DNA of 64,000 nt from Acidobacteriota bacterium (GTDB lineage: Bacteria > Acidobacteriota > UBA6911 > RPQK01 > JBOGJG01). Numbering within the stretch: the stretch's first letter is position 1; every line of letters starts with the position of its first letter. Location: positions 9,791-73,790 of the forward strand of contig JBOGJG010000277.1 of NCBI GenBank assembly GCA_050747825.1, in the 5' to 3' direction. This document shows positions 1 through 64,000 of the stretch, piece by piece. A program made the translations under genes and the position numbers. The notes beneath the pieces were generated by a model. The model did no database searches. It was not told the origin of the DNA and was given only the letters and a program-made list of their open reading frames with translations.

Positions 1-1302
1 AATCTTCTTGCTGGCTTTAGGACGAGCCACCTTCCTTAGCTCGGACATGACGAGACTCTCGTCAATCTGGAGACGAGAACCGATGCGGCTGACGTACTCG
101 GCCCGCTCAATTTTGTTGGGCATTTTCAGAAGGTAAGGCAGGATCTCATCAATGACTTGCTGCTTTCCTCTTGGGCTGGAAGGGTTCGACTGCTGTCCAA
201 TGAGGCGGTCCATCAAAAAATCGAGGTAAGGCTGAGACGATTTACAGCGCTGCCAATAGGCTTCCACTCCCTCTTTGCGCATGAAAGTGTCGGGATCATC
301 GCCTTTGGGCAATTGCAAAACGTTAACGCTGAAACCCTGCTCCACAAACAGGTCAACCGACCGGATGGCCGCAGCCATTCCGGCTGAATCAGGATCGTAA
401 TTGATGACAACTTTCCGAGTATATCGGCCCAGAACCTTTACTTGGTTGGCCGTCAAGCTGGTTCCCAGGGAAGCGACGATATTGCGGACCCCGTACTGGT
501 AAGGAGTGACACAGTCAAAATAGCCTTCTACCAGGATGGCGAAATCCTTTCTTCGAATTTCGTCCCGCGTGAGATCCAACGCATAAAGGTTGCTGCTCTT
601 ATTATAAAGGATTGTCTCCGGAGAGTTGAGATACTTGGGCAGCCCGTCACCCAGAATCCGTCCGCCAAAGGCGATGGTCTGACCGGACAGGTCGCGAATG
701 GGAAACATGATGCGCTGGCGGAATTTGTCATAATAGCGGCCTGCGTTGCCTTCCTTGACCAGACCGCAAGCCTCGATTTGCTCGAGGCTCGCCCCCTGCT
801 TCCTGAGCAAGTCCATAAGCCCGGCGGGAGGCGCAAAGCCGACGGCGAATTTAGCGATAGTGTCGGAGCCTATCCCGCGCTGTTCCAGGTAGGCCAGCGC
901 GCCGCCCGGCCCGCGGCTTTCTTGCAGGCATTCCTGATAAAAGCGGGTGGCCGTTTCCATGATCTGAATAAGTTGCTTGCGCTCTCTGCCCTCGCCACTC
1001 TTCTCCGGTCTGGAACGAGGCAGTGCAATCCCATTGCGCTCGGCCAACCAGGCAATCGAATCCGGGAAACTCAAGTTTTCGATCAACATCATGAATTTGA
1101 AGATGTCGCCCCCGACGCCACAACCGAAACATTTGAAAATCTGTTTGCTTTCACTCACAAGAAAAGAGGGGGTTTTCTCGCTGTGGAACGGACAGAGGGC
1201 CGAGTAGTCTTTTCCACTTTTCTTCAGGTGCACGTACCCGCCAACCAGATGGACAATGCTGACGCTGCTTCTTACCTGATCGATAAAGTGATCGTCGAAT
1301 TT
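1..1302 (-). CDS. dnaG: DNA primase DnaG (partial; C-terminus runs off the window start)
   Basis: Reverse-strand translation from the ATG at 1302 gives MKFDDHF...CPFHSEKTPSF...CFGCGVGGD (the primase zinc-ribbon), then the TOPRIM region (EGYFDC). There is no stop before position 1. The ORF track omits it because it is open-ended. Confidence 0.85.
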
Positions 1303-1363
1303 CATGAGAAAAAGCTGTTAGCAGGGAATTATAAACAAAATATGAGCATGGTACTGTGAATTT

Positions 1364-1768
1364 GTGACATATCGGATTAGCAAGGCTCAGCTCAGAGCGG
1401 CGCGGGAAAGGCTTGAACAGGCGGGAGGAGGACTGAGCCTCGAACAGAAGAATCGACTCCTGACGGCCGCTACGGCTCTTGGACTGGCGGAACATGCTGC
1501 GGCGATTGAATGGATACAGGAGCCTCCTCCGCGAACTGTCCTGGAGTTCACCGAGAGTGGCGTGATGCTCGTCTTCGACCGGGAGGCAACGATCTCCCTC
1601 AAGGCTCACCTGAGCGAGCAGGAGCAGCAGGCTGCACAGGAAATTCTCAAGCCTTATCCTGAACTTAAGGAATCCTTGCAGTGCCTGGGCCTACGCAGCC
1701 TTGAAGGGGATATTCAATGGCAGAGCGCTCCGCCCTTTGATGAGGCCGGAGTTAAGGCGACTCCATAG
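1364..1768 (+). CDS. Hypothetical protein, 134 aa, GTG start
   Basis: ORF from the track, divergent from dnaG. No recognisable motif. Confidence 0.35.
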   Translation: MTYRISKAQLRAARERLEQAGGGLSLEQKNRLLTAATALGLAEHAAAIEWIQEPPPRTVLEFTESGVMLVFDREATISLKAHLSEQEQQAAQEILKPYPELKESLQCLGLRSLEGDIQWQSAPPFDEAGVKATP

Positions 1769-2912
1769 GCGTTTGGTTCCTGATATAGTAGCGCGAGACC
1801 ATATCCCAATAATTAATAAATGGGTCCTCCTCGACTAGGGCAAGAAAGCGCTGGGCATGCTGAAGGAGTGAAGTGACAAAGTAACCGGGAACGGTCTCGG
1901 GGTGCGGGCGCCAGTAGCTGAAGTAACTCCGGATCAGCAGGCTGTTCTCATCCAGAGGCAGGCTCCGCACATTTTCGATGAACCTGGGGAAGGTCTCACT
2001 TCGATAGAGATAAAATTCCACGTTGGACAGATAGAATGCCGAAACTTTAAACTCTCGCTCTTTCAAAAACTCTCCGACCAGGCGGAGCGCCTTATCTCCG
2101 CCAAAATCTCCAACCACCGGGATAATGCGGTTCTCTTCCTGCATTTTCTTCAGAAAGCGAAAATGCCTTTCTGAAGCCAGGTAATTGGCAGGCCTGCCCT
2201 TCAAATCCGTCTCTGTGATGAGCTGCTCGTAGCTTGGATAGTAAGGCCGCGGGCGGCGTCCATGACTGCGATACTTGAGACTGAGGTTATCCTCAAAAAA
2301 AGCAGTGGCTACTTGCTTTAGAGCCTGGGCGTCAGTCTTCCTGATCAGATTGGGCGCCGGCCGGCGGATCATTTCCCAGAATTCAGCCAGGTTATCCTGG
2401 AAATAATCCGCATCGGATGAAAAACGGCGGAACTGGCTAACCAGGTCCGAGGCACGGGCAGATTCGTCCGGCCGAAAGCCTTCGGGAAGCGGCTTACCGA
2501 AGAGATAGGATAAATACTCCCAGCGATTCTCCGCCTTCATAAAGAGGGACTTGTAGTACAGGTGCTGCAGGAGATTGTCACGCCGGACATCGACAATGAA
2601 GGCAATCTCAGGCTGAAGATGGGCGATATAAGTGAAGTTCTGGTCGGGTCCGACGCCCAGATAAGCCTGCCCCCTGGCTCCGAGCTCTTCAAGCAGAGGA
2701 ATCACGTGCAGGTAAGAAGTCTCATTGGAAATCAGATTGTTGGTATTGAAGTAGCGAGATCGCTCGCTGAATTCCAGGATCAGGCGCTCGAACTCCCGCA
2801 CAGAGAGAGTCTCTGATGCAGCGTAGGCGGAGGGCTCACCCAGAGGACGGGAGACCGGAAGGACAGCCAAGAGCAACAGTAGGAACAAGATGCGCTTTTC
2901 GGGCAGATGCAT
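1752..2912 (-). CDS. Secreted hypothetical protein with N-terminal signal peptide
   Basis: 386-aa ORF. N-terminus MHLPEKRILFLLLLLAVLPVS is a hydrophobic signal. Conserved-looking core (YLGVGPDQNF...IVDV) whose family I cannot name. Confidence 0.55.
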   Translation of the reverse strand: MHLPEKRILFLLLLLAVLPVSRPLGEPSAYAASETLSVREFERLILEFSERSRYFNTNNLISNETSYLHVIPLLEELGARGQAYLGVGPDQNFTYIAHLQPEIAFIVDVRRDNLLQHLYYKSLFMKAENRWEYLSYLFGKPLPEGFRPDESARASDLVSQFRRFSSDADYFQDNLAEFWEMIRRPAPNLIRKTDAQALKQVATAFFEDNLSLKYRSHGRRPRPYYPSYEQLITETDLKGRPANYLASERHFRFLKKMQEENRIIPVVGDFGGDKALRLVGEFLKEREFKVSAFYLSNVEFYLYRSETFPRFIENVRSLPLDENSLLIRSYFSYWRPHPETVPGYFVTSLLQHAQRFLALVEEDPFINYWDMVSRYYIRNQTPMESP

Positions 2913-2994
2913 TATTCTCGATTATATAGCCGGGCCCAAGTGTCTCCAATATAAAGGAGTCAGCATAAACCTTCTGGCCGGTCTATAATCGTAA

Positions 2995-3759
2995 TTGGGT
3001 ATTATGAAAAAGGCTCTTGCATTCTTGATCGTCACCAGCCTTTTATTGAGTGCTCCGGTCGCTCCCAGCGATGATGATCAGGACGCCCAAGACAGAGCTC
3101 CCGACTCGGAGGAATTCACTTTTTTGCGACTCGTCTATTCAGGGGGCGGCTGGCGCGACTCGAGTTGGGCGACCGATTATCCCAAAGCAGACCTCCAGTT
3201 TTTGTACGGCCTGAGAAAACTGGCCGACTTCACCTTTGTCTCTTCAGAATACAAGGCCCTGCCCCTGGATGATCCTGAGATCTTCAAGTATCCCTTTATC
3301 TATGCCGTGGAAGTCGGCCGGATGTACCTTTCCGATGAAGAGGCCGCCCAACTCCGGGAGCATCTCCTGAGAGGGGGTTTTCTGGTGGTTGATGACTTTC
3401 ACGGCCATTATGAGTGGCAGAACTTCTATTTCCAAATGAAAAAGGTCTTTCCTGAGTACGAGCCTGTCGATCTGCCGCTGTCTCACCCTATTTTTCACTG
3501 CTATCACGACATCGAAGAATTGATCCAGGTTCCGGGAATTCAATATCTGTATAGCGGTCGGACCTGGGAAAAAGGGGGCTATAATGCCCGCTACATGGGC
3601 ATCCAGGATGAGTCAGGGCGCCTCATGGTGATGATCAACTACAATGTCGATCTGGGTGACGCCTGGGAATGGGCGGAGGTCGAAGCTTACCCTCGCGAAT
3701 ACGCGACACTGGCTTTTAAGTTGGGCATGAATTACATCATTTATGCGATGACGCACTGA
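2995..3759 (+). CDS. DUF4159-like secreted protein
   Basis: 254 aa with signal peptide. The FLRLVYSGGGWRDSSWATDYPKADLQF block resembles the DUF4159 family. The family assignment is from memory. Confidence 0.5.
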   Translation: MGIMKKALAFLIVTSLLLSAPVAPSDDDQDAQDRAPDSEEFTFLRLVYSGGGWRDSSWATDYPKADLQFLYGLRKLADFTFVSSEYKALPLDDPEIFKYPFIYAVEVGRMYLSDEEAAQLREHLLRGGFLVVDDFHGHYEWQNFYFQMKKVFPEYEPVDLPLSHPIFHCYHDIEELIQVPGIQYLYSGRTWEKGGYNARYMGIQDESGRLMVMINYNVDLGDAWEWAEVEAYPREYATLAFKLGMNYIIYAMTH

Positions 3760-3772
3760 GGGGGCCGGACCG

Positions 3773-4210
3773 TTATCCGAGTTCGAGAAAGGGCGGCTCT
3801 TTTTTCCACACAATATAATCTTGCAGCGCATGCAGGCCCAGGCAGGGCAGGGCGGTGAAGAGGGTGGCGCGCTCGATCTCCGGTAGGTCATACCGGTCGC
3901 AGAGTTGCTCCGCCGATTGGGCGGCTCGATCAATTTCCTGGCTGGAATAATCGGCCTTGAGCACGAATCGCGATTTCTCAGCCTTCTTTGGCCTGATCGA
4001 GTCTTGATCCAGAATCAGCAGAGTGTTGGGAGGAGGGGGCTTTTTCCACTCCAGGACTTCCGATTCCCTGAGATCCTGGAGGGCCATAATGATGGTGAGG
4101 GTGAGCAGCGCGCTCCCATCTTTCCGGCTCACCGAATAGCGCGGGAAAATGGTCTCTACCATTTTCCAGGCAGCCTTCAGGGCTGCGGTTGTAATCTCTC
4201 GTTCGGTCAT
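3773..4210 (-). CDS. Hypothetical protein, 145 aa
   Basis: ORF whose start overlaps the upstream TPR gene by 4 nt (ATGA), suggesting translational coupling. Confidence 0.4.
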   Translation of the reverse strand: MTEREITTAALKAAWKMVETIFPRYSVSRKDGSALLTLTIIMALQDLRESEVLEWKKPPPPNTLLILDQDSIRPKKAEKSRFVLKADYSSQEIDRAAQSAEQLCDRYDLPEIERATLFTALPCLGLHALQDYIVWKKEPPFLELG

Positions 4211-5187
4211 GGCTCCCCCAACTCGGCCAGCTTATTGCGGATCTGCTCTGAAAAGTTTCCGGGCAGCTTGTGGTAGTTCGGCCTTCGCGATTGGGCCATT
4301 TCTAAGACTTCCCGGTAGGTCCGGGCAGCCCGTTTCTTCTGTCCCAACTTCTCCAGAATCTGGGCGCGGTTCAGATGCAGGATGTAGTTGCGGGAGTATT
4401 TCTTGTGCATCTGTTCGACAATCCTGAGAGCCTCCTTGTAGCGCTTTTCCCGTACGAACAGGACCATCTGCAGAATGCGCGCATCATCGTTGACGAATTG
4501 TCCCCTTTCAGCCGCCCTCTGCAGGTACTCAAATCCACGTTCCTCGCTCCCACGGTAGCCGATCAGAACTGCGATCCACTTGATGTACCATTTGAGATTG
4601 TCAACGATGTACTCGTACAGCCCGACGCTCATGTAGGCGTCGTAATATTCCGGATCTTCTTCAACGAGATCCAGGTGATGCTGATAGGCCTTCTTTCCAT
4701 GCCCGAAAGCCCCCCGGTAACTCCGGTCAATCGTTATGGTGAACGCTCCCAGAAGCCCGTGGGCACTTCCCAGGAAATAGCGGGCGTCCGGATTCTCAGG
4801 GTCCCTCTTCAAGACCGCCTCTGCCAGCCTTTGACTCTCTTCGATATAGCGGAAAAAAGCTTTCCGGCGAGAATCGTCCATCGGCTCTTGGGCCGGGCTG
4901 GTGAAATAAGTAGGAGTGATGAAGCGGTCCAGATCCAGCTCCTGACGTTCCAGCAACTCGCTGAGCCAGACTACCGTAGCCAGGTAGATGGGCGGCGCCG
5001 GGTGCTCGGGAAATTTCCTTTTAAGAGAGGAAAAGGAATCCGCCGCCTGGTCATAATCCAGATTGTAAATGTGATCAAAGCCCCCACGGGCCTGCTTCAA
5101 AAATTCCGCGCTGCGCAAATTCTGTCCAGCGAGCGTGGGAGTCAGCATGAACACCGATAAGATTAGGGAGATAAAGCGAAACATCAT
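4207..5187 (-). CDS. Secreted TPR-like repeat protein
   Basis: 326 aa, signal peptide MMFRFISLILSVFMLTPTLA, helical repeat composition. Overlaps both neighbours by 4 nt. Confidence 0.5.
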   Translation of the reverse strand: MMFRFISLILSVFMLTPTLAGQNLRSAEFLKQARGGFDHIYNLDYDQAADSFSSLKRKFPEHPAPPIYLATVVWLSELLERQELDLDRFITPTYFTSPAQEPMDDSRRKAFFRYIEESQRLAEAVLKRDPENPDARYFLGSAHGLLGAFTITIDRSYRGAFGHGKKAYQHHLDLVEEDPEYYDAYMSVGLYEYIVDNLKWYIKWIAVLIGYRGSEERGFEYLQRAAERGQFVNDDARILQMVLFVREKRYKEALRIVEQMHKKYSRNYILHLNRAQILEKLGQKKRAARTYREVLEMAQSRRPNYHKLPGNFSEQIRNKLAELGEP

Positions 5188-5906
5188 CGATTAGCAAAAT
5201 CAAAGGTATAGAGTATCCCAAGGCTGACCTGCCAGTTGTGCAGTTCGCCCTGAGGCCGAATCGCCGGTACCGCCGGATCAATGCTCTGAGAGGGAAGGGC
5301 GAAATCCGGAACACCCGTCACGTGATCTCGAATATCGGCGCGAAGGCCCCACTTTTCATCGAGCTTTATCTTGACGCCGCCGCCGTAACTGAAAGCAGCC
5401 TTCCATCGGCCTTTCAGTTCCACACTCTGGCCGATCGCCTGATCTCCGGCGTCACCGGAGGCTTGGTAAAAGGAAGCTCCGCCCCCGACTGAGCCAAAGG
5501 GCCGGATCCTGCTGTGACGGTCAAGCGGATAATAGAGAATGCTGTATGAAAGCTTGTGGACGTGATGGTGCCGATCCAGGCGCGGAAGGTCCTGAGCCAG
5601 GTTCTCGAAAGTCATGGGGTGATTGGCATAACTGTACTCCAACTCGGCTCCAAAGTTTTCACCCAGATTTTCCGTGATTCGGGCTCCGGCCACGTACCCA
5701 TTGGCAAAATTGAGTCCCACCAGTTGGGTCTGGCCGCCTTCCTGCGCTGTGGCAAAGGTGTTGTCGTCCAGATAGCTCACACCAAAAAACGCCGAGACCT
5801 CCCACTTGTCGAATTCAGGGAAAATACCGGGAACCCGAGGCTGAGCCAGCGTCGGAGACGGCAGCAGGAACAGCAGCATGAGAGTGAGCCGACCGTGCTT
5901 TAGCAT
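5184..5906 (-). CDS. Outer-membrane beta-barrel protein (OmpA-like barrel family)
   Basis: Signal peptide, alternating hydrophobic beta-strand pattern, C-terminal ...LGILYTFDF barrel signature. The start is set at the internal Met (MLKHGRL); the track ORF extends to 5939. Confidence 0.6.
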   Translation of the reverse strand: MLKHGRLTLMLLFLLPSPTLAQPRVPGIFPEFDKWEVSAFFGVSYLDDNTFATAQEGGQTQLVGLNFANGYVAGARITENLGENFGAELEYSYANHPMTFENLAQDLPRLDRHHHVHKLSYSILYYPLDRHSRIRPFGSVGGGASFYQASGDAGDQAIGQSVELKGRWKAAFSYGGGVKIKLDEKWGLRADIRDHVTGVPDFALPSQSIDPAVPAIRPQGELHNWQVSLGILYTFDFANR

Positions 5907-6010
5907 TTTTCTCTTCCTCTTTTGAATAGTTTGCGTCAAGTATATGAGCAGAAGACATCACTCTAACATGATGCCCAAAGGGGGAAAAAGATTGCAGCGG
6001 CTGGCTCAGG

Positions 6011-6418
6011 TTACTTCTTGTCGTCGTGGTGCCGGTCGTCGTGACGGCGGAGGAATTCCTGGAATTTAATCTTTTGCTCGGAATCAAGAGCATTCATGAT
6101 TTCGGCTCGGGTTTTCGCTCCAATCTCTTTTGAACGTGCACGCGCCTCATTCCAGCACAGCTTGTACTGTTCGCGGCTCCGTTCGAGGATTTGACGGATG
6201 TTGACGGTCTGCTGCTCGTTCAAGGCGAGTTCGGCGCTGAGACGGTCCATGATCTTGCCAGGGTGACTTTCCTTCTTGCCGTCCTGATGCTGATGGTCGG
6301 TGGCATCGGCTTGTGAAGGAGCCCGGTCCATCCACAGGTAGGTTGACACGCTCCCGAAAGCACCTCCGGCAAGGAAGATGAATACCACCCAGAATAGAGC
6401 TTTACTGCGACTATTCAC
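6011..6418 (-). CDS. Periplasmic Spy/CpxP-family (LTXXQ-like) stress protein
   Basis: 135 aa with signal/anchor, charged helical repeats (LALNEQQ...), and a His/Asp-rich tail typical of periplasmic heavy-metal-sensor or chaperone proteins of this family. Confidence 0.5.
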   Translation of the reverse strand: MNSRSKALFWVVFIFLAGGAFGSVSTYLWMDRAPSQADATDHQHQDGKKESHPGKIMDRLSAELALNEQQTVNIRQILERSREQYKLCWNEARARSKEIGAKTRAEIMNALDSEQKIKFQEFLRRHDDRHHDDKK

Positions 6419-6421
6419 GAT

Positions 6422-6841
6422 CTATTGGTCCTCCGAAACCTCGATGAGGCTATCGAGCACATACTCCAGCGAGATCTCCTGCGGCGCCTGTGCCGGCTGT
6501 TCAAAAAGAACATCTGAATAAGTAGCACCGGGATCTTCAGAACCGTTCTGAGAAAAAAGCAGAAAAGTCGTAATGATCAACAGCCCCAGAAAGAAAGGCG
6601 CCAGATGTCTCGAGGCGGTTTGGAGGCTGAAGAAAAACGGAATGGGCCGCTCTTGAGCCAGGTGAGCCACGCGCGCGGCAAAGAAAGGAGGCGGATCAAC
6701 CCGGAGTACGGATCTGGACAGAAATCGCAGTAGGCGCAGGGCTGCCCATCCCCGGCGGCACTCTTCACATTCGTCCAGATGTGCCTGATCGATGGGATCG
6801 GTGGCTTCCAAATCCGAAATTTCAATGTGTTTTGTGCTCAT
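6422..6841 (-). CDS. Anti-sigma factor (zinc-finger HxxxCxxC type)
   Basis: The HLDECEEC motif at the N-terminus, a downstream TM segment, and a 20-nt overlap with the upstream ECF sigma gene. Confidence 0.6.
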   Translation of the reverse strand: MSTKHIEISDLEATDPIDQAHLDECEECRRGWAALRLLRFLSRSVLRVDPPPFFAARVAHLAQERPIPFFFSLQTASRHLAPFFLGLLIITTFLLFSQNGSEDPGATYSDVLFEQPAQAPQEISLEYVLDSLIEVSEDQ

Positions 6842-7427
6842 TTAAGTTCCTGCCGTACAAAACACGTTGTAATTTCTCCTGTAATTTCTTCCTCACCCGG
6901 CTCACCCGGATGCGCACTGCCAGTTCGCTGGTGTTCAAGGCCGCCGCCACTTCAGAATACTCCTGTCCCTCCAATTCGCGAAGCACAAAAGCCGTGCGGT
7001 CCTTCTTACCGAGATCCTCCATCGCCTTGTGCAACAGGTCCAGCGAGGCCTTAGCCTCTGCGGCCGTCAAGCTCCCGTCTTCCATTGAACGTTCCAAGAG
7101 GTTCTCTATCTGATCCTCGTCATCCTTGCTGAGGTCTGTAAATAGAGTCATTCGCCGGCTGCGCATCCTTCTCAACTCGTCCAGACAACTATTGGCAGTG
7201 ATCTTCGAAACCCACGGCTTCAATGGTCTGTTCGTATCGTAACGATCAAGTGTCCGGTACATTTTGAGAAACACCTCTTGCGCCAGATCCTCTAAATTAT
7301 CAGAACGTCCAAGGTAGTGGTAAATGATGTTGAAGACCAGCTTCTGGTATCGGCGGACAATCTCCTCAAAAGCCTTGGCATCGCCCTGTAATGTTTCAAC
7401 GACTAAGTCCGCATCGCTCTTGGACAT
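6822..7427 (-). CDS. RNA polymerase ECF-type sigma-70 factor
   Basis: Sigma region 2 (DLAQEVFLKMYR) and region 4 (LRELEGQEYSEVAAALNTSELAVRIRVSRVRKKL) are recognisable. Confidence 0.8.
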   Translation of the reverse strand: MSKSDADLVVETLQGDAKAFEEIVRRYQKLVFNIIYHYLGRSDNLEDLAQEVFLKMYRTLDRYDTNRPLKPWVSKITANSCLDELRRMRSRRMTLFTDLSKDDEDQIENLLERSMEDGSLTAAEAKASLDLLHKAMEDLGKKDRTAFVLRELEGQEYSEVAAALNTSELAVRIRVSRVRKKLQEKLQRVLYGRNLNEHKTH

Positions 7428-7440
7428 CCATATCCAGATA

Positions 7441-8379
7441 TTACGGTCTCGAAGGACTTTGTTTCACAAAGGTTCCGTCCGAATCCGGACTGAGATCCGC
7501 TTTCATCTCCTCGAAAAGTTCCAGTAGTTGTTTAACCACACGTGACATGTAATCGCTCTTGAGCAGAACCCAGCCTAGATCGCGATAAATTCTCCGCCTG
7601 CCGATCCTGCGGTAGCGTAGCGCACTTGTTTCGGTATCTTTGGCTACGGCCGGGTAGGGGATGATGCTGATGCCAAGCCCCTGCTCGACCAGGGGCTTGG
7701 TGATTTCCACGTTTTGCATTTCCATTGTATTTCGCAGTTCCAGACCCTCTTCCTGGAAGATCCGTTCGATCACCCGCCGCGTGTTAGAGCCTCTCTCAAA
7801 GTGAATAAAAGTATAAGGCATAAGGTCCGAGAAGCTGATTTCAGGCTGGTTGACCAGGGGATGATCGCTTTTCATCAGCAGCACCATTTCTTCAGTCACG
7901 GCCGGATATACCTCCAGGTCCTCTTCATTAAAAGGCAGGCTCATTAGGGCAGCGTCCACTTCGTTGGCACGGATGAGCCGCAGAATCTCATCATTAGTGC
8001 CGGTTGCGACAGTTAATTCAATTTGCGGATATCTGCGCTGATATTCCTTGAGCAAAAACGGAAACAAATAGGTGCAGACCGACATTCCTCCGGCAATTCG
8101 CAGATTGCCTCGCTTCATGTGAGTCAAATCGGAGATTTCCGAGATCATCATCCGCAGCTCGCTGAAGACCCTTCGGCTGTATTGAAGCAGCACCTCTCCA
8201 GTGGGAGTGAGGTAGATTTTCTTATGAATTCGTTTGAAGATCTGGTCGCCCAGCTCCTCTTCCAGAAGTTTGATCTGGCGGCTGATCGCCGATTGTGAAA
8301 CGTAGAGCTTCTCGCCGGCGCGGGTAAAGTTCCCTGTGTCCACAATAGCCTGAAACATCTCCAGTTGACGCAAATCCAT
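7441..8379 (-). CDS. LysR-family transcriptional regulator
   Basis: N-terminal HTH MDLRQLEMFQAIVDTGNFTRAGEKLYVSQSAISRQIKLLEEELG is the canonical LysR fold. Start set at MDLRQL (the track ORF has a 17-codon N-terminal extension). Confidence 0.85.
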   Translation of the reverse strand: MDLRQLEMFQAIVDTGNFTRAGEKLYVSQSAISRQIKLLEEELGDQIFKRIHKKIYLTPTGEVLLQYSRRVFSELRMMISEISDLTHMKRGNLRIAGGMSVCTYLFPFLLKEYQRRYPQIELTVATGTNDEILRLIRANEVDAALMSLPFNEEDLEVYPAVTEEMVLLMKSDHPLVNQPEISFSDLMPYTFIHFERGSNTRRVIERIFQEEGLELRNTMEMQNVEITKPLVEQGLGISIIPYPAVAKDTETSALRYRRIGRRRIYRDLGWVLLKSDYMSRVVKQLLELFEEMKADLSPDSDGTFVKQSPSRP

Positions 8380-8408
8380 GGAGGAGATTTTACGGTAAAA
8401 TCCCTCCC
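8380..8408. promoter_or_regulatory. Palindromic LysR-type (T-N11-A) operator filling the divergent LysR/AI-2E intergenic gap
   Basis: GGAGGAG-ATTTTAC-G-GTAAAAT-CCCTCC: a perfect 7-bp-arm dyad inside an extended imperfect dyad. It occupies all 29 bp between the two divergent start codons. Confidence 0.5.
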
Positions 8409-9509
8409 ATGCAACAACACACCTACACACGGATCTTCCTGCTCATCTGCTCACTGATCGTGCTCTACTTCGTCTTTCGAATTTTCCAGCCCTTCCTTTT
8501 CCCGATTTTCCTCGCGGCAATATTGGTGACGTTGACCTACCCGGCATTCGATTGGACTTGCAGGCGTCTAAAAGGGGGTCGCAACCTGGCTTCTGTCATC
8601 ACCTGCCTTTGGATAACCATCCTGATCATCGTGCCTTTCCTTCTCATGCTCATTCTAGTTACACAGCAGATCACAGGCGTCTATGGGCAGTTCCAGGAAT
8701 CTCTTGATGAGGGAGAGCTGCAGGCTGTTTTTGATTTCCAGAACAACCCCTATCTGGGTCCCTGGACGGAATGGCTGGGTCGTCAGTTCGATCTGGATTT
8801 CAGCCAGATCGACGTCATGGGCAGTGTGGCGTTAGGCCTGCGGCAAGTCAGCATCTTTTTCCTGCAGCACACGACGGCCATCCTGTCCGGATTCTTTCAG
8901 TTCATTGCGAGCTTCTTCATCATGATCTTTACGATGTTCTTCCTGTTTCGCGACGGCTCTCGGTTGCGCGAGGAGCTTCAGACCTGGACCCCCCTTTCCG
9001 CTCGCCACGAAGGACTGATCGTCAGCAAATTTCAGGAAGTTGCCAGCGCGACCGTCCTCGGAAGCCTTGCCACGGCGATCGCGCAGGGAGTGGCGCAGGG
9101 AATCATTTTATGGATGCTGGGAGCTTCAAATGTGCTGCTGTGGTCCACGCTGGCCGCTTTGTTCTCACTGGTTCCGATCATCGGAACTTCCATCGTATGG
9201 GTCCCCTGGTCCGTCTACTTTCTGGCCACGGGGGAGGTCATGCGCGCGATTATTTTAGTGCTTCTGTCCGTTTTGCTGGTAGGTTCGATCGATAATGTGT
9301 TGCGTCCTGTACTGATCGAAGGACGGACTAAGATGCATACATTAGTCGTGTTCTTTTCAATCATGGGCGGGATCGCTTACTTTGGAGTAGTGGGCATGAT
9401 TTTGGGACCCATTGTAGTTGCCCTGGGCCTGACGTTTGTTGAATTGTACAAAACTGAGTTCGAGGAAGAGTTGAAGAAGGATGAGCCTTTACAAGAACTG
9501 GATGTTTAG
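8409..9509 (+). CDS. AI-2E family transporter (PerM/TqsA-like permease)
   Basis: 366 aa, about 8 TM segments, typical AI-2E N-terminal hairpin and conserved C-terminal block (...LVPIIGTSIVWVP...RPVLIEG...). Confidence 0.75.
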   Translation: MQQHTYTRIFLLICSLIVLYFVFRIFQPFLFPIFLAAILVTLTYPAFDWTCRRLKGGRNLASVITCLWITILIIVPFLLMLILVTQQITGVYGQFQESLDEGELQAVFDFQNNPYLGPWTEWLGRQFDLDFSQIDVMGSVALGLRQVSIFFLQHTTAILSGFFQFIASFFIMIFTMFFLFRDGSRLREELQTWTPLSARHEGLIVSKFQEVASATVLGSLATAIAQGVAQGIILWMLGASNVLLWSTLAALFSLVPIIGTSIVWVPWSVYFLATGEVMRAIILVLLSVLLVGSIDNVLRPVLIEGRTKMHTLVVFFSIMGGIAYFGVVGMILGPIVVALGLTFVELYKTEFEEELKKDEPLQELDV

Positions 9510-10518
9510 ATGGGAGAAGAGGCTGACCCTGCGCGACGCCAACCGCAGCGTCTTCCCATTCGATTGGGGAGTGGAGTGGCTGGGCAATGGAGCTTCGCCC
9601 CCTGCACCAGAAAATCCGCTTGCGCGCTTCAAGGAATTCGCGCGGGACAGCCTGGCCAACAGCCATGATTTCTATTCTCCACCGGAAGCCGGAAACTTTA
9701 CGCTGAAAGACGATCTTTTAAGTTTTTCAAGTCCCACACCCACGCCCTACCCGAAGAACAACACGGCCTATGGACGGCTTTTCCCGGCAAGGGATCGCAC
9801 TCGAGCCGTAATTCTCGTCCCGCAATGGAACTCCGATGAAAACAGCCATGTGGGACTTTGCCGAATTTTCCAGAAGATGGGGATCAATGCCGTGCGGTTG
9901 ACTCTTCCCTATCACGAACAACGCCTTCCCCCTGGGATGAAGCGAGCCGACTTCATGGTGAGCCCGAATATCGGCAGGACCATCCATGCCACCCGCCAGG
10001 CCATATTGGAGCTGCGCCAGATCGTGCACTGGCTGCGCCGGGAGGGATATGAGCGCATCGGCGTTATGGGCACGAGTCTGGGCTCCTGTGTGGCATACCT
10101 GGCATTTATTCACGACAGAAACATCTCCACAGGAGTTTTCAATCACGTCTCGGCTTTCTTTGCTGACGCGGTCTGGACGGGGCTGTCCACGCGTTACGTG
10201 CGGTCCGGGCTGGAAGGCAACATATCGCTCGAGGACCTGCGTCGCTGCTGGGCGCCAATTAGCCCCTGGTACTTTATCGAACAACTGGAGAATGATGACC
10301 GTCCCCACCTGCTGATTAACGCCAAATATGATCTGACTTTTCTTCCCGAACTCACCCAATTAGTCTTCGATCGATACGCTGAAAAGAAAATAAGGCTGGA
10401 CCGGGCAGTACTTCCCTGCGGGCATTACACCACAGCCCGCTTCCCTTTCAATTACCTGGACGGCTGGCATATCTGCCGCTACCTGCAGCGCCGGCTCAGG
10501 CTGGGGGAGCATGGTTAA
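9481..10518 (+). CDS. Alpha/beta-hydrolase family protein (ABHD18-like)
   Basis: Nucleophile elbow GTSLGS (GxSxG) within an alpha/beta fold-sized protein. The start may be an internal Met because the N-terminus overlaps the permease. Confidence 0.6.
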   Translation: MSLYKNWMFRWEKRLTLRDANRSVFPFDWGVEWLGNGASPPAPENPLARFKEFARDSLANSHDFYSPPEAGNFTLKDDLLSFSSPTPTPYPKNNTAYGRLFPARDRTRAVILVPQWNSDENSHVGLCRIFQKMGINAVRLTLPYHEQRLPPGMKRADFMVSPNIGRTIHATRQAILELRQIVHWLRREGYERIGVMGTSLGSCVAYLAFIHDRNISTGVFNHVSAFFADAVWTGLSTRYVRSGLEGNISLEDLRRCWAPISPWYFIEQLENDDRPHLLINAKYDLTFLPELTQLVFDRYAEKKIRLDRAVLPCGHYTTARFPFNYLDGWHICRYLQRRLRLGEHG

Positions 10519-11050
10519 CAAGATCCTGATCACTGGACATCCGGGAGTCGGCAAGACAACATTGTTGAAGAAGGTGATCGCCCGCTGTGCTGATCTGGCC
10601 CTGACCGGCTTCTATACCGAGGAAATCCGGGAGAATGGCGTACGCGTCGGCTTCAAAGCGGTTGGGCTGAACGGCAGCTCGGCCGTTTTCGCTCACAAGA
10701 ACTTCCAGACCGGTCCCGAGCGGAAGGTGGGCAAATATGGAGTAAAGCCTGAGGCGCTCGAGAGTCTGGTCCTGCCTCATATCGACGCGCAGCGAAAAGG
10801 GGCGGACTTGGTGGTGATTGATGAAATTGCCAAGATGGAGCTGATTTCAAAATTGTTTCGCCAAAAACTGATCGACCTCGTCGAATCGGACTCTCCCGTT
10901 TTTGCCAGTATTTCTCTGAAGGGCACGGGCCTGATCAAGGATCTCAAGCGGCGAAAAGATGTCGAATTGTTCACCCTGACACAGCAGAACCGGGACGTCC
11001 TGATCGAGCAAGTCTACCGTAGCGTCAAACGGATAACGGGTGCCGGTTAA
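10511..11050 (+). CDS. P-loop NTPase (THEP1/NTPase-1-like)
   Basis: N-terminal Walker A ITGHPGVGKTT. Walker B hhhhDE is present (LVVIDEI). Size fits this family at 179 aa. Confidence 0.6.
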   Translation: MVNKILITGHPGVGKTTLLKKVIARCADLALTGFYTEEIRENGVRVGFKAVGLNGSSAVFAHKNFQTGPERKVGKYGVKPEALESLVLPHIDAQRKGADLVVIDEIAKMELISKLFRQKLIDLVESDSPVFASISLKGTGLIKDLKRRKDVELFTLTQQNRDVLIEQVYRSVKRITGAG

Positions 11051-11233
11051 CGGCGGGCAGCTGGCAGTAGTCTGGGCTACCTATAATCTAACAGCCTGTA
11101 AAAGTCCTGAGGGGCCGTGCGTCAGGGAAGTCTCCTCCTGAAGCCATTTTAAAAAGAGTCGCACTAGCAGCAAGGAAATTCAGGTGTCAAGCGAAGGCCT
11201 ACGCGTGACGGGTGCGCTATACTACTACGCATC

Positions 11234-11845
11234 ATGCGAACTGGGCTATTTTTGTCGCTGCTGTTGGCGGTGGCTGGTCCGCTGCTGGCCTACGATATAA
11301 AGAAAATAGATGTCAAGCCGGCAGCCGAGTACCCGGCCCGTCAGGATTTTCAGAACATCGTGATTGGGGTCTATCCCTGTGAAACCGAGCAGAAGGCTTC
11401 TGAGTTGTTCGACACCGACAAACTTCACGAAGAAGGCTACATGCCAGTTCTGGTGGTGGTCGAGAATAACAACGAGTTCGCCATCCGGCTGCACGAGCGA
11501 GAGATTTTTTTCATTCGCCAGGATGGCATCAATGTCCCCAGCGTCCCCTTCCATGAGGTCATCCTGGGCATCAGCATGAAGAGAAAACTGTCCTCGGTGC
11601 CGACTCGGCCTGAGATCCTGATTCAGCAGGTGGGCAACAAGGACATGGTTCAGGACTTTGAACAAAAAGCCTTTGGTGAACGGCTGATCCCCCCACATAG
11701 TTCCGACTACGGCGTCGTTTTTTTTCCTCTCTCTGAAAGCAATGACCTGGCTGGCACACTCCTCTACTTTCCTGAGGTGCTGAATATTACCGACGATGAA
11801 CAACTGATGTTTTTTGAAGTTGCCCTGGGAGGGAGGCAGGAATGA
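11234..11845 (+). CDS. Secreted hypothetical protein
   Basis: 203 aa with signal peptide MRTGLFLSLLLAVAGPLLA. No known motif. Confidence 0.45.
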   Translation: MRTGLFLSLLLAVAGPLLAYDIKKIDVKPAAEYPARQDFQNIVIGVYPCETEQKASELFDTDKLHEEGYMPVLVVVENNNEFAIRLHEREIFFIRQDGINVPSVPFHEVILGISMKRKLSSVPTRPEILIQQVGNKDMVQDFEQKAFGERLIPPHSSDYGVVFFPLSESNDLAGTLLYFPEVLNITDDEQLMFFEVALGGRQE

Positions 11846-12648
11846 TCGAGGCTTTGGAAAATCAGTGGGCGCTCATTCTGGGCGCCTCGAGTGGATTTGG
11901 CGAAGCGGCCTCGCTGGAGCTGTCGCGCGCCGGCATGAATATCTTTGGCGTTCATCTGGATCGGAAATCAACGCTTGCAAATGTAGAGCGTATCCGGAGT
12001 GAGATCCGGAGTGCCGGAAAGCAAAGCCGCTTCTTCAACGTCAACGCGGCCGATGCCGAAAAGCGGGAAGTGGTGCTTCAAGAGATTCAGAATACGCTGG
12101 AACAGCAGGGGGCGAATGCCGCCGTTCGGGTCTTGCTCCACTCGCTGGCCTTCGGCAGCCTGGGACGCTTTTTCCCCGAGGACGGGCAAAGGCCAATGGG
12201 CAGCGATCAGATCAATATGACTTCGGATGTAATGGCTCATTCGCTGGTGTACTGGACACAAGGGCTGCTGCAGCGAAATCTGATTGGCGAAGGCACGCGC
12301 ATTTTTGCCATGACCAGTTCGGGGGGACATCGGGTGTGGCCCAGCTATGGTCCTGTGTCTGCGGCTAAGGCCGCCCTTGAATCTCATATCCGTCAGCTGG
12401 CCCTCGAACTTGCTCCCCGAGGGATTACCGCCAATGCCATCCAGGCCGGGGTGACTGACACGCCCGCCCTGCGCAAGATACCGGGACATGAGGAGATGGT
12501 CGAGTCCGCCGCTAAGGCGAATCCGGGAGGACGACTCACGACGCCCCGGGACGTCGGTCGCGCCCTCGTCGCACTGAGCCATCCCTATACTCAATGGATG
12601 ACCGGCAATGTGATCCGCGTGGATGGGGGAGAAGATATCACCAGCTAG
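11842..12648 (+). CDS. SDR-family oxidoreductase (enoyl-reductase-like)
   Basis: Rossmann-fold motif ILGASSGFG (FabV/TER-like N-terminus) and catalytic Y-x6-K (SYGPVSAAKAA), but only 268 aa. Confidence 0.6.
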   Translation: MIEALENQWALILGASSGFGEAASLELSRAGMNIFGVHLDRKSTLANVERIRSEIRSAGKQSRFFNVNAADAEKREVVLQEIQNTLEQQGANAAVRVLLHSLAFGSLGRFFPEDGQRPMGSDQINMTSDVMAHSLVYWTQGLLQRNLIGEGTRIFAMTSSGGHRVWPSYGPVSAAKAALESHIRQLALELAPRGITANAIQAGVTDTPALRKIPGHEEMVESAAKANPGGRLTTPRDVGRALVALSHPYTQWMTGNVIRVDGGEDITS

Positions 12649-12649
12649 A

Positions 12650-13915
12650 ATGGAGAATTTTCCTCAAGTCAAATTCCAGGAGTACCGCTTAGATAATCGT
12701 CTCCAGGTGATATTGCACCGGGACGACCGTGTCCCTCTGGTCCATGTCAGCGTTCATTATCGGATCGGCTCCAGTTACGAGAGGCCCGGCCTCTCCGGGT
12801 TCGCGCACCTGTTCGAGCACATGATGTTCCAGGGGTCCGAAAATATCGGAAAGAATGAGCATGGGAGGCACGTGGATATGGCTGGAGGGAGCTGGAACGC
12901 CTCCACCAACAAAGATCGCACGAACTATTATGAGACGCTGCCGGCCCACTACCTGGAACTGGGGCTTTGGTTGGAAGCCGACCGTATGCGCTCCCTGAAG
13001 GTAAGCGAGGAAAATTTTGAAAACCAGCGGCAGACGGTCATCGAAGAAAAGAAGCAGAGTTACGATAATCGCCCGTACGGCCGGGCCTACCTCAGATTTG
13101 ACGAGCTGGCTTATCAGAACTGGGCTTACGCGCATCCAGTCATTGGCTCGGTGGAAGACCTCAAACAGGCCACTCTGGAGGATGCTCTTGGCTTTCACCG
13201 CACTTATTACGGACCTGGGAACGCAACCCTGGTTTTGTCCGGTGATTTCGAAGAGAAGGAAGCTCTGGAAAAGATTCGACTGTACTTCAATTCCATTGAG
13301 GACCGCACGGCGCCTGCTATTCCCGACCTGAGCGAGCCTCAACAGCAGGAGGCAAAGACGGAGGTGATCCGCGATCCACTGGCCAGCCTTCCCGCGCTGT
13401 CGATTGGCTACCATATGCCCGCGATCGACTCGCCGGAGTATTACGCGCTCTCCGTTTTGGGTCTGGTCCTTTCAGAGGGCGAATCCTCACGGTTTTTTCG
13501 CCGCTTGGTCCGGGACGAAAACTGGGTCACGGGACTCTCTGCCGGACCGAATGAGTACAAAGGGCCTGAGATTTTCGCTTTGTGGGCCCAGCTTCAAAAC
13601 GGAGTGGAGCCGCAAAGGATTTTAGACACGGTAGAGTCGCTGCTGGCGGAAGTGCAGGAAAGGGAGATACCCGAGCAAGAGATCGAGAAGGCCCGAAACC
13701 AGTTGGCCCACCGATTTATTGAACGCCTGACTACAGTCTCTCGCGTTGGAGAGTGGTTGGCGCGCTATGCGCTTTATTACGACGATCCCCACATGCTCAA
13801 TCGCCAGCTGGAGCGATTTTTGTCCGTTACGGCGCAAGACATTATGAAGGCGGCTCAACGCATTCTTGGCCCTGAAAACCGGACCCTCGTTCTCGTCGAG
13901 CCGGCGAATAATTGA
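12650..13915 (+). CDS. M16-family zinc peptidase (active subunit)
   Basis: Inverted zinc-binding motif HLFEHMMFQGS (HxxEH) plus a downstream Glu. Start set at the internal Met to avoid overlap. Confidence 0.8.
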   Translation: MENFPQVKFQEYRLDNRLQVILHRDDRVPLVHVSVHYRIGSSYERPGLSGFAHLFEHMMFQGSENIGKNEHGRHVDMAGGSWNASTNKDRTNYYETLPAHYLELGLWLEADRMRSLKVSEENFENQRQTVIEEKKQSYDNRPYGRAYLRFDELAYQNWAYAHPVIGSVEDLKQATLEDALGFHRTYYGPGNATLVLSGDFEEKEALEKIRLYFNSIEDRTAPAIPDLSEPQQQEAKTEVIRDPLASLPALSIGYHMPAIDSPEYYALSVLGLVLSEGESSRFFRRLVRDENWVTGLSAGPNEYKGPEIFALWAQLQNGVEPQRILDTVESLLAEVQEREIPEQEIEKARNQLAHRFIERLTTVSRVGEWLARYALYYDDPHMLNRQLERFLSVTAQDIMKAAQRILGPENRTLVLVEPANN

Positions 13916-13925
13916 GGGGACGCGA

Positions 13926-15275
13926 ATGATCTCGAAAGCCCCCTCACCCGGCAGGGTTAAGAACATCTCTTATCCGGAGATACCCTCCGTTCAGCTCGAG
14001 AACGGCCTTCAGGTTCTGCTGGTGAAGGATCACTCTTTCCCCCGCGTTACCATCAAACTGGCGATTCCAGTGGGGCGGGCAGCCAGTCCCGATGACAGTC
14101 TAGCGTTGATCACACTGGCTGCCAATCTGATCAAGGAAGGCACAACCAGCCGTTCCGCCCAGCAGATCTCGGATTTAATGGATCGACTCGCCATCCAGTA
14201 CGACAGCGGAGTCTTTATGGAATATTGCCTGTTTTCGATGAAGGCGCTTCTCGCCCATGCTGAAACGGCAATGGAGCTGCTGGCAGACCTGCTCCAAAAT
14301 TCCACTTTTCCGGAGGAGGAACTGGCCCGGGTAAAGATCCGCTGGCGAAGCAGCCTCATTGCCCAGCGCAGCCAGCCGGAATTCTTGGCCAACGAGCAGA
14401 CCTTCCATGCGCTCTATCCCAATCACTCTTATTCAAAAGTTTCCATCCCTGCGCAGCACCTGGAGAAAGCTGACCGGCAGGCGGTCCAGGATGTTTTCTC
14501 CCGGTTTTTTGTCCCGGCGGGGGCTTTACTGGTATTGGCAGGTCCGCTGGAGTTGAATGAGGCGGGCCGCCTCGCCTCCAGATTTTTTGGGGACTGGAAC
14601 CCCCCGAACGCGCCGCCCATGCTTTACGGCGAATTAGCCAGACAGAAGGGGCGGAAGGTCTATCTGGTGCATCGGCCCCACTCCATCCAATCCACAATTA
14701 CTGTATCAACCTACGCCTTGCCCAAGAACCATCCAGATTCCCTTGTTCTGAAACTGGCGAATCAGGCATTGGGAGGCGGTGCCAGCGCCCGACTCTTTCT
14801 GAACCTCCGTGAGGATAAGGGATACACTTACGGGGCTTACAGCCTGCTCAAGTCGTATCGATACAGCGGCGTTTTTGCTGCCAGCGCCAACGTAAAGAGA
14901 GAGGCGACACTCGAGTGTATTTTGGAGATTTTTTCGGAGTTGGAGCGAATGAGTTCCGCGACTCCCGCTGAGGACGAGCTGAATCGCTGCCGGTCTGAGT
15001 TAATCGGTTCTTTCGTCCGGCAGATGCAGACTCCGGAATCAATTTCAGTTCTGGAAATTGTCCGCCGGTTGTACGGGCTGCCAGAAGATTATTATCAGAA
15101 TTTTATCCCTGGAATCCGATCGGTGGAACCTGCTATGGTAGCTGAGCTATCTCGGCAGTTGTTTGAAGGTCAGGACCTGGCGATTACGGTCGTTGGTGAC
15201 CAGGATCAGGTGGAAGATCAGTTGCGGGAAATCGGACCAGTCCACGTCTACGATATTCTTGGAAATCAGCTATGA
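13926..15275 (+). CDS. M16-family peptidase-like protein (non-catalytic partner; no HxxEH)
   Basis: Same fold composition and length as the upstream gene, but the HxxEH motif is missing. This matches the usual paired active/inactive M16 arrangement. Confidence 0.65.
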   Translation: MISKAPSPGRVKNISYPEIPSVQLENGLQVLLVKDHSFPRVTIKLAIPVGRAASPDDSLALITLAANLIKEGTTSRSAQQISDLMDRLAIQYDSGVFMEYCLFSMKALLAHAETAMELLADLLQNSTFPEEELARVKIRWRSSLIAQRSQPEFLANEQTFHALYPNHSYSKVSIPAQHLEKADRQAVQDVFSRFFVPAGALLVLAGPLELNEAGRLASRFFGDWNPPNAPPMLYGELARQKGRKVYLVHRPHSIQSTITVSTYALPKNHPDSLVLKLANQALGGGASARLFLNLREDKGYTYGAYSLLKSYRYSGVFAASANVKREATLECILEIFSELERMSSATPAEDELNRCRSELIGSFVRQMQTPESISVLEIVRRLYGLPEDYYQNFIPGIRSVEPAMVAELSRQLFEGQDLAITVVGDQDQVEDQLREIGPVHVYDILGNQL

Positions 15276-15592
15276 GCACGTCAAAAGAAGAGCATTATGA
15301 AAAGGGAATGGAACATTTCAGCGAAGACCGAATGGATCAGGCCATCGAAGAGCTGTACAGAGCGTTGAAGATTGACCCCGCCTATGGCGATGCTCTCCAT
15401 GCTCTGGCCATGACCTACTACCACCAGGGCGATATCGATAATGCCATCAAATACGGCGAGCGTTACCGCGAGGCTGACCCCTCGGAGGCGCTCGCTTATA
15501 CCAGTCTGTCCATGTTTTATAATGCCAAAGGCATGATTGAAAAGGCCGAGGAGATGGGAGCGAAAGCCAATGCTCCTCCGGCCCAAAAATAG
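15272..15592 (+). CDS. Tetratricopeptide-repeat protein, 106 aa
   Basis: TPR consensus (ALKIDPAYGDALHALAMTYYHQGDIDNAIKYGERY). Start is coupled to the upstream gene's stop. Confidence 0.55.
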   Translation: MSTSKEEHYEKGMEHFSEDRMDQAIEELYRALKIDPAYGDALHALAMTYYHQGDIDNAIKYGERYREADPSEALAYTSLSMFYNAKGMIEKAEEMGAKANAPPAQK

Positions 15593-15634
15593 GTGCCACG
15601 TGGTCATAAGACAATTTTGAAGGGAGATGATTCT

Positions 15635-16894
15635 ATGAATCGCAGAAACTTTGTAAAGAGCGTAGTGGCTGGAGCGGCCGCGGCTTCAACCTGGAATGCC
15701 AGGAGCTATGCGGCAGTCCAGGGGGCCAATGAAAGACTGCGCCTGGGGGTGATCGGATGCGGCTCGATGGCCAATTCGCACATGAATGCTCTTCTGGAGA
15801 TGAAATCGAGCGATAACATAGAGGTCGTTGCCGTATGCGACGTCTATCAGAAGCGCCTGGACGCAGCCGCCCAGAAGACGGGTGGCAAGCCTTTTCCCCG
15901 CTATCAGGACCTCCTGGCGCAAAATGATATCGACTATGTCCTGATCGCCACTCCCGAGCACTGGCATCACCGCATGATCCTGGACACGATTGACGCCGGA
16001 AAGCACGTTTACGTGGAGAAGCCGATGACTCACTCCATTGAACAGGCCAAGGAGGTCGTGCACAAGGTCAAGGATTCCAACGTGAAGCTCCAGGTGGGCG
16101 TTCAGGGAATGTCTGACGAGTCCTATGAAGTGGCCGAGCAGTACATCCGGGAGGGGGCTCTGGGTACCGTGGTCATGGCCCAAATCGACTACTCACGGAA
16201 TTACCTGGGAGATTTTTGGGCCGGCCCCATAGATGAGGACGCCAAACCGGGGGTGAATCTGGATTGGGAGGCCTGGCTGGGACCGGCTCCCAAACGCCAG
16301 TGGGACCCTCGCCGCTACTTCCAGTGGCGCCGCTATTGGGATTACTCCGGAGGAATTGCCACCGATCTGTTTATCCATCGGGTTAGCCGCATCATCAAGG
16401 CAGTCGGCCTGGATTTTCCCGATCGCGTGGTGGCGACCGGCGGCACCTGGCATTTTACGGACAGCGTGGCAGAGATCCCTGAGACCTTCAACATGCTATG
16501 CGACTATCCCGGAGGGCCGACTGTGGCTCTGATTTCTTCGATGGCCAATGACACGCCCATCGATCACGTGATCCGCGGCCACAAGGCGACGCTGGAGTTC
16601 ACCCACGATGGTTTTGTGATCACTCCGCAGGAAGCTACCAGCGAGGACGCCATCAATCCCCAGGACCGCCGTGCCGGAGAGGTTTGCTTGCAGGTTTATC
16701 GGAAGAGGGGCGCCGAGGACGTGACGCTGCATCACCGCAATCTGCAGCAGGCTATCCGTCAGGGCCAAGAACTGAAATGTGACGCTCAGCTTGGCTACCA
16801 CGGCGTCGTAGTCACCATGATGGGCGTCGAATCCTTCCGCAACCGCGACTACCTGCGCTGGAACCGCGAGAAGGAAATCGTGGAACAGGCCTAA
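15635..16894 (+). CDS. Gfo/Idh/MocA-family oxidoreductase with Tat signal
   Basis: Twin-arginine leader [18 protein letters not shown], then the NAD-binding motif [10 protein letters not shown] and the EHWHH block typical of this family. Confidence 0.8.
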
Positions 16895-16937
16895 GAACAC
16901 GAATTCTGCTAAAATTACCGCCCTTCCCGATAATCAA

Positions 16938-17012
16938 GCCGGCGTAGCTCAACGGTAGAGCGGCGCATTCGTAATGCGTAGGTTGTAGGTTCGATTCCTA
17001 TCGCCGGCTCCA
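16938..17012 (+). tRNA. tRNA-Thr (anticodon CGU)
   Basis: Folded by hand into a 75-nt cloverleaf: acceptor GCCGGCG/CGCCGGC, D arm GCTC-AACGGTA-GAGC, anticodon stem GCGCA/TGCGT with loop TTCGTAA (U33, anticodon CGT, A37), T arm GTAGG-TTCGATT-CCTAT, discriminator U, encoded CCA. Confidence 0.85.
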
Positions 17013-17202
17013 GGATTTTCAACAAATCAGCGAGCTCCATCGATCAGGCTACGGCGGCCACAGCCGCCGGGCTGGCCAGATGCGCCGCTGCTCCCGGGAT
17101 TATCTCCAACGCCTCGACCACTTCCGGAAAGTAGCGCGCCAGCGGCTGTCCCGATTTGGATTGAAGCACGCTCGCCATCTTCGCAGCCTTCGGCCTCGCT
17201 CG

Positions 17203-17238
17203 TCAGCGGGCAGCGGTCAGCGGTCAGCGGGTCAGCGG
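17203..17238. repeat. Heptamer microsatellite (GTCAGCG)n, about 5 units
   Basis: gtcagcgg gcagcg gtcagcg gtcagcgg gtcagcgg. Same family (reverse complement) as the 47381-47481 array. Confidence 0.8.
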
Positions 17239-17260
17239 CTGCATCTCGAGTTCCATTGCT

Positions 17261-18214
17261 TTACCGCAGCACCTTTTCGAGTTCAAAGCGCCCGCGTGAA
17301 GAAACCAAAGGTTCAAAGAGATCACCTTTCCTGCTGACGCGGCGGCGGGCGTTATCGATGCGAAAGTCTTCGATCTTGATTCCTTTTCGGACTTCTTCCC
17401 AGGTGACCGGCATCGAGACTGTGGCCCTGGGTTTGGGACGCACGGAATAGACAGAAGCGAGTGTGCGACCCCAGGCGTTCTGGTTGTAGTCCACCAGTAC
17501 CCGGCCAGCCGGGCGCTTGCTGATCCGGTACTCTGCCGTGATCAGGTCGGGATAAAGCCCCTCCAGGCTCTTGGAGAGCCTCTTGGCGAAAGTCCAGACC
17601 TGCTTCTGAGTGGGGCCTCTCACTATAGGCACATACGCATGGATACCCTTTGAGCCGGTGGTCTTGGCAAAATTCGGGATCTTCAAAGCATCCAGGGCCT
17701 CGTGGACGATCAGGGCCGTCTCACAGACTTTTTCGAAGCCGACGTCACCGACGGGGTCGAGATCGAAATGGAGATAATCAGGACGATCCACGTCATCACA
17801 TCGGGCGTACCACTGATTGAGATCGATGCAGCCCAGGTTCACAACCCAGAGCAGCGAAGCCACGTCCTGGACCACCGGAAAGTCAATCACGTTTCCCGAA
17901 GAATGCTTGATCGAACAGAGCTCTATCCAATCGGGACGGTATGAAGGAGCCCTCTTCATAAAGAAGAAATCCCCCTTCCAGCCGTTGGGGTAGCGCTTCA
18001 TGACCATGGCTCGGTCGCGCAGATGGGGAAGAAGCACGTCAGACATATCGGAATAATATTGAAGCAGGTCGCCCTTGGTCAGTCCCAGATCAGGCCAGAA
18101 AGGCTTTCGCAGATTGGTAAGCTTCAGCTTGCGGCCATCCAGATCGTATTGAACACTGTTCTTGTCTGTTGGAATCTTCAGAGCGCTATGCCGCTCCTGG
18201 GCTGTCTTCGGCAT
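17261..18214 (-). CDS. NHEJ DNA polymerase/primase domain protein (LigD Pol-domain, standalone)
   Basis: 317 aa carrying the archaeo-eukaryotic primase-type motifs of LigD PolDom (...YLHFDLDP...SKGIHAYVP...). Confidence 0.7.
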   Translation of the reverse strand: MPKTAQERHSALKIPTDKNSVQYDLDGRKLKLTNLRKPFWPDLGLTKGDLLQYYSDMSDVLLPHLRDRAMVMKRYPNGWKGDFFFMKRAPSYRPDWIELCSIKHSSGNVIDFPVVQDVASLLWVVNLGCIDLNQWYARCDDVDRPDYLHFDLDPVGDVGFEKVCETALIVHEALDALKIPNFAKTTGSKGIHAYVPIVRGPTQKQVWTFAKRLSKSLEGLYPDLITAEYRISKRPAGRVLVDYNQNAWGRTLASVYSVRPKPRATVSMPVTWEEVRKGIKIEDFRIDNARRRVSRKGDLFEPLVSSRGRFELEKVLR

Positions 18215-18298
18215 CTCCTGAATCCATTATATCGAGCCCGTAGCCAAGTCGTTAACCGGACGCCTGGCCGGGACATTTTACTCGGGGAGCCAGCCACC

Positions 18299-19222
18299 TT
18301 ATCTCCTGGTAGTATCCCAGGACGGAGAAGTGAATCGCCCTCCCCAGGGAGGATCCAGCGGGAGGCAGGCGTCAAACTCGGTGATCAGCGCGGACTCCAG
18401 TTCCTGACCATACAGATCGTTCATAAACAGATCGATAATCTCCCGGCAAAATCGTTCCCAGCACCCCTCTTCCCGGCCGGGCTCAATCGGATAAAACATT
18501 ACATCATTGGCGCGCGCGGCCTTTAAGTCGCCGACGGCGTCGCCGATCATGAGCACGCGACCAGGCTGGTACTTGCCTCTCGTCGCAAGTTCCAGGTGCT
18601 CCTTCTTACTGCCCATTTCCTGTCCGGCGATGACCGCCACATACTGGCTGATGTCGTTCTCTTCCCATTCTCGAAGCAGCGCCTCTCCAGGAGTCGAAGA
18701 AACCACAACCACGTCGGCCTTGAGACGCAGTTTCTCGAGACAGTCTCGAACCAGCGGGAAGGGCCTTACATCCTGGACGACGCGAGTCACCGACTCATTC
18801 ACCTCCAGACTCCAGTCCAGCACTCGTTCGAGCTCCTGGCTTCGCGTCCGTTCAATTTCCTCTCGCAGAGCTGGATTGCCGAGCTTGGTTTCCTTTCTGG
18901 TCCAGGCAAGCAAATCGTTGAGGGGAGGAATTTCAACGCCGCGCCTTTGGACCTCGGGCCGCCCGCGCAGCAGATCAAAGGTCTTGAGAAGAGCCAGAAA
19001 GCGGTTGCAACCCCGATCCTTGGAATAGAGGTTCACAAACTCCCAGGCTTCCCGGGTGTATTTGGAGACTCCAGCCAGGCGCCATTTTTCGATCGTCACC
19101 GGGCAAAAACATTCTTTGTGCTTGGGCTCCATGGAATCGAAGACACATCCATCTGAATCGATTCCCACAAAGAATTCGTGCTTCGGCTTGAAATTCTCCA
19201 GATCCGATCGAGTAAAGCTCAT
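18299..19222 (-). CDS. HAD-superfamily hydrolase
   Basis: Motif I VGIDSDGCVF (DxD) and the later Lys/Asp motifs (MIGDAVGD). The track ORF has 6 extra N-terminal codons. Confidence 0.6.
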   Translation of the reverse strand: MSFTRSDLENFKPKHEFFVGIDSDGCVFDSMEPKHKECFCPVTIEKWRLAGVSKYTREAWEFVNLYSKDRGCNRFLALLKTFDLLRGRPEVQRRGVEIPPLNDLLAWTRKETKLGNPALREEIERTRSQELERVLDWSLEVNESVTRVVQDVRPFPLVRDCLEKLRLKADVVVVSSTPGEALLREWEENDISQYVAVIAGQEMGSKKEHLELATRGKYQPGRVLMIGDAVGDLKAARANDVMFYPIEPGREEGCWERFCREIIDLFMNDLYGQELESALITEFDACLPLDPPWGGRFTSPSWDTTRR

Positions 19223-20625
19223 TGATACTGTTCCTCCCACTCCGTGTGAAAGACGCCGTCTTTGTCGATGCGGCGATAAGTGTGGGCGCCGAAATAATCT
19301 CTTTGCGCCTGCAGTAAGTTGGCGGGCAGCCGTTCGCGGCGATAACTGTCGAAGTATCCAAGCGAGGCGCTCAAAGCGAGGCAGGGGATGCCGAGCCCAG
19401 CCGAGGTAGAGACAGTTTGCCTCAGTGCTTCCTGCAGTTGATTGGCCAGAAGGCTGAATTCGGAATCCACCAGGAGGTTGGGCAGATCCGGATTGCGCTC
19501 AAAGGCAGCCTGGACACTGTCCAGCAGCCGGGCCCGGATGATGCACCCGCCTTTCCAGATGCGGGCGATCTCCTTGAACTTCAGTTGGAAACTATATTCG
19601 CCGGAAGCTTCACAAAGCAGCGCAAATCCCTGAGCGTAGGAAGTAATAATAGCCAGCCCAAGAGCTCCGCGAAGAGTCTCGGTAAAGTCTTGCTGGTTCA
19701 CGGAAGTCTTGCCAGGACCCTGTAAAACCCGGGCTGCCGCCACTCGCTGCTCCTTAAAGGCGGAGAGTATCCTGGCCTCCACAGCCGCATTGATGGTGGG
19801 CGTGGCCACGCCGAGATCCAGAGCGTTCTGCGACGTCCATTTGCCCGTCCCTTTCTGGCCGGCCTTATCAAGGATCAGCTCGACCAGAGGCTTCTGAGTC
19901 TCCTCGTCCTTCTTTCCCAGCACCAGAGCCGTGATTTCAATCAGAAACGAATTCAACTCTCCCTGGTTCCAACCGGAGAAGACCTGTTGGATTTCATCAG
20001 CACTCAGGCCCAGTCCGCTCTTGAGGATGTCGTATGCCTCGCAAATGAGCTGCATGATGGCGTACTCGATGCCGTTGTGAATCATCTTCACATAGTGGCC
20101 CGAACCACCTGGACCGATATAGGCGCAGCAGGGACCATCATCGACCTGGGCGGCAATGCTGGTAAGGATGGGCTCGACCTGGCGATAGGCCGCCTCCGGA
20201 CCGCCCGGCATGATTGAGGGCCCGAACAGCGCGCCCTTTTCACCGCCGCTCACACCCATCCCGATGTATCGGATACCCTTCGCCTCCAGCTCCTCGGCCC
20301 GCCGAACGGTATCCAGGAAGTATGAGTTGCCGCCATCGATGAGGATATCGCCGGCCGAAAGCAGAGGCGCTATATCCTGGATGACCGCGTCCACGGGCCC
20401 GCCGGCGGGCACCATCATAAGGATCTTACGGGGCGTCTCCAGCTCGCGGACGAGCTCGTGCAGACTGGATGCCACGGACATGTCCTTGCCGGCAAAGGCG
20501 CGCTGAGACGCCTGGCGCTTGTCCCCGTCCAGATCGAAGCCCGCTACCGAAAATCCATTCCGCTCCACGTTGAGAGCCAAATTTTGTCCCATCACCCCCA
20601 GGCCGATAACGCCGAATTTTTGCAT
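19219..20625 (-). CDS. gnd: 6-phosphogluconate dehydrogenase (decarboxylating)
   Basis: 468 aa. N-terminal NAD(P) fold GVIGLGVMGQNLALN, then the gnd signature region and C-terminal domain. Full-length colinear similarity as I recognise the family. Confidence 0.9.
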   Translation of the reverse strand: MQKFGVIGLGVMGQNLALNVERNGFSVAGFDLDGDKRQASQRAFAGKDMSVASSLHELVRELETPRKILMMVPAGGPVDAVIQDIAPLLSAGDILIDGGNSYFLDTVRRAEELEAKGIRYIGMGVSGGEKGALFGPSIMPGGPEAAYRQVEPILTSIAAQVDDGPCCAYIGPGGSGHYVKMIHNGIEYAIMQLICEAYDILKSGLGLSADEIQQVFSGWNQGELNSFLIEITALVLGKKDEETQKPLVELILDKAGQKGTGKWTSQNALDLGVATPTINAAVEARILSAFKEQRVAAARVLQGPGKTSVNQQDFTETLRGALGLAIITSYAQGFALLCEASGEYSFQLKFKEIARIWKGGCIIRARLLDSVQAAFERNPDLPNLLVDSEFSLLANQLQEALRQTVSTSAGLGIPCLALSASLGYFDSYRRERLPANLLQAQRDYFGAHTYRRIDKDGVFHTEWEEQYQ

Positions 20626-20820
20626 TGGGCGAGAGTAACGTGAATGTACGGAAGGGTCAATACGGGACCGTCGGCGCGCGATCTAATGCCGGTCCAGCCA
20701 ACAAGCCGCGGAACTTACCACAGGCTGTTAAGTTCCGCATAGGTGCTCGCTCAGCCACTTTCGCCATTCCTGGCGCGTGCGCAGGTCAACTGTCTTGATG
20801 GCCTTCCCTGGCATTGCCAA

Positions 20821-21687
20821 TTACACGCGGTCAATAAACTCGCGGTTCTTAATCGTAACCGGGATCTTGTTCAGCTCGCGCACCGCGGCAGCGACATGCT
20901 CGGAGTAGCGGCGGAAAGCCTCTTCACCCTTTTCAGCCGTGGCCCGCTCCGGATTGCCGATCACTCCCGTCTCCGTGAACTCGTGATGATCCATTGGAAA
21001 ATGGAAGTAGCTATAGCCGTCGAACTGAATGTCAGGCGCTCCGTCTTTCTTGCCGAACTTGTCGGGAAGCCAGCGTGGAATGTGGGTGTCCGTTTTGACC
21101 GCCCGATCCATCCGCACCAGACTCGAGTTCCAGGCCAGCATCTGCGAAGTCTCCAGTTCGCTGGAGTGCCACCCCGGAGTCTCCTCCGGAGGATTCTCCA
21201 TCAGGTCGCCGACCAGCCCGGCATAACGCTCCATGTAAGGTTTGGCGAATCCCACCAGGGCTCCCGTGTCATAGCGAATTTTGCGCAGTACGGGGTCGAT
21301 CACTTTCACGTTGGAACCGTGGCCGTTGATGAACACCAGCTTATTGAAGCCGTGGTGAATGAGGCTGCGGGCGATATCGTAGAGCAGCGCATGCAGCGTG
21401 GACGGCCGGATGGTGATCGTGCCCCGCCCCTCTCCCGGGCCTGCCATGTGCTGGGGTGAGTAGCCTGTCCATACCACTGGTGTGTGCAGCATGTTGTTGA
21501 TCCTGGCCACTCGGGAGGCGATTTCCAGGGCTGTTACCGAGTCCGTGCACAGCGGCAGGTGGGGCCCGTGCTGCTCGGTGCTGGCCATTGGAATCATGAT
21601 CAGATCGCAATACTGCAGATAGGACTGAATATCCGGGTAAGCCAGGTCAGCGATATTATGGGATGGAAGCTCGACTTGTACGCTCAT
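20821..21687 (-). CDS. Creatininase-family amidohydrolase
   Basis: Family signature STEQHGPHLPL plus the downstream His/Glu metal ligands. Confidence 0.75.
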   Translation of the reverse strand: MSVQVELPSHNIADLAYPDIQSYLQYCDLIMIPMASTEQHGPHLPLCTDSVTALEIASRVARINNMLHTPVVWTGYSPQHMAGPGEGRGTITIRPSTLHALLYDIARSLIHHGFNKLVFINGHGSNVKVIDPVLRKIRYDTGALVGFAKPYMERYAGLVGDLMENPPEETPGWHSSELETSQMLAWNSSLVRMDRAVKTDTHIPRWLPDKFGKKDGAPDIQFDGYSYFHFPMDHHEFTETGVIGNPERATAEKGEEAFRRYSEHVAAAVRELNKIPVTIKNREFIDRV

Positions 21688-21693
21688 GTCGAT

Positions 21694-22959
21694 TTATTCT
21701 CCTTTCTGTTTTAAAAGCGCCAGAAAGTGCTCAGCCACTTTCAGCGCAAACTCCGGACTGTTGATATGGTGCGGGTAAGTCTTCAGCGGAATATTCGGGC
21801 GAAGGTCCTCTTTTAAAGCTCTTACGAAACTCTGATCGGACTCGGGATTCCAGAAGGGGCCGCCTGGTACATTGGGGATGGAGAGTCCCTCGGTAGGAAT
21901 GATCACTTCCAGAGGTCCTTTGGCCTGGTTGAGCTTGCGGGCAAAGATGCGGCCCAGCTCGGTCATCTCACCAGTCAAAGTCCTGACCAGCGTGAATTCC
22001 GGATTGTGATCGTAAACCGGACGTCCCTTCATAGATGCGGGCACTTCCTCGGGTGGGCCATGGACCGAAAAATCGATGCACCCGGGTACCACAACCTGAG
22101 GCAGCCCGAGCCGGCCGATTCTTTCAAGGCGCTCCGGACCACCGGCGTGAAAGCCCCCTACCAGCTCATCGGTAAGCTCATCCGTCGTGTAATCGATGAC
22201 TCCCACGAACATGTCCTGGGCAGCCAGTTCTTCCATGGCTGGGCCTCCCACCCCGTTCGAATGAAAGATCACCGTTTCGAGTCCGTTCTCGGCCAGTTTG
22301 TCGCGAATCAGCATCACCGGCTTGGTCGTATTTCCCAACATGGTGATGGCCACGTATCTGCGGCTGGTGTCGGGACGCATCCCGCGCCCGTGCTCCAGCA
22401 TTCCTTTCAGACTGGCGGCGACATTGTCGAAAATTGCCGTGCTGATGGGATTTAATCCCAGGATATCGACCACGGAATGAACCACCATCACGTCCCGCGT
22501 ACCCACCAGGGGGCCAAAGCGGCGCCGCCCCGAAGCAATGGGGGTCACCAGCACTTTGGGGATTCCCACCGGGAGGCACTTCATGGCTGTGGCGCCCAGC
22601 ACGGCCCCCTCTGCGCCGCCCAGTGAGGTGACGGCGTCCAGCTGTCCTTCGCGAAACAGCTTTAGCGCCAGATTACGAATGCCTTCCTGCATCCCGTGGA
22701 CGGCCTTGCCGCGACTGCCGGCATTGCGCAGCGCGTCGATGTCAGTGCCGGCCAGCCTGGCCACCTCGGCCCGGCCGATGTCGGGGATGATATCCAGCGG
22801 TTCGCCCAAGATTCCAGAGTCGACCACCAGCGGCTGAAGCCCAAGCTGCTTCAGGCGATCACGAAGATAGGCGATCTCCGGACCTTTCGTATCAAGTGTG
22901 CCGATAACGACAACGCTTCCAGCCAATGTCCCTCCCTGCATTCGAGTTTCAGGTTCCAA
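21694..22959 (-). CDS. UPF0261/Tm-1-like ATP-binding protein
   Basis: 421 aa with the two-domain Tm-1-like layout and Gly-rich loops (VVVIGTLDTKG...). The start may be an internal Met. Confidence 0.6.
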   Translation of the reverse strand: MEPETRMQGGTLAGSVVVIGTLDTKGPEIAYLRDRLKQLGLQPLVVDSGILGEPLDIIPDIGRAEVARLAGTDIDALRNAGSRGKAVHGMQEGIRNLALKLFREGQLDAVTSLGGAEGAVLGATAMKCLPVGIPKVLVTPIASGRRRFGPLVGTRDVMVVHSVVDILGLNPISTAIFDNVAASLKGMLEHGRGMRPDTSRRYVAITMLGNTTKPVMLIRDKLAENGLETVIFHSNGVGGPAMEELAAQDMFVGVIDYTTDELTDELVGGFHAGGPERLERIGRLGLPQVVVPGCIDFSVHGPPEEVPASMKGRPVYDHNPEFTLVRTLTGEMTELGRIFARKLNQAKGPLEVIIPTEGLSIPNVPGGPFWNPESDQSFVRALKEDLRPNIPLKTYPHHINSPEFALKVAEHFLALLKQKGE

Positions 22960-23019
22960 GTTTCAAGTTCAAGTCACGAATCGTTGCCCAACCAGGACTT
23001 GGAGCTTGGAACCCGGAAC

Positions 23020-23904
23020 TCATATGTGTTTCCGCAGCTCTCTAATCGATTCCTCAACGAGCCAACTATAGAACTCGTCGGAGAGCGTGCCGCTGCCGTG
23101 GTCCTGGATAAATTTCAGTTCTTCAGGCGTCAACTCGACCTCACCCTTTTCCAGCGCGTTCTTATAAGGGTTGGCGGGAGTCCGGTCCAGAGGGGCAACG
23201 AATTCAACCGTCAGAGCGCCATCATAGCCGGCCTTTTTCAAAGTGCCGATCAATTTGCCCCAGTCCCAGCTCCCCTGGCCGGGCGCCATACGATTGTTGT
23301 CGGCCACATGGAAGTCCACCAGCCGATCTCGCGATTTGAGGATGGCCTGATAGGGATCGGCTTCTTCAATATTGATGTGAAAAGCGTCCAGGCAAATGCC
23401 ACATTCCGGACCCACCTCCTCCGCCAGCAGGAGCGCCTGATCGTGTCGGTTCAGAAAGTAAGTTTCAAATCGGTTCAGCGGTTCCAGAGCGAGTTTGACG
23501 CCCTCCCGCATTCCATGCTCGTAGCACTGCTTCAGGCTCTGGACAGCCCACCGCCACTCTTCATCCTGGCCGGCCTCCGGCTTGATCTTGCCTACGGTCG
23601 AAGGCACGATCGTGATCTCATAGCCCTCCAGCTCTTTCACCATCGTGATGCAGTCCTGGACATACTGAACCGACTCGGCCCGTTTGTCTTCGTCTGTGGC
23701 CAGGAGGTCGCGCTCTCCCAGCATCAGCGTGACGGATCCCCAGCATTTGAGTCCGTGGTCTTTCAGCAGCTTTCCAACCGCTTTGGTGTCGTACTTCTCC
23801 GGCTCGCCGCTGATCTCGATGGAATCATATCCGTATCTGGCCAGACGAGCGATTGTGGTTTCGATCGGCTCTCCTCTCATCCAGTTGTGCATTGCAACCT
23901 GCAT
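23020..23904 (-). CDS. Sugar-phosphate isomerase/epimerase (xylose-isomerase-like TIM barrel)
   Basis: 294 aa with TIM-barrel AP-endonuclease-2/XylA-like blocks (GYDSIEISGE..., LALEPLNR, HINIEE...). Confidence 0.65.
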   Translation of the reverse strand: MQVAMHNWMRGEPIETTIARLARYGYDSIEISGEPEKYDTKAVGKLLKDHGLKCWGSVTLMLGERDLLATDEDKRAESVQYVQDCITMVKELEGYEITIVPSTVGKIKPEAGQDEEWRWAVQSLKQCYEHGMREGVKLALEPLNRFETYFLNRHDQALLLAEEVGPECGICLDAFHINIEEADPYQAILKSRDRLVDFHVADNNRMAPGQGSWDWGKLIGTLKKAGYDGALTVEFVAPLDRTPANPYKNALEKGEVELTPEELKFIQDHGSGTLSDEFYSWLVEESIRELRKHI

Positions 23905-23923
23905 AGTTTCGAGTCCTCCCGTT

Positions 23924-25066
23924 TTAGAGATGTTCTGCCAAGATTTGATACAGCCCTTTTACTTGAATTCTCTCTTTTGCCTGGGTCTTCAGGTGATGCA
24001 GGCAAAGAGGGTCTTCCGTGATCAGTAAATCGGCACCGGCGTGAGAGGCATCTTCAAAACGAGCCTGCGCCAATTTGGAAGCGATATCGGGTTGTGTGAA
24101 TTCGAGCCCACCCACAGCCCCGCACGGAGACGCGCGCTGCTCCCGCCAGAACAGAGGAGCGGAAGGTATTCCCAAAGCAGCCTCCAGGAGACGGCGGGGG
24201 GCTTGATGGTCCCGCTGAACCCGCGGCGAATGACAGGGATCGTGGTAGGCGTATCTGAGGCTTGGGGCCTGAGGGTTGGGGCCTGAGGGTTTGAGCTTTC
24301 CGTGGCAAAGCGATCCAGCCAGGAAGGAGGTCAGTTCGACCACTTCGACTTCCTCGGGAAAGAGGATATTCAGGCGCTCGATGTACAAGGTCTTAAAGGC
24401 GTAGAGGTCTCCGGGTGAAAGGACGAACAGCCTGCGGCAGCCGGAGTCCCGGACTTCATCGACAACCTCTCGAGCCAGTTTGGAAGCCGTGCCGGGCAGC
24501 CCCAGAGAACTGGCCAGGAATCCGGAAGAACGGCCGGCGCCAATCAAAACGGCCGAGATGCCGGCAGCCTTCAGAAGCTGAACTGCAGCCTCGAGTGTAG
24601 CCGGACTCAGGTGTTGTGCGGCGTCTCCAACAAACAGCGCCGTTTCCCCCCGCCCTTCCGCTCTTTGAGGCTTCTCCTCAGCATATGGATTCCGCCACTT
24701 CCGCAGTGCCTGATCAGCGACCGCCACCTGGGCAGGAGCCAGTCCCAACTCCACTACCTGAGCCCGGGCTGCGGCAATAGCAATGGGAAGCGGCTGGTCG
24801 GTGGCGCAGTGCGACCGGCACAATCCACAGTCCGCGCACTTGTAAAGCACATCGACCGTTTCTTCGTTCCATTGCAGGAGATTGCGCTTGACCGAAGAAA
24901 TGGTCAGAGCCCAACCGTGCGGAGTCAGCGTCTCGTTGTATGTGACGTTTCCGACCGGGCATACGTGCCGGCACATGAGGCTGAAACGGCACAGTTCCGT
25001 CGTAGCAAGGGGATCTTCAATGTAGGCTGGAGATCTTCTGTGCCTGAGACCGTCGTGATCGCTCAT
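23924..25066 (-). CDS. (Fe-S)-binding protein, GlcF-like (ferredoxin motif plus two CCG Cys-rich domains)
   Basis: CADCGLCRSHCATDQP matches the 4Fe-4S CxxCxxCxxxCP pattern. C-terminal YHDPCH and DPLCLHH Cys-rich repeats look like the glycolate-oxidase FeS subunit. Confidence 0.7.
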   Translation of the reverse strand: MSDHDGLRHRRSPAYIEDPLATTELCRFSLMCRHVCPVGNVTYNETLTPHGWALTISSVKRNLLQWNEETVDVLYKCADCGLCRSHCATDQPLPIAIAAARAQVVELGLAPAQVAVADQALRKWRNPYAEEKPQRAEGRGETALFVGDAAQHLSPATLEAAVQLLKAAGISAVLIGAGRSSGFLASSLGLPGTASKLAREVVDEVRDSGCRRLFVLSPGDLYAFKTLYIERLNILFPEEVEVVELTSFLAGSLCHGKLKPSGPNPQAPSLRYAYHDPCHSPRVQRDHQAPRRLLEAALGIPSAPLFWREQRASPCGAVGGLEFTQPDIASKLAQARFEDASHAGADLLITEDPLCLHHLKTQAKERIQVKGLYQILAEHL

Positions 25067-26523
25067 CTCTGCTTGACCCCGAACCCGACTTTTCCCGGAT
25101 TCATAATGCCGTTCGGGTCTATGGCATTCTTGATCGTCTCCAGCAATTCCCAGGAGGCCCCATACTGGGCGCGCATGAAGCGGCCCAGTTTCAATCCGAC
25201 GCCGTGGTGTTCATTGATCATGCCTCCATTATCCAGGGAAGCCTTCACGGCGGTGGCCCAGATCCGATTATGCAGCTTCAGAGCCTCTTCGGCCTCCTCA
25301 GGCGGAGTCTTGAGAATGAAACGGTCGTAAAGACTGGCACCCCAGGGAAACCAGTGGGAGAAATGCCCTATATAGCGAATGTCTAGGTCGCTGGAGAATT
25401 CCTCAATCGCCTTCTTCTTGGCGTAGTAGATCCTCTCGATATTATCGAAGGTCGAAATGGTCTCGACCGTCCCGTACATGCTGGGAAGCCCCAGCCCCAG
25501 CGGAGGGTAATAGAAATCGTAGCGGTGATTCCACCAGCGCTCGCCCGGGTCGCGTTCCAGATCCCTGGCGCCCAACTCCTTGCAGATGGCCAGGGCGCGC
25601 TTCTCCTGGGCGGCGGCAATTTCCGCCCATCCATCGAACCCGATGATCATGTAAGCCCCTTCCAATTCGTATCCCAGGACCTCCTTGACCAGCGAACCGG
25701 TCGAGCTCGGGTCATACATTCGGATCACCAGCGGGTTAAGCCGCTCGAGCATCATGCGTCGCCCCGCCTCCAGACCGGTTGCGATGTCCTTGAACAGCAT
25801 GGCTCGAAACAAGCGCACCTCAGGCAGCCGCTCGATCTGCATGGTGGCTTCGGTGATTACTCCGAATACACCCTCCGAACCCAGGAACAGCCGCATGAAA
25901 TCAGGACCCGAAGCGTGATTCGGCACTCCCGGCGTGCGGATGATGGAACCGTTGGGCAGCACTATTTCCATCCGCATGACCCGGTCTTCGGCCTTGCCGT
26001 ATTTCGTGCTGATGGTGCCCGAGCCACGAGGCGCCAGGTATCCGCCCAGAGTCGCGCAATTGGCCGACGCGGGATAATGAGGAAGGGTGAGCCCTTTCTC
26101 ATTAAGCGCCCACTCCAGTTGCGTTCCATTGATTCCGGCCTGGGCTGTAACGTAGAGTGATTTCTCATTGATCTCGAGAAGGCGGTCCAGCCGTTTTAAA
26201 TCGAGGAGAATGCCGCCATAAGTTGGAATAGCGCCGCCTTGAGTGCCGGAACCGCCCCCCCAGGGCACGACGGGAATGCCGTAGCTGTTGGCTATTTTCA
26301 GAATGGACGAAATCTCCTGTGCCGAACCTGGATGAACGATAAAATCCGCGGCGGCCGGCCGCAATCCCCGGTCCAGCCACATCTGAGACATCCACGACCA
26401 GTCGGTGGAGTAAACAAGACGGTCTGTGTCCTGAGTGGAAATGCGCCCGACGCCTACTACTTCCTCCAACTCGCTGAAGATCATTCCCTGCTGGAGAGTG
26501 GCCGGCGTAACGGTGTCTGGCAT
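25063..26523 (-). CDS. FAD-linked oxidase (GlcD/D-lactate dehydrogenase-like)
   Basis: 486 aa with an FAD-binding PCMH domain (VVPWGGGSGTQGGAIP, ...NEHHGVGLKL). Its stop overlaps the start of the downstream FeS gene. Confidence 0.75.
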   Translation of the reverse strand: MPDTVTPATLQQGMIFSELEEVVGVGRISTQDTDRLVYSTDWSWMSQMWLDRGLRPAAADFIVHPGSAQEISSILKIANSYGIPVVPWGGGSGTQGGAIPTYGGILLDLKRLDRLLEINEKSLYVTAQAGINGTQLEWALNEKGLTLPHYPASANCATLGGYLAPRGSGTISTKYGKAEDRVMRMEIVLPNGSIIRTPGVPNHASGPDFMRLFLGSEGVFGVITEATMQIERLPEVRLFRAMLFKDIATGLEAGRRMMLERLNPLVIRMYDPSSTGSLVKEVLGYELEGAYMIIGFDGWAEIAAAQEKRALAICKELGARDLERDPGERWWNHRYDFYYPPLGLGLPSMYGTVETISTFDNIERIYYAKKKAIEEFSSDLDIRYIGHFSHWFPWGASLYDRFILKTPPEEAEEALKLHNRIWATAVKASLDNGGMINEHHGVGLKLGRFMRAQYGASWELLETIKNAIDPNGIMNPGKVGFGVKQR

Positions 26524-26655
26524 GAAGTGTGATCGTAAAGGCAGGCTCGATTGCTGTCAATACGTTCAATCGTCGGTATCCGCCAGCCTGATTCCGCCAG
26601 GCATCAAATCTCAAGATGGACTTACCAGCGGGACCAAAATAGAATCAATGAGCTT

Positions 26656-27507
26656 ATGGATTATGTTTATCTGAATGGTGAATTTGTAGCGCGCGCGGAA
26701 GCGACGATGGACATCGAAGATCGTGGAGTCTTATTCGGTGACGGCGTCTACGAAGTGCTCCGTTTTTTCAATGGCCGGCCATTTGCAATGGCTGAACACG
26801 TGGCGCGCTTGAAGCGTAGTATGGCCACCATCGAACTTCCCGAGTCGGAAAACACAAAGCGGCTGGAAGCGGCTAGTGAAGAGCTGGTTGAGCGCAACCG
26901 GATTACCGAAGCAAAAGTGTATTGGCAGGTGACGCGAGGCACGGCCCCGCGCGATCACGCCATTCCGCCGGGACTTCGACCCAATGTTCTGATCATCACG
27001 TATCCGGCTCAGTCGCTCGATATCAAGGCTCCGCCCCGGAAATTGACGGCGACTCTCGTGGAAGATCGGCGATGGCACCTCTGCGCGGTCAAGTCCCTCA
27101 TGTTACTGCCCAATGTGCTGGCGATGCGTGAGGCGAGCAATCGAGGCGCGAATGTACCCATACTGCATCGCGGCCAGATTGTAACTGAGGGAGCCGTAGC
27201 CAATGTGCTGATCGTGCGCAACGGAGAGCTCCATACACATCCAGCCAATCAATGGATACTGGAGGGCGTGACTCGCGGCATCGTGCTTGGCCTTGCCCGA
27301 ACTTTGGGACTCACGGCGCATGAACGCACGTTTACAATCGATCAACTCTTGAGAGCCGACGAAGCAATCATGTGCGGCACGACAACCAATATCGAAGCTG
27401 TCATTGAAGTAGATGGGCAACTCATCTCAGGCGGCAGCATCGGACCCATCACGCGCCAATTGCATCAGGCACTGCTCGCAAAAATTGCGCAGGATTGTCG
27501 CCTGTAA
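26656..27507 (+). CDS. Class IV aminotransferase (branched-chain / D-amino-acid aminotransferase family)
   Basis: MDYVYLNGEFV... N-terminus, the R...Y...EV fold-IV blocks and the catalytic Lys region. Start set at the internal Met 35 codons into the track ORF. Confidence 0.7.
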   Translation: MDYVYLNGEFVARAEATMDIEDRGVLFGDGVYEVLRFFNGRPFAMAEHVARLKRSMATIELPESENTKRLEAASEELVERNRITEAKVYWQVTRGTAPRDHAIPPGLRPNVLIITYPAQSLDIKAPPRKLTATLVEDRRWHLCAVKSLMLLPNVLAMREASNRGANVPILHRGQIVTEGAVANVLIVRNGELHTHPANQWILEGVTRGIVLGLARTLGLTAHERTFTIDQLLRADEAIMCGTTTNIEAVIEVDGQLISGGSIGPITRQLHQALLAKIAQDCRL

Positions 27508-27564
27508 CGAAAAAAGTCAGAGGAAGCAGGTATATATGATGCAAATCCTTAAGAAAGGAGCACA

Positions 27565-27681
27565 ATGATGCCGACAAAAAAAGCAGCACCAAAAAAGGCA
27601 GCGCCGAAGAAGAAACCGGCGGCGAAAAAGTCTGGGGCGAAAAAGCCCGCTGCCAAGAAAAAGCCTGCTAAGAAGAAGTAA
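27565..27681 (+). CDS. Small Lys/Ala-rich basic protein, 38 aa (histone-H1-tail-like)
   Basis: MMPTKKAAPKKAAPKKKPAAKKSGAKKPAAKKKPAKKK. AAGGAG Shine-Dalgarno 6-7 nt upstream. Lies in an otherwise empty 240-nt intergenic gap. Below the ORF-track size cutoff. Confidence 0.4.
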   Translation: MMPTKKAAPKKAAPKKKPAAKKSGAKKPAAKKKPAKKK

Positions 27682-27745
27682 CCTGCGCGCGGGCTCAGGT
27701 GCTCCTGCTGAGCCCGCTAGCTTTCCCGTTTATTCGTCACTCGCC

Positions 27746-29713
27746 TTGCGATTAAAACTCCCGCTGCTTTTTTCTTCCGCCCTGATTTTTCTGGTCATAG
27801 TCACCCTTGTCTTTCTCACGCGAAATCCATCGCGCTCGACTGATGTGGAGTGGCCAAACTATGGAGGGGACTCAGCCAATTCCAAGTATTCGCCTCTGGA
27901 TCAGATCCACCGGGACAACGCAAATCGCCTCCACATCGCCTGGCGATGGAGCTCTCCCGACAACGAAGTGTGGAAAGACAAGCCGGCACTTCGCCCCTTT
28001 GTATTCGAAGCCACGCCTTTAATGGTGGACGGCACACTTTACACCAGCACCTCTCTGAGCCAGGTGGCGGCGATCGATGCCGCAACGGGCGTTACTCGGT
28101 GGCTTTACGATCCAAGGAGCTATCAGTCAGATCATGCAGGCAATGTCGGTTTTGTAAACCGAGGTGTGGCTTACTGGAGTAATGGTGAGGAGCAGCGAAT
28201 CTTTCTGGGAACAGGAGACGGCCACCTCATTGCCCTGGACGCCCGCAGCGGAAAGCCGTATCCGCAGTTCGGCAAGAACGGCAGGATTGATTTGACGCTG
28301 GGACTGAGGCGTCCTATTGAGCGGCGCCACTACTCGGTCACCTCGCCTCCTATCGTCTGCCATGACGTCCTGATTGTGGGATCTTCCATCCCTGACCTGA
28401 TTCGAAGAAAAGAGACGCCGCCAGGTGACGTGCGCGGATTCGATGTCCGCACGGGTGAGTTGCTGTGGACATTCCACTCTGTCCCTCAAGCAGGTGAGTA
28501 CGGCAATGAGACCTGGAAAGAGGGCTCGTGGGAATATGCCGGCAACACCAACGTCTGGAGCGTCATGAGTGCGGACCAGGAACTGGGATACATTTACCTT
28601 CCCTTCAGCGCTCCTGCGAGCGATTACTACGGCGGCCCTCGCCCCGGAGACAACCTGTTCGCTAACAGCCTGGTCTGCCTCAACGCCAAAACAGGTGAGC
28701 GCGTGTGGCATTTTCAGACTGTCCATCACGACCTGTGGGACTATGACCTGGCCGCGGCCCCCAACCTGGTGAATATCACCGTTAGTGGCAAGGAAGTCAG
28801 AGCAGTGGCACAGGTGACCAAGCATGGATTCTGTTTTGTGTTCGATCGGATCACCGGCCGGCCGATCTGGCCTATCGAAGAACGGCCCGTTCCTCAGTCC
28901 AGACTCGAGGGGGAGGAAACTTCTCCCACTCAACCATTCCCCACCAGGCCGCCTCCTTTTGAACGGCAAGGATTGTCGGCCGCGGATTTGATCGACTTCG
29001 TTCCCGAACTACGCCAGGAGGCGCTGGACATCATTGAGCACTATGAGTACGGGCCGATGTTTACGCCGCCGGCTCTGAAGCCGACCGTCTACCTGCCAGG
29101 AAACGCCGGAGGCGCCAACTGGATGGGGGCCGCTTTCGACCCGTTGACAGGCACCCTGTACGTGCCGTCTATCAGCAGTCCGTATCTGATCGAGTTGGAA
29201 AAGCCGGACACCGCAGATTCTGAGCTCACTTACCAGCTCAAGGAAGAGACGCAACTACTGCTCAGCGGCTCCGCAGGACTGCCTCTCGTGAAGCCGCCTT
29301 ACTCGCGTGTTACCGCCATTGATCTCAATCGGGGGACGCACCTTTGGATGATTCCTTTCGGCGAAGGTCCTCGCCAGCATCCCCTATTAAAACATCTCGA
29401 GCTTCCGAAGCTCGGATCGGGAGCCCGCGCGTTTCTACTTCTGACCAGGACGTTGCTGTTTGCCGGTGAAGGAGCAAACAACGAGCGTCTGTTGGCCGGC
29501 ATCCGGGGAGAGCGGTATAGCGATTGTTGCAATAACCAGCCGAAATTCAGGGCCTTCGATAAAGCGACAGGCGAATTGATCTGGGAGATGGAGATACCCG
29601 GCCATGCCTCAGGTTCTCCCATGACTTACAGCGTGAATGGGAAGCAGTACATTGTGGTCGCTATCGGAGGACTTGAGGAACCGGCCGAGCTGCTGGCGCT
29701 GGCGTTGGATTAG
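27746..29713 (+). CDS. PQQ-dependent dehydrogenase (quinoprotein glucose/sugar dehydrogenase family), membrane-anchored
   Basis: 655 aa, one N-terminal TM, and PQQ beta-propeller W-motif repeats including HDLWDYDLAAAPNL, which resembles the membrane GDH active-site region. Confidence 0.75.
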   Translation: MRLKLPLLFSSALIFLVIVTLVFLTRNPSRSTDVEWPNYGGDSANSKYSPLDQIHRDNANRLHIAWRWSSPDNEVWKDKPALRPFVFEATPLMVDGTLYTSTSLSQVAAIDAATGVTRWLYDPRSYQSDHAGNVGFVNRGVAYWSNGEEQRIFLGTGDGHLIALDARSGKPYPQFGKNGRIDLTLGLRRPIERRHYSVTSPPIVCHDVLIVGSSIPDLIRRKETPPGDVRGFDVRTGELLWTFHSVPQAGEYGNETWKEGSWEYAGNTNVWSVMSADQELGYIYLPFSAPASDYYGGPRPGDNLFANSLVCLNAKTGERVWHFQTVHHDLWDYDLAAAPNLVNITVSGKEVRAVAQVTKHGFCFVFDRITGRPIWPIEERPVPQSRLEGEETSPTQPFPTRPPPFERQGLSAADLIDFVPELRQEALDIIEHYEYGPMFTPPALKPTVYLPGNAGGANWMGAAFDPLTGTLYVPSISSPYLIELEKPDTADSELTYQLKEETQLLLSGSAGLPLVKPPYSRVTAIDLNRGTHLWMIPFGEGPRQHPLLKHLELPKLGSGARAFLLLTRTLLFAGEGANNERLLAGIRGERYSDCCNNQPKFRAFDKATGELIWEMEIPGHASGSPMTYSVNGKQYIVVAIGGLEEPAELLALALD

Positions 29714-29721
29714 ACCTGCCC

Positions 29722-30717
29722 CTACGCCTTGTAAAACTCGATGCCCCCGTGGACAGCAAGATCGGCTACTTTGGAGACGAGCGACTGGCGCTGTTGATCA
29801 TCCATTTTCATAAAGGATCTGGCCAGGCCGATCTTCTCCCTCAAATGAGCGGGGCGGTCCGGGCCTGTGATGATGGCACTGACGGGTAAAGACCAGACAA
29901 AGTGGATCGCCTCAGCCATGCTGACACGATTGGGCACGAGATGCGGTTTGTCTCCATGCTCTCCCTGGCGTGATCCCCCGAAAAAACCGCCGTTGGCCAG
30001 TGACTTCATGCCCAGGATGGCGATCTTGCGTTCGACCAGGCGGGGCATGACCTGTTTGATGAAGCTGTTATAGCTGGGATCGGCCAGGTTAACCGGCATT
30101 TGACAGGTCTGAAAGGAATCGCCTGCCAGTTCCAACATGCGCAGGTGGGCATCCGGAATACGATGGCCGGTAAAGCCGATGTGGCGGACCTTTCCCGAAG
30201 CCTGGGCCTCACGGAAAACATCCAGAACACCGCTCCGCAGCCGGGACTCCGCATCCTCGGGTGTCTCGAGGCTGTGCATCTGCCAGAGATCCAGGTAATC
30301 GGTTTTGAGCCGGCGCAGCGTGGCCTCCAGGTGCTCTCGAGCGGTTCGTGCATCCTGCGCCAGAGACTTCGTCATTAGAAAGACCACGTCCCGGTATTTG
30401 GGGACCAGCAGTCGTCCCAGACGCTCTTCGCTTCCGCCGTTCTGATACGACTCAGCGCAATCAAAGAAGCGGATACCTCCTCCTATGGCCGCCTCAACCG
30501 TGTCCTCGGCCTCTCGCTCGCTCATACGTCCTAAATGCCATCCGCCCACTCCGAGCATCGTCACCGCATCACCGCTATCTCCCAACTTGCGCCTCGGGAG
30601 CAAAGCGCCAAAGCGGTCGGAGGAAGGATCGGCTTCTCGATTTCCAGAGCAGCCGGATAATTGTAGTCCGGCCGTGATTGCCGCCAGTGACTTCAGAAAA
30701 ATTCGCCTGTCGATCAT
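29722..30717 (-). CDS. Aldo/keto reductase with Tat signal and lipobox-like Cys
   Basis: MIDRRIFLKSLAAITAGLQLSGC leader, then AKR-superfamily blocks (GGIRFFDCAESY...). Start set at MIDRR rather than the track's extended ORF. Confidence 0.75.
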   Translation of the reverse strand: MIDRRIFLKSLAAITAGLQLSGCSGNREADPSSDRFGALLPRRKLGDSGDAVTMLGVGGWHLGRMSEREAEDTVEAAIGGGIRFFDCAESYQNGGSEERLGRLLVPKYRDVVFLMTKSLAQDARTAREHLEATLRRLKTDYLDLWQMHSLETPEDAESRLRSGVLDVFREAQASGKVRHIGFTGHRIPDAHLRMLELAGDSFQTCQMPVNLADPSYNSFIKQVMPRLVERKIAILGMKSLANGGFFGGSRQGEHGDKPHLVPNRVSMAEAIHFVWSLPVSAIITGPDRPAHLREKIGLARSFMKMDDQQRQSLVSKVADLAVHGGIEFYKA

Positions 30718-30830
30718 GCTATTGTGATTTTTAGCACACTCCAGGTTGTCTAACAACTGAAGCACTAGCCGAGACTGGCTGGGGTTTGACCAGAGGATTT
30801 TTTTTGGTAGGCTTCCCTGCAAGGTTTACG

Positions 30831-31319
30831 ATGCAGAGCACCCACTATCAGGGAAAGACCCTGGCTGAATGGACGCGGGATCTGATGCTTCCCAAGGCCA
30901 CGCGACGCCTTATGGCAGCTAAGGTGCTGGCGGAGATTGGAGCGGAGGCCACCGGGACTTTAATCACCGCTTTGCAGCACAAAGATCCCGCCGTACGCTA
31001 CTGGGCGGCCACAGGATTAAGAAAGGCCGGATCCTTGCCTGAGGAAGGCACTACTGCTCTGGCGGCTCTGCTGAACGACCCCTCGGGCAGCGTTCGCATC
31101 CGGGCAGCGGAAGCCTTGTTCAGGCTGGGCCTACAGACTCAGGCACTTTCAAAGCTTGCGGCAGCTTTGAAGGACAGTAATCCACGCGTGCGCCTGTACG
31201 CTGTCGAGACCCTAAGCCGTCTTGCCCCCGGCTCTCCAGAGGCCTTCGCGCTCATCCAAAGCGCCTCCCAAGATGAAGATAATTACGTCGCGCGAGCCGT
31301 TGAGAACGCCCTGCATTAA
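30831..31319 (+). CDS. HEAT-repeat protein
   Basis: Repeated ...DPAVRYWAATGL.../...DPSGSVRIRAAEAL.../...DSNPRVRLYAVETL... HEAT/PBS-lyase-type repeats. Confidence 0.55.
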   Translation: MQSTHYQGKTLAEWTRDLMLPKATRRLMAAKVLAEIGAEATGTLITALQHKDPAVRYWAATGLRKAGSLPEEGTTALAALLNDPSGSVRIRAAEALFRLGLQTQALSKLAAALKDSNPRVRLYAVETLSRLAPGSPEAFALIQSASQDEDNYVARAVENALH

Positions 31320-31370
31320 CAATCACTATAGATTTCGAGAGAATAGTAGCAGAGGTCTTTAAAGCAATAG

Positions 31371-32570
31371 ATGGAAATCAATCAACCTCACCGTGAGGGT
31401 CTTCAGGCCCGAATCGATGCACTTGGGGCCGCCCGCAAAGCGTTAAGAGCAAAATCACCGGAAGCAGCGGATTCAATTCGAAGGCTTGCCAGGTCCGTCC
31501 GTGTTTCCGGACAATTAGAAAACTGTCCTGGAGTCATTGATGCCGCCCGCGCCCTTGAGGAGAGCGACGACGAACACCTTTCGGCTCTGCTGGAACAGTT
31601 GCTGACCAGCCTGAAGGCGGCAGTCGTGGTGATTCCTCTCGAGAGTACAAAGGTCCTGGTGGTCGAGGATGATCCCGTAACTGCCAGGGTACTGGAAAGT
31701 GTGCTCTCTTCTCCCGGCCGCGAGATTCTTTTTGCAGAAACCGCGGCTGTGGCCGAGCGGATTCTGGAAGAAAATGAAATCTCGCTGCTCATCCTGGATC
31801 TGATGCTGCCGGACGCAGATGGACGAACGGTTCTTCTTCATCTGAGCGAATACTACGGCAGCGCCGGGGTACCGGTGTTCATTCTCTCTTCACGCGGGGG
31901 AGTCGAGGATAAGACCGAATGCTTCGCCTTGGGAGCCGACGAGTATTTTGAGAAGCCATTTAATCCGGAGGTCATCTCGGCAGCAGTTGCCGCCAAGCTC
32001 CAACGCTCCGCTGAAATCTCACGCCGAGCCCGCCAGGACCTCCTCACCGCTCTTCCCAATCGCGTGGCTTTACAGGAGACCTTTGACCGCGAGCAGTCGC
32101 TGCGCACCCGGGTGCTCAGGCCCCTTTCCCTGGCCATGCTGGACTTCGATCACTTTAAGGAGATTAACGATACTTATGGTCACAGCACCGGAGACGCCGT
32201 GCTGCGCCAGGGCGCTTCTCTGATTTCCCAAACGTTTCGGGGCTCGGATGTCCTGGGACGCTGGGGAGGCGAGGAGTTTGTGGTGTTGTTTCCCAACACC
32301 AACCTCGACGGGGCGATGAGCGCCGTCGAGAAGGCCCTTTCTGTTTTTCGCCGCAAAGCTTTTGAAGTCAATGGCCGGGAGTCGGTTCATCTCAGCTTTT
32401 CAGCAGGCGTCGTCGAGGTCAGCGAAGGAGCATCCATCGACGGGGCCGTGGAAAAGGCCGATCAGCTCCTTTATCTGGCCAAAGCGGCGGGCGGGAACTG
32501 CGTGTTGCCTGAAGCCTCAACGGAAGAGCCGGAAGTCCAGCATACCGTGGGATCTCGTGATCAGGCTTGA
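31371..32570 (+). CDS. Response-regulator receiver / GGDEF diguanylate cyclase (PleD-like)
   Basis: REC domain (KVLVVEDD...LILDLMLPDADG) followed by GGDEF with an intact GGEEF active site (RWGGEEFVVLF) and an RxxD-type I-site context. An extra roughly 90-aa N-terminal segment is present. Confidence 0.8.
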   Translation: MEINQPHREGLQARIDALGAARKALRAKSPEAADSIRRLARSVRVSGQLENCPGVIDAARALEESDDEHLSALLEQLLTSLKAAVVVIPLESTKVLVVEDDPVTARVLESVLSSPGREILFAETAAVAERILEENEISLLILDLMLPDADGRTVLLHLSEYYGSAGVPVFILSSRGGVEDKTECFALGADEYFEKPFNPEVISAAVAAKLQRSAEISRRARQDLLTALPNRVALQETFDREQSLRTRVLRPLSLAMLDFDHFKEINDTYGHSTGDAVLRQGASLISQTFRGSDVLGRWGGEEFVVLFPNTNLDGAMSAVEKALSVFRRKAFEVNGRESVHLSFSAGVVEVSEGASIDGAVEKADQLLYLAKAAGGNCVLPEASTEEPEVQHTVGSRDQA

Positions 32571-33479
32571 GGCCCGAACCTGCTTTGCCAGGGCGGCCGC
32601 GGCCAACAGAACCACTGAAATCCAGAGCAGGTCCGCCAGCAGTAGGTGCAGCAGTTGAATCCAGACGGGGGCCAGCAGCGCGATGTTGATCGATCCTACG
32701 ATAATCTGAATTACTACCAATAGTGCCACCAGATGTGAAAATATCCGCGTTTCCGGGCGGCGCCGGAGCGTGTACACGAACCAGGCAGCAAAGAGCAGGT
32801 AGCCGCCAATAATTATTGCCAGCGTCGGGTGGATGACCCGCAGCCGAATCAAAAAATGAGCTGTCGGAGAGAAGTCCTGCTGAACCCCCTCAGCCAGCGA
32901 ACGGGCGGGAAACAGCGTATCCCCCAGAGCGCTAACGGCTCCTGTAGCACCCAGGGCCAGCAGAGCAACAAAGGCGAGACCCAGTATCCACGAGATTAAT
33001 CCCTGGCGACGCAAGCTAAGCCCCGATTTTCCGGAAGCCCACCAGGCGGTCAGGGTGAGCGCAGCCAGCAGCAAGAACGTATTGACCAGATGAGCCGCGA
33101 TGGAAACGGCCCGAGCTATGGAGGCATTCTGAGCCACCAACTCAAAGAGGACCAGCCCAGCCCCAATGAGAGCCTCGATAAAGATGAGAACCACAGAGAA
33201 GACGGCCCCGGTTCTCACCGGAGATCCCCTGGGAAAGAGACGAAAAGCCGACAAAAGCCCGAGGACCAGTAGAAGGGCCAGGCCGCTCGTCGCGCGGTGA
33301 GTAAACTCGATGAACGTAGCCAGCTCCGCAGCCCGGGGGATTACTTCCCCGTTGCAAAGCGGCCAATGGCTCCCACAGCCGGCCCCGGACCCGGTAGCCC
33401 GCACATAGGCTCCCCATAGAATGACCAGCAGAGTAAACGCCAGTACCAGCCATGCATAGGCAGCAAACCACTTCCGCAT
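32517..33479 (-). CDS. ctaA: Heme A synthase (CtaA/COX15 family)
   Basis: 320 aa polytopic membrane protein with the N-terminal Cys loop GSGAGCGSHWPLC and conserved His in the TM helices. Confidence 0.75.
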   Translation of the reverse strand: MRKWFAAYAWLVLAFTLLVILWGAYVRATGSGAGCGSHWPLCNGEVIPRAAELATFIEFTHRATSGLALLLVLGLLSAFRLFPRGSPVRTGAVFSVVLIFIEALIGAGLVLFELVAQNASIARAVSIAAHLVNTFLLLAALTLTAWWASGKSGLSLRRQGLISWILGLAFVALLALGATGAVSALGDTLFPARSLAEGVQQDFSPTAHFLIRLRVIHPTLAIIIGGYLLFAAWFVYTLRRRPETRIFSHLVALLVVIQIIVGSINIALLAPVWIQLLHLLLADLLWISVVLLAAAALAKQVRASSLITRSHGMLDFRLFR

Positions 33480-33524
33480 AATCGCGGACTAGTATAATGG
33501 TTCTTTGGTTTCTTGGTTTAACCC

Positions 33525-34454
33525 ATGCATTACGACGCAATTCTGATCGTTTCATTTGGCGGACCCGAGGGGATGGATGACATCATGCCCTTTCTCGAGA
33601 ACGTCACTCGAGAAAGGAGGGTGCCGCGTGAGCGATTGCTGGAGGTGGCGCATCATTATGAGTTGTTTGGTGGCGTCAGCCCGATTAACGAGCAGAATCG
33701 TGCCCTGATACGGGCGCTGCGGGCTGAACTGGATGAACACGGCCCGCAGTTGCCTATTTACTGGGGCAACCGTAACTGGCACCCTTTTCTCTCTGACACG
33801 CTGCGACGGATGGTGAGTGATGGAATTGAAAGCGCGCTGGCATTCGTCACTTCAGCCTACAGCTCCTACTCCAGTTGCCGGCAGTACCTTGAGGATATAA
33901 AACGGGCCCAGGCAGAAGCCGGCCCAGGAGCGCCTCGCGTGGAAAAGCTCCGCGCCTTCTACAATCATCCCGGCTTTATACAACCTAATATAGAGAATGT
34001 CGCGAAGGCTCTGGAACACATTCCGGAACAAAGACGCTCCGATGCCTGGATTGCTTTTACCGCCCACAGTATCCCGCAGACCATGGCCGCCACTTCTGAC
34101 TACGAAGCCCAGCTTCAGGAGACGAGCCGTCTGATTGCCGATTCTCTGGGGCAGGGCAATTACCGCCTCGTCTATCAGAGCCGCAGCGGGCCGCCTGCGC
34201 AACCCTGGCTTGAACCCGACATCGGCGATTACCTCCGGGAGCTCAAGAGCCAGGGCGTCGAGGACGCAGTCGTTGCCCCGATCGGTTTTGTCTCGGACCA
34301 CATGGAAGTCCTTTACGATCTGGACACCGAGGCTCGCCAGCTGTGCAGCAAAATCGGACTGAACATGATCCGAGCCGCAACGGTCGGGACCCATCCAGCC
34401 TTCATTGCCATGATTAGAGAATTGATTGAAGAACGAAGAGGGGTCAGATCTTGA
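33525..34454 (+). CDS. hemH: Ferrochelatase
   Basis: 309 aa colinear with ferrochelatase, including ...HSIP... and the C-terminal conserved block. Confidence 0.85.
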   Translation: MHYDAILIVSFGGPEGMDDIMPFLENVTRERRVPRERLLEVAHHYELFGGVSPINEQNRALIRALRAELDEHGPQLPIYWGNRNWHPFLSDTLRRMVSDGIESALAFVTSAYSSYSSCRQYLEDIKRAQAEAGPGAPRVEKLRAFYNHPGFIQPNIENVAKALEHIPEQRRSDAWIAFTAHSIPQTMAATSDYEAQLQETSRLIADSLGQGNYRLVYQSRSGPPAQPWLEPDIGDYLRELKSQGVEDAVVAPIGFVSDHMEVLYDLDTEARQLCSKIGLNMIRAATVGTHPAFIAMIRELIEERRGVRS

Positions 34455-34457
34455 CCC

Positions 34458-35354
34458 CTACAATTCAACGACTCTACGCACGATCTCACCCTCTTGGCGA
34501 GTCAGAACCGTTATGCTGCCAACTCCGTTTTGCAACAGGTAGCTCCGCGCCTCTTCTATTCCGGCACCCACGTCGGCAGGACGATGGCTGTCGTCGCCGA
34601 AACAAAAGCCGATACCCATGCGATCGGCCATGTGCACCAATTCCGGCACGGGATAGGGACAGCCCAAACCCTTGCGAATACCGGCTGTGTTTAAGTCCAG
34701 GATACACTGGTGAGCGCGCACCGCTTCCAGGGTGCGCTCAGCCGCTCGATAAATGGCGGGCGTATCCAGTGGGCCGTAGCTCCGGCCGTTTTTGCGAATT
34801 AAATCAAGATGGCCGACTACCTCCGGTCTCAGGTCGTCTACCATGCGCCCGACTGCTTCATAGTATTCAGCGGCCAGCGCTTCCAATCCGCCCTGCGACT
34901 CCATGGCCAGCTCGAACTCTTGCGCGGAACCGTCCAGCATAAAATCACCGACGTAGTGAACCGAGCCCACCATGTATTCGAAATGAAACTGCTGGCGGTA
35001 TCCAAGCATGATTTGCTTGTATCGATCAGAAGGCACCACTTCGGCTTCAAAGCCGCGTAGAATCTGAATCCGATCCTCGAATTCCTCGACCAGGACCTGC
35101 AACTCGGAGGGGTAAGCCTGAAAATTCGATTCCAGGAGGGCCACATCCCACCCCTTCTCCAGTTCGCTCGAGTGTAAAAAACGAGATTCGAGGCGCGGTG
35201 CGTGCTCGCTCACGCCAAAGGTGTGGTATCCCGCGGCAATCGCGGCTTCCAGGATTTCGCGTAGAGTACCGACCGCATGCTCGCAAAACTGGCCGCTGTG
35301 GCCTCCGTGCAGCGATACTTTCCAGGCGGGGGTGCGGGTAGCACTATTCCTCAC
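34458..35354 (-). CDS. PHP-domain phosphatase, HisJ-family (histidinol-phosphatase-like)
   Basis: PHP metal-ligand motifs HGGHSGQFCEH, ...VSEH..., ...GHLD..., ...FGDDSH. Confidence 0.65.
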   Translation of the reverse strand: MRNSATRTPAWKVSLHGGHSGQFCEHAVGTLREILEAAIAAGYHTFGVSEHAPRLESRFLHSSELEKGWDVALLESNFQAYPSELQVLVEEFEDRIQILRGFEAEVVPSDRYKQIMLGYRQQFHFEYMVGSVHYVGDFMLDGSAQEFELAMESQGGLEALAAEYYEAVGRMVDDLRPEVVGHLDLIRKNGRSYGPLDTPAIYRAAERTLEAVRAHQCILDLNTAGIRKGLGCPYPVPELVHMADRMGIGFCFGDDSHRPADVGAGIEEARSYLLQNGVGSITVLTRQEGEIVRRVVEL

Positions 35355-35591
35355 CCACAGGCTCTACTTCCTGGGGCCGAAAATAGAACGGCTGGCAGAA
35401 AGGGGCTGCAATCGGTTCACATCGAATAAAATCGCATGAGCCGGGTCTCTCCCCAATCAGTGAGACCACCCTGAAAAGTTCGCCTTTGGCGAAGCTGGCG
35501 CCATTGATCGTTGATTTGACTACTTTTCCAAGCGCGATATTAGCCACTCCCATTCTTTTTTTTGCCTTTCCTGCTTTGAAATAAGGCCATT

Positions 35592-36080
35592 TTAAAGTAA
35601 GCGGATGACATCTCCGCGCCGGATTCTTCCGCCTTTCAGAACCCGGGCATACCATCCACGCCGATCTTTTAAAACTTTCACAAATTCTGGGCCTATTTGC
35701 ACACCGATGTAGGGCAGCACATGCAGGATTCGGCAGGGCAAGCAGGCCTTTGAGATCTGGATGAGGACTTCAGGACCAAGCTGATAGCGGTGGCCGATCT
35801 TAAAGTCAGCGTAGTCGATGCCTGAAGTCGTAACATTTTCGCCCAGGTCTCCGGGTTGGATGGGCCACCCCTGGCGGTTCAACTCCCGGATCATCTCCAG
35901 GGGCATCAGGAGGATCGCCTGATCCATGTAATCGTCAGGACGCATCTCTTCTCTCCAGCGGTTGAAATCCGATATCAGACCCTTTTCGGTAACTTGGGCG
36001 CTTTCAACTGGATACTTGGGCAGTCCGCGTTCACCCGAGGTTTCGGGCTTCAAATTGATTTGGTAAAGGGTGCTCGCCAT
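35592..36080 (-). CDS. MOSC-domain protein
   Basis: GENVTTSGIDYADFKIGHRY...CLPC...GWYARVLKGGRIRRGDVI is the MOSC beta-barrel with its conserved Cys. Confidence 0.7.
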   Translation of the reverse strand: MASTLYQINLKPETSGERGLPKYPVESAQVTEKGLISDFNRWREEMRPDDYMDQAILLMPLEMIRELNRQGWPIQPGDLGENVTTSGIDYADFKIGHRYQLGPEVLIQISKACLPCRILHVLPYIGVQIGPEFVKVLKDRRGWYARVLKGGRIRRGDVIRLL

Positions 36081-36081
36081 G

Positions 36082-36930
36082 TCAGCGATCGGAGAGAATA
36101 TGCATCAGCGAAAATGGATCGACTCTGGCGCCGGGCAGGCGGACGGTCCAGTGCAGGTGAGGCCCGGTGACGCGTCCAGTGGCGCCAACATAGCCAACCA
36201 CGTCGCCCTGGTTTACCCTCTGGCCTTCCTTGACATTGAAGCCGGACAGATGCGCGAAATAGGAATAAAGCCCCAGCCCGTGATCGAGGATCACGCAGTT
36301 TCCCGAGAAGTACAGATCGTCGGCCAGGACCACTCGCCCTGAGTTGGGTGCGCGGATGGGAGTTCCTTCACCGGCGCGAAAATCAGTTCCGCTGTGGGGA
36401 CTGCGGGGCTTGCCGTTGAGAATACTTCGCTTCCCAAAGCTGCTGGTGGACTCGCCATCGACAGGAAGGCCAAAAGGTCCCGCCCAAAGCCTCGCTTCAG
36501 TGACGGTGGCGAAGATCCTGCGGTTGCGGGCGGCTTCTCTCTCGATCCTATCCAGGACCTCCTGGGGAGGACTGACGAACTTCTCATGGACGGTAAGGCG
36601 CCGCGTTGGAAATTCCTTGCTGCTGACCGTGAAGGCGTAAGGGAGCACAACGGACCGCCCATCCTCAGCCGTCCCTTCCAGCCTTAGCTCGTATTCTCCC
36701 GGAGCAGCATCCAGATCGATGCCGACCAACCCCTGCCATTTGCCCTCTACGAGATAAAACGGAATTGTCTTACCAAAAACCGTACCCTGCAGGCTTTTCA
36801 GCGACTGAATCGAGGTGCAGGTAACGAGCACGGCTTCCCCCGGCTGCAGAGAACGAGCTCGGAGCGACACCTGGAGGTCGTCCGAAGGAGCCGCAAAGAG
36901 AGCAATAATTAAAACAAACCAGGAATACAT
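36082..36930 (-). CDS. M23-family metallopeptidase
   Basis: HxxxD ...PHSGTDF... and C-terminal HLHW (HxH) zinc ligands. Signal peptide present. Confidence 0.75.
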   Translation of the reverse strand: MYSWFVLIIALFAAPSDDLQVSLRARSLQPGEAVLVTCTSIQSLKSLQGTVFGKTIPFYLVEGKWQGLVGIDLDAAPGEYELRLEGTAEDGRSVVLPYAFTVSSKEFPTRRLTVHEKFVSPPQEVLDRIEREAARNRRIFATVTEARLWAGPFGLPVDGESTSSFGKRSILNGKPRSPHSGTDFRAGEGTPIRAPNSGRVVLADDLYFSGNCVILDHGLGLYSYFAHLSGFNVKEGQRVNQGDVVGYVGATGRVTGPHLHWTVRLPGARVDPFSLMHILSDR

Positions 36931-36954
36931 GCTGTCAGTTTGTCAGGCGCCGGC

Positions 36955-37554
36955 TCAGACTTCCACCGGCTTGACCGTTTGAAGAAAGGATCGAAAACTT
37001 TCCTCCCAGCGGCCTACGGTTGCCTCGGGTCCGGTCAGACGAAAGAACCAGGGGCCGGCTTGCGTTTCAACAATGGCCGCAATCATTCGATAATTGGGTC
37101 TGGGCTCGCCCGTAGACATCATCCCCATGGCGGGCCGATAGGTTCCGCTGATGTCGAGAATGGTCAGCGGTAGACCGTTGACTTCGCTCTTGCTCACTTC
37201 CCCCTTGGTCTCAGTTGGAGCTCCATCGGTCGTAAACTGGCCCGTCCAGCGGTCCAGGTTAGCCTGGATCGTTCCTCCTCCTCCTCCCTGGAAGAAGAAG
37301 ACGGCCACCTCGGCATCTTCGACGCCTGGCTCACCACTAGCCAACTGGTATTGGGCCCGGCGCATGGGTCCGGGATTCTGCTCACTCCATTCTTCCGGAG
37401 GGGCGAAGGTCAGGCTGGCCTCAGGCGATCCTGCTTCAGGTTCCAATACGCCTTCACGTGTTGCCGGGTCCGTACCCGCGTCGGTGCCGCAGTGGACCAA
37501 GCTAAGCAGTAGAAGAGCGCTCAAAAATAAAGCCTTGTAGTAATTGCGGTTCAT
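36955..37554 (-). CDS. Secreted/lipoprotein-like hypothetical protein
   Basis: Signal peptide ending ...LSLVHCGTD. Pro/Glu/Gly-rich linker after it. No known domain. Confidence 0.45.
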   Translation of the reverse strand: MNRNYYKALFLSALLLLSLVHCGTDAGTDPATREGVLEPEAGSPEASLTFAPPEEWSEQNPGPMRRAQYQLASGEPGVEDAEVAVFFFQGGGGGTIQANLDRWTGQFTTDGAPTETKGEVSKSEVNGLPLTILDISGTYRPAMGMMSTGEPRPNYRMIAAIVETQAGPWFFRLTGPEATVGRWEESFRSFLQTVKPVEV

Positions 37555-37565
37555 ATCAGGTGGTC

Positions 37566-37949
37566 CTAATCCAGCAGGGGAGTGCGGCCCGCAAATCCTG
37601 CATCAGTTTCATGCCAGAAATGAATATCGTCTTCTCCGTACTTCCAGCACAGGTATACCTCCCGGCCTCCTCGCAAGTGAGGAAAATCAATGAGTCCATC
37701 TTCGACGCTTTTAACCAGGCAGCCCGCTTCCTGAATCTTCCCCAGACACTGCTGAAGGGCCATCAGGAGTCGAACGTAAGTCGTTCCGCCGGGACTCCCG
37801 GCGTTGCTCTGAGCCGACTGCGCCAGTTTTTCTACCAGTCCCCGGTAGCTCTCCAGTTGCTCGGATAGCGCCATAGCCTGGCCTACAAGCTCGCGGACGA
37901 CAGGCAGGGCTTGCCGGGCTTCATCAATTGTGAAAAATCGCTTCTCCAT
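37566..37949 (-). CDS. DUF2203-family protein
   Basis: FTIDEARQALPVVRELV...DFP...GREVYLCWKYGEDDIHFWH matches the DUF2203 pattern as I recall it. Confidence 0.5.
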   Translation of the reverse strand: MEKRFFTIDEARQALPVVRELVGQAMALSEQLESYRGLVEKLAQSAQSNAGSPGGTTYVRLLMALQQCLGKIQEAGCLVKSVEDGLIDFPHLRGGREVYLCWKYGEDDIHFWHETDAGFAGRTPLLD

Positions 37950-37983
37950 TGGCGCGGATTATACCAGCCGGCATGGACCTCGA

Positions 37984-38310
37984 TCAGCTAATCTTGTCGA
38001 TCTTAGCCGCCAGGATGAAATCATTCTCACTGAGACCGCCAATCTTATGCGTCCAGAGGGTGACCTGGACTTTTCCCCAAGCTAGGTAGATATCGGGGTG
38101 ATGGTCCTCTTCTTCGGCGATCTCTGCCACACGATTGACAAAATCGAGGGCCGTCTGAAAATCCGAAAATTTAAAACTCTTCTCGATGTGATGATTATCA
38201 ACCACCTGCCAGTTGCGAACCTTCTCTTCAAACAGCCTGATTTCCTCAGCCCTTAGCGCTTCGGTTTCGCCCGAGCAGGCAGTGCATTTTTTCTCGGCTA
38301 GCCCAGCCAT
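37984..38310 (-). CDS. Pterin-4a-carbinolamine dehydratase
   Basis: 108 aa. [EDKH]-x(3)-H-[HN]-P motif region EEDHHPD and the family's conserved length and fold pattern. Confidence 0.75.
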   Translation of the reverse strand: MAGLAEKKCTACSGETEALRAEEIRLFEEKVRNWQVVDNHHIEKSFKFSDFQTALDFVNRVAEIAEEEDHHPDIYLAWGKVQVTLWTHKIGGLSENDFILAAKIDKIS

Positions 38311-38352
38311 ATCAACCTCCAGGAATTCATCATTTAGCCTTTATGCTAATCC

Positions 38353-38386
38353 AAAAAAAAGCCCGCGGGAAGCGGGCCTTTTCTTT
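38353..38386 (-). terminator. Rho-independent terminator downstream of the radical SAM gene
   Basis: Read on the minus strand: GGCCCGC-TTCCC-GCGGGC followed by a T8 run. Sits between the radical SAM stop (38410) and the next gene's start. Confidence 0.65.
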
Positions 38387-38409
38387 GAGAGCAGATCTTG
38401 AAGACGGCC

Positions 38410-40428
38410 TTACAGGCCAAGCTCGACCAAGTCGTCCTTCTTCTTTTTCTTGAGCACCATCTCTTCGTAGTACTCGCGGACCTGAGCTGCCTCCTTGGCA
38501 GCCTTGCGGCGAAGCAGCTTTTCGTCACGGGCCGTCTGCGGCAACTCACCCTTGTCTTTTAGGCGGGCCACGTCTTCAACGTTGAGCCTGAGCGAGTGCT
38601 CATAACTTTGCAGATTTACATTGTTACCCCCGGCAAAGATCTCATGGCGTCCGTTGTCTTCGTACCACTTGGCGACGGTTGCATTCATGTGCATGTGCTC
38701 GATGATATTGCGCCAGCCATGGCCCGTGTTGTAGGCGCAAAAGGAAATCTCACCTTCCTGAGTAGCGTAGGGGATGATGCACATCTCGGTCCGGCGAAAG
38801 TCGTAGTTGAAAAGATCCTGGAACCACATGCCTGCGATGAAGAGAAAGTTCCAGCGATCGTTGCGACGCTCTTCCGGCGTCACCCCGTAATTCTTGCCGG
38901 TCAAGCCAAAGCTCTTATCAAACTTCTTCAGAATGTCCAGAAGAGTCAGGTTTGATGGAGACTTGAACGGTTTGTAGTGCTTGAGCAACGCCAGGCCCAT
39001 CATCAAATTGGAGAAATTCTTGCTGCGGGCCGCATCCGTCAGCTTGCGCATGTCGGCGACCAATCCGGGAATATCAAGGAACTGAGGAACGGGAGCAGCC
39101 TCTTTGGTCTCCTTGTCGATCATCACGGCCGTTCCCACGCCGCAGTTGGGGTGGCAACCACAGCTCACCTGACCCCAGTCGGCATTGGGCCCATGCACTA
39201 GATCTGCAAAATCGGCAAAGGCACCCATCAGAGAAAGGGGAAACCAGTCTCGAGTGGGTTCAGTCATCCCCGTCTGCCTTTTCACATCGAGCGCCATATG
39301 GGAAAGCGTGTAGCGCTGGCGCAGCCGGCGCTCATCGGTAATGGCCTCATCACGGCCGGTGAAAGAGACCGGTTGGAAAGAAATGAAGGCAACCTTCTTG
39401 GGATTGTCCATGGCAAAGCGGATAATGGGCCCGACCTGGTCGTTGTTGACATCGTTGACCAGGGTGGTGACCAGGACGATCTCGATTCCCGCCGCGTGAA
39501 TATTGTCGATAGCCTTGAGCTTCACATCAAAGAGGTTGCCGATGTGACGGTGACTGTTGGCGTCATTGCCGATGCCGTCGAACTGCAGATAGGTGTAGCG
39601 CAGACCGGCTTCGGCCGCTTTGTGCGCAAAATCCAGGCTCTTGGCAAATTCAATTCCATTGGTCGCGCACTGCACGCTGTTGTAGCCGATCTTGCGCGCG
39701 TATTTAATGGCGCGGAAAAAGTGGGGAGACAGCGTCGGCTCGCCGCCTGAAAACTGTACCGACATCTGCCGGCGCGGCTTAATTTGCAGGGCATTGTCTA
39801 GAATCTCTTTGATTTCCTCCCACTCCAGCTCATGGACAAAACCTACCTGGTTGGCGTCCATGAAACAGGGATCACACATCATATTGCAGCGATTGGTGAG
39901 ATCGACGGTCAGCACCGATCCGCGACCATGCTTAATGGTGCTGGAGCCATGATTGTGCAATGTCTCATCGTTGTGGGCTCGAATGTCACGGCCGGGGAAA
40001 TTGGACTCGATCCACTTGAGAAATTTGGAATCGATGGCCATGATGTCCTCGAATTTCCCATGTTGAGGGCAATCCTTGACCATCCATACCTGGCCGTCGC
40101 GTTCGATAATCTGGGCTTTGACTTCTCCCACCTTTTCCTCTTTAAGGATTCGGTAGTCCTCATTGCCCTTCAAGATTTTCGCGCGCACCTCGACCACACA
40201 TTTAGGGCACAGAGAATCGGTTTCACGAGGCCAGCCGAGATTCGGCTTGGACTTCTCCCACGATTTCAACAGCGGCTTGTCGGACCAGCGCGGAGTAAAT
40301 GATGGGTTGGGCCTGTATTTATTGAAAAACTGGATAGCGTCGAAAGCTTTGCCCGCCGTAAAGCACAGGACCGAGTCGAGGCATTTGACAGCGGTTTTGG
40401 AAACGCTCCTGGGCATAAGTTCTTCCAC
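38410..40428 (-). CDS. Radical SAM protein, tetraether-lipid-synthase (Tes/GDGT-MAS)-like architecture
   Basis: 672 aa. N-terminal Cys/His ribbon (CPKC...46 aa...CPQH), radical SAM cluster motif TNRCNMMCDPCF (CxxxCxxC), and two more Cys clusters further C-terminal (SCGCHPNCG; C...C near residue 570). The Tes-like call is an inference from architecture. Confidence 0.6.
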   Translation of the reverse strand: MEELMPRSVSKTAVKCLDSVLCFTAGKAFDAIQFFNKYRPNPSFTPRWSDKPLLKSWEKSKPNLGWPRETDSLCPKCVVEVRAKILKGNEDYRILKEEKVGEVKAQIIERDGQVWMVKDCPQHGKFEDIMAIDSKFLKWIESNFPGRDIRAHNDETLHNHGSSTIKHGRGSVLTVDLTNRCNMMCDPCFMDANQVGFVHELEWEEIKEILDNALQIKPRRQMSVQFSGGEPTLSPHFFRAIKYARKIGYNSVQCATNGIEFAKSLDFAHKAAEAGLRYTYLQFDGIGNDANSHRHIGNLFDVKLKAIDNIHAAGIEIVLVTTLVNDVNNDQVGPIIRFAMDNPKKVAFISFQPVSFTGRDEAITDERRLRQRYTLSHMALDVKRQTGMTEPTRDWFPLSLMGAFADFADLVHGPNADWGQVSCGCHPNCGVGTAVMIDKETKEAAPVPQFLDIPGLVADMRKLTDAARSKNFSNLMMGLALLKHYKPFKSPSNLTLLDILKKFDKSFGLTGKNYGVTPEERRNDRWNFLFIAGMWFQDLFNYDFRRTEMCIIPYATQEGEISFCAYNTGHGWRNIIEHMHMNATVAKWYEDNGRHEIFAGGNNVNLQSYEHSLRLNVEDVARLKDKGELPQTARDEKLLRRKAAKEAAQVREYYEEMVLKKKKKDDLVELGL

Positions 40429-40586
40429 CTTTCTTTGCTTGAATTTGCTCTAAAAAGGCAAGTATCAGTCCCGCCGCATGACAGCGTCAACACAACTCCC
40501 TTCAGTCTGATGGCAAGGTTCGGATTTTTTTTAAAAAGTGATCCTATTTCCCTTCGCCCCAATGTTTTTGGTAAAATTAGGTCTCA

Positions 40587-41183
40587 ATGTTAACGATTAC
40601 TCGAGAAGCAAGAGATCAAATTCTGGCTGCTATGAAGGAGCAGGAACCCGGCAGGACCGCCGTCCGCGTGATGGCCCAGATCAGTGGGCTGGACTTTACT
40701 TACGGTATGAAACTGATCGGCCCGGAAGAGAAGAACGCTGAAGACGTGGCCATCCCTGAGGATGGCTTCGACGTGGTGATGGATGCCAAGAGCGCCGAGC
40801 ATCTCGAAGGAGCCACCCTGGATTTCGAAGATGGTATCCTGAAAAGCGGATTCAAGTTCAACAATCCTAACAAGCCGGAAGTCCCCTCCATTGGCGGAGG
40901 TCCGCGTCCTGATCTGGCGGGCCCTGTCGCCGAAAGGGTGCAGATGTTGATCGATACCGAGTTGAATCCGGCCGTGGCCGCTCACGGGGGGAAAATGAGC
41001 CTCCTCGGCGTTCGCGATGATAAAGCTTACCTGACGTTCGGAGGAGGCTGCCATGGCTGCGGGATGGTGGACGTCACCCTTAAGCAGGGAGTCGAAGCCA
41101 GAATTCGGGAGCTCATCCCTGAGATTCAGGAAGTCGTGGACGTGACCGACCACAGCACCGGCGAAAATCCCTTCTATCGTTAA
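40587..41183 (+). CDS. nfuA: NfuA-type Fe-S cluster biogenesis protein (degenerate A-type-carrier domain plus Nfu domain)
   Basis: N-terminal HesB-like domain without Cys ligands and a C-terminal Nfu domain with GGGCHGCGM (CxxC). Confidence 0.75.
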   Translation: MLTITREARDQILAAMKEQEPGRTAVRVMAQISGLDFTYGMKLIGPEEKNAEDVAIPEDGFDVVMDAKSAEHLEGATLDFEDGILKSGFKFNNPNKPEVPSIGGGPRPDLAGPVAERVQMLIDTELNPAVAAHGGKMSLLGVRDDKAYLTFGGGCHGCGMVDVTLKQGVEARIRELIPEIQEVVDVTDHSTGENPFYR

Positions 41184-41194
41184 GTACCTCGTAA

Positions 41195-42304
41195 CTACGG
41201 CAATTTTTCCGGTTCAATCACTACATGCTTGATGCGCTGGCGCCTCCAGGTATAGGTGATATGCAGGTTGCCACTGGCGGATTGGATGATGGCCGGATAG
41301 GAGTATTCCCCCGGCTCGTCTTCCAGGATGTAGGGTTGACTCCAGGTGCTGCCGTTGTCCTCCGAAAAAGCCAAATTTAACGGACTCCTTCCTTGCGGGG
41401 TGTGATTGTAAACCAGTGCTATTCGTCCGTCTTGCATCTTTACCGCATCGATTCCACTGTTCGGATTGGGCAGCAAAGTAGGCTTGGCGGGACTCCAGGT
41501 GATTCCGCCATCCTCGGAAATCGACTCACAAATGGCGCCGATGCGCTGGGTGGAACGCATCAGCATCTTCACCTTCCCAGGCTCGAACTCCCAAAGCGTA
41601 GGCTGGATCACTCCAAAGTTCTCACCGGGTACCATGATCGGACCGTGAGTTGTCCAGCTTTGGCCGTTGTCGGAACTTCGCTCCACCCAGCAGGCCCAGC
41701 TAACGTAAGGCGCCTCGCGGGGAGTATTCGGCCCGCGGCCGGCCTCGACGGAAGTGCCGGCCAGGATCTCACCACTGGACAGCGTGATCGGCTTGCTGCG
41801 AACAGGACCCAGGAGCCCGGCGGGCAAATAATTGATGTCGCCCCAACTCTTGCCCAGATCCGTCGAGAGCCGGTAAGCTCCCACCCAGGTTTGTGGACTC
41901 GGTCCAACCTTGAAAAAAAGCCAGACTCGACTCTGTTCATCGAAAAACAAAACAGGGTTCCAGCAGGGCTCGTGCGGGAAATCAGTCATCGCCTGAGGAG
42001 CCGACCAGGCGTCCGCCCCGCCGGAGGTTTTTTTCGACAACCAGATTTCTACGCTGGCATCGCCTTCATCTTTACCTCCAAACCAGGCGCACAGGAGGTC
42101 TCCGTTGGGAAGCTCCAGAATGGTGGAAGCATGGCAGGATTCAAAAGGCGCGTCGCTAAAAACGAATTCCGAGATTTCGGCTTCAGGCCTGGATGGCTGG
42201 GCCGGGGTGGTCATGGCTAATCCTGAGGCTGCAACTCCGATGGTGAAAAGGAATCGGAAAAACATGAGAATCTGTAATATAGATCCTGGTGTCCCGATTC
42301 GCAA
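41195..42304 (-). CDS. BNR/Asp-box repeat glycosidase (exo-alpha-sialidase-like), secreted
   Basis: Four Asp-box repeats SxDxGxTW (STDLGKSW, SSDNGQSW, SEDGGITW, SEDNGSTW). Signal peptide present. Confidence 0.7.
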   Translation of the reverse strand: MRIGTPGSILQILMFFRFLFTIGVAASGLAMTTPAQPSRPEAEISEFVFSDAPFESCHASTILELPNGDLLCAWFGGKDEGDASVEIWLSKKTSGGADAWSAPQAMTDFPHEPCWNPVLFFDEQSRVWLFFKVGPSPQTWVGAYRLSTDLGKSWGDINYLPAGLLGPVRSKPITLSSGEILAGTSVEAGRGPNTPREAPYVSWACWVERSSDNGQSWTTHGPIMVPGENFGVIQPTLWEFEPGKVKMLMRSTQRIGAICESISEDGGITWSPAKPTLLPNPNSGIDAVKMQDGRIALVYNHTPQGRSPLNLAFSEDNGSTWSQPYILEDEPGEYSYPAIIQSASGNLHITYTWRRQRIKHVVIEPEKLP

Positions 42305-42422
42305 TTAGGTTTTGAGATTAGATATACTTTACTCTTCCAGCAAGGTGGTACGCGCGTTTGTACTGGCTCCGTACTTCTGATATAAAATGACGCTTTTTAA
42401 AGCATGCCACTTGAGGTGTGGA

Positions 42423-43601
42423 ATGAATAAGAGATATGTAGCTCTGTTATTGCTCGTTGTGCTGGCTCCGATCGGCATCCTCTCCTGTAACGGGGGCACT
42501 GGCGGGGCGGACGGTGTATTTGCACAGATGCAGAAGGAACGCCGCGCTTACGTGGCCACCGTACCGTTCGAACCGCCTCTAATCTTTCAGGCCGGCGGGC
42601 AGATGGTTGGTCCGGATGCGGAACTGGCGCGCCGCGTGGTTGAGAAGATCAATGAGAAGCTGGGTGCCAGCGGTATCGAGTTGGACTTTATCACCCGCAA
42701 CTACAGCACTATCATTCCTGCCGTGCAAAACCATGAGGCCGCCTTTGGACTCGGTGTTCTGGGAATAACGGACCAGCGCAAGCAGCACATCCAGTTCTCC
42801 AATCCTTATTACGTGTCCGAACTGGTGATGCTGATTGACCCCGCCCATAAGGATATTCGTTCCAATCAGCTCGACGGTGCCAAGATTGGCGTACGATCCA
42901 ACACGGCTGCCGCCGAATTCGTGCACAAGCAATATGAGCAAAGTACGGTCCAGGGATTCGGCACTCTCGACGATGCTGTCCTGGCTCTGAGACGGGGCGA
43001 CATTGACGCTGTCATTGACGATCGCAACATGGGCGCCTTTGCCCTGGCCACCCTTCCTGCAGTAACTCAACTGGAAATCATCCCTGGTGTCATTGCCGAA
43101 ATCCAGTGCGCCGTGGCCGTCGCTCAGGGAAACAGTGAGCTGCTCGACATTGTCAATGAGGTGATCGCCACTGTTCAGGCCGAAAACCTTTATGCGCAGT
43201 GGCTCAATGAGCAACTAGGCGAGCGGCTCGCCCAGCTCGCCCAGGTGGAAGGGCGACACGCCGCCCGAACCGAAAAAGAACGTCAGGCTCGAGCCCACCG
43301 CCAGGTTGTCATTCGGGTCTCCAAAGATGCCTCCAATCCGTTCGATATTTACCGTTTCGCCAACCTGAGCTTTGTGCTGACCAATCGTGACACCGGGCAG
43401 ACTTACAGTACCTCGCGGATTCATTTTCAGGGCCGGGTGGGGGTCAGCAGCACCAATGTGCCTCCGGGCACCTATTCGCTGTCTCTCCCCAGGTTCGGAT
43501 TTAATGCGGGCTCAGTTGCAATCGGCTCTCAAGACGCCCGCCAGGTGAACATCTCGATCCGCCTGGGCTCCAATAACCAGGTCTCAGTCACAAAAAGCTA
43601 G
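42423..43601 (+). CDS. Substrate-binding lipoprotein (type-3 periplasmic binding fold) with C-terminal extension
   Basis: Signal plus lipobox ...GILSCNGG. Solute-binding PBP fold blocks and an extra C-terminal domain of about 120 aa. Start set at MNKRYV. Confidence 0.6.
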   Translation: MNKRYVALLLLVVLAPIGILSCNGGTGGADGVFAQMQKERRAYVATVPFEPPLIFQAGGQMVGPDAELARRVVEKINEKLGASGIELDFITRNYSTIIPAVQNHEAAFGLGVLGITDQRKQHIQFSNPYYVSELVMLIDPAHKDIRSNQLDGAKIGVRSNTAAAEFVHKQYEQSTVQGFGTLDDAVLALRRGDIDAVIDDRNMGAFALATLPAVTQLEIIPGVIAEIQCAVAVAQGNSELLDIVNEVIATVQAENLYAQWLNEQLGERLAQLAQVEGRHAARTEKERQARAHRQVVIRVSKDASNPFDIYRFANLSFVLTNRDTGQTYSTSRIHFQGRVGVSSTNVPPGTYSLSLPRFGFNAGSVAIGSQDARQVNISIRLGSNNQVSVTKS

Positions 43602-43627
43602 TGTAGTGCCCAGGCTCACTTTTGCTC

Positions 43628-43656
43628 TTGACACTCGTAAAATCCTGCCTAATACT
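43628..43656 (+). promoter_or_regulatory. Sigma70-type promoter upstream of the porin gene
   Basis: TTGACA (43628-33), 16-nt spacer, TAATAC (43650-55). Confidence 0.5.
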
Positions 43657-43661
43657 CTTAG

Positions 43662-43690
43662 CTAATGAAATTGATTTTCAATTTCATTAG
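43662..43690. promoter_or_regulatory. Perfect 13-bp-arm AT-rich palindrome (operator candidate) at the porin transcription start region
   Basis: CTAATGAAATTGA-TTT-TCAATTTCATTAG, immediately downstream of the -10 element. Confidence 0.55.
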
Positions 43691-43721
43691 TTGGAATTGA
43701 ATTCGAGGGACGAATGGGGAA

Positions 43722-43750
43722 GGAGCGCGTTGCTCGCAGCAACGCGCTCC
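43722..43750 (+). other. Perfect 13-bp GC-rich stem-loop in the porin 5' leader
   Basis: GGAGCGCGTTGCT-CGC-AGCAACGCGCTCC. A further 7-bp hairpin (GACTCTC-tatttg-GAGAGTC) sits at about 43793-43812. The leader from -10 to the ATG is roughly 195 nt. Confidence 0.5.
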
Positions 43751-43852
43751 CGTTGGCGCCAGGTTTTGCTCGTTTCCAACGCCGTCCTCAGTATAAGGAC
43801 TCTCTATTTGGAGAGTCAAACGTCCCTCCTCACTAAACAGAAGGAGGAGAAG

Positions 43853-45238
43853 ATGAGGAATTATTGGTTTGGTTTTCGGGGTGCGGCCAGAGCATGGCTT
43901 CTGCTGTATGTGGTCTGGTCAACGGCGGGGGCGGTCTGGGGCGCTCAACGAGACGAGGCGGATGAATTGAAAGCCAGAATCGAGGAGTTGGAGAAACGCC
44001 TGGGGCAGTTGGAAACAAAGGAGGAGGCGCCCGCTTCTGAGAGAACCGTCAATGTGGAAGAATTAAGGCGCCAACTGGACATCCTGGCCCAGGAAGTCGA
44101 AAGGATGCGTGCCGGAGAGCAGAAGATAGAGCTAAGCGAGGCGCAAAAACGGGGACTGGGACTGGCCCCTTCGGCGGGAGCGACTTACGAGAGGCGACAG
44201 GGAATTTCCCTTTCCGGCTACGGAGAGATGCTCTACCAGAATCGCGATGATGAGAATGAAAGCGGGTTACCCAGTTCAGATGACACTCGACTCGACTTTC
44301 TCAGGCACGTCTTCTACATGGGATATCGTTTCAGCGACAAACTGATTTTCAATTCGGAAATCGAAGTCGAGCACGCCAATGAGATCGGCGTCGAGTTCGC
44401 CTATATCGATTTTCTGGCCAACGAACATATCGGCCTGCGAGGCGGAATGTTGCTGCTTCCTATGGGCCTCACCAACGAGTTCCATGAACCAAATGTCTTC
44501 CTGGGAGCCAAGCGTCCTGAGACGGAGACCCGGATCATCCCCTCCACCTGGCGGGAGAACGGATTTGGAGTGGTCGGCAGGGCCGGAATCTTTAACTACC
44601 GCGCTTACGTTGTCAACGGACTCAACGCCGCCAATTTCAGCGCCAGCGGTATCAGAGGCGGGCGCCAGAAAGGCAGCCAGGCCAGGGCGCAGGATCTGGC
44701 CTTTGTGGGACGCCTTGACGTCAACCCTACCCCCGGCGTCTTCTTTGGCGGATCACTTTACCGGGGCGGCTCGGATCAGGGGCAATTCGAGGTAAGCGGC
44801 AGCGAGTTGAGCGTCGATACACTCATCGGGGAAGTGCATGGACAGGTTCAAGTCCGGGGTCTGGATCTCAGGGGCCTTTACGCACAGGCCCAACTGGACG
44901 ATGTCGCCGGCCTGAATTTGGCCCTGGGCCGGTCAGGCTCACAGGCGATTGCCCAGACTATGGAGGGCGGCTATTTGCAGTTTGGGTATAACGTCCTCTC
45001 CCAGCATACAGAGCGGTTTCGGCTGACGCCTTATTACCGGCTCGAAATGGTGGATACTCAGGCCGAGCTCCCGGCCGGCTTCACCTCCAATGAGGCGCAG
45101 GACGGCATTTTTCATACCATGGGATTCGAGTTTCGTCCCATTCACGGCGTGGTGGTCAAGACCGACTACCAGTGGATACGCAATGAGGCAAATAGCGGGC
45201 TGAATCAGTTCAATGTAAACCTGGGCTATGCCTTTTGA
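43853..45238 (+). CDS. Outer-membrane porin with N-terminal coiled coil (OprO/P- or DcaP-like)
   Basis: Signal peptide, an approximately 70-aa heptad coiled coil, then an amphipathic beta-strand barrel ending ...NVNLGYAF (C-terminal Phe). Start set at MRNYWFG with an AAGGAGGAG SD. Confidence 0.6.
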   Translation: MRNYWFGFRGAARAWLLLYVVWSTAGAVWGAQRDEADELKARIEELEKRLGQLETKEEAPASERTVNVEELRRQLDILAQEVERMRAGEQKIELSEAQKRGLGLAPSAGATYERRQGISLSGYGEMLYQNRDDENESGLPSSDDTRLDFLRHVFYMGYRFSDKLIFNSEIEVEHANEIGVEFAYIDFLANEHIGLRGGMLLLPMGLTNEFHEPNVFLGAKRPETETRIIPSTWRENGFGVVGRAGIFNYRAYVVNGLNAANFSASGIRGGRQKGSQARAQDLAFVGRLDVNPTPGVFFGGSLYRGGSDQGQFEVSGSELSVDTLIGEVHGQVQVRGLDLRGLYAQAQLDDVAGLNLALGRSGSQAIAQTMEGGYLQFGYNVLSQHTERFRLTPYYRLEMVDTQAELPAGFTSNEAQDGIFHTMGFEFRPIHGVVVKTDYQWIRNEANSGLNQFNVNLGYAF

Positions 45239-45304
45239 GCCACGGATTTCACAGATTGATGCCGATCATTCTGCGTCATCCGTGCCATCCGTGGCTAAAA
45301 ACAC

Positions 45305-45901
45305 GTGACTGAATTTATGCACCAATGTACTAAGCCTTTCCGCCACGGCCGATGGCGGCGCCGCACACTGGCTGTCCTTTTTTTCTTGTACCCGGCCGGT
45401 GTACTCGGCGGACCGGTTATCAGCCGCGAGGAGGCTCTGGCGGCCGCCTACTCGGAGGCGGCTATTGAGGCGGAAAGGATCTTTTTAACTGAGCGCCAGC
45501 TCAGGCAGGCGGAAGCTCTCTGCGGAGAGGAAATCCCCAGCCCGCTGATTGCGCGTTACACAGCCATTCGAGATGGGAAGATCGTCGGCCGTGCCTATAT
45601 AGACACTCATGTAGTCCGAACGAAGAACGAAAGTCTCCTCATATGCCTGGACCAAGCAGGCAAGGTCAGGAGAATTGAAGTCACTGCCTTTATGGAGCCG
45701 CCGGAGTATCAGGCCTCCGAAGCCTGGCTGAATCAGTATCGGGATAAACATCTGAGCGATGATCTGCATTTGCAGCGCTCGATCCGTGCCATTGCCGGAG
45801 CCACGCTTACAGCCTTGGCTGCCAATCGCGCGGTGCGGCGAGTGCTGGCTATCGATCGCGTTCTCACACAGACCGTCGCTCATTCTCGGGCGAAGAAATG
45901 A
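45305..45901 (+). CDS. FMN-binding domain protein (flavinylation substrate), exported
   Basis: N-terminal Arg-rich signal/anchor, FMN_bind-type domain with flavinylation motif IAGATLTA (the [ST]GAT[LIV][ST] context of NqrC/RnfG/NosR). Confidence 0.65.
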   Translation: MTEFMHQCTKPFRHGRWRRRTLAVLFFLYPAGVLGGPVISREEALAAAYSEAAIEAERIFLTERQLRQAEALCGEEIPSPLIARYTAIRDGKIVGRAYIDTHVVRTKNESLLICLDQAGKVRRIEVTAFMEPPEYQASEAWLNQYRDKHLSDDLHLQRSIRAIAGATLTALAANRAVRRVLAIDRVLTQTVAHSRAKK

Positions 45902-46374
45902 ATACCTGGGAGAAGTGGACTTTTCACATCTCAGCGGTCCTCGTCTCATTGACCGGAGTGGCTTATCTGTGGATGAAGTATCTGTTGGAAGGCAGCGATC
46001 CCTTCAGCGTGATCAATCACCCCTGGCAGCCTTTTTTCCTGCACCTTCATATTGTGGCAGCTCCTTTCCTGCTCTTCATTGTGGGGGTACTCTTCCCCTC
46101 CCATATCCTGGGAAAACTCGGCAAGACGAAGGTGCCCAATCGCCGCTCCGGCTGGGTGACGCTGATCTCTTTTCCCATTATGGCCGTCTCCGGCTATCTG
46201 CTTCAGGTGGTAAACCACCCTCTGCTCCTTCAGATGACCCTGCTGCTGCATCTGGCCGGCGGTGGGCTTTTTGTGGTGTCTTATGCCATCCACCAGGTGG
46301 TCAGCGTCCGCCTCCTCAAAGCCGCCTACGGGCGCAAGGCAGGTGACGGGTGGCAGGTGACGGGTGGCAGGTGA
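45898..46374 (+). CDS. His-rich 4-TM membrane protein (MsrQ-like/DUF4405-like putative b-type haem carrier)
   Basis: Four predicted TM helices with conserved His in TM1, TM2 and TM4. ATGA start/stop overlap with the upstream gene. The C-terminal tail is encoded by a 14-mer tandem repeat. Confidence 0.5.
   Translation: MNTWEKWTFHISAVLVSLTGVAYLWMKYLLEGSDPFSVINHPWQPFFLHLHIVAAPFLLFIVGVLFPSHILGKLGKTKVPNRRSGWVTLISFPIMAVSGYLLQVVNHPLLLQMTLLLHLAGGGLFVVSYAIHQVVSVRLLKAAYGRKAGDGWQVTGGR
46338..46374. repeat. Tandem 14-mer (GGCAGGTGACGGGT) x about 2.6
   Basis: ggcaggtgacgggtggcaggtgacgggtggcaggtga, at the 3' end of the 4-TM gene. Confidence 0.8.
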
Positions 46375-46380
46375 AACAGC

Positions 46381-47400
46381 GTGAGCCATCTGCTGTACTT
46401 GAAAGTCTTTACTGCAACGGCGCTCATGATGCTTTCAGCGCCCAGCGATGCGTTGGTCGAGGTCAAGCGGGAAGTGTTTCTGATGGGCACGCGCTGCACT
46501 CTGACGGCCTACGCCTCTGACGGCACCGGGGGACTGGAAAACCTAGAGTCATTCCTACGTATTCTGGAGCAGTCCGAACGGGAGCTGAGCACCTGGCGAG
46601 CGGATAGTCTTTTCAGTCAGTTGAACCGTCAGCCACCAGGTGTGCCCTTGGGCCTGGACCGTTCTTTATGCCGGCTTCTCTCCGATCTTTTCTATTGGAA
46701 TCGAGAGACGGGATTGGCTTTTGATCCCGGCATCGGCGCTCTTATCGAGGTTTGGGGATTGCGAGAGGGCGGCAAGGTTCCCTCCCCTGAATCCATCGAG
46801 ACAGCCCGCAAGCAGGCAGGGCTCAACTACTTCAGGCTTGATCCCAATCAATGCGAGATCACGCGCACCCAGAACGTTTGGATTGACAGCGGCGCCTTCG
46901 GCAAAGGCGAGGCTCTGGATCGAGTCCATCGATATGCTTCTCAAATAGACAGTGGTCCCTGGATGATTGACTTGGGTGGACAGATCATGGTGAGTGGATC
47001 TCCTCCAGACGAGGAAGGCTGGGAAGTCGGCCTGGCGCATCCCGTACGACGGGGAAAATCGGTCCTGAAGCTGAGGCTCAAGGAAGGATCACTGGCCGCC
47101 AGCGGGGGATCGGAAAGGGATTTGGCGGTCCATGGCGCACGCGTCGGGCATATCCTCGATCCGCGCACCGGCCGGCCGGCAGCCTTCAAGGGCTCAGTCG
47201 TCGTCTGGCACCAGCAAGCTCTCGTCGCCGATATTCTTTCCACCGCTCTTTTCGTCATGGGACCTGAAGAGGGACTCTCCTGGGCCAACTCCAGGCAGGT
47301 GGCAGCCTGTTTTATCTTCCCATCTAGCGACGCCCGTTGTCACGAGATTAGCGCCAGCCTTTCTTTCTCCAGTCTCTTCCCACTGACCACTGACCACTGA
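46381..47400 (+). CDS. apbE: FAD:protein FMN transferase (ApbE family), periplasmic
   Basis: Signal peptide, then ApbE-family blocks (VFLMGT...ALD.GA..KG...ASGG...). GTG start. The C-terminal codons run into the heptamer array. Confidence 0.75.
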   Translation: MSHLLYLKVFTATALMMLSAPSDALVEVKREVFLMGTRCTLTAYASDGTGGLENLESFLRILEQSERELSTWRADSLFSQLNRQPPGVPLGLDRSLCRLLSDLFYWNRETGLAFDPGIGALIEVWGLREGGKVPSPESIETARKQAGLNYFRLDPNQCEITRTQNVWIDSGAFGKGEALDRVHRYASQIDSGPWMIDLGGQIMVSGSPPDEEGWEVGLAHPVRRGKSVLKLRLKEGSLAASGGSERDLAVHGARVGHILDPRTGRPAAFKGSVVVWHQQALVADILSTALFVMGPEEGLSWANSRQVAACFIFPSSDARCHEISASLSFSSLFPLTTDH

Positions 47401-47481
47401 CCGCTGACCGCTGACCGCTGACCACTGACCGCTGACCGCTGACCACTGACCACTGACCGCTGACCGCTGACCGCTGACCGC
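47381..47481. repeat. Heptamer microsatellite (CACTGAC/CGCTGAC)n, about 14 units
   Basis: Direct head-to-tail 7-nt units with two variant bases. No spacers, so not CRISPR. Confidence 0.9.
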
Positions 47482-47518
47482 ACGAATGCGCTCTGTTAAG
47501 AGGCAGGATAAAAGGGCC

Positions 47519-47854
47519 TCATGAGGGTGACTCGGCGGCTGCCGGTTGGAACGAGTCCACCAGTTCCCGCAAGAGAGGCTGCAGTTTGACGGACTGAATG
47601 TTGGCCTGGGTTTTTCCCCGCAAAAATACCGGCGATGTCGAGAAGGTCGCCCACGAGGGTATTTTGCAGGATAGCGTTACTCTCAATAATCTCCAGGGCG
47701 GGAGCCTGTTTGCGGGCCGCAATTCGGTTTCGATTTGTTTACGCTTCTCAACTTCCCGATGGAGATCGGCATTCGTCTTACGGAGTTCCCTGGTCCGTTC
47801 TTTTACTCGCAGGTTAAGCTCTTCGCGGGCGCGCCTGAGAGATTCTTCTGGCAT
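47519..47854 (-). pseudogene. Decayed histidine-kinase remnant (coiled-coil linker plus distal half of DHp; frameshifted, no H-box or ATPase domain)
   Basis: Frame a reads MPEESLRRAREELNLRVKERTRELRKTNADLHREVEKRKQIETEL. Frame b reads RAARKQAPALEIIESNAILQNTLVGDLLDIAGIFAGK. Frame a then resumes TQANIQSVKLQPLLRELVDSFQPAAAES, which is HisKA-like (LL.DLLD...GK..L....V.L..LL.E). No HELRTP H-box and no HATPase_c follows. Confidence 0.5.
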
Positions 47855-48009
47855 TCCGCGTCTCCCTTGTAGATTACATCGTATACGGAAAGGTTAAGCG
47901 GACAAAAGTGGTCCCAGAGGATTGGCGGCGCAATGGTCAGCATTCCGGGAACTTTTCAGGTTATTTGATGTCATAATAAATAAGCACCACTGCTGGTGTC
48001 AGGTTTTCG

Positions 48010-48627
48010 ATGGCAGAAATGAGCGGGTCAATCAGTTCGGGAGTCGCGTTCGGTGAAGCCGAAACTTTAGTCGCTCGGCTGAAAGAAGGGGACGAAAGCG
48101 CGTTCTCCGAAGCTTTCGAGCTTTACAAAGATCTGATCTTTACCGTCTGTTCCAAGCTTCTGGCCGAAAAGGGCGAGGCCATGGACGTCACTCAGGAGGT
48201 CTTTCTGACCCTTTACCGCAAGATCCACTATTTCCGTGGGGAATGTACGCTCAAGACCTGGCTTTACCGGGTTACTCTGAACCATATCGGCAACCGCAAT
48301 CGCTGGTGGCGGCGGCGTTCCAGAGACCGTACTCAATCTTTGGGTCTGACCGTCAACGGGAAAACCATCGATGTGCCCTGCAATAGGGCGCGTCCGGATG
48401 GCCGTTTTTTTTCCCTCGAAGTTCAGGAGGCGCTGCAAAAAGGCCTTCAGGATCTGCCATTTGATCAGCGCGCTTGCGTGATCCTGCGTGATGTGCAGGG
48501 ACTGACTTATGAGGAAATCGCGCAGGCGATGTCCGTGCAGATCGGTACCGTCAAGTCACGCATCGCCCGAGGCCGAGAGCGGCTGCGAGAGCTTTTAAGA
48601 GATTACCGGCCGGGAGCATCGCTATGA
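48010..48627 (+). CDS. RNA polymerase ECF-type sigma-70 factor
   Basis: Region 2 (DVTQEVFLTLYRK) and region 4 (LRDVQGLTYEEIAQAMSVQIGTVKSRIARGRERLRE). Confidence 0.8.
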   Translation: MAEMSGSISSGVAFGEAETLVARLKEGDESAFSEAFELYKDLIFTVCSKLLAEKGEAMDVTQEVFLTLYRKIHYFRGECTLKTWLYRVTLNHIGNRNRWWRRRSRDRTQSLGLTVNGKTIDVPCNRARPDGRFFSLEVQEALQKGLQDLPFDQRACVILRDVQGLTYEEIAQAMSVQIGTVKSRIARGRERLRELLRDYRPGASL

Positions 48628-49352
48628 AGTGTGACCATGTCCGTCTAAGAGTTCACGACTATTTGGACCAGGAATTGTTGCCTGAAGAAAGCCTCGAACT
48701 GAACCTGCATCTGGGGCACTGTGAGGCCTGCAGAACGATCTTTGACGAATACGGCTTTATTAAAGAAGCCATTTCACTGAAAGTAGAGTTGCCGCAGCGT
48801 TCACAGGAACAGATGCGGGCCTGGATTCAGCATCGAGCTCACCGGACGCTGCAGACTCGCCTTTGGGAAGCCTGGGATTTTTTCAGGACCTTTTGCCGGG
48901 ATCTGGATCGCCGTCTGGTATGGTCAAAGCTCTCGGCCACTCCCATTACCCTGGCGTTCTTTTTCGTCATCGTGGCTCAGTTTTCGCATGTGGATTTTTA
49001 CGAATGGACTCATCCTGTTTTCGGAGAGCCCCGGCAGGAAGCCACTCTTCTTCGCAAGCCGATCATCTCCCAGGCCCACGTCCGGCAGCAGAATACGGCT
49101 CTGGAGGGACTTTCAAACGCGGTTTGGAGACTTCCTTATGAGGATTCCCTTTCGCTGGTGGCCAAGATCACGCCCGAAGGCAACGCTCAAATCGACAGCG
49201 TCTTGAACGCCCCCAAGAGCCTGGACCTTCTGAACGCCATCGATCTGAACCTGCGCGAGAGCCAGTTCGAAATGGCTCGCACCGTGGGCAGCCCGTTTCT
49301 GATCTATTCATTTCAGAAGATCGACGTCTACGAATACCAGCGCGGACTGTAA
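48624..49352 (+). CDS. Anti-sigma factor (zinc-finger HxxxCxxC type, single TM)
   Basis: HLGHCEAC motif, a TM helix around residue 105-125, and a 4-nt overlap with the sigma gene. Confidence 0.6.
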   Translation: MKCDHVRLRVHDYLDQELLPEESLELNLHLGHCEACRTIFDEYGFIKEAISLKVELPQRSQEQMRAWIQHRAHRTLQTRLWEAWDFFRTFCRDLDRRLVWSKLSATPITLAFFFVIVAQFSHVDFYEWTHPVFGEPRQEATLLRKPIISQAHVRQQNTALEGLSNAVWRLPYEDSLSLVAKITPEGNAQIDSVLNAPKSLDLLNAIDLNLRESQFEMARTVGSPFLIYSFQKIDVYEYQRGL

Positions 49353-49355
49353 CGA

Positions 49356-49384
49356 GTGGCGGGTGTCACGCCGCCACCCGCCAC
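49356..49384. other. GC-rich 10-bp stem-loop at convergent gene junction
   Basis: GTGGCGGGTG-(9 nt)-CACCCGCCAC between the anti-sigma stop (49352) and the minus-strand stop (49389). No U-tract on either side. Confidence 0.4.
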
Positions 49385-49388
49385 CCGC

Positions 49389-51590
49389 TCACGGAATCGT
49401 GACTGCCACTTTGCCGGTGCCGATGTTACCGACCGAGTCCACGACGCGGATTGAGATCACATGCGCTCCGGACTCGAGGGCTTCGGTGGTGAAAGAGAAC
49501 TGCTCGCTCGGAGTATCCGCAATCCCGTCCTGGGGAAAGATAATATGCCAGGTTTCTGAATCCACCGAATACTCCGCCTGGTGAACAGTGCTGAATCCGC
49601 CAGTGTCTGCAGTGAACTGCACGCTTGCCTGCCGCCTCTCCAGCTGAGGGGCAGCCACTTCCACAGAAGGAGAAGAATTGGAAATAACGAAAGCCTTGCT
49701 CACCAGCTCGCTGCTCAGGGCCTGCGCCTGCGGGTTACTGGGAAGATCCGATGCAACCACCTTGACGAAATAAGTACCCCTTGGAAAGCTGACACCGTCC
49801 ATCGTGAAATGGCTCTCGGTGAGACCGTCTTTAAGCAGTTTCCACGAATCTACTTCCTGAGTGCGATAGTAGATGGAAAAGGCCAGGTCATCCTGGTTGC
49901 GGTCGCTGGCCTGCCAGGAGAAGCTTCGAGCGCCCGGAATGTAGACTCTGCGCGCCGGAGGCGTGGAGCCGCGATCTATATTGCGGATGCTGCGGGGCAA
50001 AGACCTGAGGTGCGCTCCGGCAGGTCCCCCGGGAGACACTCCTCCCGAAGGATTTGAATTCGGGAACTGGACGAGAGCAACACCGGGGGGGTGCACGGTT
50101 ACCGATTCCACCTGGGGCGCAAGGTTGCGCTGCAGATAGCTCACAGTGACCAGCTCAACGGCGTTGCTGTCGGAAACGACGGCAGCCGACCGGCCGGCCT
50201 CCGGAAATTCGATCTTCCACTGCAGATATCGGGCCGCCGGGCTCAAGACGGCGCTTCCCCCGGAATTCTGGTACGGCTCGCTCCAGTTGCTCCAGGTGCC
50301 GTCCGGATCTTCCGTGTTGCCGGAGCGCGTGTACACTTTCACTCCTGTCGTCTGATTCTTTACGAACCAGCGAATCGTTCCCCAGGAGCTGGCCACTCCA
50401 GCGTCAAGCGGCTTTGACTCGTACACACCGGCCTTGGAAGGAGTCGTGAGCAGCCGGAATAACTTGCCCAGGTTGCTGGTGACAACGTACAGAGATCGAT
50501 CGTGCTCCAGCAGATGGGTGATCTGCTCCTCCGGGCTTTGAGCCAGAAAGGTCACGAGCTTGTCGGGGCTGATGGAGACGATTCTCCCCTGGTTGCCGGT
50601 CCCCACCAGCACATTGCCGTCACTGCGAACCAGAAGGTCAAAAGCCAACTGGTCGTTCGAAGTGTACAGTGTTTCCACCAGATTTTGGCGATCTATCTTG
50701 TAGACCTCCAGCTTTTTCCCTTTTTCGGTTCCGGCTACGCTGACGGTACTCTCTCTGTCGGGTGAGCCGTTCTCGTCTTCCGAAGGTTCCGAACTGCTCT
50801 TGGTGGCAGCAGAGACTGTCGGAGGTTCAGAACCCTCCGGGCCGCCCAAAGCAGCGGCGTAAACGTTGCCGTAGCGGTCATAGGCGATCGCTTTCAGCTC
50901 TTGAAGCGGCGAATCGTAGAGGACGAAAGCCGAGCCGGCGGGAGAAATCCGGTAGAGAAGGGCTTCAGGAGCACCCCCGGCCAGAAGATTCCCTTCTGCG
51001 TCCACGGTTAGACTGACGATATGGGTCTCTTTGCTGTCGTAAAAGGGGGTTCCCTGCCCGTCCGGAGCAACTTTGTAAATGATGCCCTTGGGACCGGTGG
51101 CGACGAAGACATTATTCTGGGCATCGACGGCCAGCGCCCAGATGTATTTTTCTCCCGGGTCGAAGAAAATTTCCGGCTGCCCCTGGCTGTTTAGCCGATA
51201 GACCTTTCCATCCGGAGAAGTGCCTGCGTAAATTCGGTTGGAGGAATCCACAGCCAGCGCATACACGCTCGGCTCATTCAGTTTGGCCCATTCGGAGCCG
51301 TTTCCGCCGGCCGGCTGGCGAAAAATCTTGCCATTGCTTCCGGTGGCCAAAAACACATTGCCGCCTCTGTCTGTTAGCGCGTCAAAAATGAAAGCTTCTT
51401 CCGTCTCCAGAAGCATCTCCAGGTCGGGGGCCAGCACCAACCTTCCGTCGCTGGTCACCGATACACCCGTGAGTTCGCCCTGCAGGAACTCCTCCTGCGT
51501 GGAGAGCGTCCAGTGGGACGGCTCGGTTGCCTCCACCGGAAGGGCGGAAGAGTAAAAGACTATAGATAAAAGAAGAGCAAATTTTTTCAT
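49389..51590 (-). CDS. Secreted beta-propeller repeat protein with C-terminal Ig/FN3-like region
   Basis: Signal peptide. Multiple repeats of the form ...N.VF.ATG..G.IY.../...GN...GT...G.I (two-component-regulator-propeller/YVTN-like). The C-terminal roughly 200 aa is beta-rich. Confidence 0.5.
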   Translation of the reverse strand: MKKFALLLSIVFYSSALPVEATEPSHWTLSTQEEFLQGELTGVSVTSDGRLVLAPDLEMLLETEEAFIFDALTDRGGNVFLATGSNGKIFRQPAGGNGSEWAKLNEPSVYALAVDSSNRIYAGTSPDGKVYRLNSQGQPEIFFDPGEKYIWALAVDAQNNVFVATGPKGIIYKVAPDGQGTPFYDSKETHIVSLTVDAEGNLLAGGAPEALLYRISPAGSAFVLYDSPLQELKAIAYDRYGNVYAAALGGPEGSEPPTVSAATKSSSEPSEDENGSPDRESTVSVAGTEKGKKLEVYKIDRQNLVETLYTSNDQLAFDLLVRSDGNVLVGTGNQGRIVSISPDKLVTFLAQSPEEQITHLLEHDRSLYVVTSNLGKLFRLLTTPSKAGVYESKPLDAGVASSWGTIRWFVKNQTTGVKVYTRSGNTEDPDGTWSNWSEPYQNSGGSAVLSPAARYLQWKIEFPEAGRSAAVVSDSNAVELVTVSYLQRNLAPQVESVTVHPPGVALVQFPNSNPSGGVSPGGPAGAHLRSLPRSIRNIDRGSTPPARRVYIPGARSFSWQASDRNQDDLAFSIYYRTQEVDSWKLLKDGLTESHFTMDGVSFPRGTYFVKVVASDLPSNPQAQALSSELVSKAFVISNSSPSVEVAAPQLERRQASVQFTADTGGFSTVHQAEYSVDSETWHIIFPQDGIADTPSEQFSFTTEALESGAHVISIRVVDSVGNIGTGKVAVTIP

Positions 51591-51623
51591 TGAGTTCTCA
51601 GGCTGGAGCCGTGCCAGTCTGCG

Positions 51624-53444
51624 CTAGCCCTTAACTTTAATCTTAATTACGTGCTGACCGGTCAGCACAAAGTCGGTAGGAGGCAGCTCATATTCAAAAT
51701 AAATAACCTTGTCAATGGCCTTTAGAGCCCCGCCGGTCTTCTGGGAATTATAGAGAGCCAGCAGCGAAGGCGGCAGATCCGGGAGCCCTTCACCACCGGC
51801 CACGACACCCGCACCTTCCCGGAAGAGTCGGATATACAACCGGTCGTTCTTCTTCAGGTTGTTAATCGCCTTGATCAGTTGCTGCAGGCTCTTGGGCACG
51901 AACTCGTCCACATCCGATTCGGCATCCACTTTGATCAACGACAACCCGTCTCCCACCATTATCCTGAGTGGTCCTGGCGTAATATCCTCGGGGATCATCA
52001 CAGGGTATTCTTCAACGATCGTATCTCCATTGGCTCGGCGCAGAAAAACCGTCAGGTTCACTTCTTCTCCCGGGCGCGCTTCCAATTTGTCCTGCCAGAC
52101 TTTCTCGAGAGTTGCTTCGCGTGTCTGTTCGACAGCCGTAATTTCCACGTCAATGCGTTCCATTTCCAGATCTTCAAAGCCGCTGCTCAGGAGAAAGTTG
52201 ATGGGCGAGGAAGCCGCCATCGCGGCAAAGACCGGCGTACTGACCAAATCGGAAACGCTATTCTCGAAATGGACATCGGGTTGTCCCCGCACGGCAATTT
52301 TACATTTGATTTCCAGGGTCTGGCCGCCAATGGCGCGCTCCGAGGCAATGATGCTGTTGTGAACCGTGAAGGTCATCAGGAAAGGCGTCAGGAATTGATC
52401 GGTGATGACTTCGTAGTTGTATTCTTTCAGCTCATTGCGACTCGTCATTATCTTCAGGCCAATCGGAATCATGTCCGCCTCCTCTCCGACAATACCCATG
52501 ATGCCGGTCGCCCGGTCCTGCTTGATGCTGCCGATAGAGGCCGTGGTGGCTGAGACCTTTTCGCTGTTCATCAGGTTAGGAATGATTGTCAGCACAGCCG
52601 CCTTGTTGAGCGGCATGTCGGTATACCCCATGCTCAGGAACGGATGCCCGAAGGCATATATCTTGTCTCCGCTGAGGTGAGTGACCGTGCCGCTGGCGCT
52701 CACTTCCATGTCACCGCGCACCATCTGGACACTGATGGTCGATCCGGGTTCCAACGGCGCGTTCAGGAAATCGTTGGTTTTCCCGCTCCCGATTCCACGG
52801 ATCGGAGTCAGCCCGAGGGCCTTCAGTTGGGGAGCGAAAGACCGGATGGCTGCCGGCGAGAAGCCGGAAAGATTCAGTGGAGTCGCTATGGGCGTCAACT
52901 TGCCCGCGCCCTCCAAAGAGCCGGTATTGAGCAAAAAGGGATCGACATCAAAACTGGGAAGCTGAGGTAATAGCTCGCTCAATTTGAATTGCGCGGCCTG
53001 ATACATAGCACCGGGGCCGTCGTAGCGGACCTTTCGGTAATCCACTTTGGGAGATTCTTTGAAAATGTCCACCATTTCCTGGATCGGCGTAATGCCCGCG
53101 ATTGGAGCTTTGGCGAATTTAAAGGCGTACGCTACGGCGCCTACCAGCTTGCCATCAATATAAACCGGGCTGCCGCTCATGCCGGCAAATACACCCGTCT
53201 CCTCCAACTTCTCGCCGGAAAGCCGGGCCAAAATCAGGTTCTGCTTGGGTCCGACGTTCTCGAGCACACCCAGTACCTCGACATCGAAATTCTCGACAGT
53301 CGTGCCTTTGAATATGGTCCTTCCGTAACCTTGTTGTCCCGGTTTCACCAACTCCAGAGGATAAAAGTCTGCCGACTGAGCGCTGATCATCGCAGGCGTC
53401 GTGATGATCAAAGCCAGCACGATACCGAGTATTTTAAAATTCAT
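51624..53444 (-). CDS. SpoIVB-type (S55) serine peptidase-like secreted protein
   Basis: Signal peptide and a GMSGSPVY catalytic-serine context typical of S55/SpoIVB. 606 aa. Confidence 0.55.
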   Translation of the reverse strand: MNFKILGIVLALIITTPAMISAQSADFYPLELVKPGQQGYGRTIFKGTTVENFDVEVLGVLENVGPKQNLILARLSGEKLEETGVFAGMSGSPVYIDGKLVGAVAYAFKFAKAPIAGITPIQEMVDIFKESPKVDYRKVRYDGPGAMYQAAQFKLSELLPQLPSFDVDPFLLNTGSLEGAGKLTPIATPLNLSGFSPAAIRSFAPQLKALGLTPIRGIGSGKTNDFLNAPLEPGSTISVQMVRGDMEVSASGTVTHLSGDKIYAFGHPFLSMGYTDMPLNKAAVLTIIPNLMNSEKVSATTASIGSIKQDRATGIMGIVGEEADMIPIGLKIMTSRNELKEYNYEVITDQFLTPFLMTFTVHNSIIASERAIGGQTLEIKCKIAVRGQPDVHFENSVSDLVSTPVFAAMAASSPINFLLSSGFEDLEMERIDVEITAVEQTREATLEKVWQDKLEARPGEEVNLTVFLRRANGDTIVEEYPVMIPEDITPGPLRIMVGDGLSLIKVDAESDVDEFVPKSLQQLIKAINNLKKNDRLYIRLFREGAGVVAGGEGLPDLPPSLLALYNSQKTGGALKAIDKVIYFEYELPPTDFVLTGQHVIKIKVKG

Positions 53445-53596
53445 TACGGAAAAACCTCATTGAGACCAAGTTTTCTGGGGTAAAGTATAGCGATTCAAGC
53501 TCTGTAAGGTCAAGAAAACGGGCTGCAAAGGGCTGTTGTGAAAAGTGTGATTATAACCGCTGAACAAATCAGCGAATTGAGTGTATTAAAGGCGGT

Positions 53597-54532
53597 ATGG
53601 GTATGAGTGTCCGGAATTACGTACCTGATGTGGGGTTGGGACAACGCTACTGGAAGTATTATTTGCGGCTGTTTTTTCCTTCTTTGGTAGTGCTCATTGT
53701 TACGTTCCTGATCATTAATTTATTCCTCACTTATAGAATTGTTTACCCCCAGCCGCGTCCGGAATCGGGAGATCCAGCCTCTTACCTCTTGCCTTTTCAG
53801 GAGCTGAATTTCCAGGGAGATGGGGGACAACTGTCCGTCTGGTTCATTCCCGGCCTGAAGGGATCTCCGGCCGTCTTTCTCTGTCATGACTATGGCTCCA
53901 ACCGGATCCCCCTTCTCAACCTGGCCGCTTTGCTGCGCGAGACGGGCTATAACGTCGCTCTAATGCCTTTTCGCGGCCACGGGAACAGCCATTTCTCCTA
54001 CTCTACACTGGGCCTCGAGGAAGGCCAGGATCTGTCTCGAGCGGTTGATTTCGTTGTGGATAACCTTGGTGTCGATGAGTCGAGCGTGGCCACTTATGGG
54101 ATCTCGCTGGGAGCTCATGCGGCCATGCGCGCCGCTCTCCAGAATGAGCGCATCCGCGTGCTGGTCCTGGATTCGCCATACCCATGCCCATATGACCTGA
54201 TCGAACATGAAATCGCAGAAAGTGTCGGCTTCAATAGCAGCCTGCTGAGCAGCAGCGTAGGTCTCTTTTCTTCTCTTTACTTGGGGACCAGTCCCTTTGC
54301 TCTCACCGAAGACGTTGAAGTGGAATCGCTCTTCCCGCGCCCGATTCTTTATATCGCCGGTCTGCAGACTCCTTCCTTTGCCCGCTGGACGCGCCGGCTC
54401 TATGCCGAGTCGGAAGGGCGCAAGGACATCCTGACGCTTCCGCGCACCCGCAAGTCGCTACTGATCACCACTGAGTTGCGTACTTACGATCAGCGCATTG
54501 TCAATTTTTTAAGACAATATCTGCCGCTTTAA
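53597..54532 (+). CDS. Alpha/beta-hydrolase, membrane-anchored
   Basis: N-terminal TM, HDYGSN oxyanion region, nucleophile elbow GISLGA (GxSxG). Confidence 0.6.
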   Translation: MGMSVRNYVPDVGLGQRYWKYYLRLFFPSLVVLIVTFLIINLFLTYRIVYPQPRPESGDPASYLLPFQELNFQGDGGQLSVWFIPGLKGSPAVFLCHDYGSNRIPLLNLAALLRETGYNVALMPFRGHGNSHFSYSTLGLEEGQDLSRAVDFVVDNLGVDESSVATYGISLGAHAAMRAALQNERIRVLVLDSPYPCPYDLIEHEIAESVGFNSSLLSSSVGLFSSLYLGTSPFALTEDVEVESLFPRPILYIAGLQTPSFARWTRRLYAESEGRKDILTLPRTRKSLLITTELRTYDQRIVNFLRQYLPL

Positions 54533-54567
54533 ACGTCAGTGTCTCCTGTCATCATCATCTGACCTGA

Positions 54568-57500
54568 ATGCTGAAATTTGATTCTCTGGAACTCATTGGT
54601 TTTAAGTCCTTTGCGGAGAAAACCCGTATTGTTTTCAACGATCGGACTACGGCCATTATCGGGCCCAACGGCTGTGGCAAATCGAATCTTGCCGATGCCA
54701 TCGGATGGGTTCTGGGAGTCCAAAACGCCCGCAATCTGCGCGGCCAAATCATGGACGATGTCATCTTTAGCGGCACCGGAAAGCGAAAGCCCTCCGGATT
54801 TGCACAGGTGACGGTCACCCTGCGACGCACCGGAGAGGCCCCGATCCGAATCGGCCAGGAGGAGATCGACGGTAACACCCTGGAAATCGGCCGCAAGCTT
54901 TATCGCGACGGCGAGAGTATTTATCTGCTGAACCAGAGACGCTGCCGGCTCAAGGATATCCATGATTTTATGGATGAGGCAGGCCTCGGCTTTTCCTCCT
55001 ATGCCATGATTGCCCAGGGTAGGATTGAGTCCTTCCTGAGCGCCAAGCCACTGGATCGCCGGGCGATCATCGAAGAAGCGGCGCGGATCACCGGATACAA
55101 GAGCAAGCGGCGCAGCGCTGAGCTTAAGCTCGAGATGGCGCAGCAGAATCTCCTGCGCCTGAATGACATCATCCTGGAGGTTGAGCGCCAGCTTCGCTCC
55201 CTCAAACGTCAGGCCGGCCGTGCCAAACGGTACCGTGAGATCAGAGAGGAATACCGCCAGGCCCAGCGCCAGAAGTTTGTCCTGGAAGCGCAGTTCCTGA
55301 AGGCCAGCCTGGCGACACTGCAAACAGACCTCGATCACCTGCGAACTGCCCAAGAAGAACTGAAACAGGAGCTTGGCGCCTGTGAGCAAGCATACCGGGA
55401 AAGCACTCGAAAGCGCGATCAGTTGGAAACCTCACTGAACGATCTGCGCCAGCGGCGCTCGGAAATCCATCTGGAAATCGACCGTACAGAGAATTCCATC
55501 CGCTACAACCACGACCAGGTGGAGAACACGCGCCGGCAGTTGGAAGGGTACACGGAAGAGCAGAAGGCCCTCAGTCACGCCTTGCAGAAAAACGCGGAAG
55601 AACTGACTCGCTGTCAGGCTGAGCGCACCAACCTTCAGGCAGAAGAAAAGAAGGTGGAAGAGGCCAGGACAGGCCACAGTGAACTGCTCGAACGCTGCCG
55701 TCCCGAGGTCCAGAAGTCTGAATCCTATTTGGAAGAGCTTCGCGCAAATCTGCTGCGGCTCTCGGCCGAGATGGCTTCTCTAAACAATCAGGGCGAGCAG
55801 CTAGGGCAGCGGCTGGCTGACTCGTTTGCCCTCGAGGATCGCATCCAAAAGGAACTGGCTGATTATTCGGCCCGCCTGCAGGAGACCGCCGGTCGCCTGG
55901 GGCAGCTCAAGTCAGTGCTCGCCTGCAAGCGGACCGACCTGGCTAAGCTGAAGGCCGATTTGGAAAAGCAGGAGAGAGTCAAAGGCGGGCTGGAGGCTGA
56001 GCTCAAGGACGCACAGGCTGCGCTGGCTGAGAGCCAAAATCAGTTGATCGCCCAGCGGGAGAGGCTTCAGTCGCTGCAGGAAGTCGAACTCAGCCATTCG
56101 CAATATAGCGAGGGCGTCCAGAAATTGCTGAACCACCTCAGCCAGAACCAGTCGGTCAGGGCGGGAGGAACCCTGGCCGACTTCATCGAGACCAGCCCCG
56201 AATATGAGCGGCTGGTCGAGGAATTTCTGGACGAAGAGCTCGAGTACGTGCTGGTGGATTCTCTGGACGAAGCCCTCAGGGGAATAGCCGAGGTGAAGTC
56301 TCTCAAGGGAGCACGCTGCACTTTCTTAACTTTGAACTCCAGCAATGGATTCGACAAGCCCAGCGGCCACAGGGCAGATGTCCGTCCTTCCCAGGACGAA
56401 GGCATCCACGGCACGCTGGCCGATATTTTGCGTATGAAGCCGGAAGTCCAGGCGGCTTTCCATCGTGTGCTTCCCCAGAGCGCCGGGGCCATCATCGTGT
56501 CGGATCTCGACCGGGCCGTCCTGGCGGCGCACAACTATCCCGAATCGATTTTTATTACCCTGGAGGGAGAGACCCTCACACCGCGCGGGCTTCTGTCAGC
56601 CAGCGCAGGACAGCTCAAGAAGCTCGGCCTGCTGGGTCTCAAGAGACAGAAACGAGAGCTGGAGAAAAAGATCACGCACTTTCAGAAGGCTTTCGCCGGT
56701 CTGCAGGAGAAGGAGAAGGAGATCAGCGGCAAGCTCGAATCCGTGGTCCAGGCTCGGCTTCATGATCAGGAGCTGTATCACACACTGGACCGTGAGATCA
56801 TCTCGCTCGGTCACCAGCAGGAGCAACTCGATGCCGAGCATCAACGTGAGTCCAGGGCTGTGGAGCTTCTGGAGCAGGAACTGACCCAGCTCGAGGCCGA
56901 GCGCCAGCGGCAGGGCGAGCAGATCCAGGCCCTCGAAAAGCAGTTGAAGGAAAAGACTGAAGCTCAGGTCCAGACTGAAAAGATGCTCGCCCAAGAGCAA
57001 AGCTCACTTCAGGAGTTCCGGATGGAGTTCTCCCGTATACAGGAACAGATCCATGTCATTTCCTCTGACCGAAAGGTGATCCAGGAGCGCTGCCACGCTC
57101 TCGATCGCGCCTTCAATGGCATCCAGGAGCAGCGCTCCGGACTCGAATCCCGGCAGCAGTCAAACCAACTGGCTCGCGCTGAGGCCGAAGAGCGCCTCAG
57201 CGCTATAAAGCAGATGCTCGGCCAGCTCGAGGCGGATCTGAGCAGGCACCGGAAGGACCTTGAGTCGGCTGATGCCAAGCTGAATCAAGTGCACGAGGAA
57301 TACGAAAAATGGAAGAGCTTGCATCCCGAGATCGAAGAGCGCCTGGCCGGCCTTCGCGATCGCAAGATGGAGAGGCAGGAGCAGCGTTCCGGCTTGGATA
57401 TCGAGCGGGTCCGAACGGAGACCCAACTGCACAGCCTGGAGCAGCAGTGTCTGGAGCAGTTGCAGTTTTCGCTTCAGGAGGCCGCCTCTGGTTTTGAGTT

Positions 57501-58158
57501 CGAAGACCAGGACCTGGAGCAAGCCAACCAGACCTGCAGCGATTTGAAGAGCCGGCTGGACGAGTTCGGCCCTATTAATATGACCGCCCTCGAGGAATAC
57601 CAGGAGAACGAAGAACGCTACGAATTCCTTAGCCGGCAAAAGCAGGATATTGAGCAGTCGATCTCGGATACGACTCGGGCCATTCACGAGATCAATCGAC
57701 GCAGCCGCGAAAAATTCAAAGAGGCTTTTGAGGCCATCAACGGCTACTTCCAGACCGTTTTCCAGAAGCTGTTCGGCGGCGGCGAGTGCGGGATGCAACT
57801 GCTGGACGAGGAAGATCTTTTGGAAAGCGGAATAGATGTTTACGCCCAGCCTCCCGGGAAGAAGCTTCAAAACGTGATGCTGCTCTCAGGGGGTGAGAAG
57901 GCGATGACAGTTCTGTCCCTGCTGGTGGCGCTCTTTCATTATCGTCCCAGCCAGTTTTGCGTTCTGGACGAAGTAGACGCCCCACTGGACGAGGCCAATG
58001 TGAAACGCTTCACCGAACTCACCGGTGAAATGAGCCGCCAGATCCAGCTCATCCTGATTACCCACAACAAGAAGACGATGGAGGCGGCTGACGCGCTCTT
58101 CGGAGTCACCATGGAAGAGCCGGGCGTCTCGCAGGTCGTCTCGGTTAAATTCGACTGA
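54568..58158 (+). CDS. smc: Chromosome segregation protein SMC
   Basis: 1196 aa with N-terminal Walker A GPNGCGKSN, long coiled coils flanking a hinge, C-terminal signature LSGGEKAMTVLSL and Walker B VLDEVDAPLD. Confidence 0.9.
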   Translation: MLKFDSLELIGFKSFAEKTRIVFNDRTTAIIGPNGCGKSNLADAIGWVLGVQNARNLRGQIMDDVIFSGTGKRKPSGFAQVTVTLRRTGEAPIRIGQEEIDGNTLEIGRKLYRDGESIYLLNQRRCRLKDIHDFMDEAGLGFSSYAMIAQGRIESFLSAKPLDRRAIIEEAARITGYKSKRRSAELKLEMAQQNLLRLNDIILEVERQLRSLKRQAGRAKRYREIREEYRQAQRQKFVLEAQFLKASLATLQTDLDHLRTAQEELKQELGACEQAYRESTRKRDQLETSLNDLRQRRSEIHLEIDRTENSIRYNHDQVENTRRQLEGYTEEQKALSHALQKNAEELTRCQAERTNLQAEEKKVEEARTGHSELLERCRPEVQKSESYLEELRANLLRLSAEMASLNNQGEQLGQRLADSFALEDRIQKELADYSARLQETAGRLGQLKSVLACKRTDLAKLKADLEKQERVKGGLEAELKDAQAALAESQNQLIAQRERLQSLQEVELSHSQYSEGVQKLLNHLSQNQSVRAGGTLADFIETSPEYERLVEEFLDEELEYVLVDSLDEALRGIAEVKSLKGARCTFLTLNSSNGFDKPSGHRADVRPSQDEGIHGTLADILRMKPEVQAAFHRVLPQSAGAIIVSDLDRAVLAAHNYPESIFITLEGETLTPRGLLSASAGQLKKLGLLGLKRQKRELEKKITHFQKAFAGLQEKEKEISGKLESVVQARLHDQELYHTLDREIISLGHQQEQLDAEHQRESRAVELLEQELTQLEAERQRQGEQIQALEKQLKEKTEAQVQTEKMLAQEQSSLQEFRMEFSRIQEQIHVISSDRKVIQERCHALDRAFNGIQEQRSGLESRQQSNQLARAEAEERLSAIKQMLGQLEADLSRHRKDLESADAKLNQVHEEYEKWKSLHPEIEERLAGLRDRKMERQEQRSGLDIERVRTETQLHSLEQQCLEQLQFSLQEAASGFEFEDQDLEQANQTCSDLKSRLDEFGPINMTALEEYQENEERYEFLSRQKQDIEQSISDTTRAIHEINRRSREKFKEAFEAINGYFQTVFQKLFGGGECGMQLLDEEDLLESGIDVYAQPPGKKLQNVMLLSGGEKAMTVLSLLVALFHYRPSQFCVLDEVDAPLDEANVKRFTELTGEMSRQIQLILITHNKKTMEAADALFGVTMEEPGVSQVVSVKFD

Positions 58159-58162
58159 GAAA

Positions 58163-58456
58163 TTACTCTCCGGCTTCCCGGGTACCGGGTGCCCTTTGGG
58201 CGGCGTGCCGGTCTCCAGCCTTCTTAATCCCATAGCGCCTCATCTTATGGCTCAGAGAGTTGCGGTGGATGCCCATGCATTCTGCGGCGCGGCTCAGGTT
58301 GCCGTTGCTTTGCCGGAGCGCCCGTGAAATGAAAAGCTTTTCAAATTGTTCGAGCGCTTCGGGCCACAGAATCCCCTTGGCGACCATCTCATCGATTGCG
58401 TCTTCCAGAGCATCTTTAATCGGCAGCTTATTGTTGTGGCTTTTAGAAGAGTCCAT
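58163..58456 (-). CDS. Fis-family DNA-binding protein
   Basis: C-terminal Fis-type HTH (ALRQSNGNLSRAAECMGIHRNSLSHKMRRYGI). Start set at MDSSKS; the track ORF is 19 codons longer. Confidence 0.6.
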   Translation of the reverse strand: MDSSKSHNNKLPIKDALEDAIDEMVAKGILWPEALEQFEKLFISRALRQSNGNLSRAAECMGIHRNSLSHKMRRYGIKKAGDRHAAQRAPGTREAGE

Positions 58457-58549
58457 GTTGACGGTCAACTTTTTCTTGTACAACACCTCACCAATGATTG
58501 CCAGTGACAACAAACACAGGCTGACCCTCTCGCCATAAAAACAGAACCC

Positions 58550-58585
58550 CGGTCCGCGGTCCGCGGTCAGCAGTCCGCGGTCAGC
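58550..58585. repeat. Heptamer microsatellite (GGTCCGC/GGTCAGC)n at the purC 3' end
   Basis: cggtccgcggtccgcggtcagcagtccgcggtcagc. The GGTCAGC unit belongs to the same family as the 17203 and 47381 arrays. It encodes the last residues of the purC ORF. Confidence 0.75.
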
Positions 58586-59454
58586 TTCTTTCCGGTCAAA
58601 CGCCGGAAAGCCTCAAGGTAGCGATCTGACGTGGCCTCCAAGATCGACCGTGGAAGCTCGGGTCCAGGAGCTTTTTTGTCCCAATCCAGCGTCTCCAGAT
58701 AGTCGCGAATAAACTGCTTGTCAAAGGACGGCTGGGAACGGCCCGGCTGATACTGGTCTTCCGGCCAGAAACGCGAAGAATCGGGGGTCAGGGCCTCGTC
58801 AATCAGGAGTAGCCTGGAATCATCCCATCCAAATTCAAACTTGGTATCACAAATCATGATGCCGCGCCGGCTCGCGTAGTCACGAGCGCGCCCATAAATA
58901 CGGAGACTCGAGTCTCGAACATTCTCGGCCACTTCAGCTCCCACAGCCTCAACGGCTTGATCGAAAGTGATGTTCTCATCGTGGCCGCTGGCTGCTTTGG
59001 TAGCCGGCGTGAAAATCGGCTCAGGCAACTCTTCCGACTCTCGCAACCCCGGAGGCAGTTTGATTCCACAGATCGCTCCGGTCGCCTGATAATCCTTCCA
59101 ACCCGATCCGGCCAGATAGCCGCGCACGACGCACTCGATTGGAAGCGGCCGGCACTTGCGAACCAGCATCGAGCGTTGATCCAGCAATGCCTCAAAGGGC
59201 TGCAGCTCTTCTGGAAAATCCGATGTCTGGGCTGAAATGAGATGATTTTCAACCAGGCCCTCCAACTCTCCAAACCAGAAGACTGAAATCTGAGTCAGCA
59301 CCCTCCCCTTGTTCGGAATCGTGTTGGGGAGCACTACATCAAAGGCCGAGATTCGATCGGTAGCCACCATGAGGAGCCGCCCGCCCACTTCGAACAACTC
59401 GCGCACCTTACCCCGGCTGATTTTCTTAATTCCTGGTAGATCGAGCGTTTTCAT
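58567..59454 (-). CDS. purC: Phosphoribosylaminoimidazole-succinocarboxamide (SAICAR) synthase
   Basis: 295 aa colinear with purC (GKVRELFEV..., ...ICDTKFEFG...). Confidence 0.9.
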
Positions 59455-59553
59455 CTACTGTTCTGGGCCTGCGGTAAGGGATGATTCTAGCCTATGGCAG
59501 AACCCAAAAAAAGGACCTGGCCTCACCTTTATATCGATCTTATAGGTACGGCT

Positions 59554-59582
59554 TGACATGGCAAGAAGGAGGAGATACAATT
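59554..59582 (+). promoter_or_regulatory. Sigma70 promoter of groES-groEL
   Basis: TTGACA, 17 nt, TACAAT. The -10 overlaps the first bases of CIRCE. Confidence 0.7.
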
Positions 59583-59607
59583 AGCACTCGATTGGGGTGA
59601 GTGCTAA
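59581..59607. promoter_or_regulatory. CIRCE operator (HrcA binding site)
   Basis: TTAGCACTC-N9-GAGTGCTAA, a perfect consensus match, 75 nt upstream of groES. Confidence 0.9.
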
Positions 59608-59682
59608 TGGGACTTTTTAAAATACTGTAAGTTAAGCGTTTTTCTTTTAGTTCCTAAAAAAACCAAGAAAGGAGTGCACAAA

Positions 59683-59994
59683 ATGATTAGACCTCTACAT
59701 GATCGAATTTTAGTGAAACGGACCGAGAGCCAGCAGGAAGAACTTCGGGGCGGAATCGTAATCCCGGACACGGCCAAAGAAAAGCCCCAGGAAGGGGAAG
59801 TAGTGGCCGTGGGCGACGGCAAAGTCCTGGAAAACGGACAGAAGCTCGGAATGTCCGTGAAGGCCGGCGATACGATCCTCTTTGGGAAGTATTCCGGTAC
59901 GGAAGTCAAGATTGACGATGAAGATTACCTCATTATGCGCGAGGATGAAGTGCTGGGCGTCATCGTCGAAAAGAAGACCAAAGTAAAAGTTTAA
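59683..59994 (+). CDS. groES: Co-chaperonin GroES
   Basis: [13 protein letters not shown]...[31 protein letters not shown] upstream of the ATG at 59683. The track ORF starts 3 codons earlier on a GTG. Confidence 0.9.
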
Positions 59995-60017
59995 ATCCAC
60001 TTACGAAAGGAGTGTGA

Positions 60018-61661
<1,644 letters not shown>

Positions 61662-61799
61662 AGCAGCGGTAGCCCAGGGAGGCCAATGGCTTCGTTCTCC
61701 GCGCCCTTCGATTCTCGACGTAGCTTTGGCTACTCCTGCGGTCGAACGGCTTGTGCGGCCTCGCTCTCGGCCTCCCTGGTCCAGCGCGCAACACTTCCC

Positions 61800-61842
61800 G
61801 AGCAAGGCGGGCTCGCGCTGGCGGGCCCGCCTTGCTCTTTGT
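61800..61842 (+). terminator. Rho-independent terminator of the groESL operon
   Basis: GAGCAAGGCGGGC-(12 nt)-GCCCGCCTTGCTC followed by TTTGTCTG. Confidence 0.6.
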
Positions 61843-61863
61843 CTGCCTTCCTCTCAAAATGGC

Positions 61864-63453
61864 GTGGTGTCCAACCGCGCCACTCTCATTGCCTTTTCAG
61901 TAGTTATCATTTATCTCACCTTGTTTTACCAGCTGGGCGGACTGGCCTTAGTCGGCGCCGATGAGGCGCGTTATGCCCGCATTGCGGAAGAGATGAACCT
62001 CAGAGGCAATTATGTGACGCCTACTCTCGAGTTTCGACCCTGGCTGGAAAAGCCTCCTCTGCTTTTTTGGCTGCAGGCCGCCAGCTTTAAGCTCTTTGGA
62101 GTGAGCGAGTGGTCGGCGCGATTGCCTGTGGGGCTGACCGCTTTGCTGACATTAATGTGCTCGGCCCTGCTGGGGCTTGAACTGGGCGGCCGGCGCGCGG
62201 CCTACCTGACGATTTTGATCCTGGCGACTTCGCCTCTCTTTTTTATCTTTGGGCGCTCCGCCAGTACGGACATGCTTCTGACCGCCATGCTGACGGCTGC
62301 CCTGTTTTGCGGATTCAGGGCCGCCACCCGCCCTTCACCCTTGTGGGGCGCGGGACTCGGCGCCGCGCTGGCCCTGGCCACGCTGGCCAAAGGTCCAGTG
62401 GCGTTGATTCTGGCCGGAGGAATCTTTGTTCTTTACTTTCTTTTTGTCCGGAGATTTCCCTGGAGCTGGTCGCAAACGGCCCTCGCCCTTGTTTTTACGC
62501 TGGCCCTTGCGGTCCCCTGGTACTGGCAGATATGGGTGGAGAACGGCTATGACTTCGTGGCCACGTTCTGGCTGAACCATCACCTGGCGCGCTTTCTAAC
62601 CGATCTTCACCATCATTCTCAGCCCTTCTGGTATTTCCTGCCTGTCCTGATCGTTGGCTTTTTTCCCTGGACCTTTTTTTTGGGTTCCTCTGCATTCCGA
62701 GCCTGGAAGCTGAAGGTCGAATGGGTCTCAGACCGCTATTCTCATCTGCTTTTTTTATGGCTCTGGGTGCTTGTCCCTCTCCTTTTTTTCTCCTTGAGCG
62801 AGAGCAAACTGGCCGGCTACATCCTGCCTGTTCTTCCAGCACTGGCCCTTTTGGCCGCTCTCGAATGGGAACAGTACCTGAGTGGCGACCTGGTCGCCTA
62901 TCGCGCCATGAAGCCGCAGATGGCCGTCCTTAGCGCCTTTACTGTCCTTGTCATTATCGCTCTCATATTCGGCTTTCACTTCATCTATGATTCGATCACG
63001 GCGGGCGTTCTGGTGGCTCTTCCATTGGCATTCGCCATCGCGCTCGTCCGATACGAGTTTAGAAAGCGACAGCCGGCCCGGCTTTTCCTGACGCTTGTCG
63101 CCGGCATGAGTCTTTTCGCCGCGCTGGCGTTCTGGAAGGCTGCCCCTGTCTTCGAAGATTATCATTCGGCTCAGGATTTGTCGCTGGCGGCGCTCCCCCT
63201 GATTTCCCAGCAAGAACCCCTGGTCCTTTACCGCTACTTTCATCATACCGCCCAGTATTACACCGGGTATCAAACAACCCGGGAGGCGGTTCCGGATTTG
63301 CAATCTTTGCGGCGGTATAGGGCTGAGCACCCGCAGGATCGCTATTACGTCCTGACCCAGGAACCGGGTTGGCGGGATCTGCAGACCGTCTTTTCCACCC
63401 GCCTGCGGGAACAGCAGGGCAACTTGTACCTGGTTGAGTTGCAGGCAAAATAA
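61864..63453 (+). CDS. GT-C-fold glycosyltransferase (ArnT/PMT-like, family 39/83)
   Basis: Polytopic membrane protein with the first-loop motif DEARYARIAEEM and a Lys/Arg-rich cytoplasmic loop pattern typical of ArnT-like enzymes. The start is inferred at the GTG after the groEL terminator; the track ORF begins inside groEL. Confidence 0.6.
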   Translation: MVSNRATLIAFSVVIIYLTLFYQLGGLALVGADEARYARIAEEMNLRGNYVTPTLEFRPWLEKPPLLFWLQAASFKLFGVSEWSARLPVGLTALLTLMCSALLGLELGGRRAAYLTILILATSPLFFIFGRSASTDMLLTAMLTAALFCGFRAATRPSPLWGAGLGAALALATLAKGPVALILAGGIFVLYFLFVRRFPWSWSQTALALVFTLALAVPWYWQIWVENGYDFVATFWLNHHLARFLTDLHHHSQPFWYFLPVLIVGFFPWTFFLGSSAFRAWKLKVEWVSDRYSHLLFLWLWVLVPLLFFSLSESKLAGYILPVLPALALLAALEWEQYLSGDLVAYRAMKPQMAVLSAFTVLVIIALIFGFHFIYDSITAGVLVALPLAFAIALVRYEFRKRQPARLFLTLVAGMSLFAALAFWKAAPVFEDYHSAQDLSLAALPLISQQEPLVLYRYFHHTAQYYTGYQTTREAVPDLQSLRRYRAEHPQDRYYVLTQEPGWRDLQTVFSTRLREQQGNLYLVELQAK

Positions 63454-63473
63454 TGTAAGATCGTCCATTCGCT

Positions 63474-64000
63474 ATGGCTTTGCGGTTGTACAACACGCTG
63501 ACCCGACAAGTAGAAGAATTGAAACCGCTTAACGGGACGGAAGTCCGCATGTACACGTGTGGGCCTACGGTCTACGACTTTGCCCATATCGGAAACTTTA
63601 GAACCTATGTTTTTGCAGATGTGCTCCGAAGGTACATCCTTTACCAAGGCCTCCCTTTGAAGCACGTCATGAATGTCACGGATGTGGACGACAAGATCAT
63701 CGTCAATGCTCAGAAGAGCGGCCAGAACACTCGGGATTACACGCGGAAGTATGCTCAGGCCTTTTTCGAAGATATGGAGGCGCTGCGAATCCAGAAGCCT
63801 GAAGTGATGCCCTACGCCACCGACCACATCCCGGAGATGATCGAGATCATTCTAAAATTGCAGGAGAAGGGCTTTACCTACCAGAGCGAGGGGTCCACCT
63901 ATTATCGGATCAGTAATTTCAGTGAGTATGGCAAGCTCTCCCACATGGACCTGGCCGAGGGCAGGGCCCTGGGCCGAATCGATTCGGATGAGTACACGAA
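63474..64000 (+). CDS. cysS: Cysteinyl-tRNA synthetase (partial; N-terminal 175 aa)
   Basis: MALRLYNTLTRQVEELKP...MYTCGPTVYDFAHIGNFRTY carries the class-I HIGH motif and the CysRS N-terminal region. No stop before the window end. Confidence 0.85.
   Translation, partial: MALRLYNTLTRQVEELKPLNGTEVRMYTCGPTVYDFAHIGNFRTYVFADVLRRYILYQGLPLKHVMNVTDVDDKIIVNAQKSGQNTRDYTRKYAQAFFEDMEALRIQKPEVMPYATDHIPEMIEIILKLQEKGFTYQSEGSTYYRISNFSEYGKLSHMDLAEGRALGRIDSDEYT

Follow-up and report, generated by a model that had tools for sequence, protein, structure and literature searches.

Heptamer arrays in the window

The window, a 64-kb stretch of an Acidobacteriota metagenome-assembled genome, carries at 47381-47481 a tandem array of the heptamer CTGACCR that runs across the 3' end of the gene for ApbE, within an FMN_bind/4-TM/ApbE cluster. 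TRF assigns to 47383-47481 a period of 7, 14.1 copies, 94% matches and the consensus CTGACCG, with the variable seventh base reading A A G G G A G G A A G G G G from unit to unit. The approximately 14 tandem copies and the three other arrays listed in the original prediction are real, as judged from TRF and direct reading; three further period-7/14 arrays, absent from that list, lie at 22941-22974 (TTCAAGT x5), 24255-24291 and 49371-49388. The arrays and the genes discussed with them are as follows.

17202..17238, minus strand: (CTGACCG)-type array, (GTCAGCG)-type on the plus strand, about 5 units (TRF, direct reading)
17261..18214, minus strand: LigD Prim-Pol gene (Pfam E 1e-83), in its own sense upstream of the 17202 array
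22939..23026, minus strand: inverted pair of heptamer arrays, arms 22941-22974 and 22997-23026 (TRF)
24255..24291, no strand assigned: 14-mer CTGAGGGTTGGGGC x2.6, within a CCG/4Fe-4S gene (TRF)
45898..46374, plus strand: 4-TM membrane protein gene of the FMN_bind/4-TM/ApbE cluster, tail and stop within the 46338 array
46338..46374, plus strand: 14-mer (two heptamers) GGCAGGTGACGGGT x2.6, 100% matches (TRF)
46381..47400, plus strand: ApbE (FAD:protein FMN transferase; Pfam PF02424), tail and stop within the 47381 array
47381..47481, plus strand: (CTGACCR) array, about 14 units (TRF, direct reading)
47519..47854, minus strand: orphan ORF of 111 codons, 38 nt from the 47381 array
49371..49388, no strand assigned: (CCGCCAC) x2.6 (TRF, period scan)
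58550..58585, minus strand: degenerate array of about 5 copies, GCTGACC GCGGACT GCTGACC GCGGACC GCGGACC, plus strand GGTCCGC/GGTCAGC (TRF)
58567..59454, minus strand: purC (SAICAR synthetase), last 5 codons and stop within the 58550 array

A scan of the window for periods 2-21 placed period-7/14 arrays at six loci; periods 3 and 6 have a single array apiece, the remaining periods have none, and dinucleotide shuffles of the window yielded approximately none; period 7/14 is the sole enriched repeat period (6-7 arrays against ∼0 expected). Matches to CTGACCRCTGACCR with up to two mismatches number 23 in the window, compared with 1.45 +/- 1.28 in shuffled sequence, and all except two fall within the three CTGACCR-family arrays (47381, 17202 and 58550), bearing out the proposal of a dispersed family built on one heptamer unit. 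The 46338 14-mer, described earlier as related to the CTGACC unit, belongs to the same class of repeat but not to the same family, with only TGAC in common. Six of the seven arrays lie in spacers or gene termini (the last 5-11 codons), the exception being 24255, an intragenic array with four GGG/GGGG tracts, unrelated to the CTGACCR family, that encodes the linker KLKPSGPNPQAPSL directly before the CCG domain of the CCG/4Fe-4S gene (23924-25066, minus strand). No flanking sequence is common to the window arrays, and an additional 7.4 kb of the same genome, beyond the window, contained no further array.

The 17202 array lies 22 nt downstream of the LigD Prim-Pol stop in CTGACC-sense orientation, convergent with tRNA-Thr (16938-17012); its description as lacking an upstream ORF stop overlooked this minus-strand gene, and the 44-codon ORF thought to read through it (17044-17178, minus strand) does not do so. 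A plus-strand ORF of 85 codons (17080-17337) spans the array and is probably spurious. On the minus strand, the (ACTTGAA)-type x5 array at 22941-22974 adjoins the likely ATG of a UPF0261 gene, while its partner arm at 22997-23026 overlaps the stop of an AP_endonuc_2 gene, the 30-nt arms being 80% complementary (fold -35.7 kcal/mol, z -2.4). The convergent stops of an anti-sigma gene (49352) and a 733-aa Reg_prop gene (49389) are 36 nt apart, and the 49371 array occupies this spacer. Decay of a gene at 47519, beside the main array, was not confirmed: a search of 5.8 billion proteins gave no homologue of the orphan ORF, and Pfam matched neither the ORF nor the peptide stitched across frames. Motifs resembling those of a histidine kinase, read over two frames, had suggested a kinase remnant, an idea dropped because the stitched peptide lacks HisKA or any credible Pfam match and the ORF lacks homologues. 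Rfam, at the gathering threshold, identified tRNA only.

Gene ends encoded by the arrays

The first three units of the 47381 array encode the last 5-6 codons of ApbE, (P)LTTDH, and its TGA stop (47398-47400); the final 11 codons and the TGA of the 4-TM gene lie in the 46338 array; and the 58550 array encodes LTADC and the TGA of purC, whose downstream neighbour, a Fis-family HTH gene, starts 37-95 nt beyond the array. The C-termini originally quoted (ApbE ...PLTTDH*, 4-TM ...GDGWQVTGGR*, purC ...LTADC*) are correct, and the claim that stop and tail are supplied by the array holds for all three proteins, the residues concerned being non-conserved tails. Alignment of homologues places the end of the conserved ApbE core at F333, before the array-encoded tail; for purC, homologues of solved structure stop aligning at residue 290-291; and the 4-TM tail is variable among orthologues. 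The stronger claim, that an array starts inside an ORF in every case, fails for 17202 and for the arrays unlisted earlier.

Supplying C-terminal codons is the arithmetic of a TGA-bearing 7-nt unit, with no special function: the C-rich strand of CTGACCR contains TGA, three consecutive units display it in all three frames, and a stop is met in every frame within 21 nt, which is why genes as unrelated as ApbE and purC end inside arrays. The last unit of the 46338 array reads AGGTGA, a putative Shine-Dalgarno-like motif 6 nt before the ApbE GTG start.

As RNA, the 47381 array is unstructured (MFE -6.6 kcal/mol, z +0.65), has no inverted partner within 200 nt and, in a consensus terminator scan of 44000-50000, contains no terminator-like site, evidence against a hairpin or terminator at this position. 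The 58550 array, outside the scanned region, folds via CCGCGG palindromes (-23.2 kcal/mol, z -3.0), and the hairpin is followed by a U-rich run, UUCUGUUUUUAU. Membership of REP/BIME or MITE families was rejected, with neither 47381 nor 17202 having an inverted partner, the main array unfolded and no flanks in common. Rho loading (rut-like) and ribbon-helix-helix heptad binding were considered as possible analogies for the arrays.

Slippage and the spread of the unit across genomes

Slippage-type length change, as originally proposed, is real for the heptamer class. Three contigs of a relative (L229, L230 and L231) are 100% identical except for exact 7-nt indels, which fall in two heptamer arrays, and in the orthologous spacers of L280, L281 and L300 both copy number and unit vary beside a conserved flanking gene. 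Single arrays frequently mix units that differ by one base, a pattern that mutation and subsequent slippage would produce. In L124, a relative with 53% identity, the orthologous ApbE stop has a different TGA-bearing heptamer, GAGTGAY, in the last codons, and in a syntenic relative (L125) that site has no array, indicating that array position recurs and sequence is not inherited. For the arrays of the window itself, the two assemblies compared showed no difference in length; they are almost the same throughout (mismatches: 0 in 12.9 kb, 2 in 14 kb) and have identical arrays, 58550 included. An exact-flank scan of JGI metagenomes for the locus returned nothing, and the collections contain no close relative: GCA_975374895.1 is the sole assembly recorded with this ApbE protein, and the closest homologue other than the protein itself has 59-60% identity.

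That the arrays or their copy numbers are artefacts of short-read assembly is scarcely credible. The window does come from a metagenome-assembled genome, the copy number of the 101-nt array could have been collapsed, and many CTGACCR arrays in other MAGs stop exactly at contig ends, showing that assemblers struggle with them; the two assemblies nevertheless agree, the shorter arrays (18-37 nt) fit easily inside one read, ORFs terminate cleanly inside arrays, and CTGACCR arrays also lie inside multi-megabase single-contig genomes such as the Caldilineaceae chromosomes OZ244818.1 and OZ244843.1.

Simulated slippage, modelled for ApbE as deletion or duplication of 1-3 units, left this protein at 339 aa in 78/78 events, with 1-2 residues changed in only 6. 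For purC, with its degenerate array, 8/18 simulated unit slippages removed the stop and lengthened the product by 24-137 aa, with the Fis-family ORF joined in frame in some cases. In these simulations, the expectation that slippage alters C-termini stands for purC, which can lose its stop, and not for ApbE, whose length never changes. These purC extensions would suit contingency loci, i.e. phase-variation switches that change the ApbE or purC product; such a role is highly improbable given the constancy of ApbE, the position of arrays at 3' ends and not in 5' coding regions or promoters, and the housekeeping nature of the genes, an argument already published against phase variation for GGGAATC repeats. 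Membership of the contingency-locus class was rejected on these observations.

The CTGACCR unit is not confined to the window, being carried by genomes of approximately 15 or more phyla, among them a Thermoguttaceae (Planctomycetota) MAG (L038) with mixed TGACCAA/CTGACCA arrays and several cyanobacterial genomes with CTGACCA arrays; cultivable carriers include Acidobacteria bacterium AB60, Pseudoalteromonas prydzensis and a Streptomyces. Within 859 kb of unit-carrying genomes, 226 arrays have period 7, against at most 6 for any other period, and in 369 kb around ApbE homologues the arrays number 18 for period 7, 14 for period 14 and 0-4 for each other period.

Two sets of lineage-specific structures might suggest that a small, MITE-like mobile element spread the unit and left the arrays behind as its remnants or tails. 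In Pyrinomonadaceae, a composite element, (AGTGGTC)n + core of ∼70 nt + (CTGACCA)n, is present in three copies in one MAG and one in another, and in Opitutales a conserved leader of ∼100 nt precedes the array; the wide phyletic distribution could also reflect horizontal transfer, by analogy with TAACTGA repeats (PMC4679880). The window arrays share no flanks, however; beside the three CTGACCR arrays, direct reading and an inverted-repeat search showed neither a partner arm nor terminal inverted repeats nor a conserved core, and no transposase was noted next to arrays. Flank-against-flank BLAST of 130 arrays found homology only within the few lineages named, and a mobile origin is considered very unlikely.

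Frequency and polarity bear on a different rival, in which arrays are functional gene-boundary punctuation, recognised as RNA or as DNA by some factor. In IMG/VR, (CTGACCR)4 occurs 53 times, against 1, 7, 2 and 6 for four composition-matched heptamers, an excess of 8-50 times, and the published TAACTGA family is no more frequent (32 vs 53). Together with three CTGACCR loci in 64 kb and the spread over some 15 or more phyla, this would favour punctuation, as would the many arrays in other genomes that adjoin start or stop codons and the strong polarity that heptamer-class arrays show both towards adjacent genes and inside inverted pairs, where a 5'-G-rich arm ... C-rich arm-3' arrangement occurs in 66 cases against 4 of the opposite. 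Individual loci point the same way: certain inverted pairs form hairpins of high stability directly past a stop (-56 kcal/mol, z -9, in L124), a conserved promoter-like core in Pyrinomonadaceae is flanked by both arms directly upstream of ATG, and in the window the 46338 array places AGGTGA 6 nt before the ApbE start and the 22941 array adjoins an ATG, the likely UPF0261 start. A simple orientation rule, by which the CTGACC strand is the sense of both flanking genes, was rejected: with the crude longest-ORF gene calls used for all the cross-genome statistics, same-direction spacers divide 29 vs 17, and convergent against divergent placement (23 vs 21) follows no rule; such polarity as exists relates to the distance to the nearest gene end.

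Under the punctuation reading, arrays might act as all-frame stop barriers combined with unstructured, start-codon-free leaders, or as hairpin arms of inverted pairs, and the reader might, by analogy with what has been proposed for TAACTGA repeats, be an RNA-binding protein or the ribosome; this reading is regarded as unlikely. Neither unit nor copy number is conserved at orthologous sites, copy number differs between near-identical contigs, the neighbours are unrelated housekeeping genes, and the main array is unstructured and lacks a partner arm. No factor is known to bind these arrays. Published work on analogous families found no regulatory role.

Interpretation and comparison with known heptamer repeats

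The arrays are probably heptanucleotide simple-sequence repeats, bacterial microsatellites that are resized by slippage and tolerated at gene boundaries through a passive filter. Slipped-strand mispairing would make and resize them in whole-unit steps, and, 7 not being divisible by 3, they would persist only where a frameshift is harmless, in short spacers and at extreme gene ends. Where a CTGACCR array in the TGA orientation reaches or extends across a 3' end, it replaces up to approximately 6 terminal codons and supplies a new stop, the gene surviving if its tail is dispensable; the gene ends would thus reflect a passive filter and not a device for making C-termini, with copy-number change mainly altering intergenic spacing, silently for ApbE and not always so for purC. 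Pure neutral slippage explains neither the CTGACCR excess nor the polarity, and CTGACCR is one of a few heptamers favoured across many phyla, which may reflect mutational preference or recognition by a factor.

A broader proposal, advanced tentatively and thought rather doubtful, is that heptamer arrays form a cross-phylum, factor-read gene-boundary punctuation of fixed polarity with CTGACCR among the favoured units; its polarity component would place the G-rich strand after stops, the C-rich strand, TGA-bearing in the CTGACCR family, before starts and inverted pairs always as 5'-G-rich...C-rich-3'. If true, arrays would be under selection and not simply put up with, serving perhaps to block reading in all frames with stops, to provide leaders free of start codons or to form the arms of terminators, and the recurrence of one heptamer from Acidobacteriota to cyanobacteria and Streptomyces would reflect recognition by conserved replication, transcription or translation machinery. 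For annotation, the stops and last residues of many proteins in heptamer-rich genomes can be repeat-derived, neighbouring cistrons can be split by hypervariable spacers, and at the purC array one slippage event could fuse two genes. The 7-nt dominance of bacterial microsatellites and the recurrence of few units across phyla with fixed polarity are old puzzles, to which the window adds Acidobacteriota and a new unit, alone making the question no more testable.

Among dispersed tandem heptamers, those of cyanobacteria offer one likeness. The STRRs are defined in heterocystous cyanobacteria, and Mazel et al. in 1990 reportedly gave their units as CCCCAGT, TTGGTCA and CAACAGT; the reverse complement of STRR2, TGACCAA, is one base from TGACCAC/TGACCGC. 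Membership was rejected on the grounds that the host is an Acidobacteriota bacterium and the unit is not identical to the canonical STRR units.

TAACTGA repeats, found in marine Beggiatoaceae, cyanobacteria and Bacteroidetes (MacGregor 2015, PMC4679880), share a CTGA core with CTGACCR. In forward orientation they contain stops in all frames and consequently overlap ORF ends by at most 18 nt, with 14 such overlapping sets; many lie directly upstream of start codons, they have no intrinsic RNA structure, and their patchy distribution across phyla has been argued to reflect horizontal transfer (PMC4679880). The unit and host phylum differ, the window arrays are few and, whereas TAACTGA repeats often precede starts, each of the three CTGACCR arrays in the window lies on or beyond the stop codon of the gene before it; with only CTGA in common, membership of this family was rejected.

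The G-quadruplex-forming heptamers GGGAATC and GGGGA(C/T)T of Xanthomonas and Nostoc (Rehm et al. 2015, PMC4692102) resemble the present arrays in being intergenic, between same-direction ORFs and near stops, with strand polarity to the nearest ORF, inverted copies and wide variation in length and sequence between close relatives; GGGAATC arrays lie within 50 bp of stops, overlaps included (PMC4692102). CTGACCR arrays differ in having no preference for four units and, in the window, in presenting the C-rich and not the G-rich strand as sense at stop codons. No quadruplex is expected, because the G-rich strand YGGTCAG lacks GGG, and the absence of G-tracts of 3 or more led to rejection of membership.

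The nearest description is the class of heptanucleotide long simple-sequence repeats (LSSRs) of prokaryotes reported by Mrazek, Guo and Shah in 2007, characterised, as relayed in PMC4679880 and PMC4692102, by head-to-tail 7-nt units well beyond chance length, predominance of period 7, typical occurrence in non-pathogens with larger, G+C-richer genomes, an intergenic bias and an attribution to polymerase slippage; such heptamers are known to make up most long tandem repeats in many free-living bacteria. In that light, the window arrays show head-to-tail 7-nt units beyond chance length, predominance of period 7 (over 64 + 7.4 kb) and a bias towards non-coding sequence and gene termini, and even the overlap with gene ends has already been reported for heptanucleotide repeats (PMC4679880, PMC4692102). 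Neither CTGACCR nor Acidobacteriota is described in the 2007 work, as far as the two later papers relay it. A text search of the literature for the dimer sequences returned no bacterial paper, and the unit seems previously undescribed. CTGACCR arrays probably belong to a known repeat class, with an apparently new unit.

Heptamer arrays of the window and the gene ends they overlap

The arrays of the window are heptanucleotide simple-sequence repeats that far exceed chance, with enrichment at periods 7 and 14 only (periods 2-21 scanned; six loci), at most one array at each other period and approximately none in dinucleotide shuffles; the CTGACCR dimer motif, with ≤2 mismatches, has 23 matches in the window versus 1.45 ± 1.28 in shuffles. 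The observation behind the original prediction, of dispersed GCTGACC-type arrays supplying C-terminal codons, is confirmed, and its interpretation is supported in part. TRF and direct reading agree on the four arrays it named, listed first below, and the last three were absent from it; the 14-mer at 46338, which it took as CTGACC-related, shares the repeat class and not the CTGACC family.

47383-47481: CTGACCR, 14.1 copies, 94% matches (main array)
17202-17238, minus strand: ~5 units, CTGACCG when read on that strand
58550-58585, minus strand: ~5 units, GCTGACC GCGGACT GCTGACC GCGGACC GCGGACC
46338-46374: 14-mer GGCAGGTGACGGGT, 2.6 copies
22941-22974: TTCAAGT, 5 copies
24255-24291: 14-mer CTGAGGGTTGGGGC, 2.6 copies
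49371-49388: CCGCCAC, 2.6 copies

Array-supplied C-terminal codons and stops were correctly proposed for three genes:

46381-47400, plus strand: ApbE gene, C-terminus ...SLFPLTTDH*
58567-59454, minus strand: purC, C-terminus ...KKLTADC*
45898-46374, plus strand: 4-TM protein gene, last 11 codons and stop from the 46338 array

Residues P/LTTDH and the TGA of ApbE fall within the main array, as do LTADC and the TGA of purC within the 58550 array. Alignment of ApbE with 14 homologues places the last invariant column at F333, beyond which tails vary from 1 to ~20 residues; alignment of purC with homologues of solved structure stops at residue 290-291; and three orthologues of the 4-TM protein carry unrelated basic tails of similar length. 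AGGTGA from the last 46338 unit, 6 nt ahead of the ApbE GTG start, is probably its Shine-Dalgarno sequence; the motif recurs in the 14-mer array (46338-46385), combining a stop codon and a Shine-Dalgarno-like sequence in one. In the syntenic relative L125, the 4-TM and ApbE genes instead overlap by ATGA.

The 17202 array, held to have no upstream ORF, in fact lies 22 nt past the stop of a minus-strand gene and faces tRNA-Thr (16938-17012):

17261-18214, minus strand: LigD Prim-Pol gene, Pfam E 1e-83

A 41-codon minus-strand ORF at 16915-17040 (…GIEPTTYALR…) is the antisense of this plus-strand tRNA and was rejected as a gene. On the minus strand, the TTCAAGT array adjoins what is probably the ATG of a UPF0261 gene, and its inverted partner (22997-23026) overlaps the stop codon of AP_endonuc_2, the gene upstream, such that the pair (22939-23026; 30-nt arms, 80% complementary, 28 nt apart) occupies the spacer between that stop and that ATG; its predicted fold is modest (-35.7 kcal/mol, z -2.4). 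The CCGCCAC array occupies a 36-nt spacer between convergent stops. The exception is the 24255 array, inside a CCG/4Fe-4S gene (23924-25066, minus strand), where it encodes the linker KLKPSGPNPQAPSL directly ahead of the CCG domain; with four GGG/GGGG tracts on the plus strand, a quadruplex is conceivable.

The window and L125 are syntenic for SBP_bac_3, a 474-aa protein, FMN_bind, the 4-TM protein and ApbE, and again from a 733-aa Reg_prop gene. Between them (window 47401-49388, L125 4018-4540) the window holds ~2 kb extra, comprising the array, an orphan ORF and an ECF sigma / zf-HC2 anti-sigma pair, which places the main array at a synteny break. For that ORF (47519-47854), originally called a decayed gene, protein search found no homologue and Pfam no match, stitching across frames included. 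The window, part of an Acidobacteriota metagenome-assembled genome, is identical to GCA_975374895.1 contig 173 across 12.9 kb, and against contig 39 of that assembly it has 2 differences in 13,980 bases; as it joins these contigs at such similarity, it represents the same population in another assembly. The gap between the contigs falls at ~49253-49262, within the 3' portion of the anti-sigma gene and ~110 nt short of the CCGCCAC array.

Termination, slippage and a proposed two-step mechanism

As 7 is not a multiple of 3, the repeat unit appears in all three frames across three consecutive units, and any unit containing TGA closes each frame within 21 nt. In the TGA sense, an array thus overlaps a gene end by at most ~6 codons and always supplies the stop. 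Deletions and duplications of 1-3 units were simulated for the ApbE and purC arrays. ApbE remained 339 aa long after all 78 events, with its tail the same in 72 and altered by 1-2 residues in 6. The purC array keeps TGA in only two of its five units, and the stop was lost in 8 of 18 events, lengthening the protein by 24-137 aa, in some cases by in-frame read-through into the Fis-family HTH ORF that lies downstream (58163-58513); some single-unit slippages generate purC–HTH fusions of 425-432 aa. The expectation that slippage alters C-termini therefore fails for the main array and holds in part for that of purC.

Direct evidence of unit-step slippage in the heptamer-repeat class comes from three soil-metagenome contigs, L229 (5933-6085), L230 and L231, where the flanks are 100% identical and each of two arrays differs by a single unit, CGGATTG in the first and AATCCGC in its inverted partner; these indels of exactly 7 nt, in (CGGATTG)n and (CAATCCG)n, are the only differences. 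Proneness to slippage, also part of the original prediction, thus holds in relatives and is probable for the arrays of the window. In the orthologous spacers L280, L281 and L300 the downstream gene is nearly identical, and both copy number and unit differ. At L124, where the ApbE ortholog is 53% identical, another TGA-bearing heptamer, GAGTGAY, begins in the last ApbE codons; inverted (GAGTGAY)n arrays lie between convergent genes (4005-4100), the first arm giving the TGA, with a predicted hairpin of ~35 bp (-56.1 kcal/mol, z -9.1). L125, the most syntenic relative, has no array at the ApbE stop. With a different heptamer in one relative and none in the other, array position recurs and sequence is not inherited.

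The evidence best supports a mechanism of two steps. In the first, slippage would make and resize the arrays, as in the relatives and presumably in the window; in the second, as the sequence and the alignments imply, a passive filter would confine them to spacers and dispensable gene tails, where the built-in TGA would rescue termination of overlapped genes.

Distribution, polarity and predicted folding

A scan for (CTGACCR)4 across one genome per GTDB species returned at least 120 stretches, by record title in at least ~15 phyla, including at least ~29 from Acidobacteriota, ~21 from Planctomycetota, ~16 from Chloroflexota and ~12 from cyanobacteria; Verrucomicrobiota, Bacteroidota, Streptomyces, Pseudoalteromonas and others also occur among the matches listed, some of which sit in single-contig genomes of several megabases. 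The 859 kb of sequence from the carrier genomes listed contain 226 period-7 arrays (any other period ≤6) of 54 different units, so CTGACCR carriers are generally rich in heptamer repeats. Around ApbE homologues (369 kb), 18 arrays have period 7 and 14 have period 14, with 0-4 at other periods. The CTGACCR unit is favoured, not arbitrary: 53 IMG/VR stretches contain (CTGACCR)4, versus 1, 7, 2 and 6 for four composition-matched controls; TAACTGA x4 occurs in 32.

Inverted heptamer pairs at the comparison loci (L002-L307) run, on both strands, nearly always from a 5' G-rich arm to a 3' C-rich arm (37 vs 1 for CTGACCR; 29 vs 3 for other units, binomial p 2.6e-6). For single CTGACCR arrays, with the nearest gene 3' end compared on both sides by crude ORF calls, that end lies within 30 nt in 32/56 cases when the gene sense is the G-rich strand and 10/62 when it is the C-rich strand (Fisher p 3.5e-6); all three CTGACCR arrays of the window adopt the rarer configuration. 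This polarity, the excess over composition-matched controls and the frequent adjacency of arrays to start and stop codons speak for a possible alternative, in which the arrays would be functional elements read by a putative factor. Polar punctuation recognised by such a factor across many phyla is improbable.

The main array has no fold (z +0.65) and no inverted partner. The purC array has a predicted fold of -23.2 kcal/mol (z -3.0), formed via its CCGCGG palindromes, with a U-rich run after the array, and could therefore serve as a terminator.

Composite elements were also observed. In Pyrinomonadaceae MAGs, a dispersed element (L002, reverse complement 6110-6340; L057 7370-7620; L067 2800-3050; L036, reverse complement 340-550) comprises a stop codon, (AGTGGTC)3-4, a ~70-nt conserved core with promoter-like TTGAC...TTGACATCTCAATCATAAA, (CTGACCA)4-10 and an ATG, with three copies in one MAG, one in another and differing array copy numbers. 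In Opitutales (L098 7770-7998; L104 and L121, reverse complement), a ~100-nt conserved leader (81-91% identity between copies) directly precedes a (CTGACCA)n array, after which a gene starts.

Comparison with known heptamer families

Text search for the CTGACCR dimer returned no bacterial paper, subscription journals being largely outside its coverage; the window contributes to the class a unit and a phylum, neither of which could be found described. Cyanobacterial STRR sequences form one named family of heptanucleotide repeats. Others are TAACTGA (PMC4679880) and GGGAATC (PMC4692102), and such repeats dominate the long tandem repeats of many free-living bacteria (Mrazek et al. 2007, as summarised in PMC4679880 and PMC4692102). 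For TAACTGA, identical stop-frame reasoning and 14 ORF-end overlaps have been published (PMC4679880), and stop-codon overlaps are on record for GGGAATC (PMC4692102). The arm order of inverted pairs is consistent with the ORF-distance polarity of Rehm et al. 2015, and for GGGAATC repeats a polarity identical to that of the CTGACCR arrays has been described (Rehm et al., PMC4692102).
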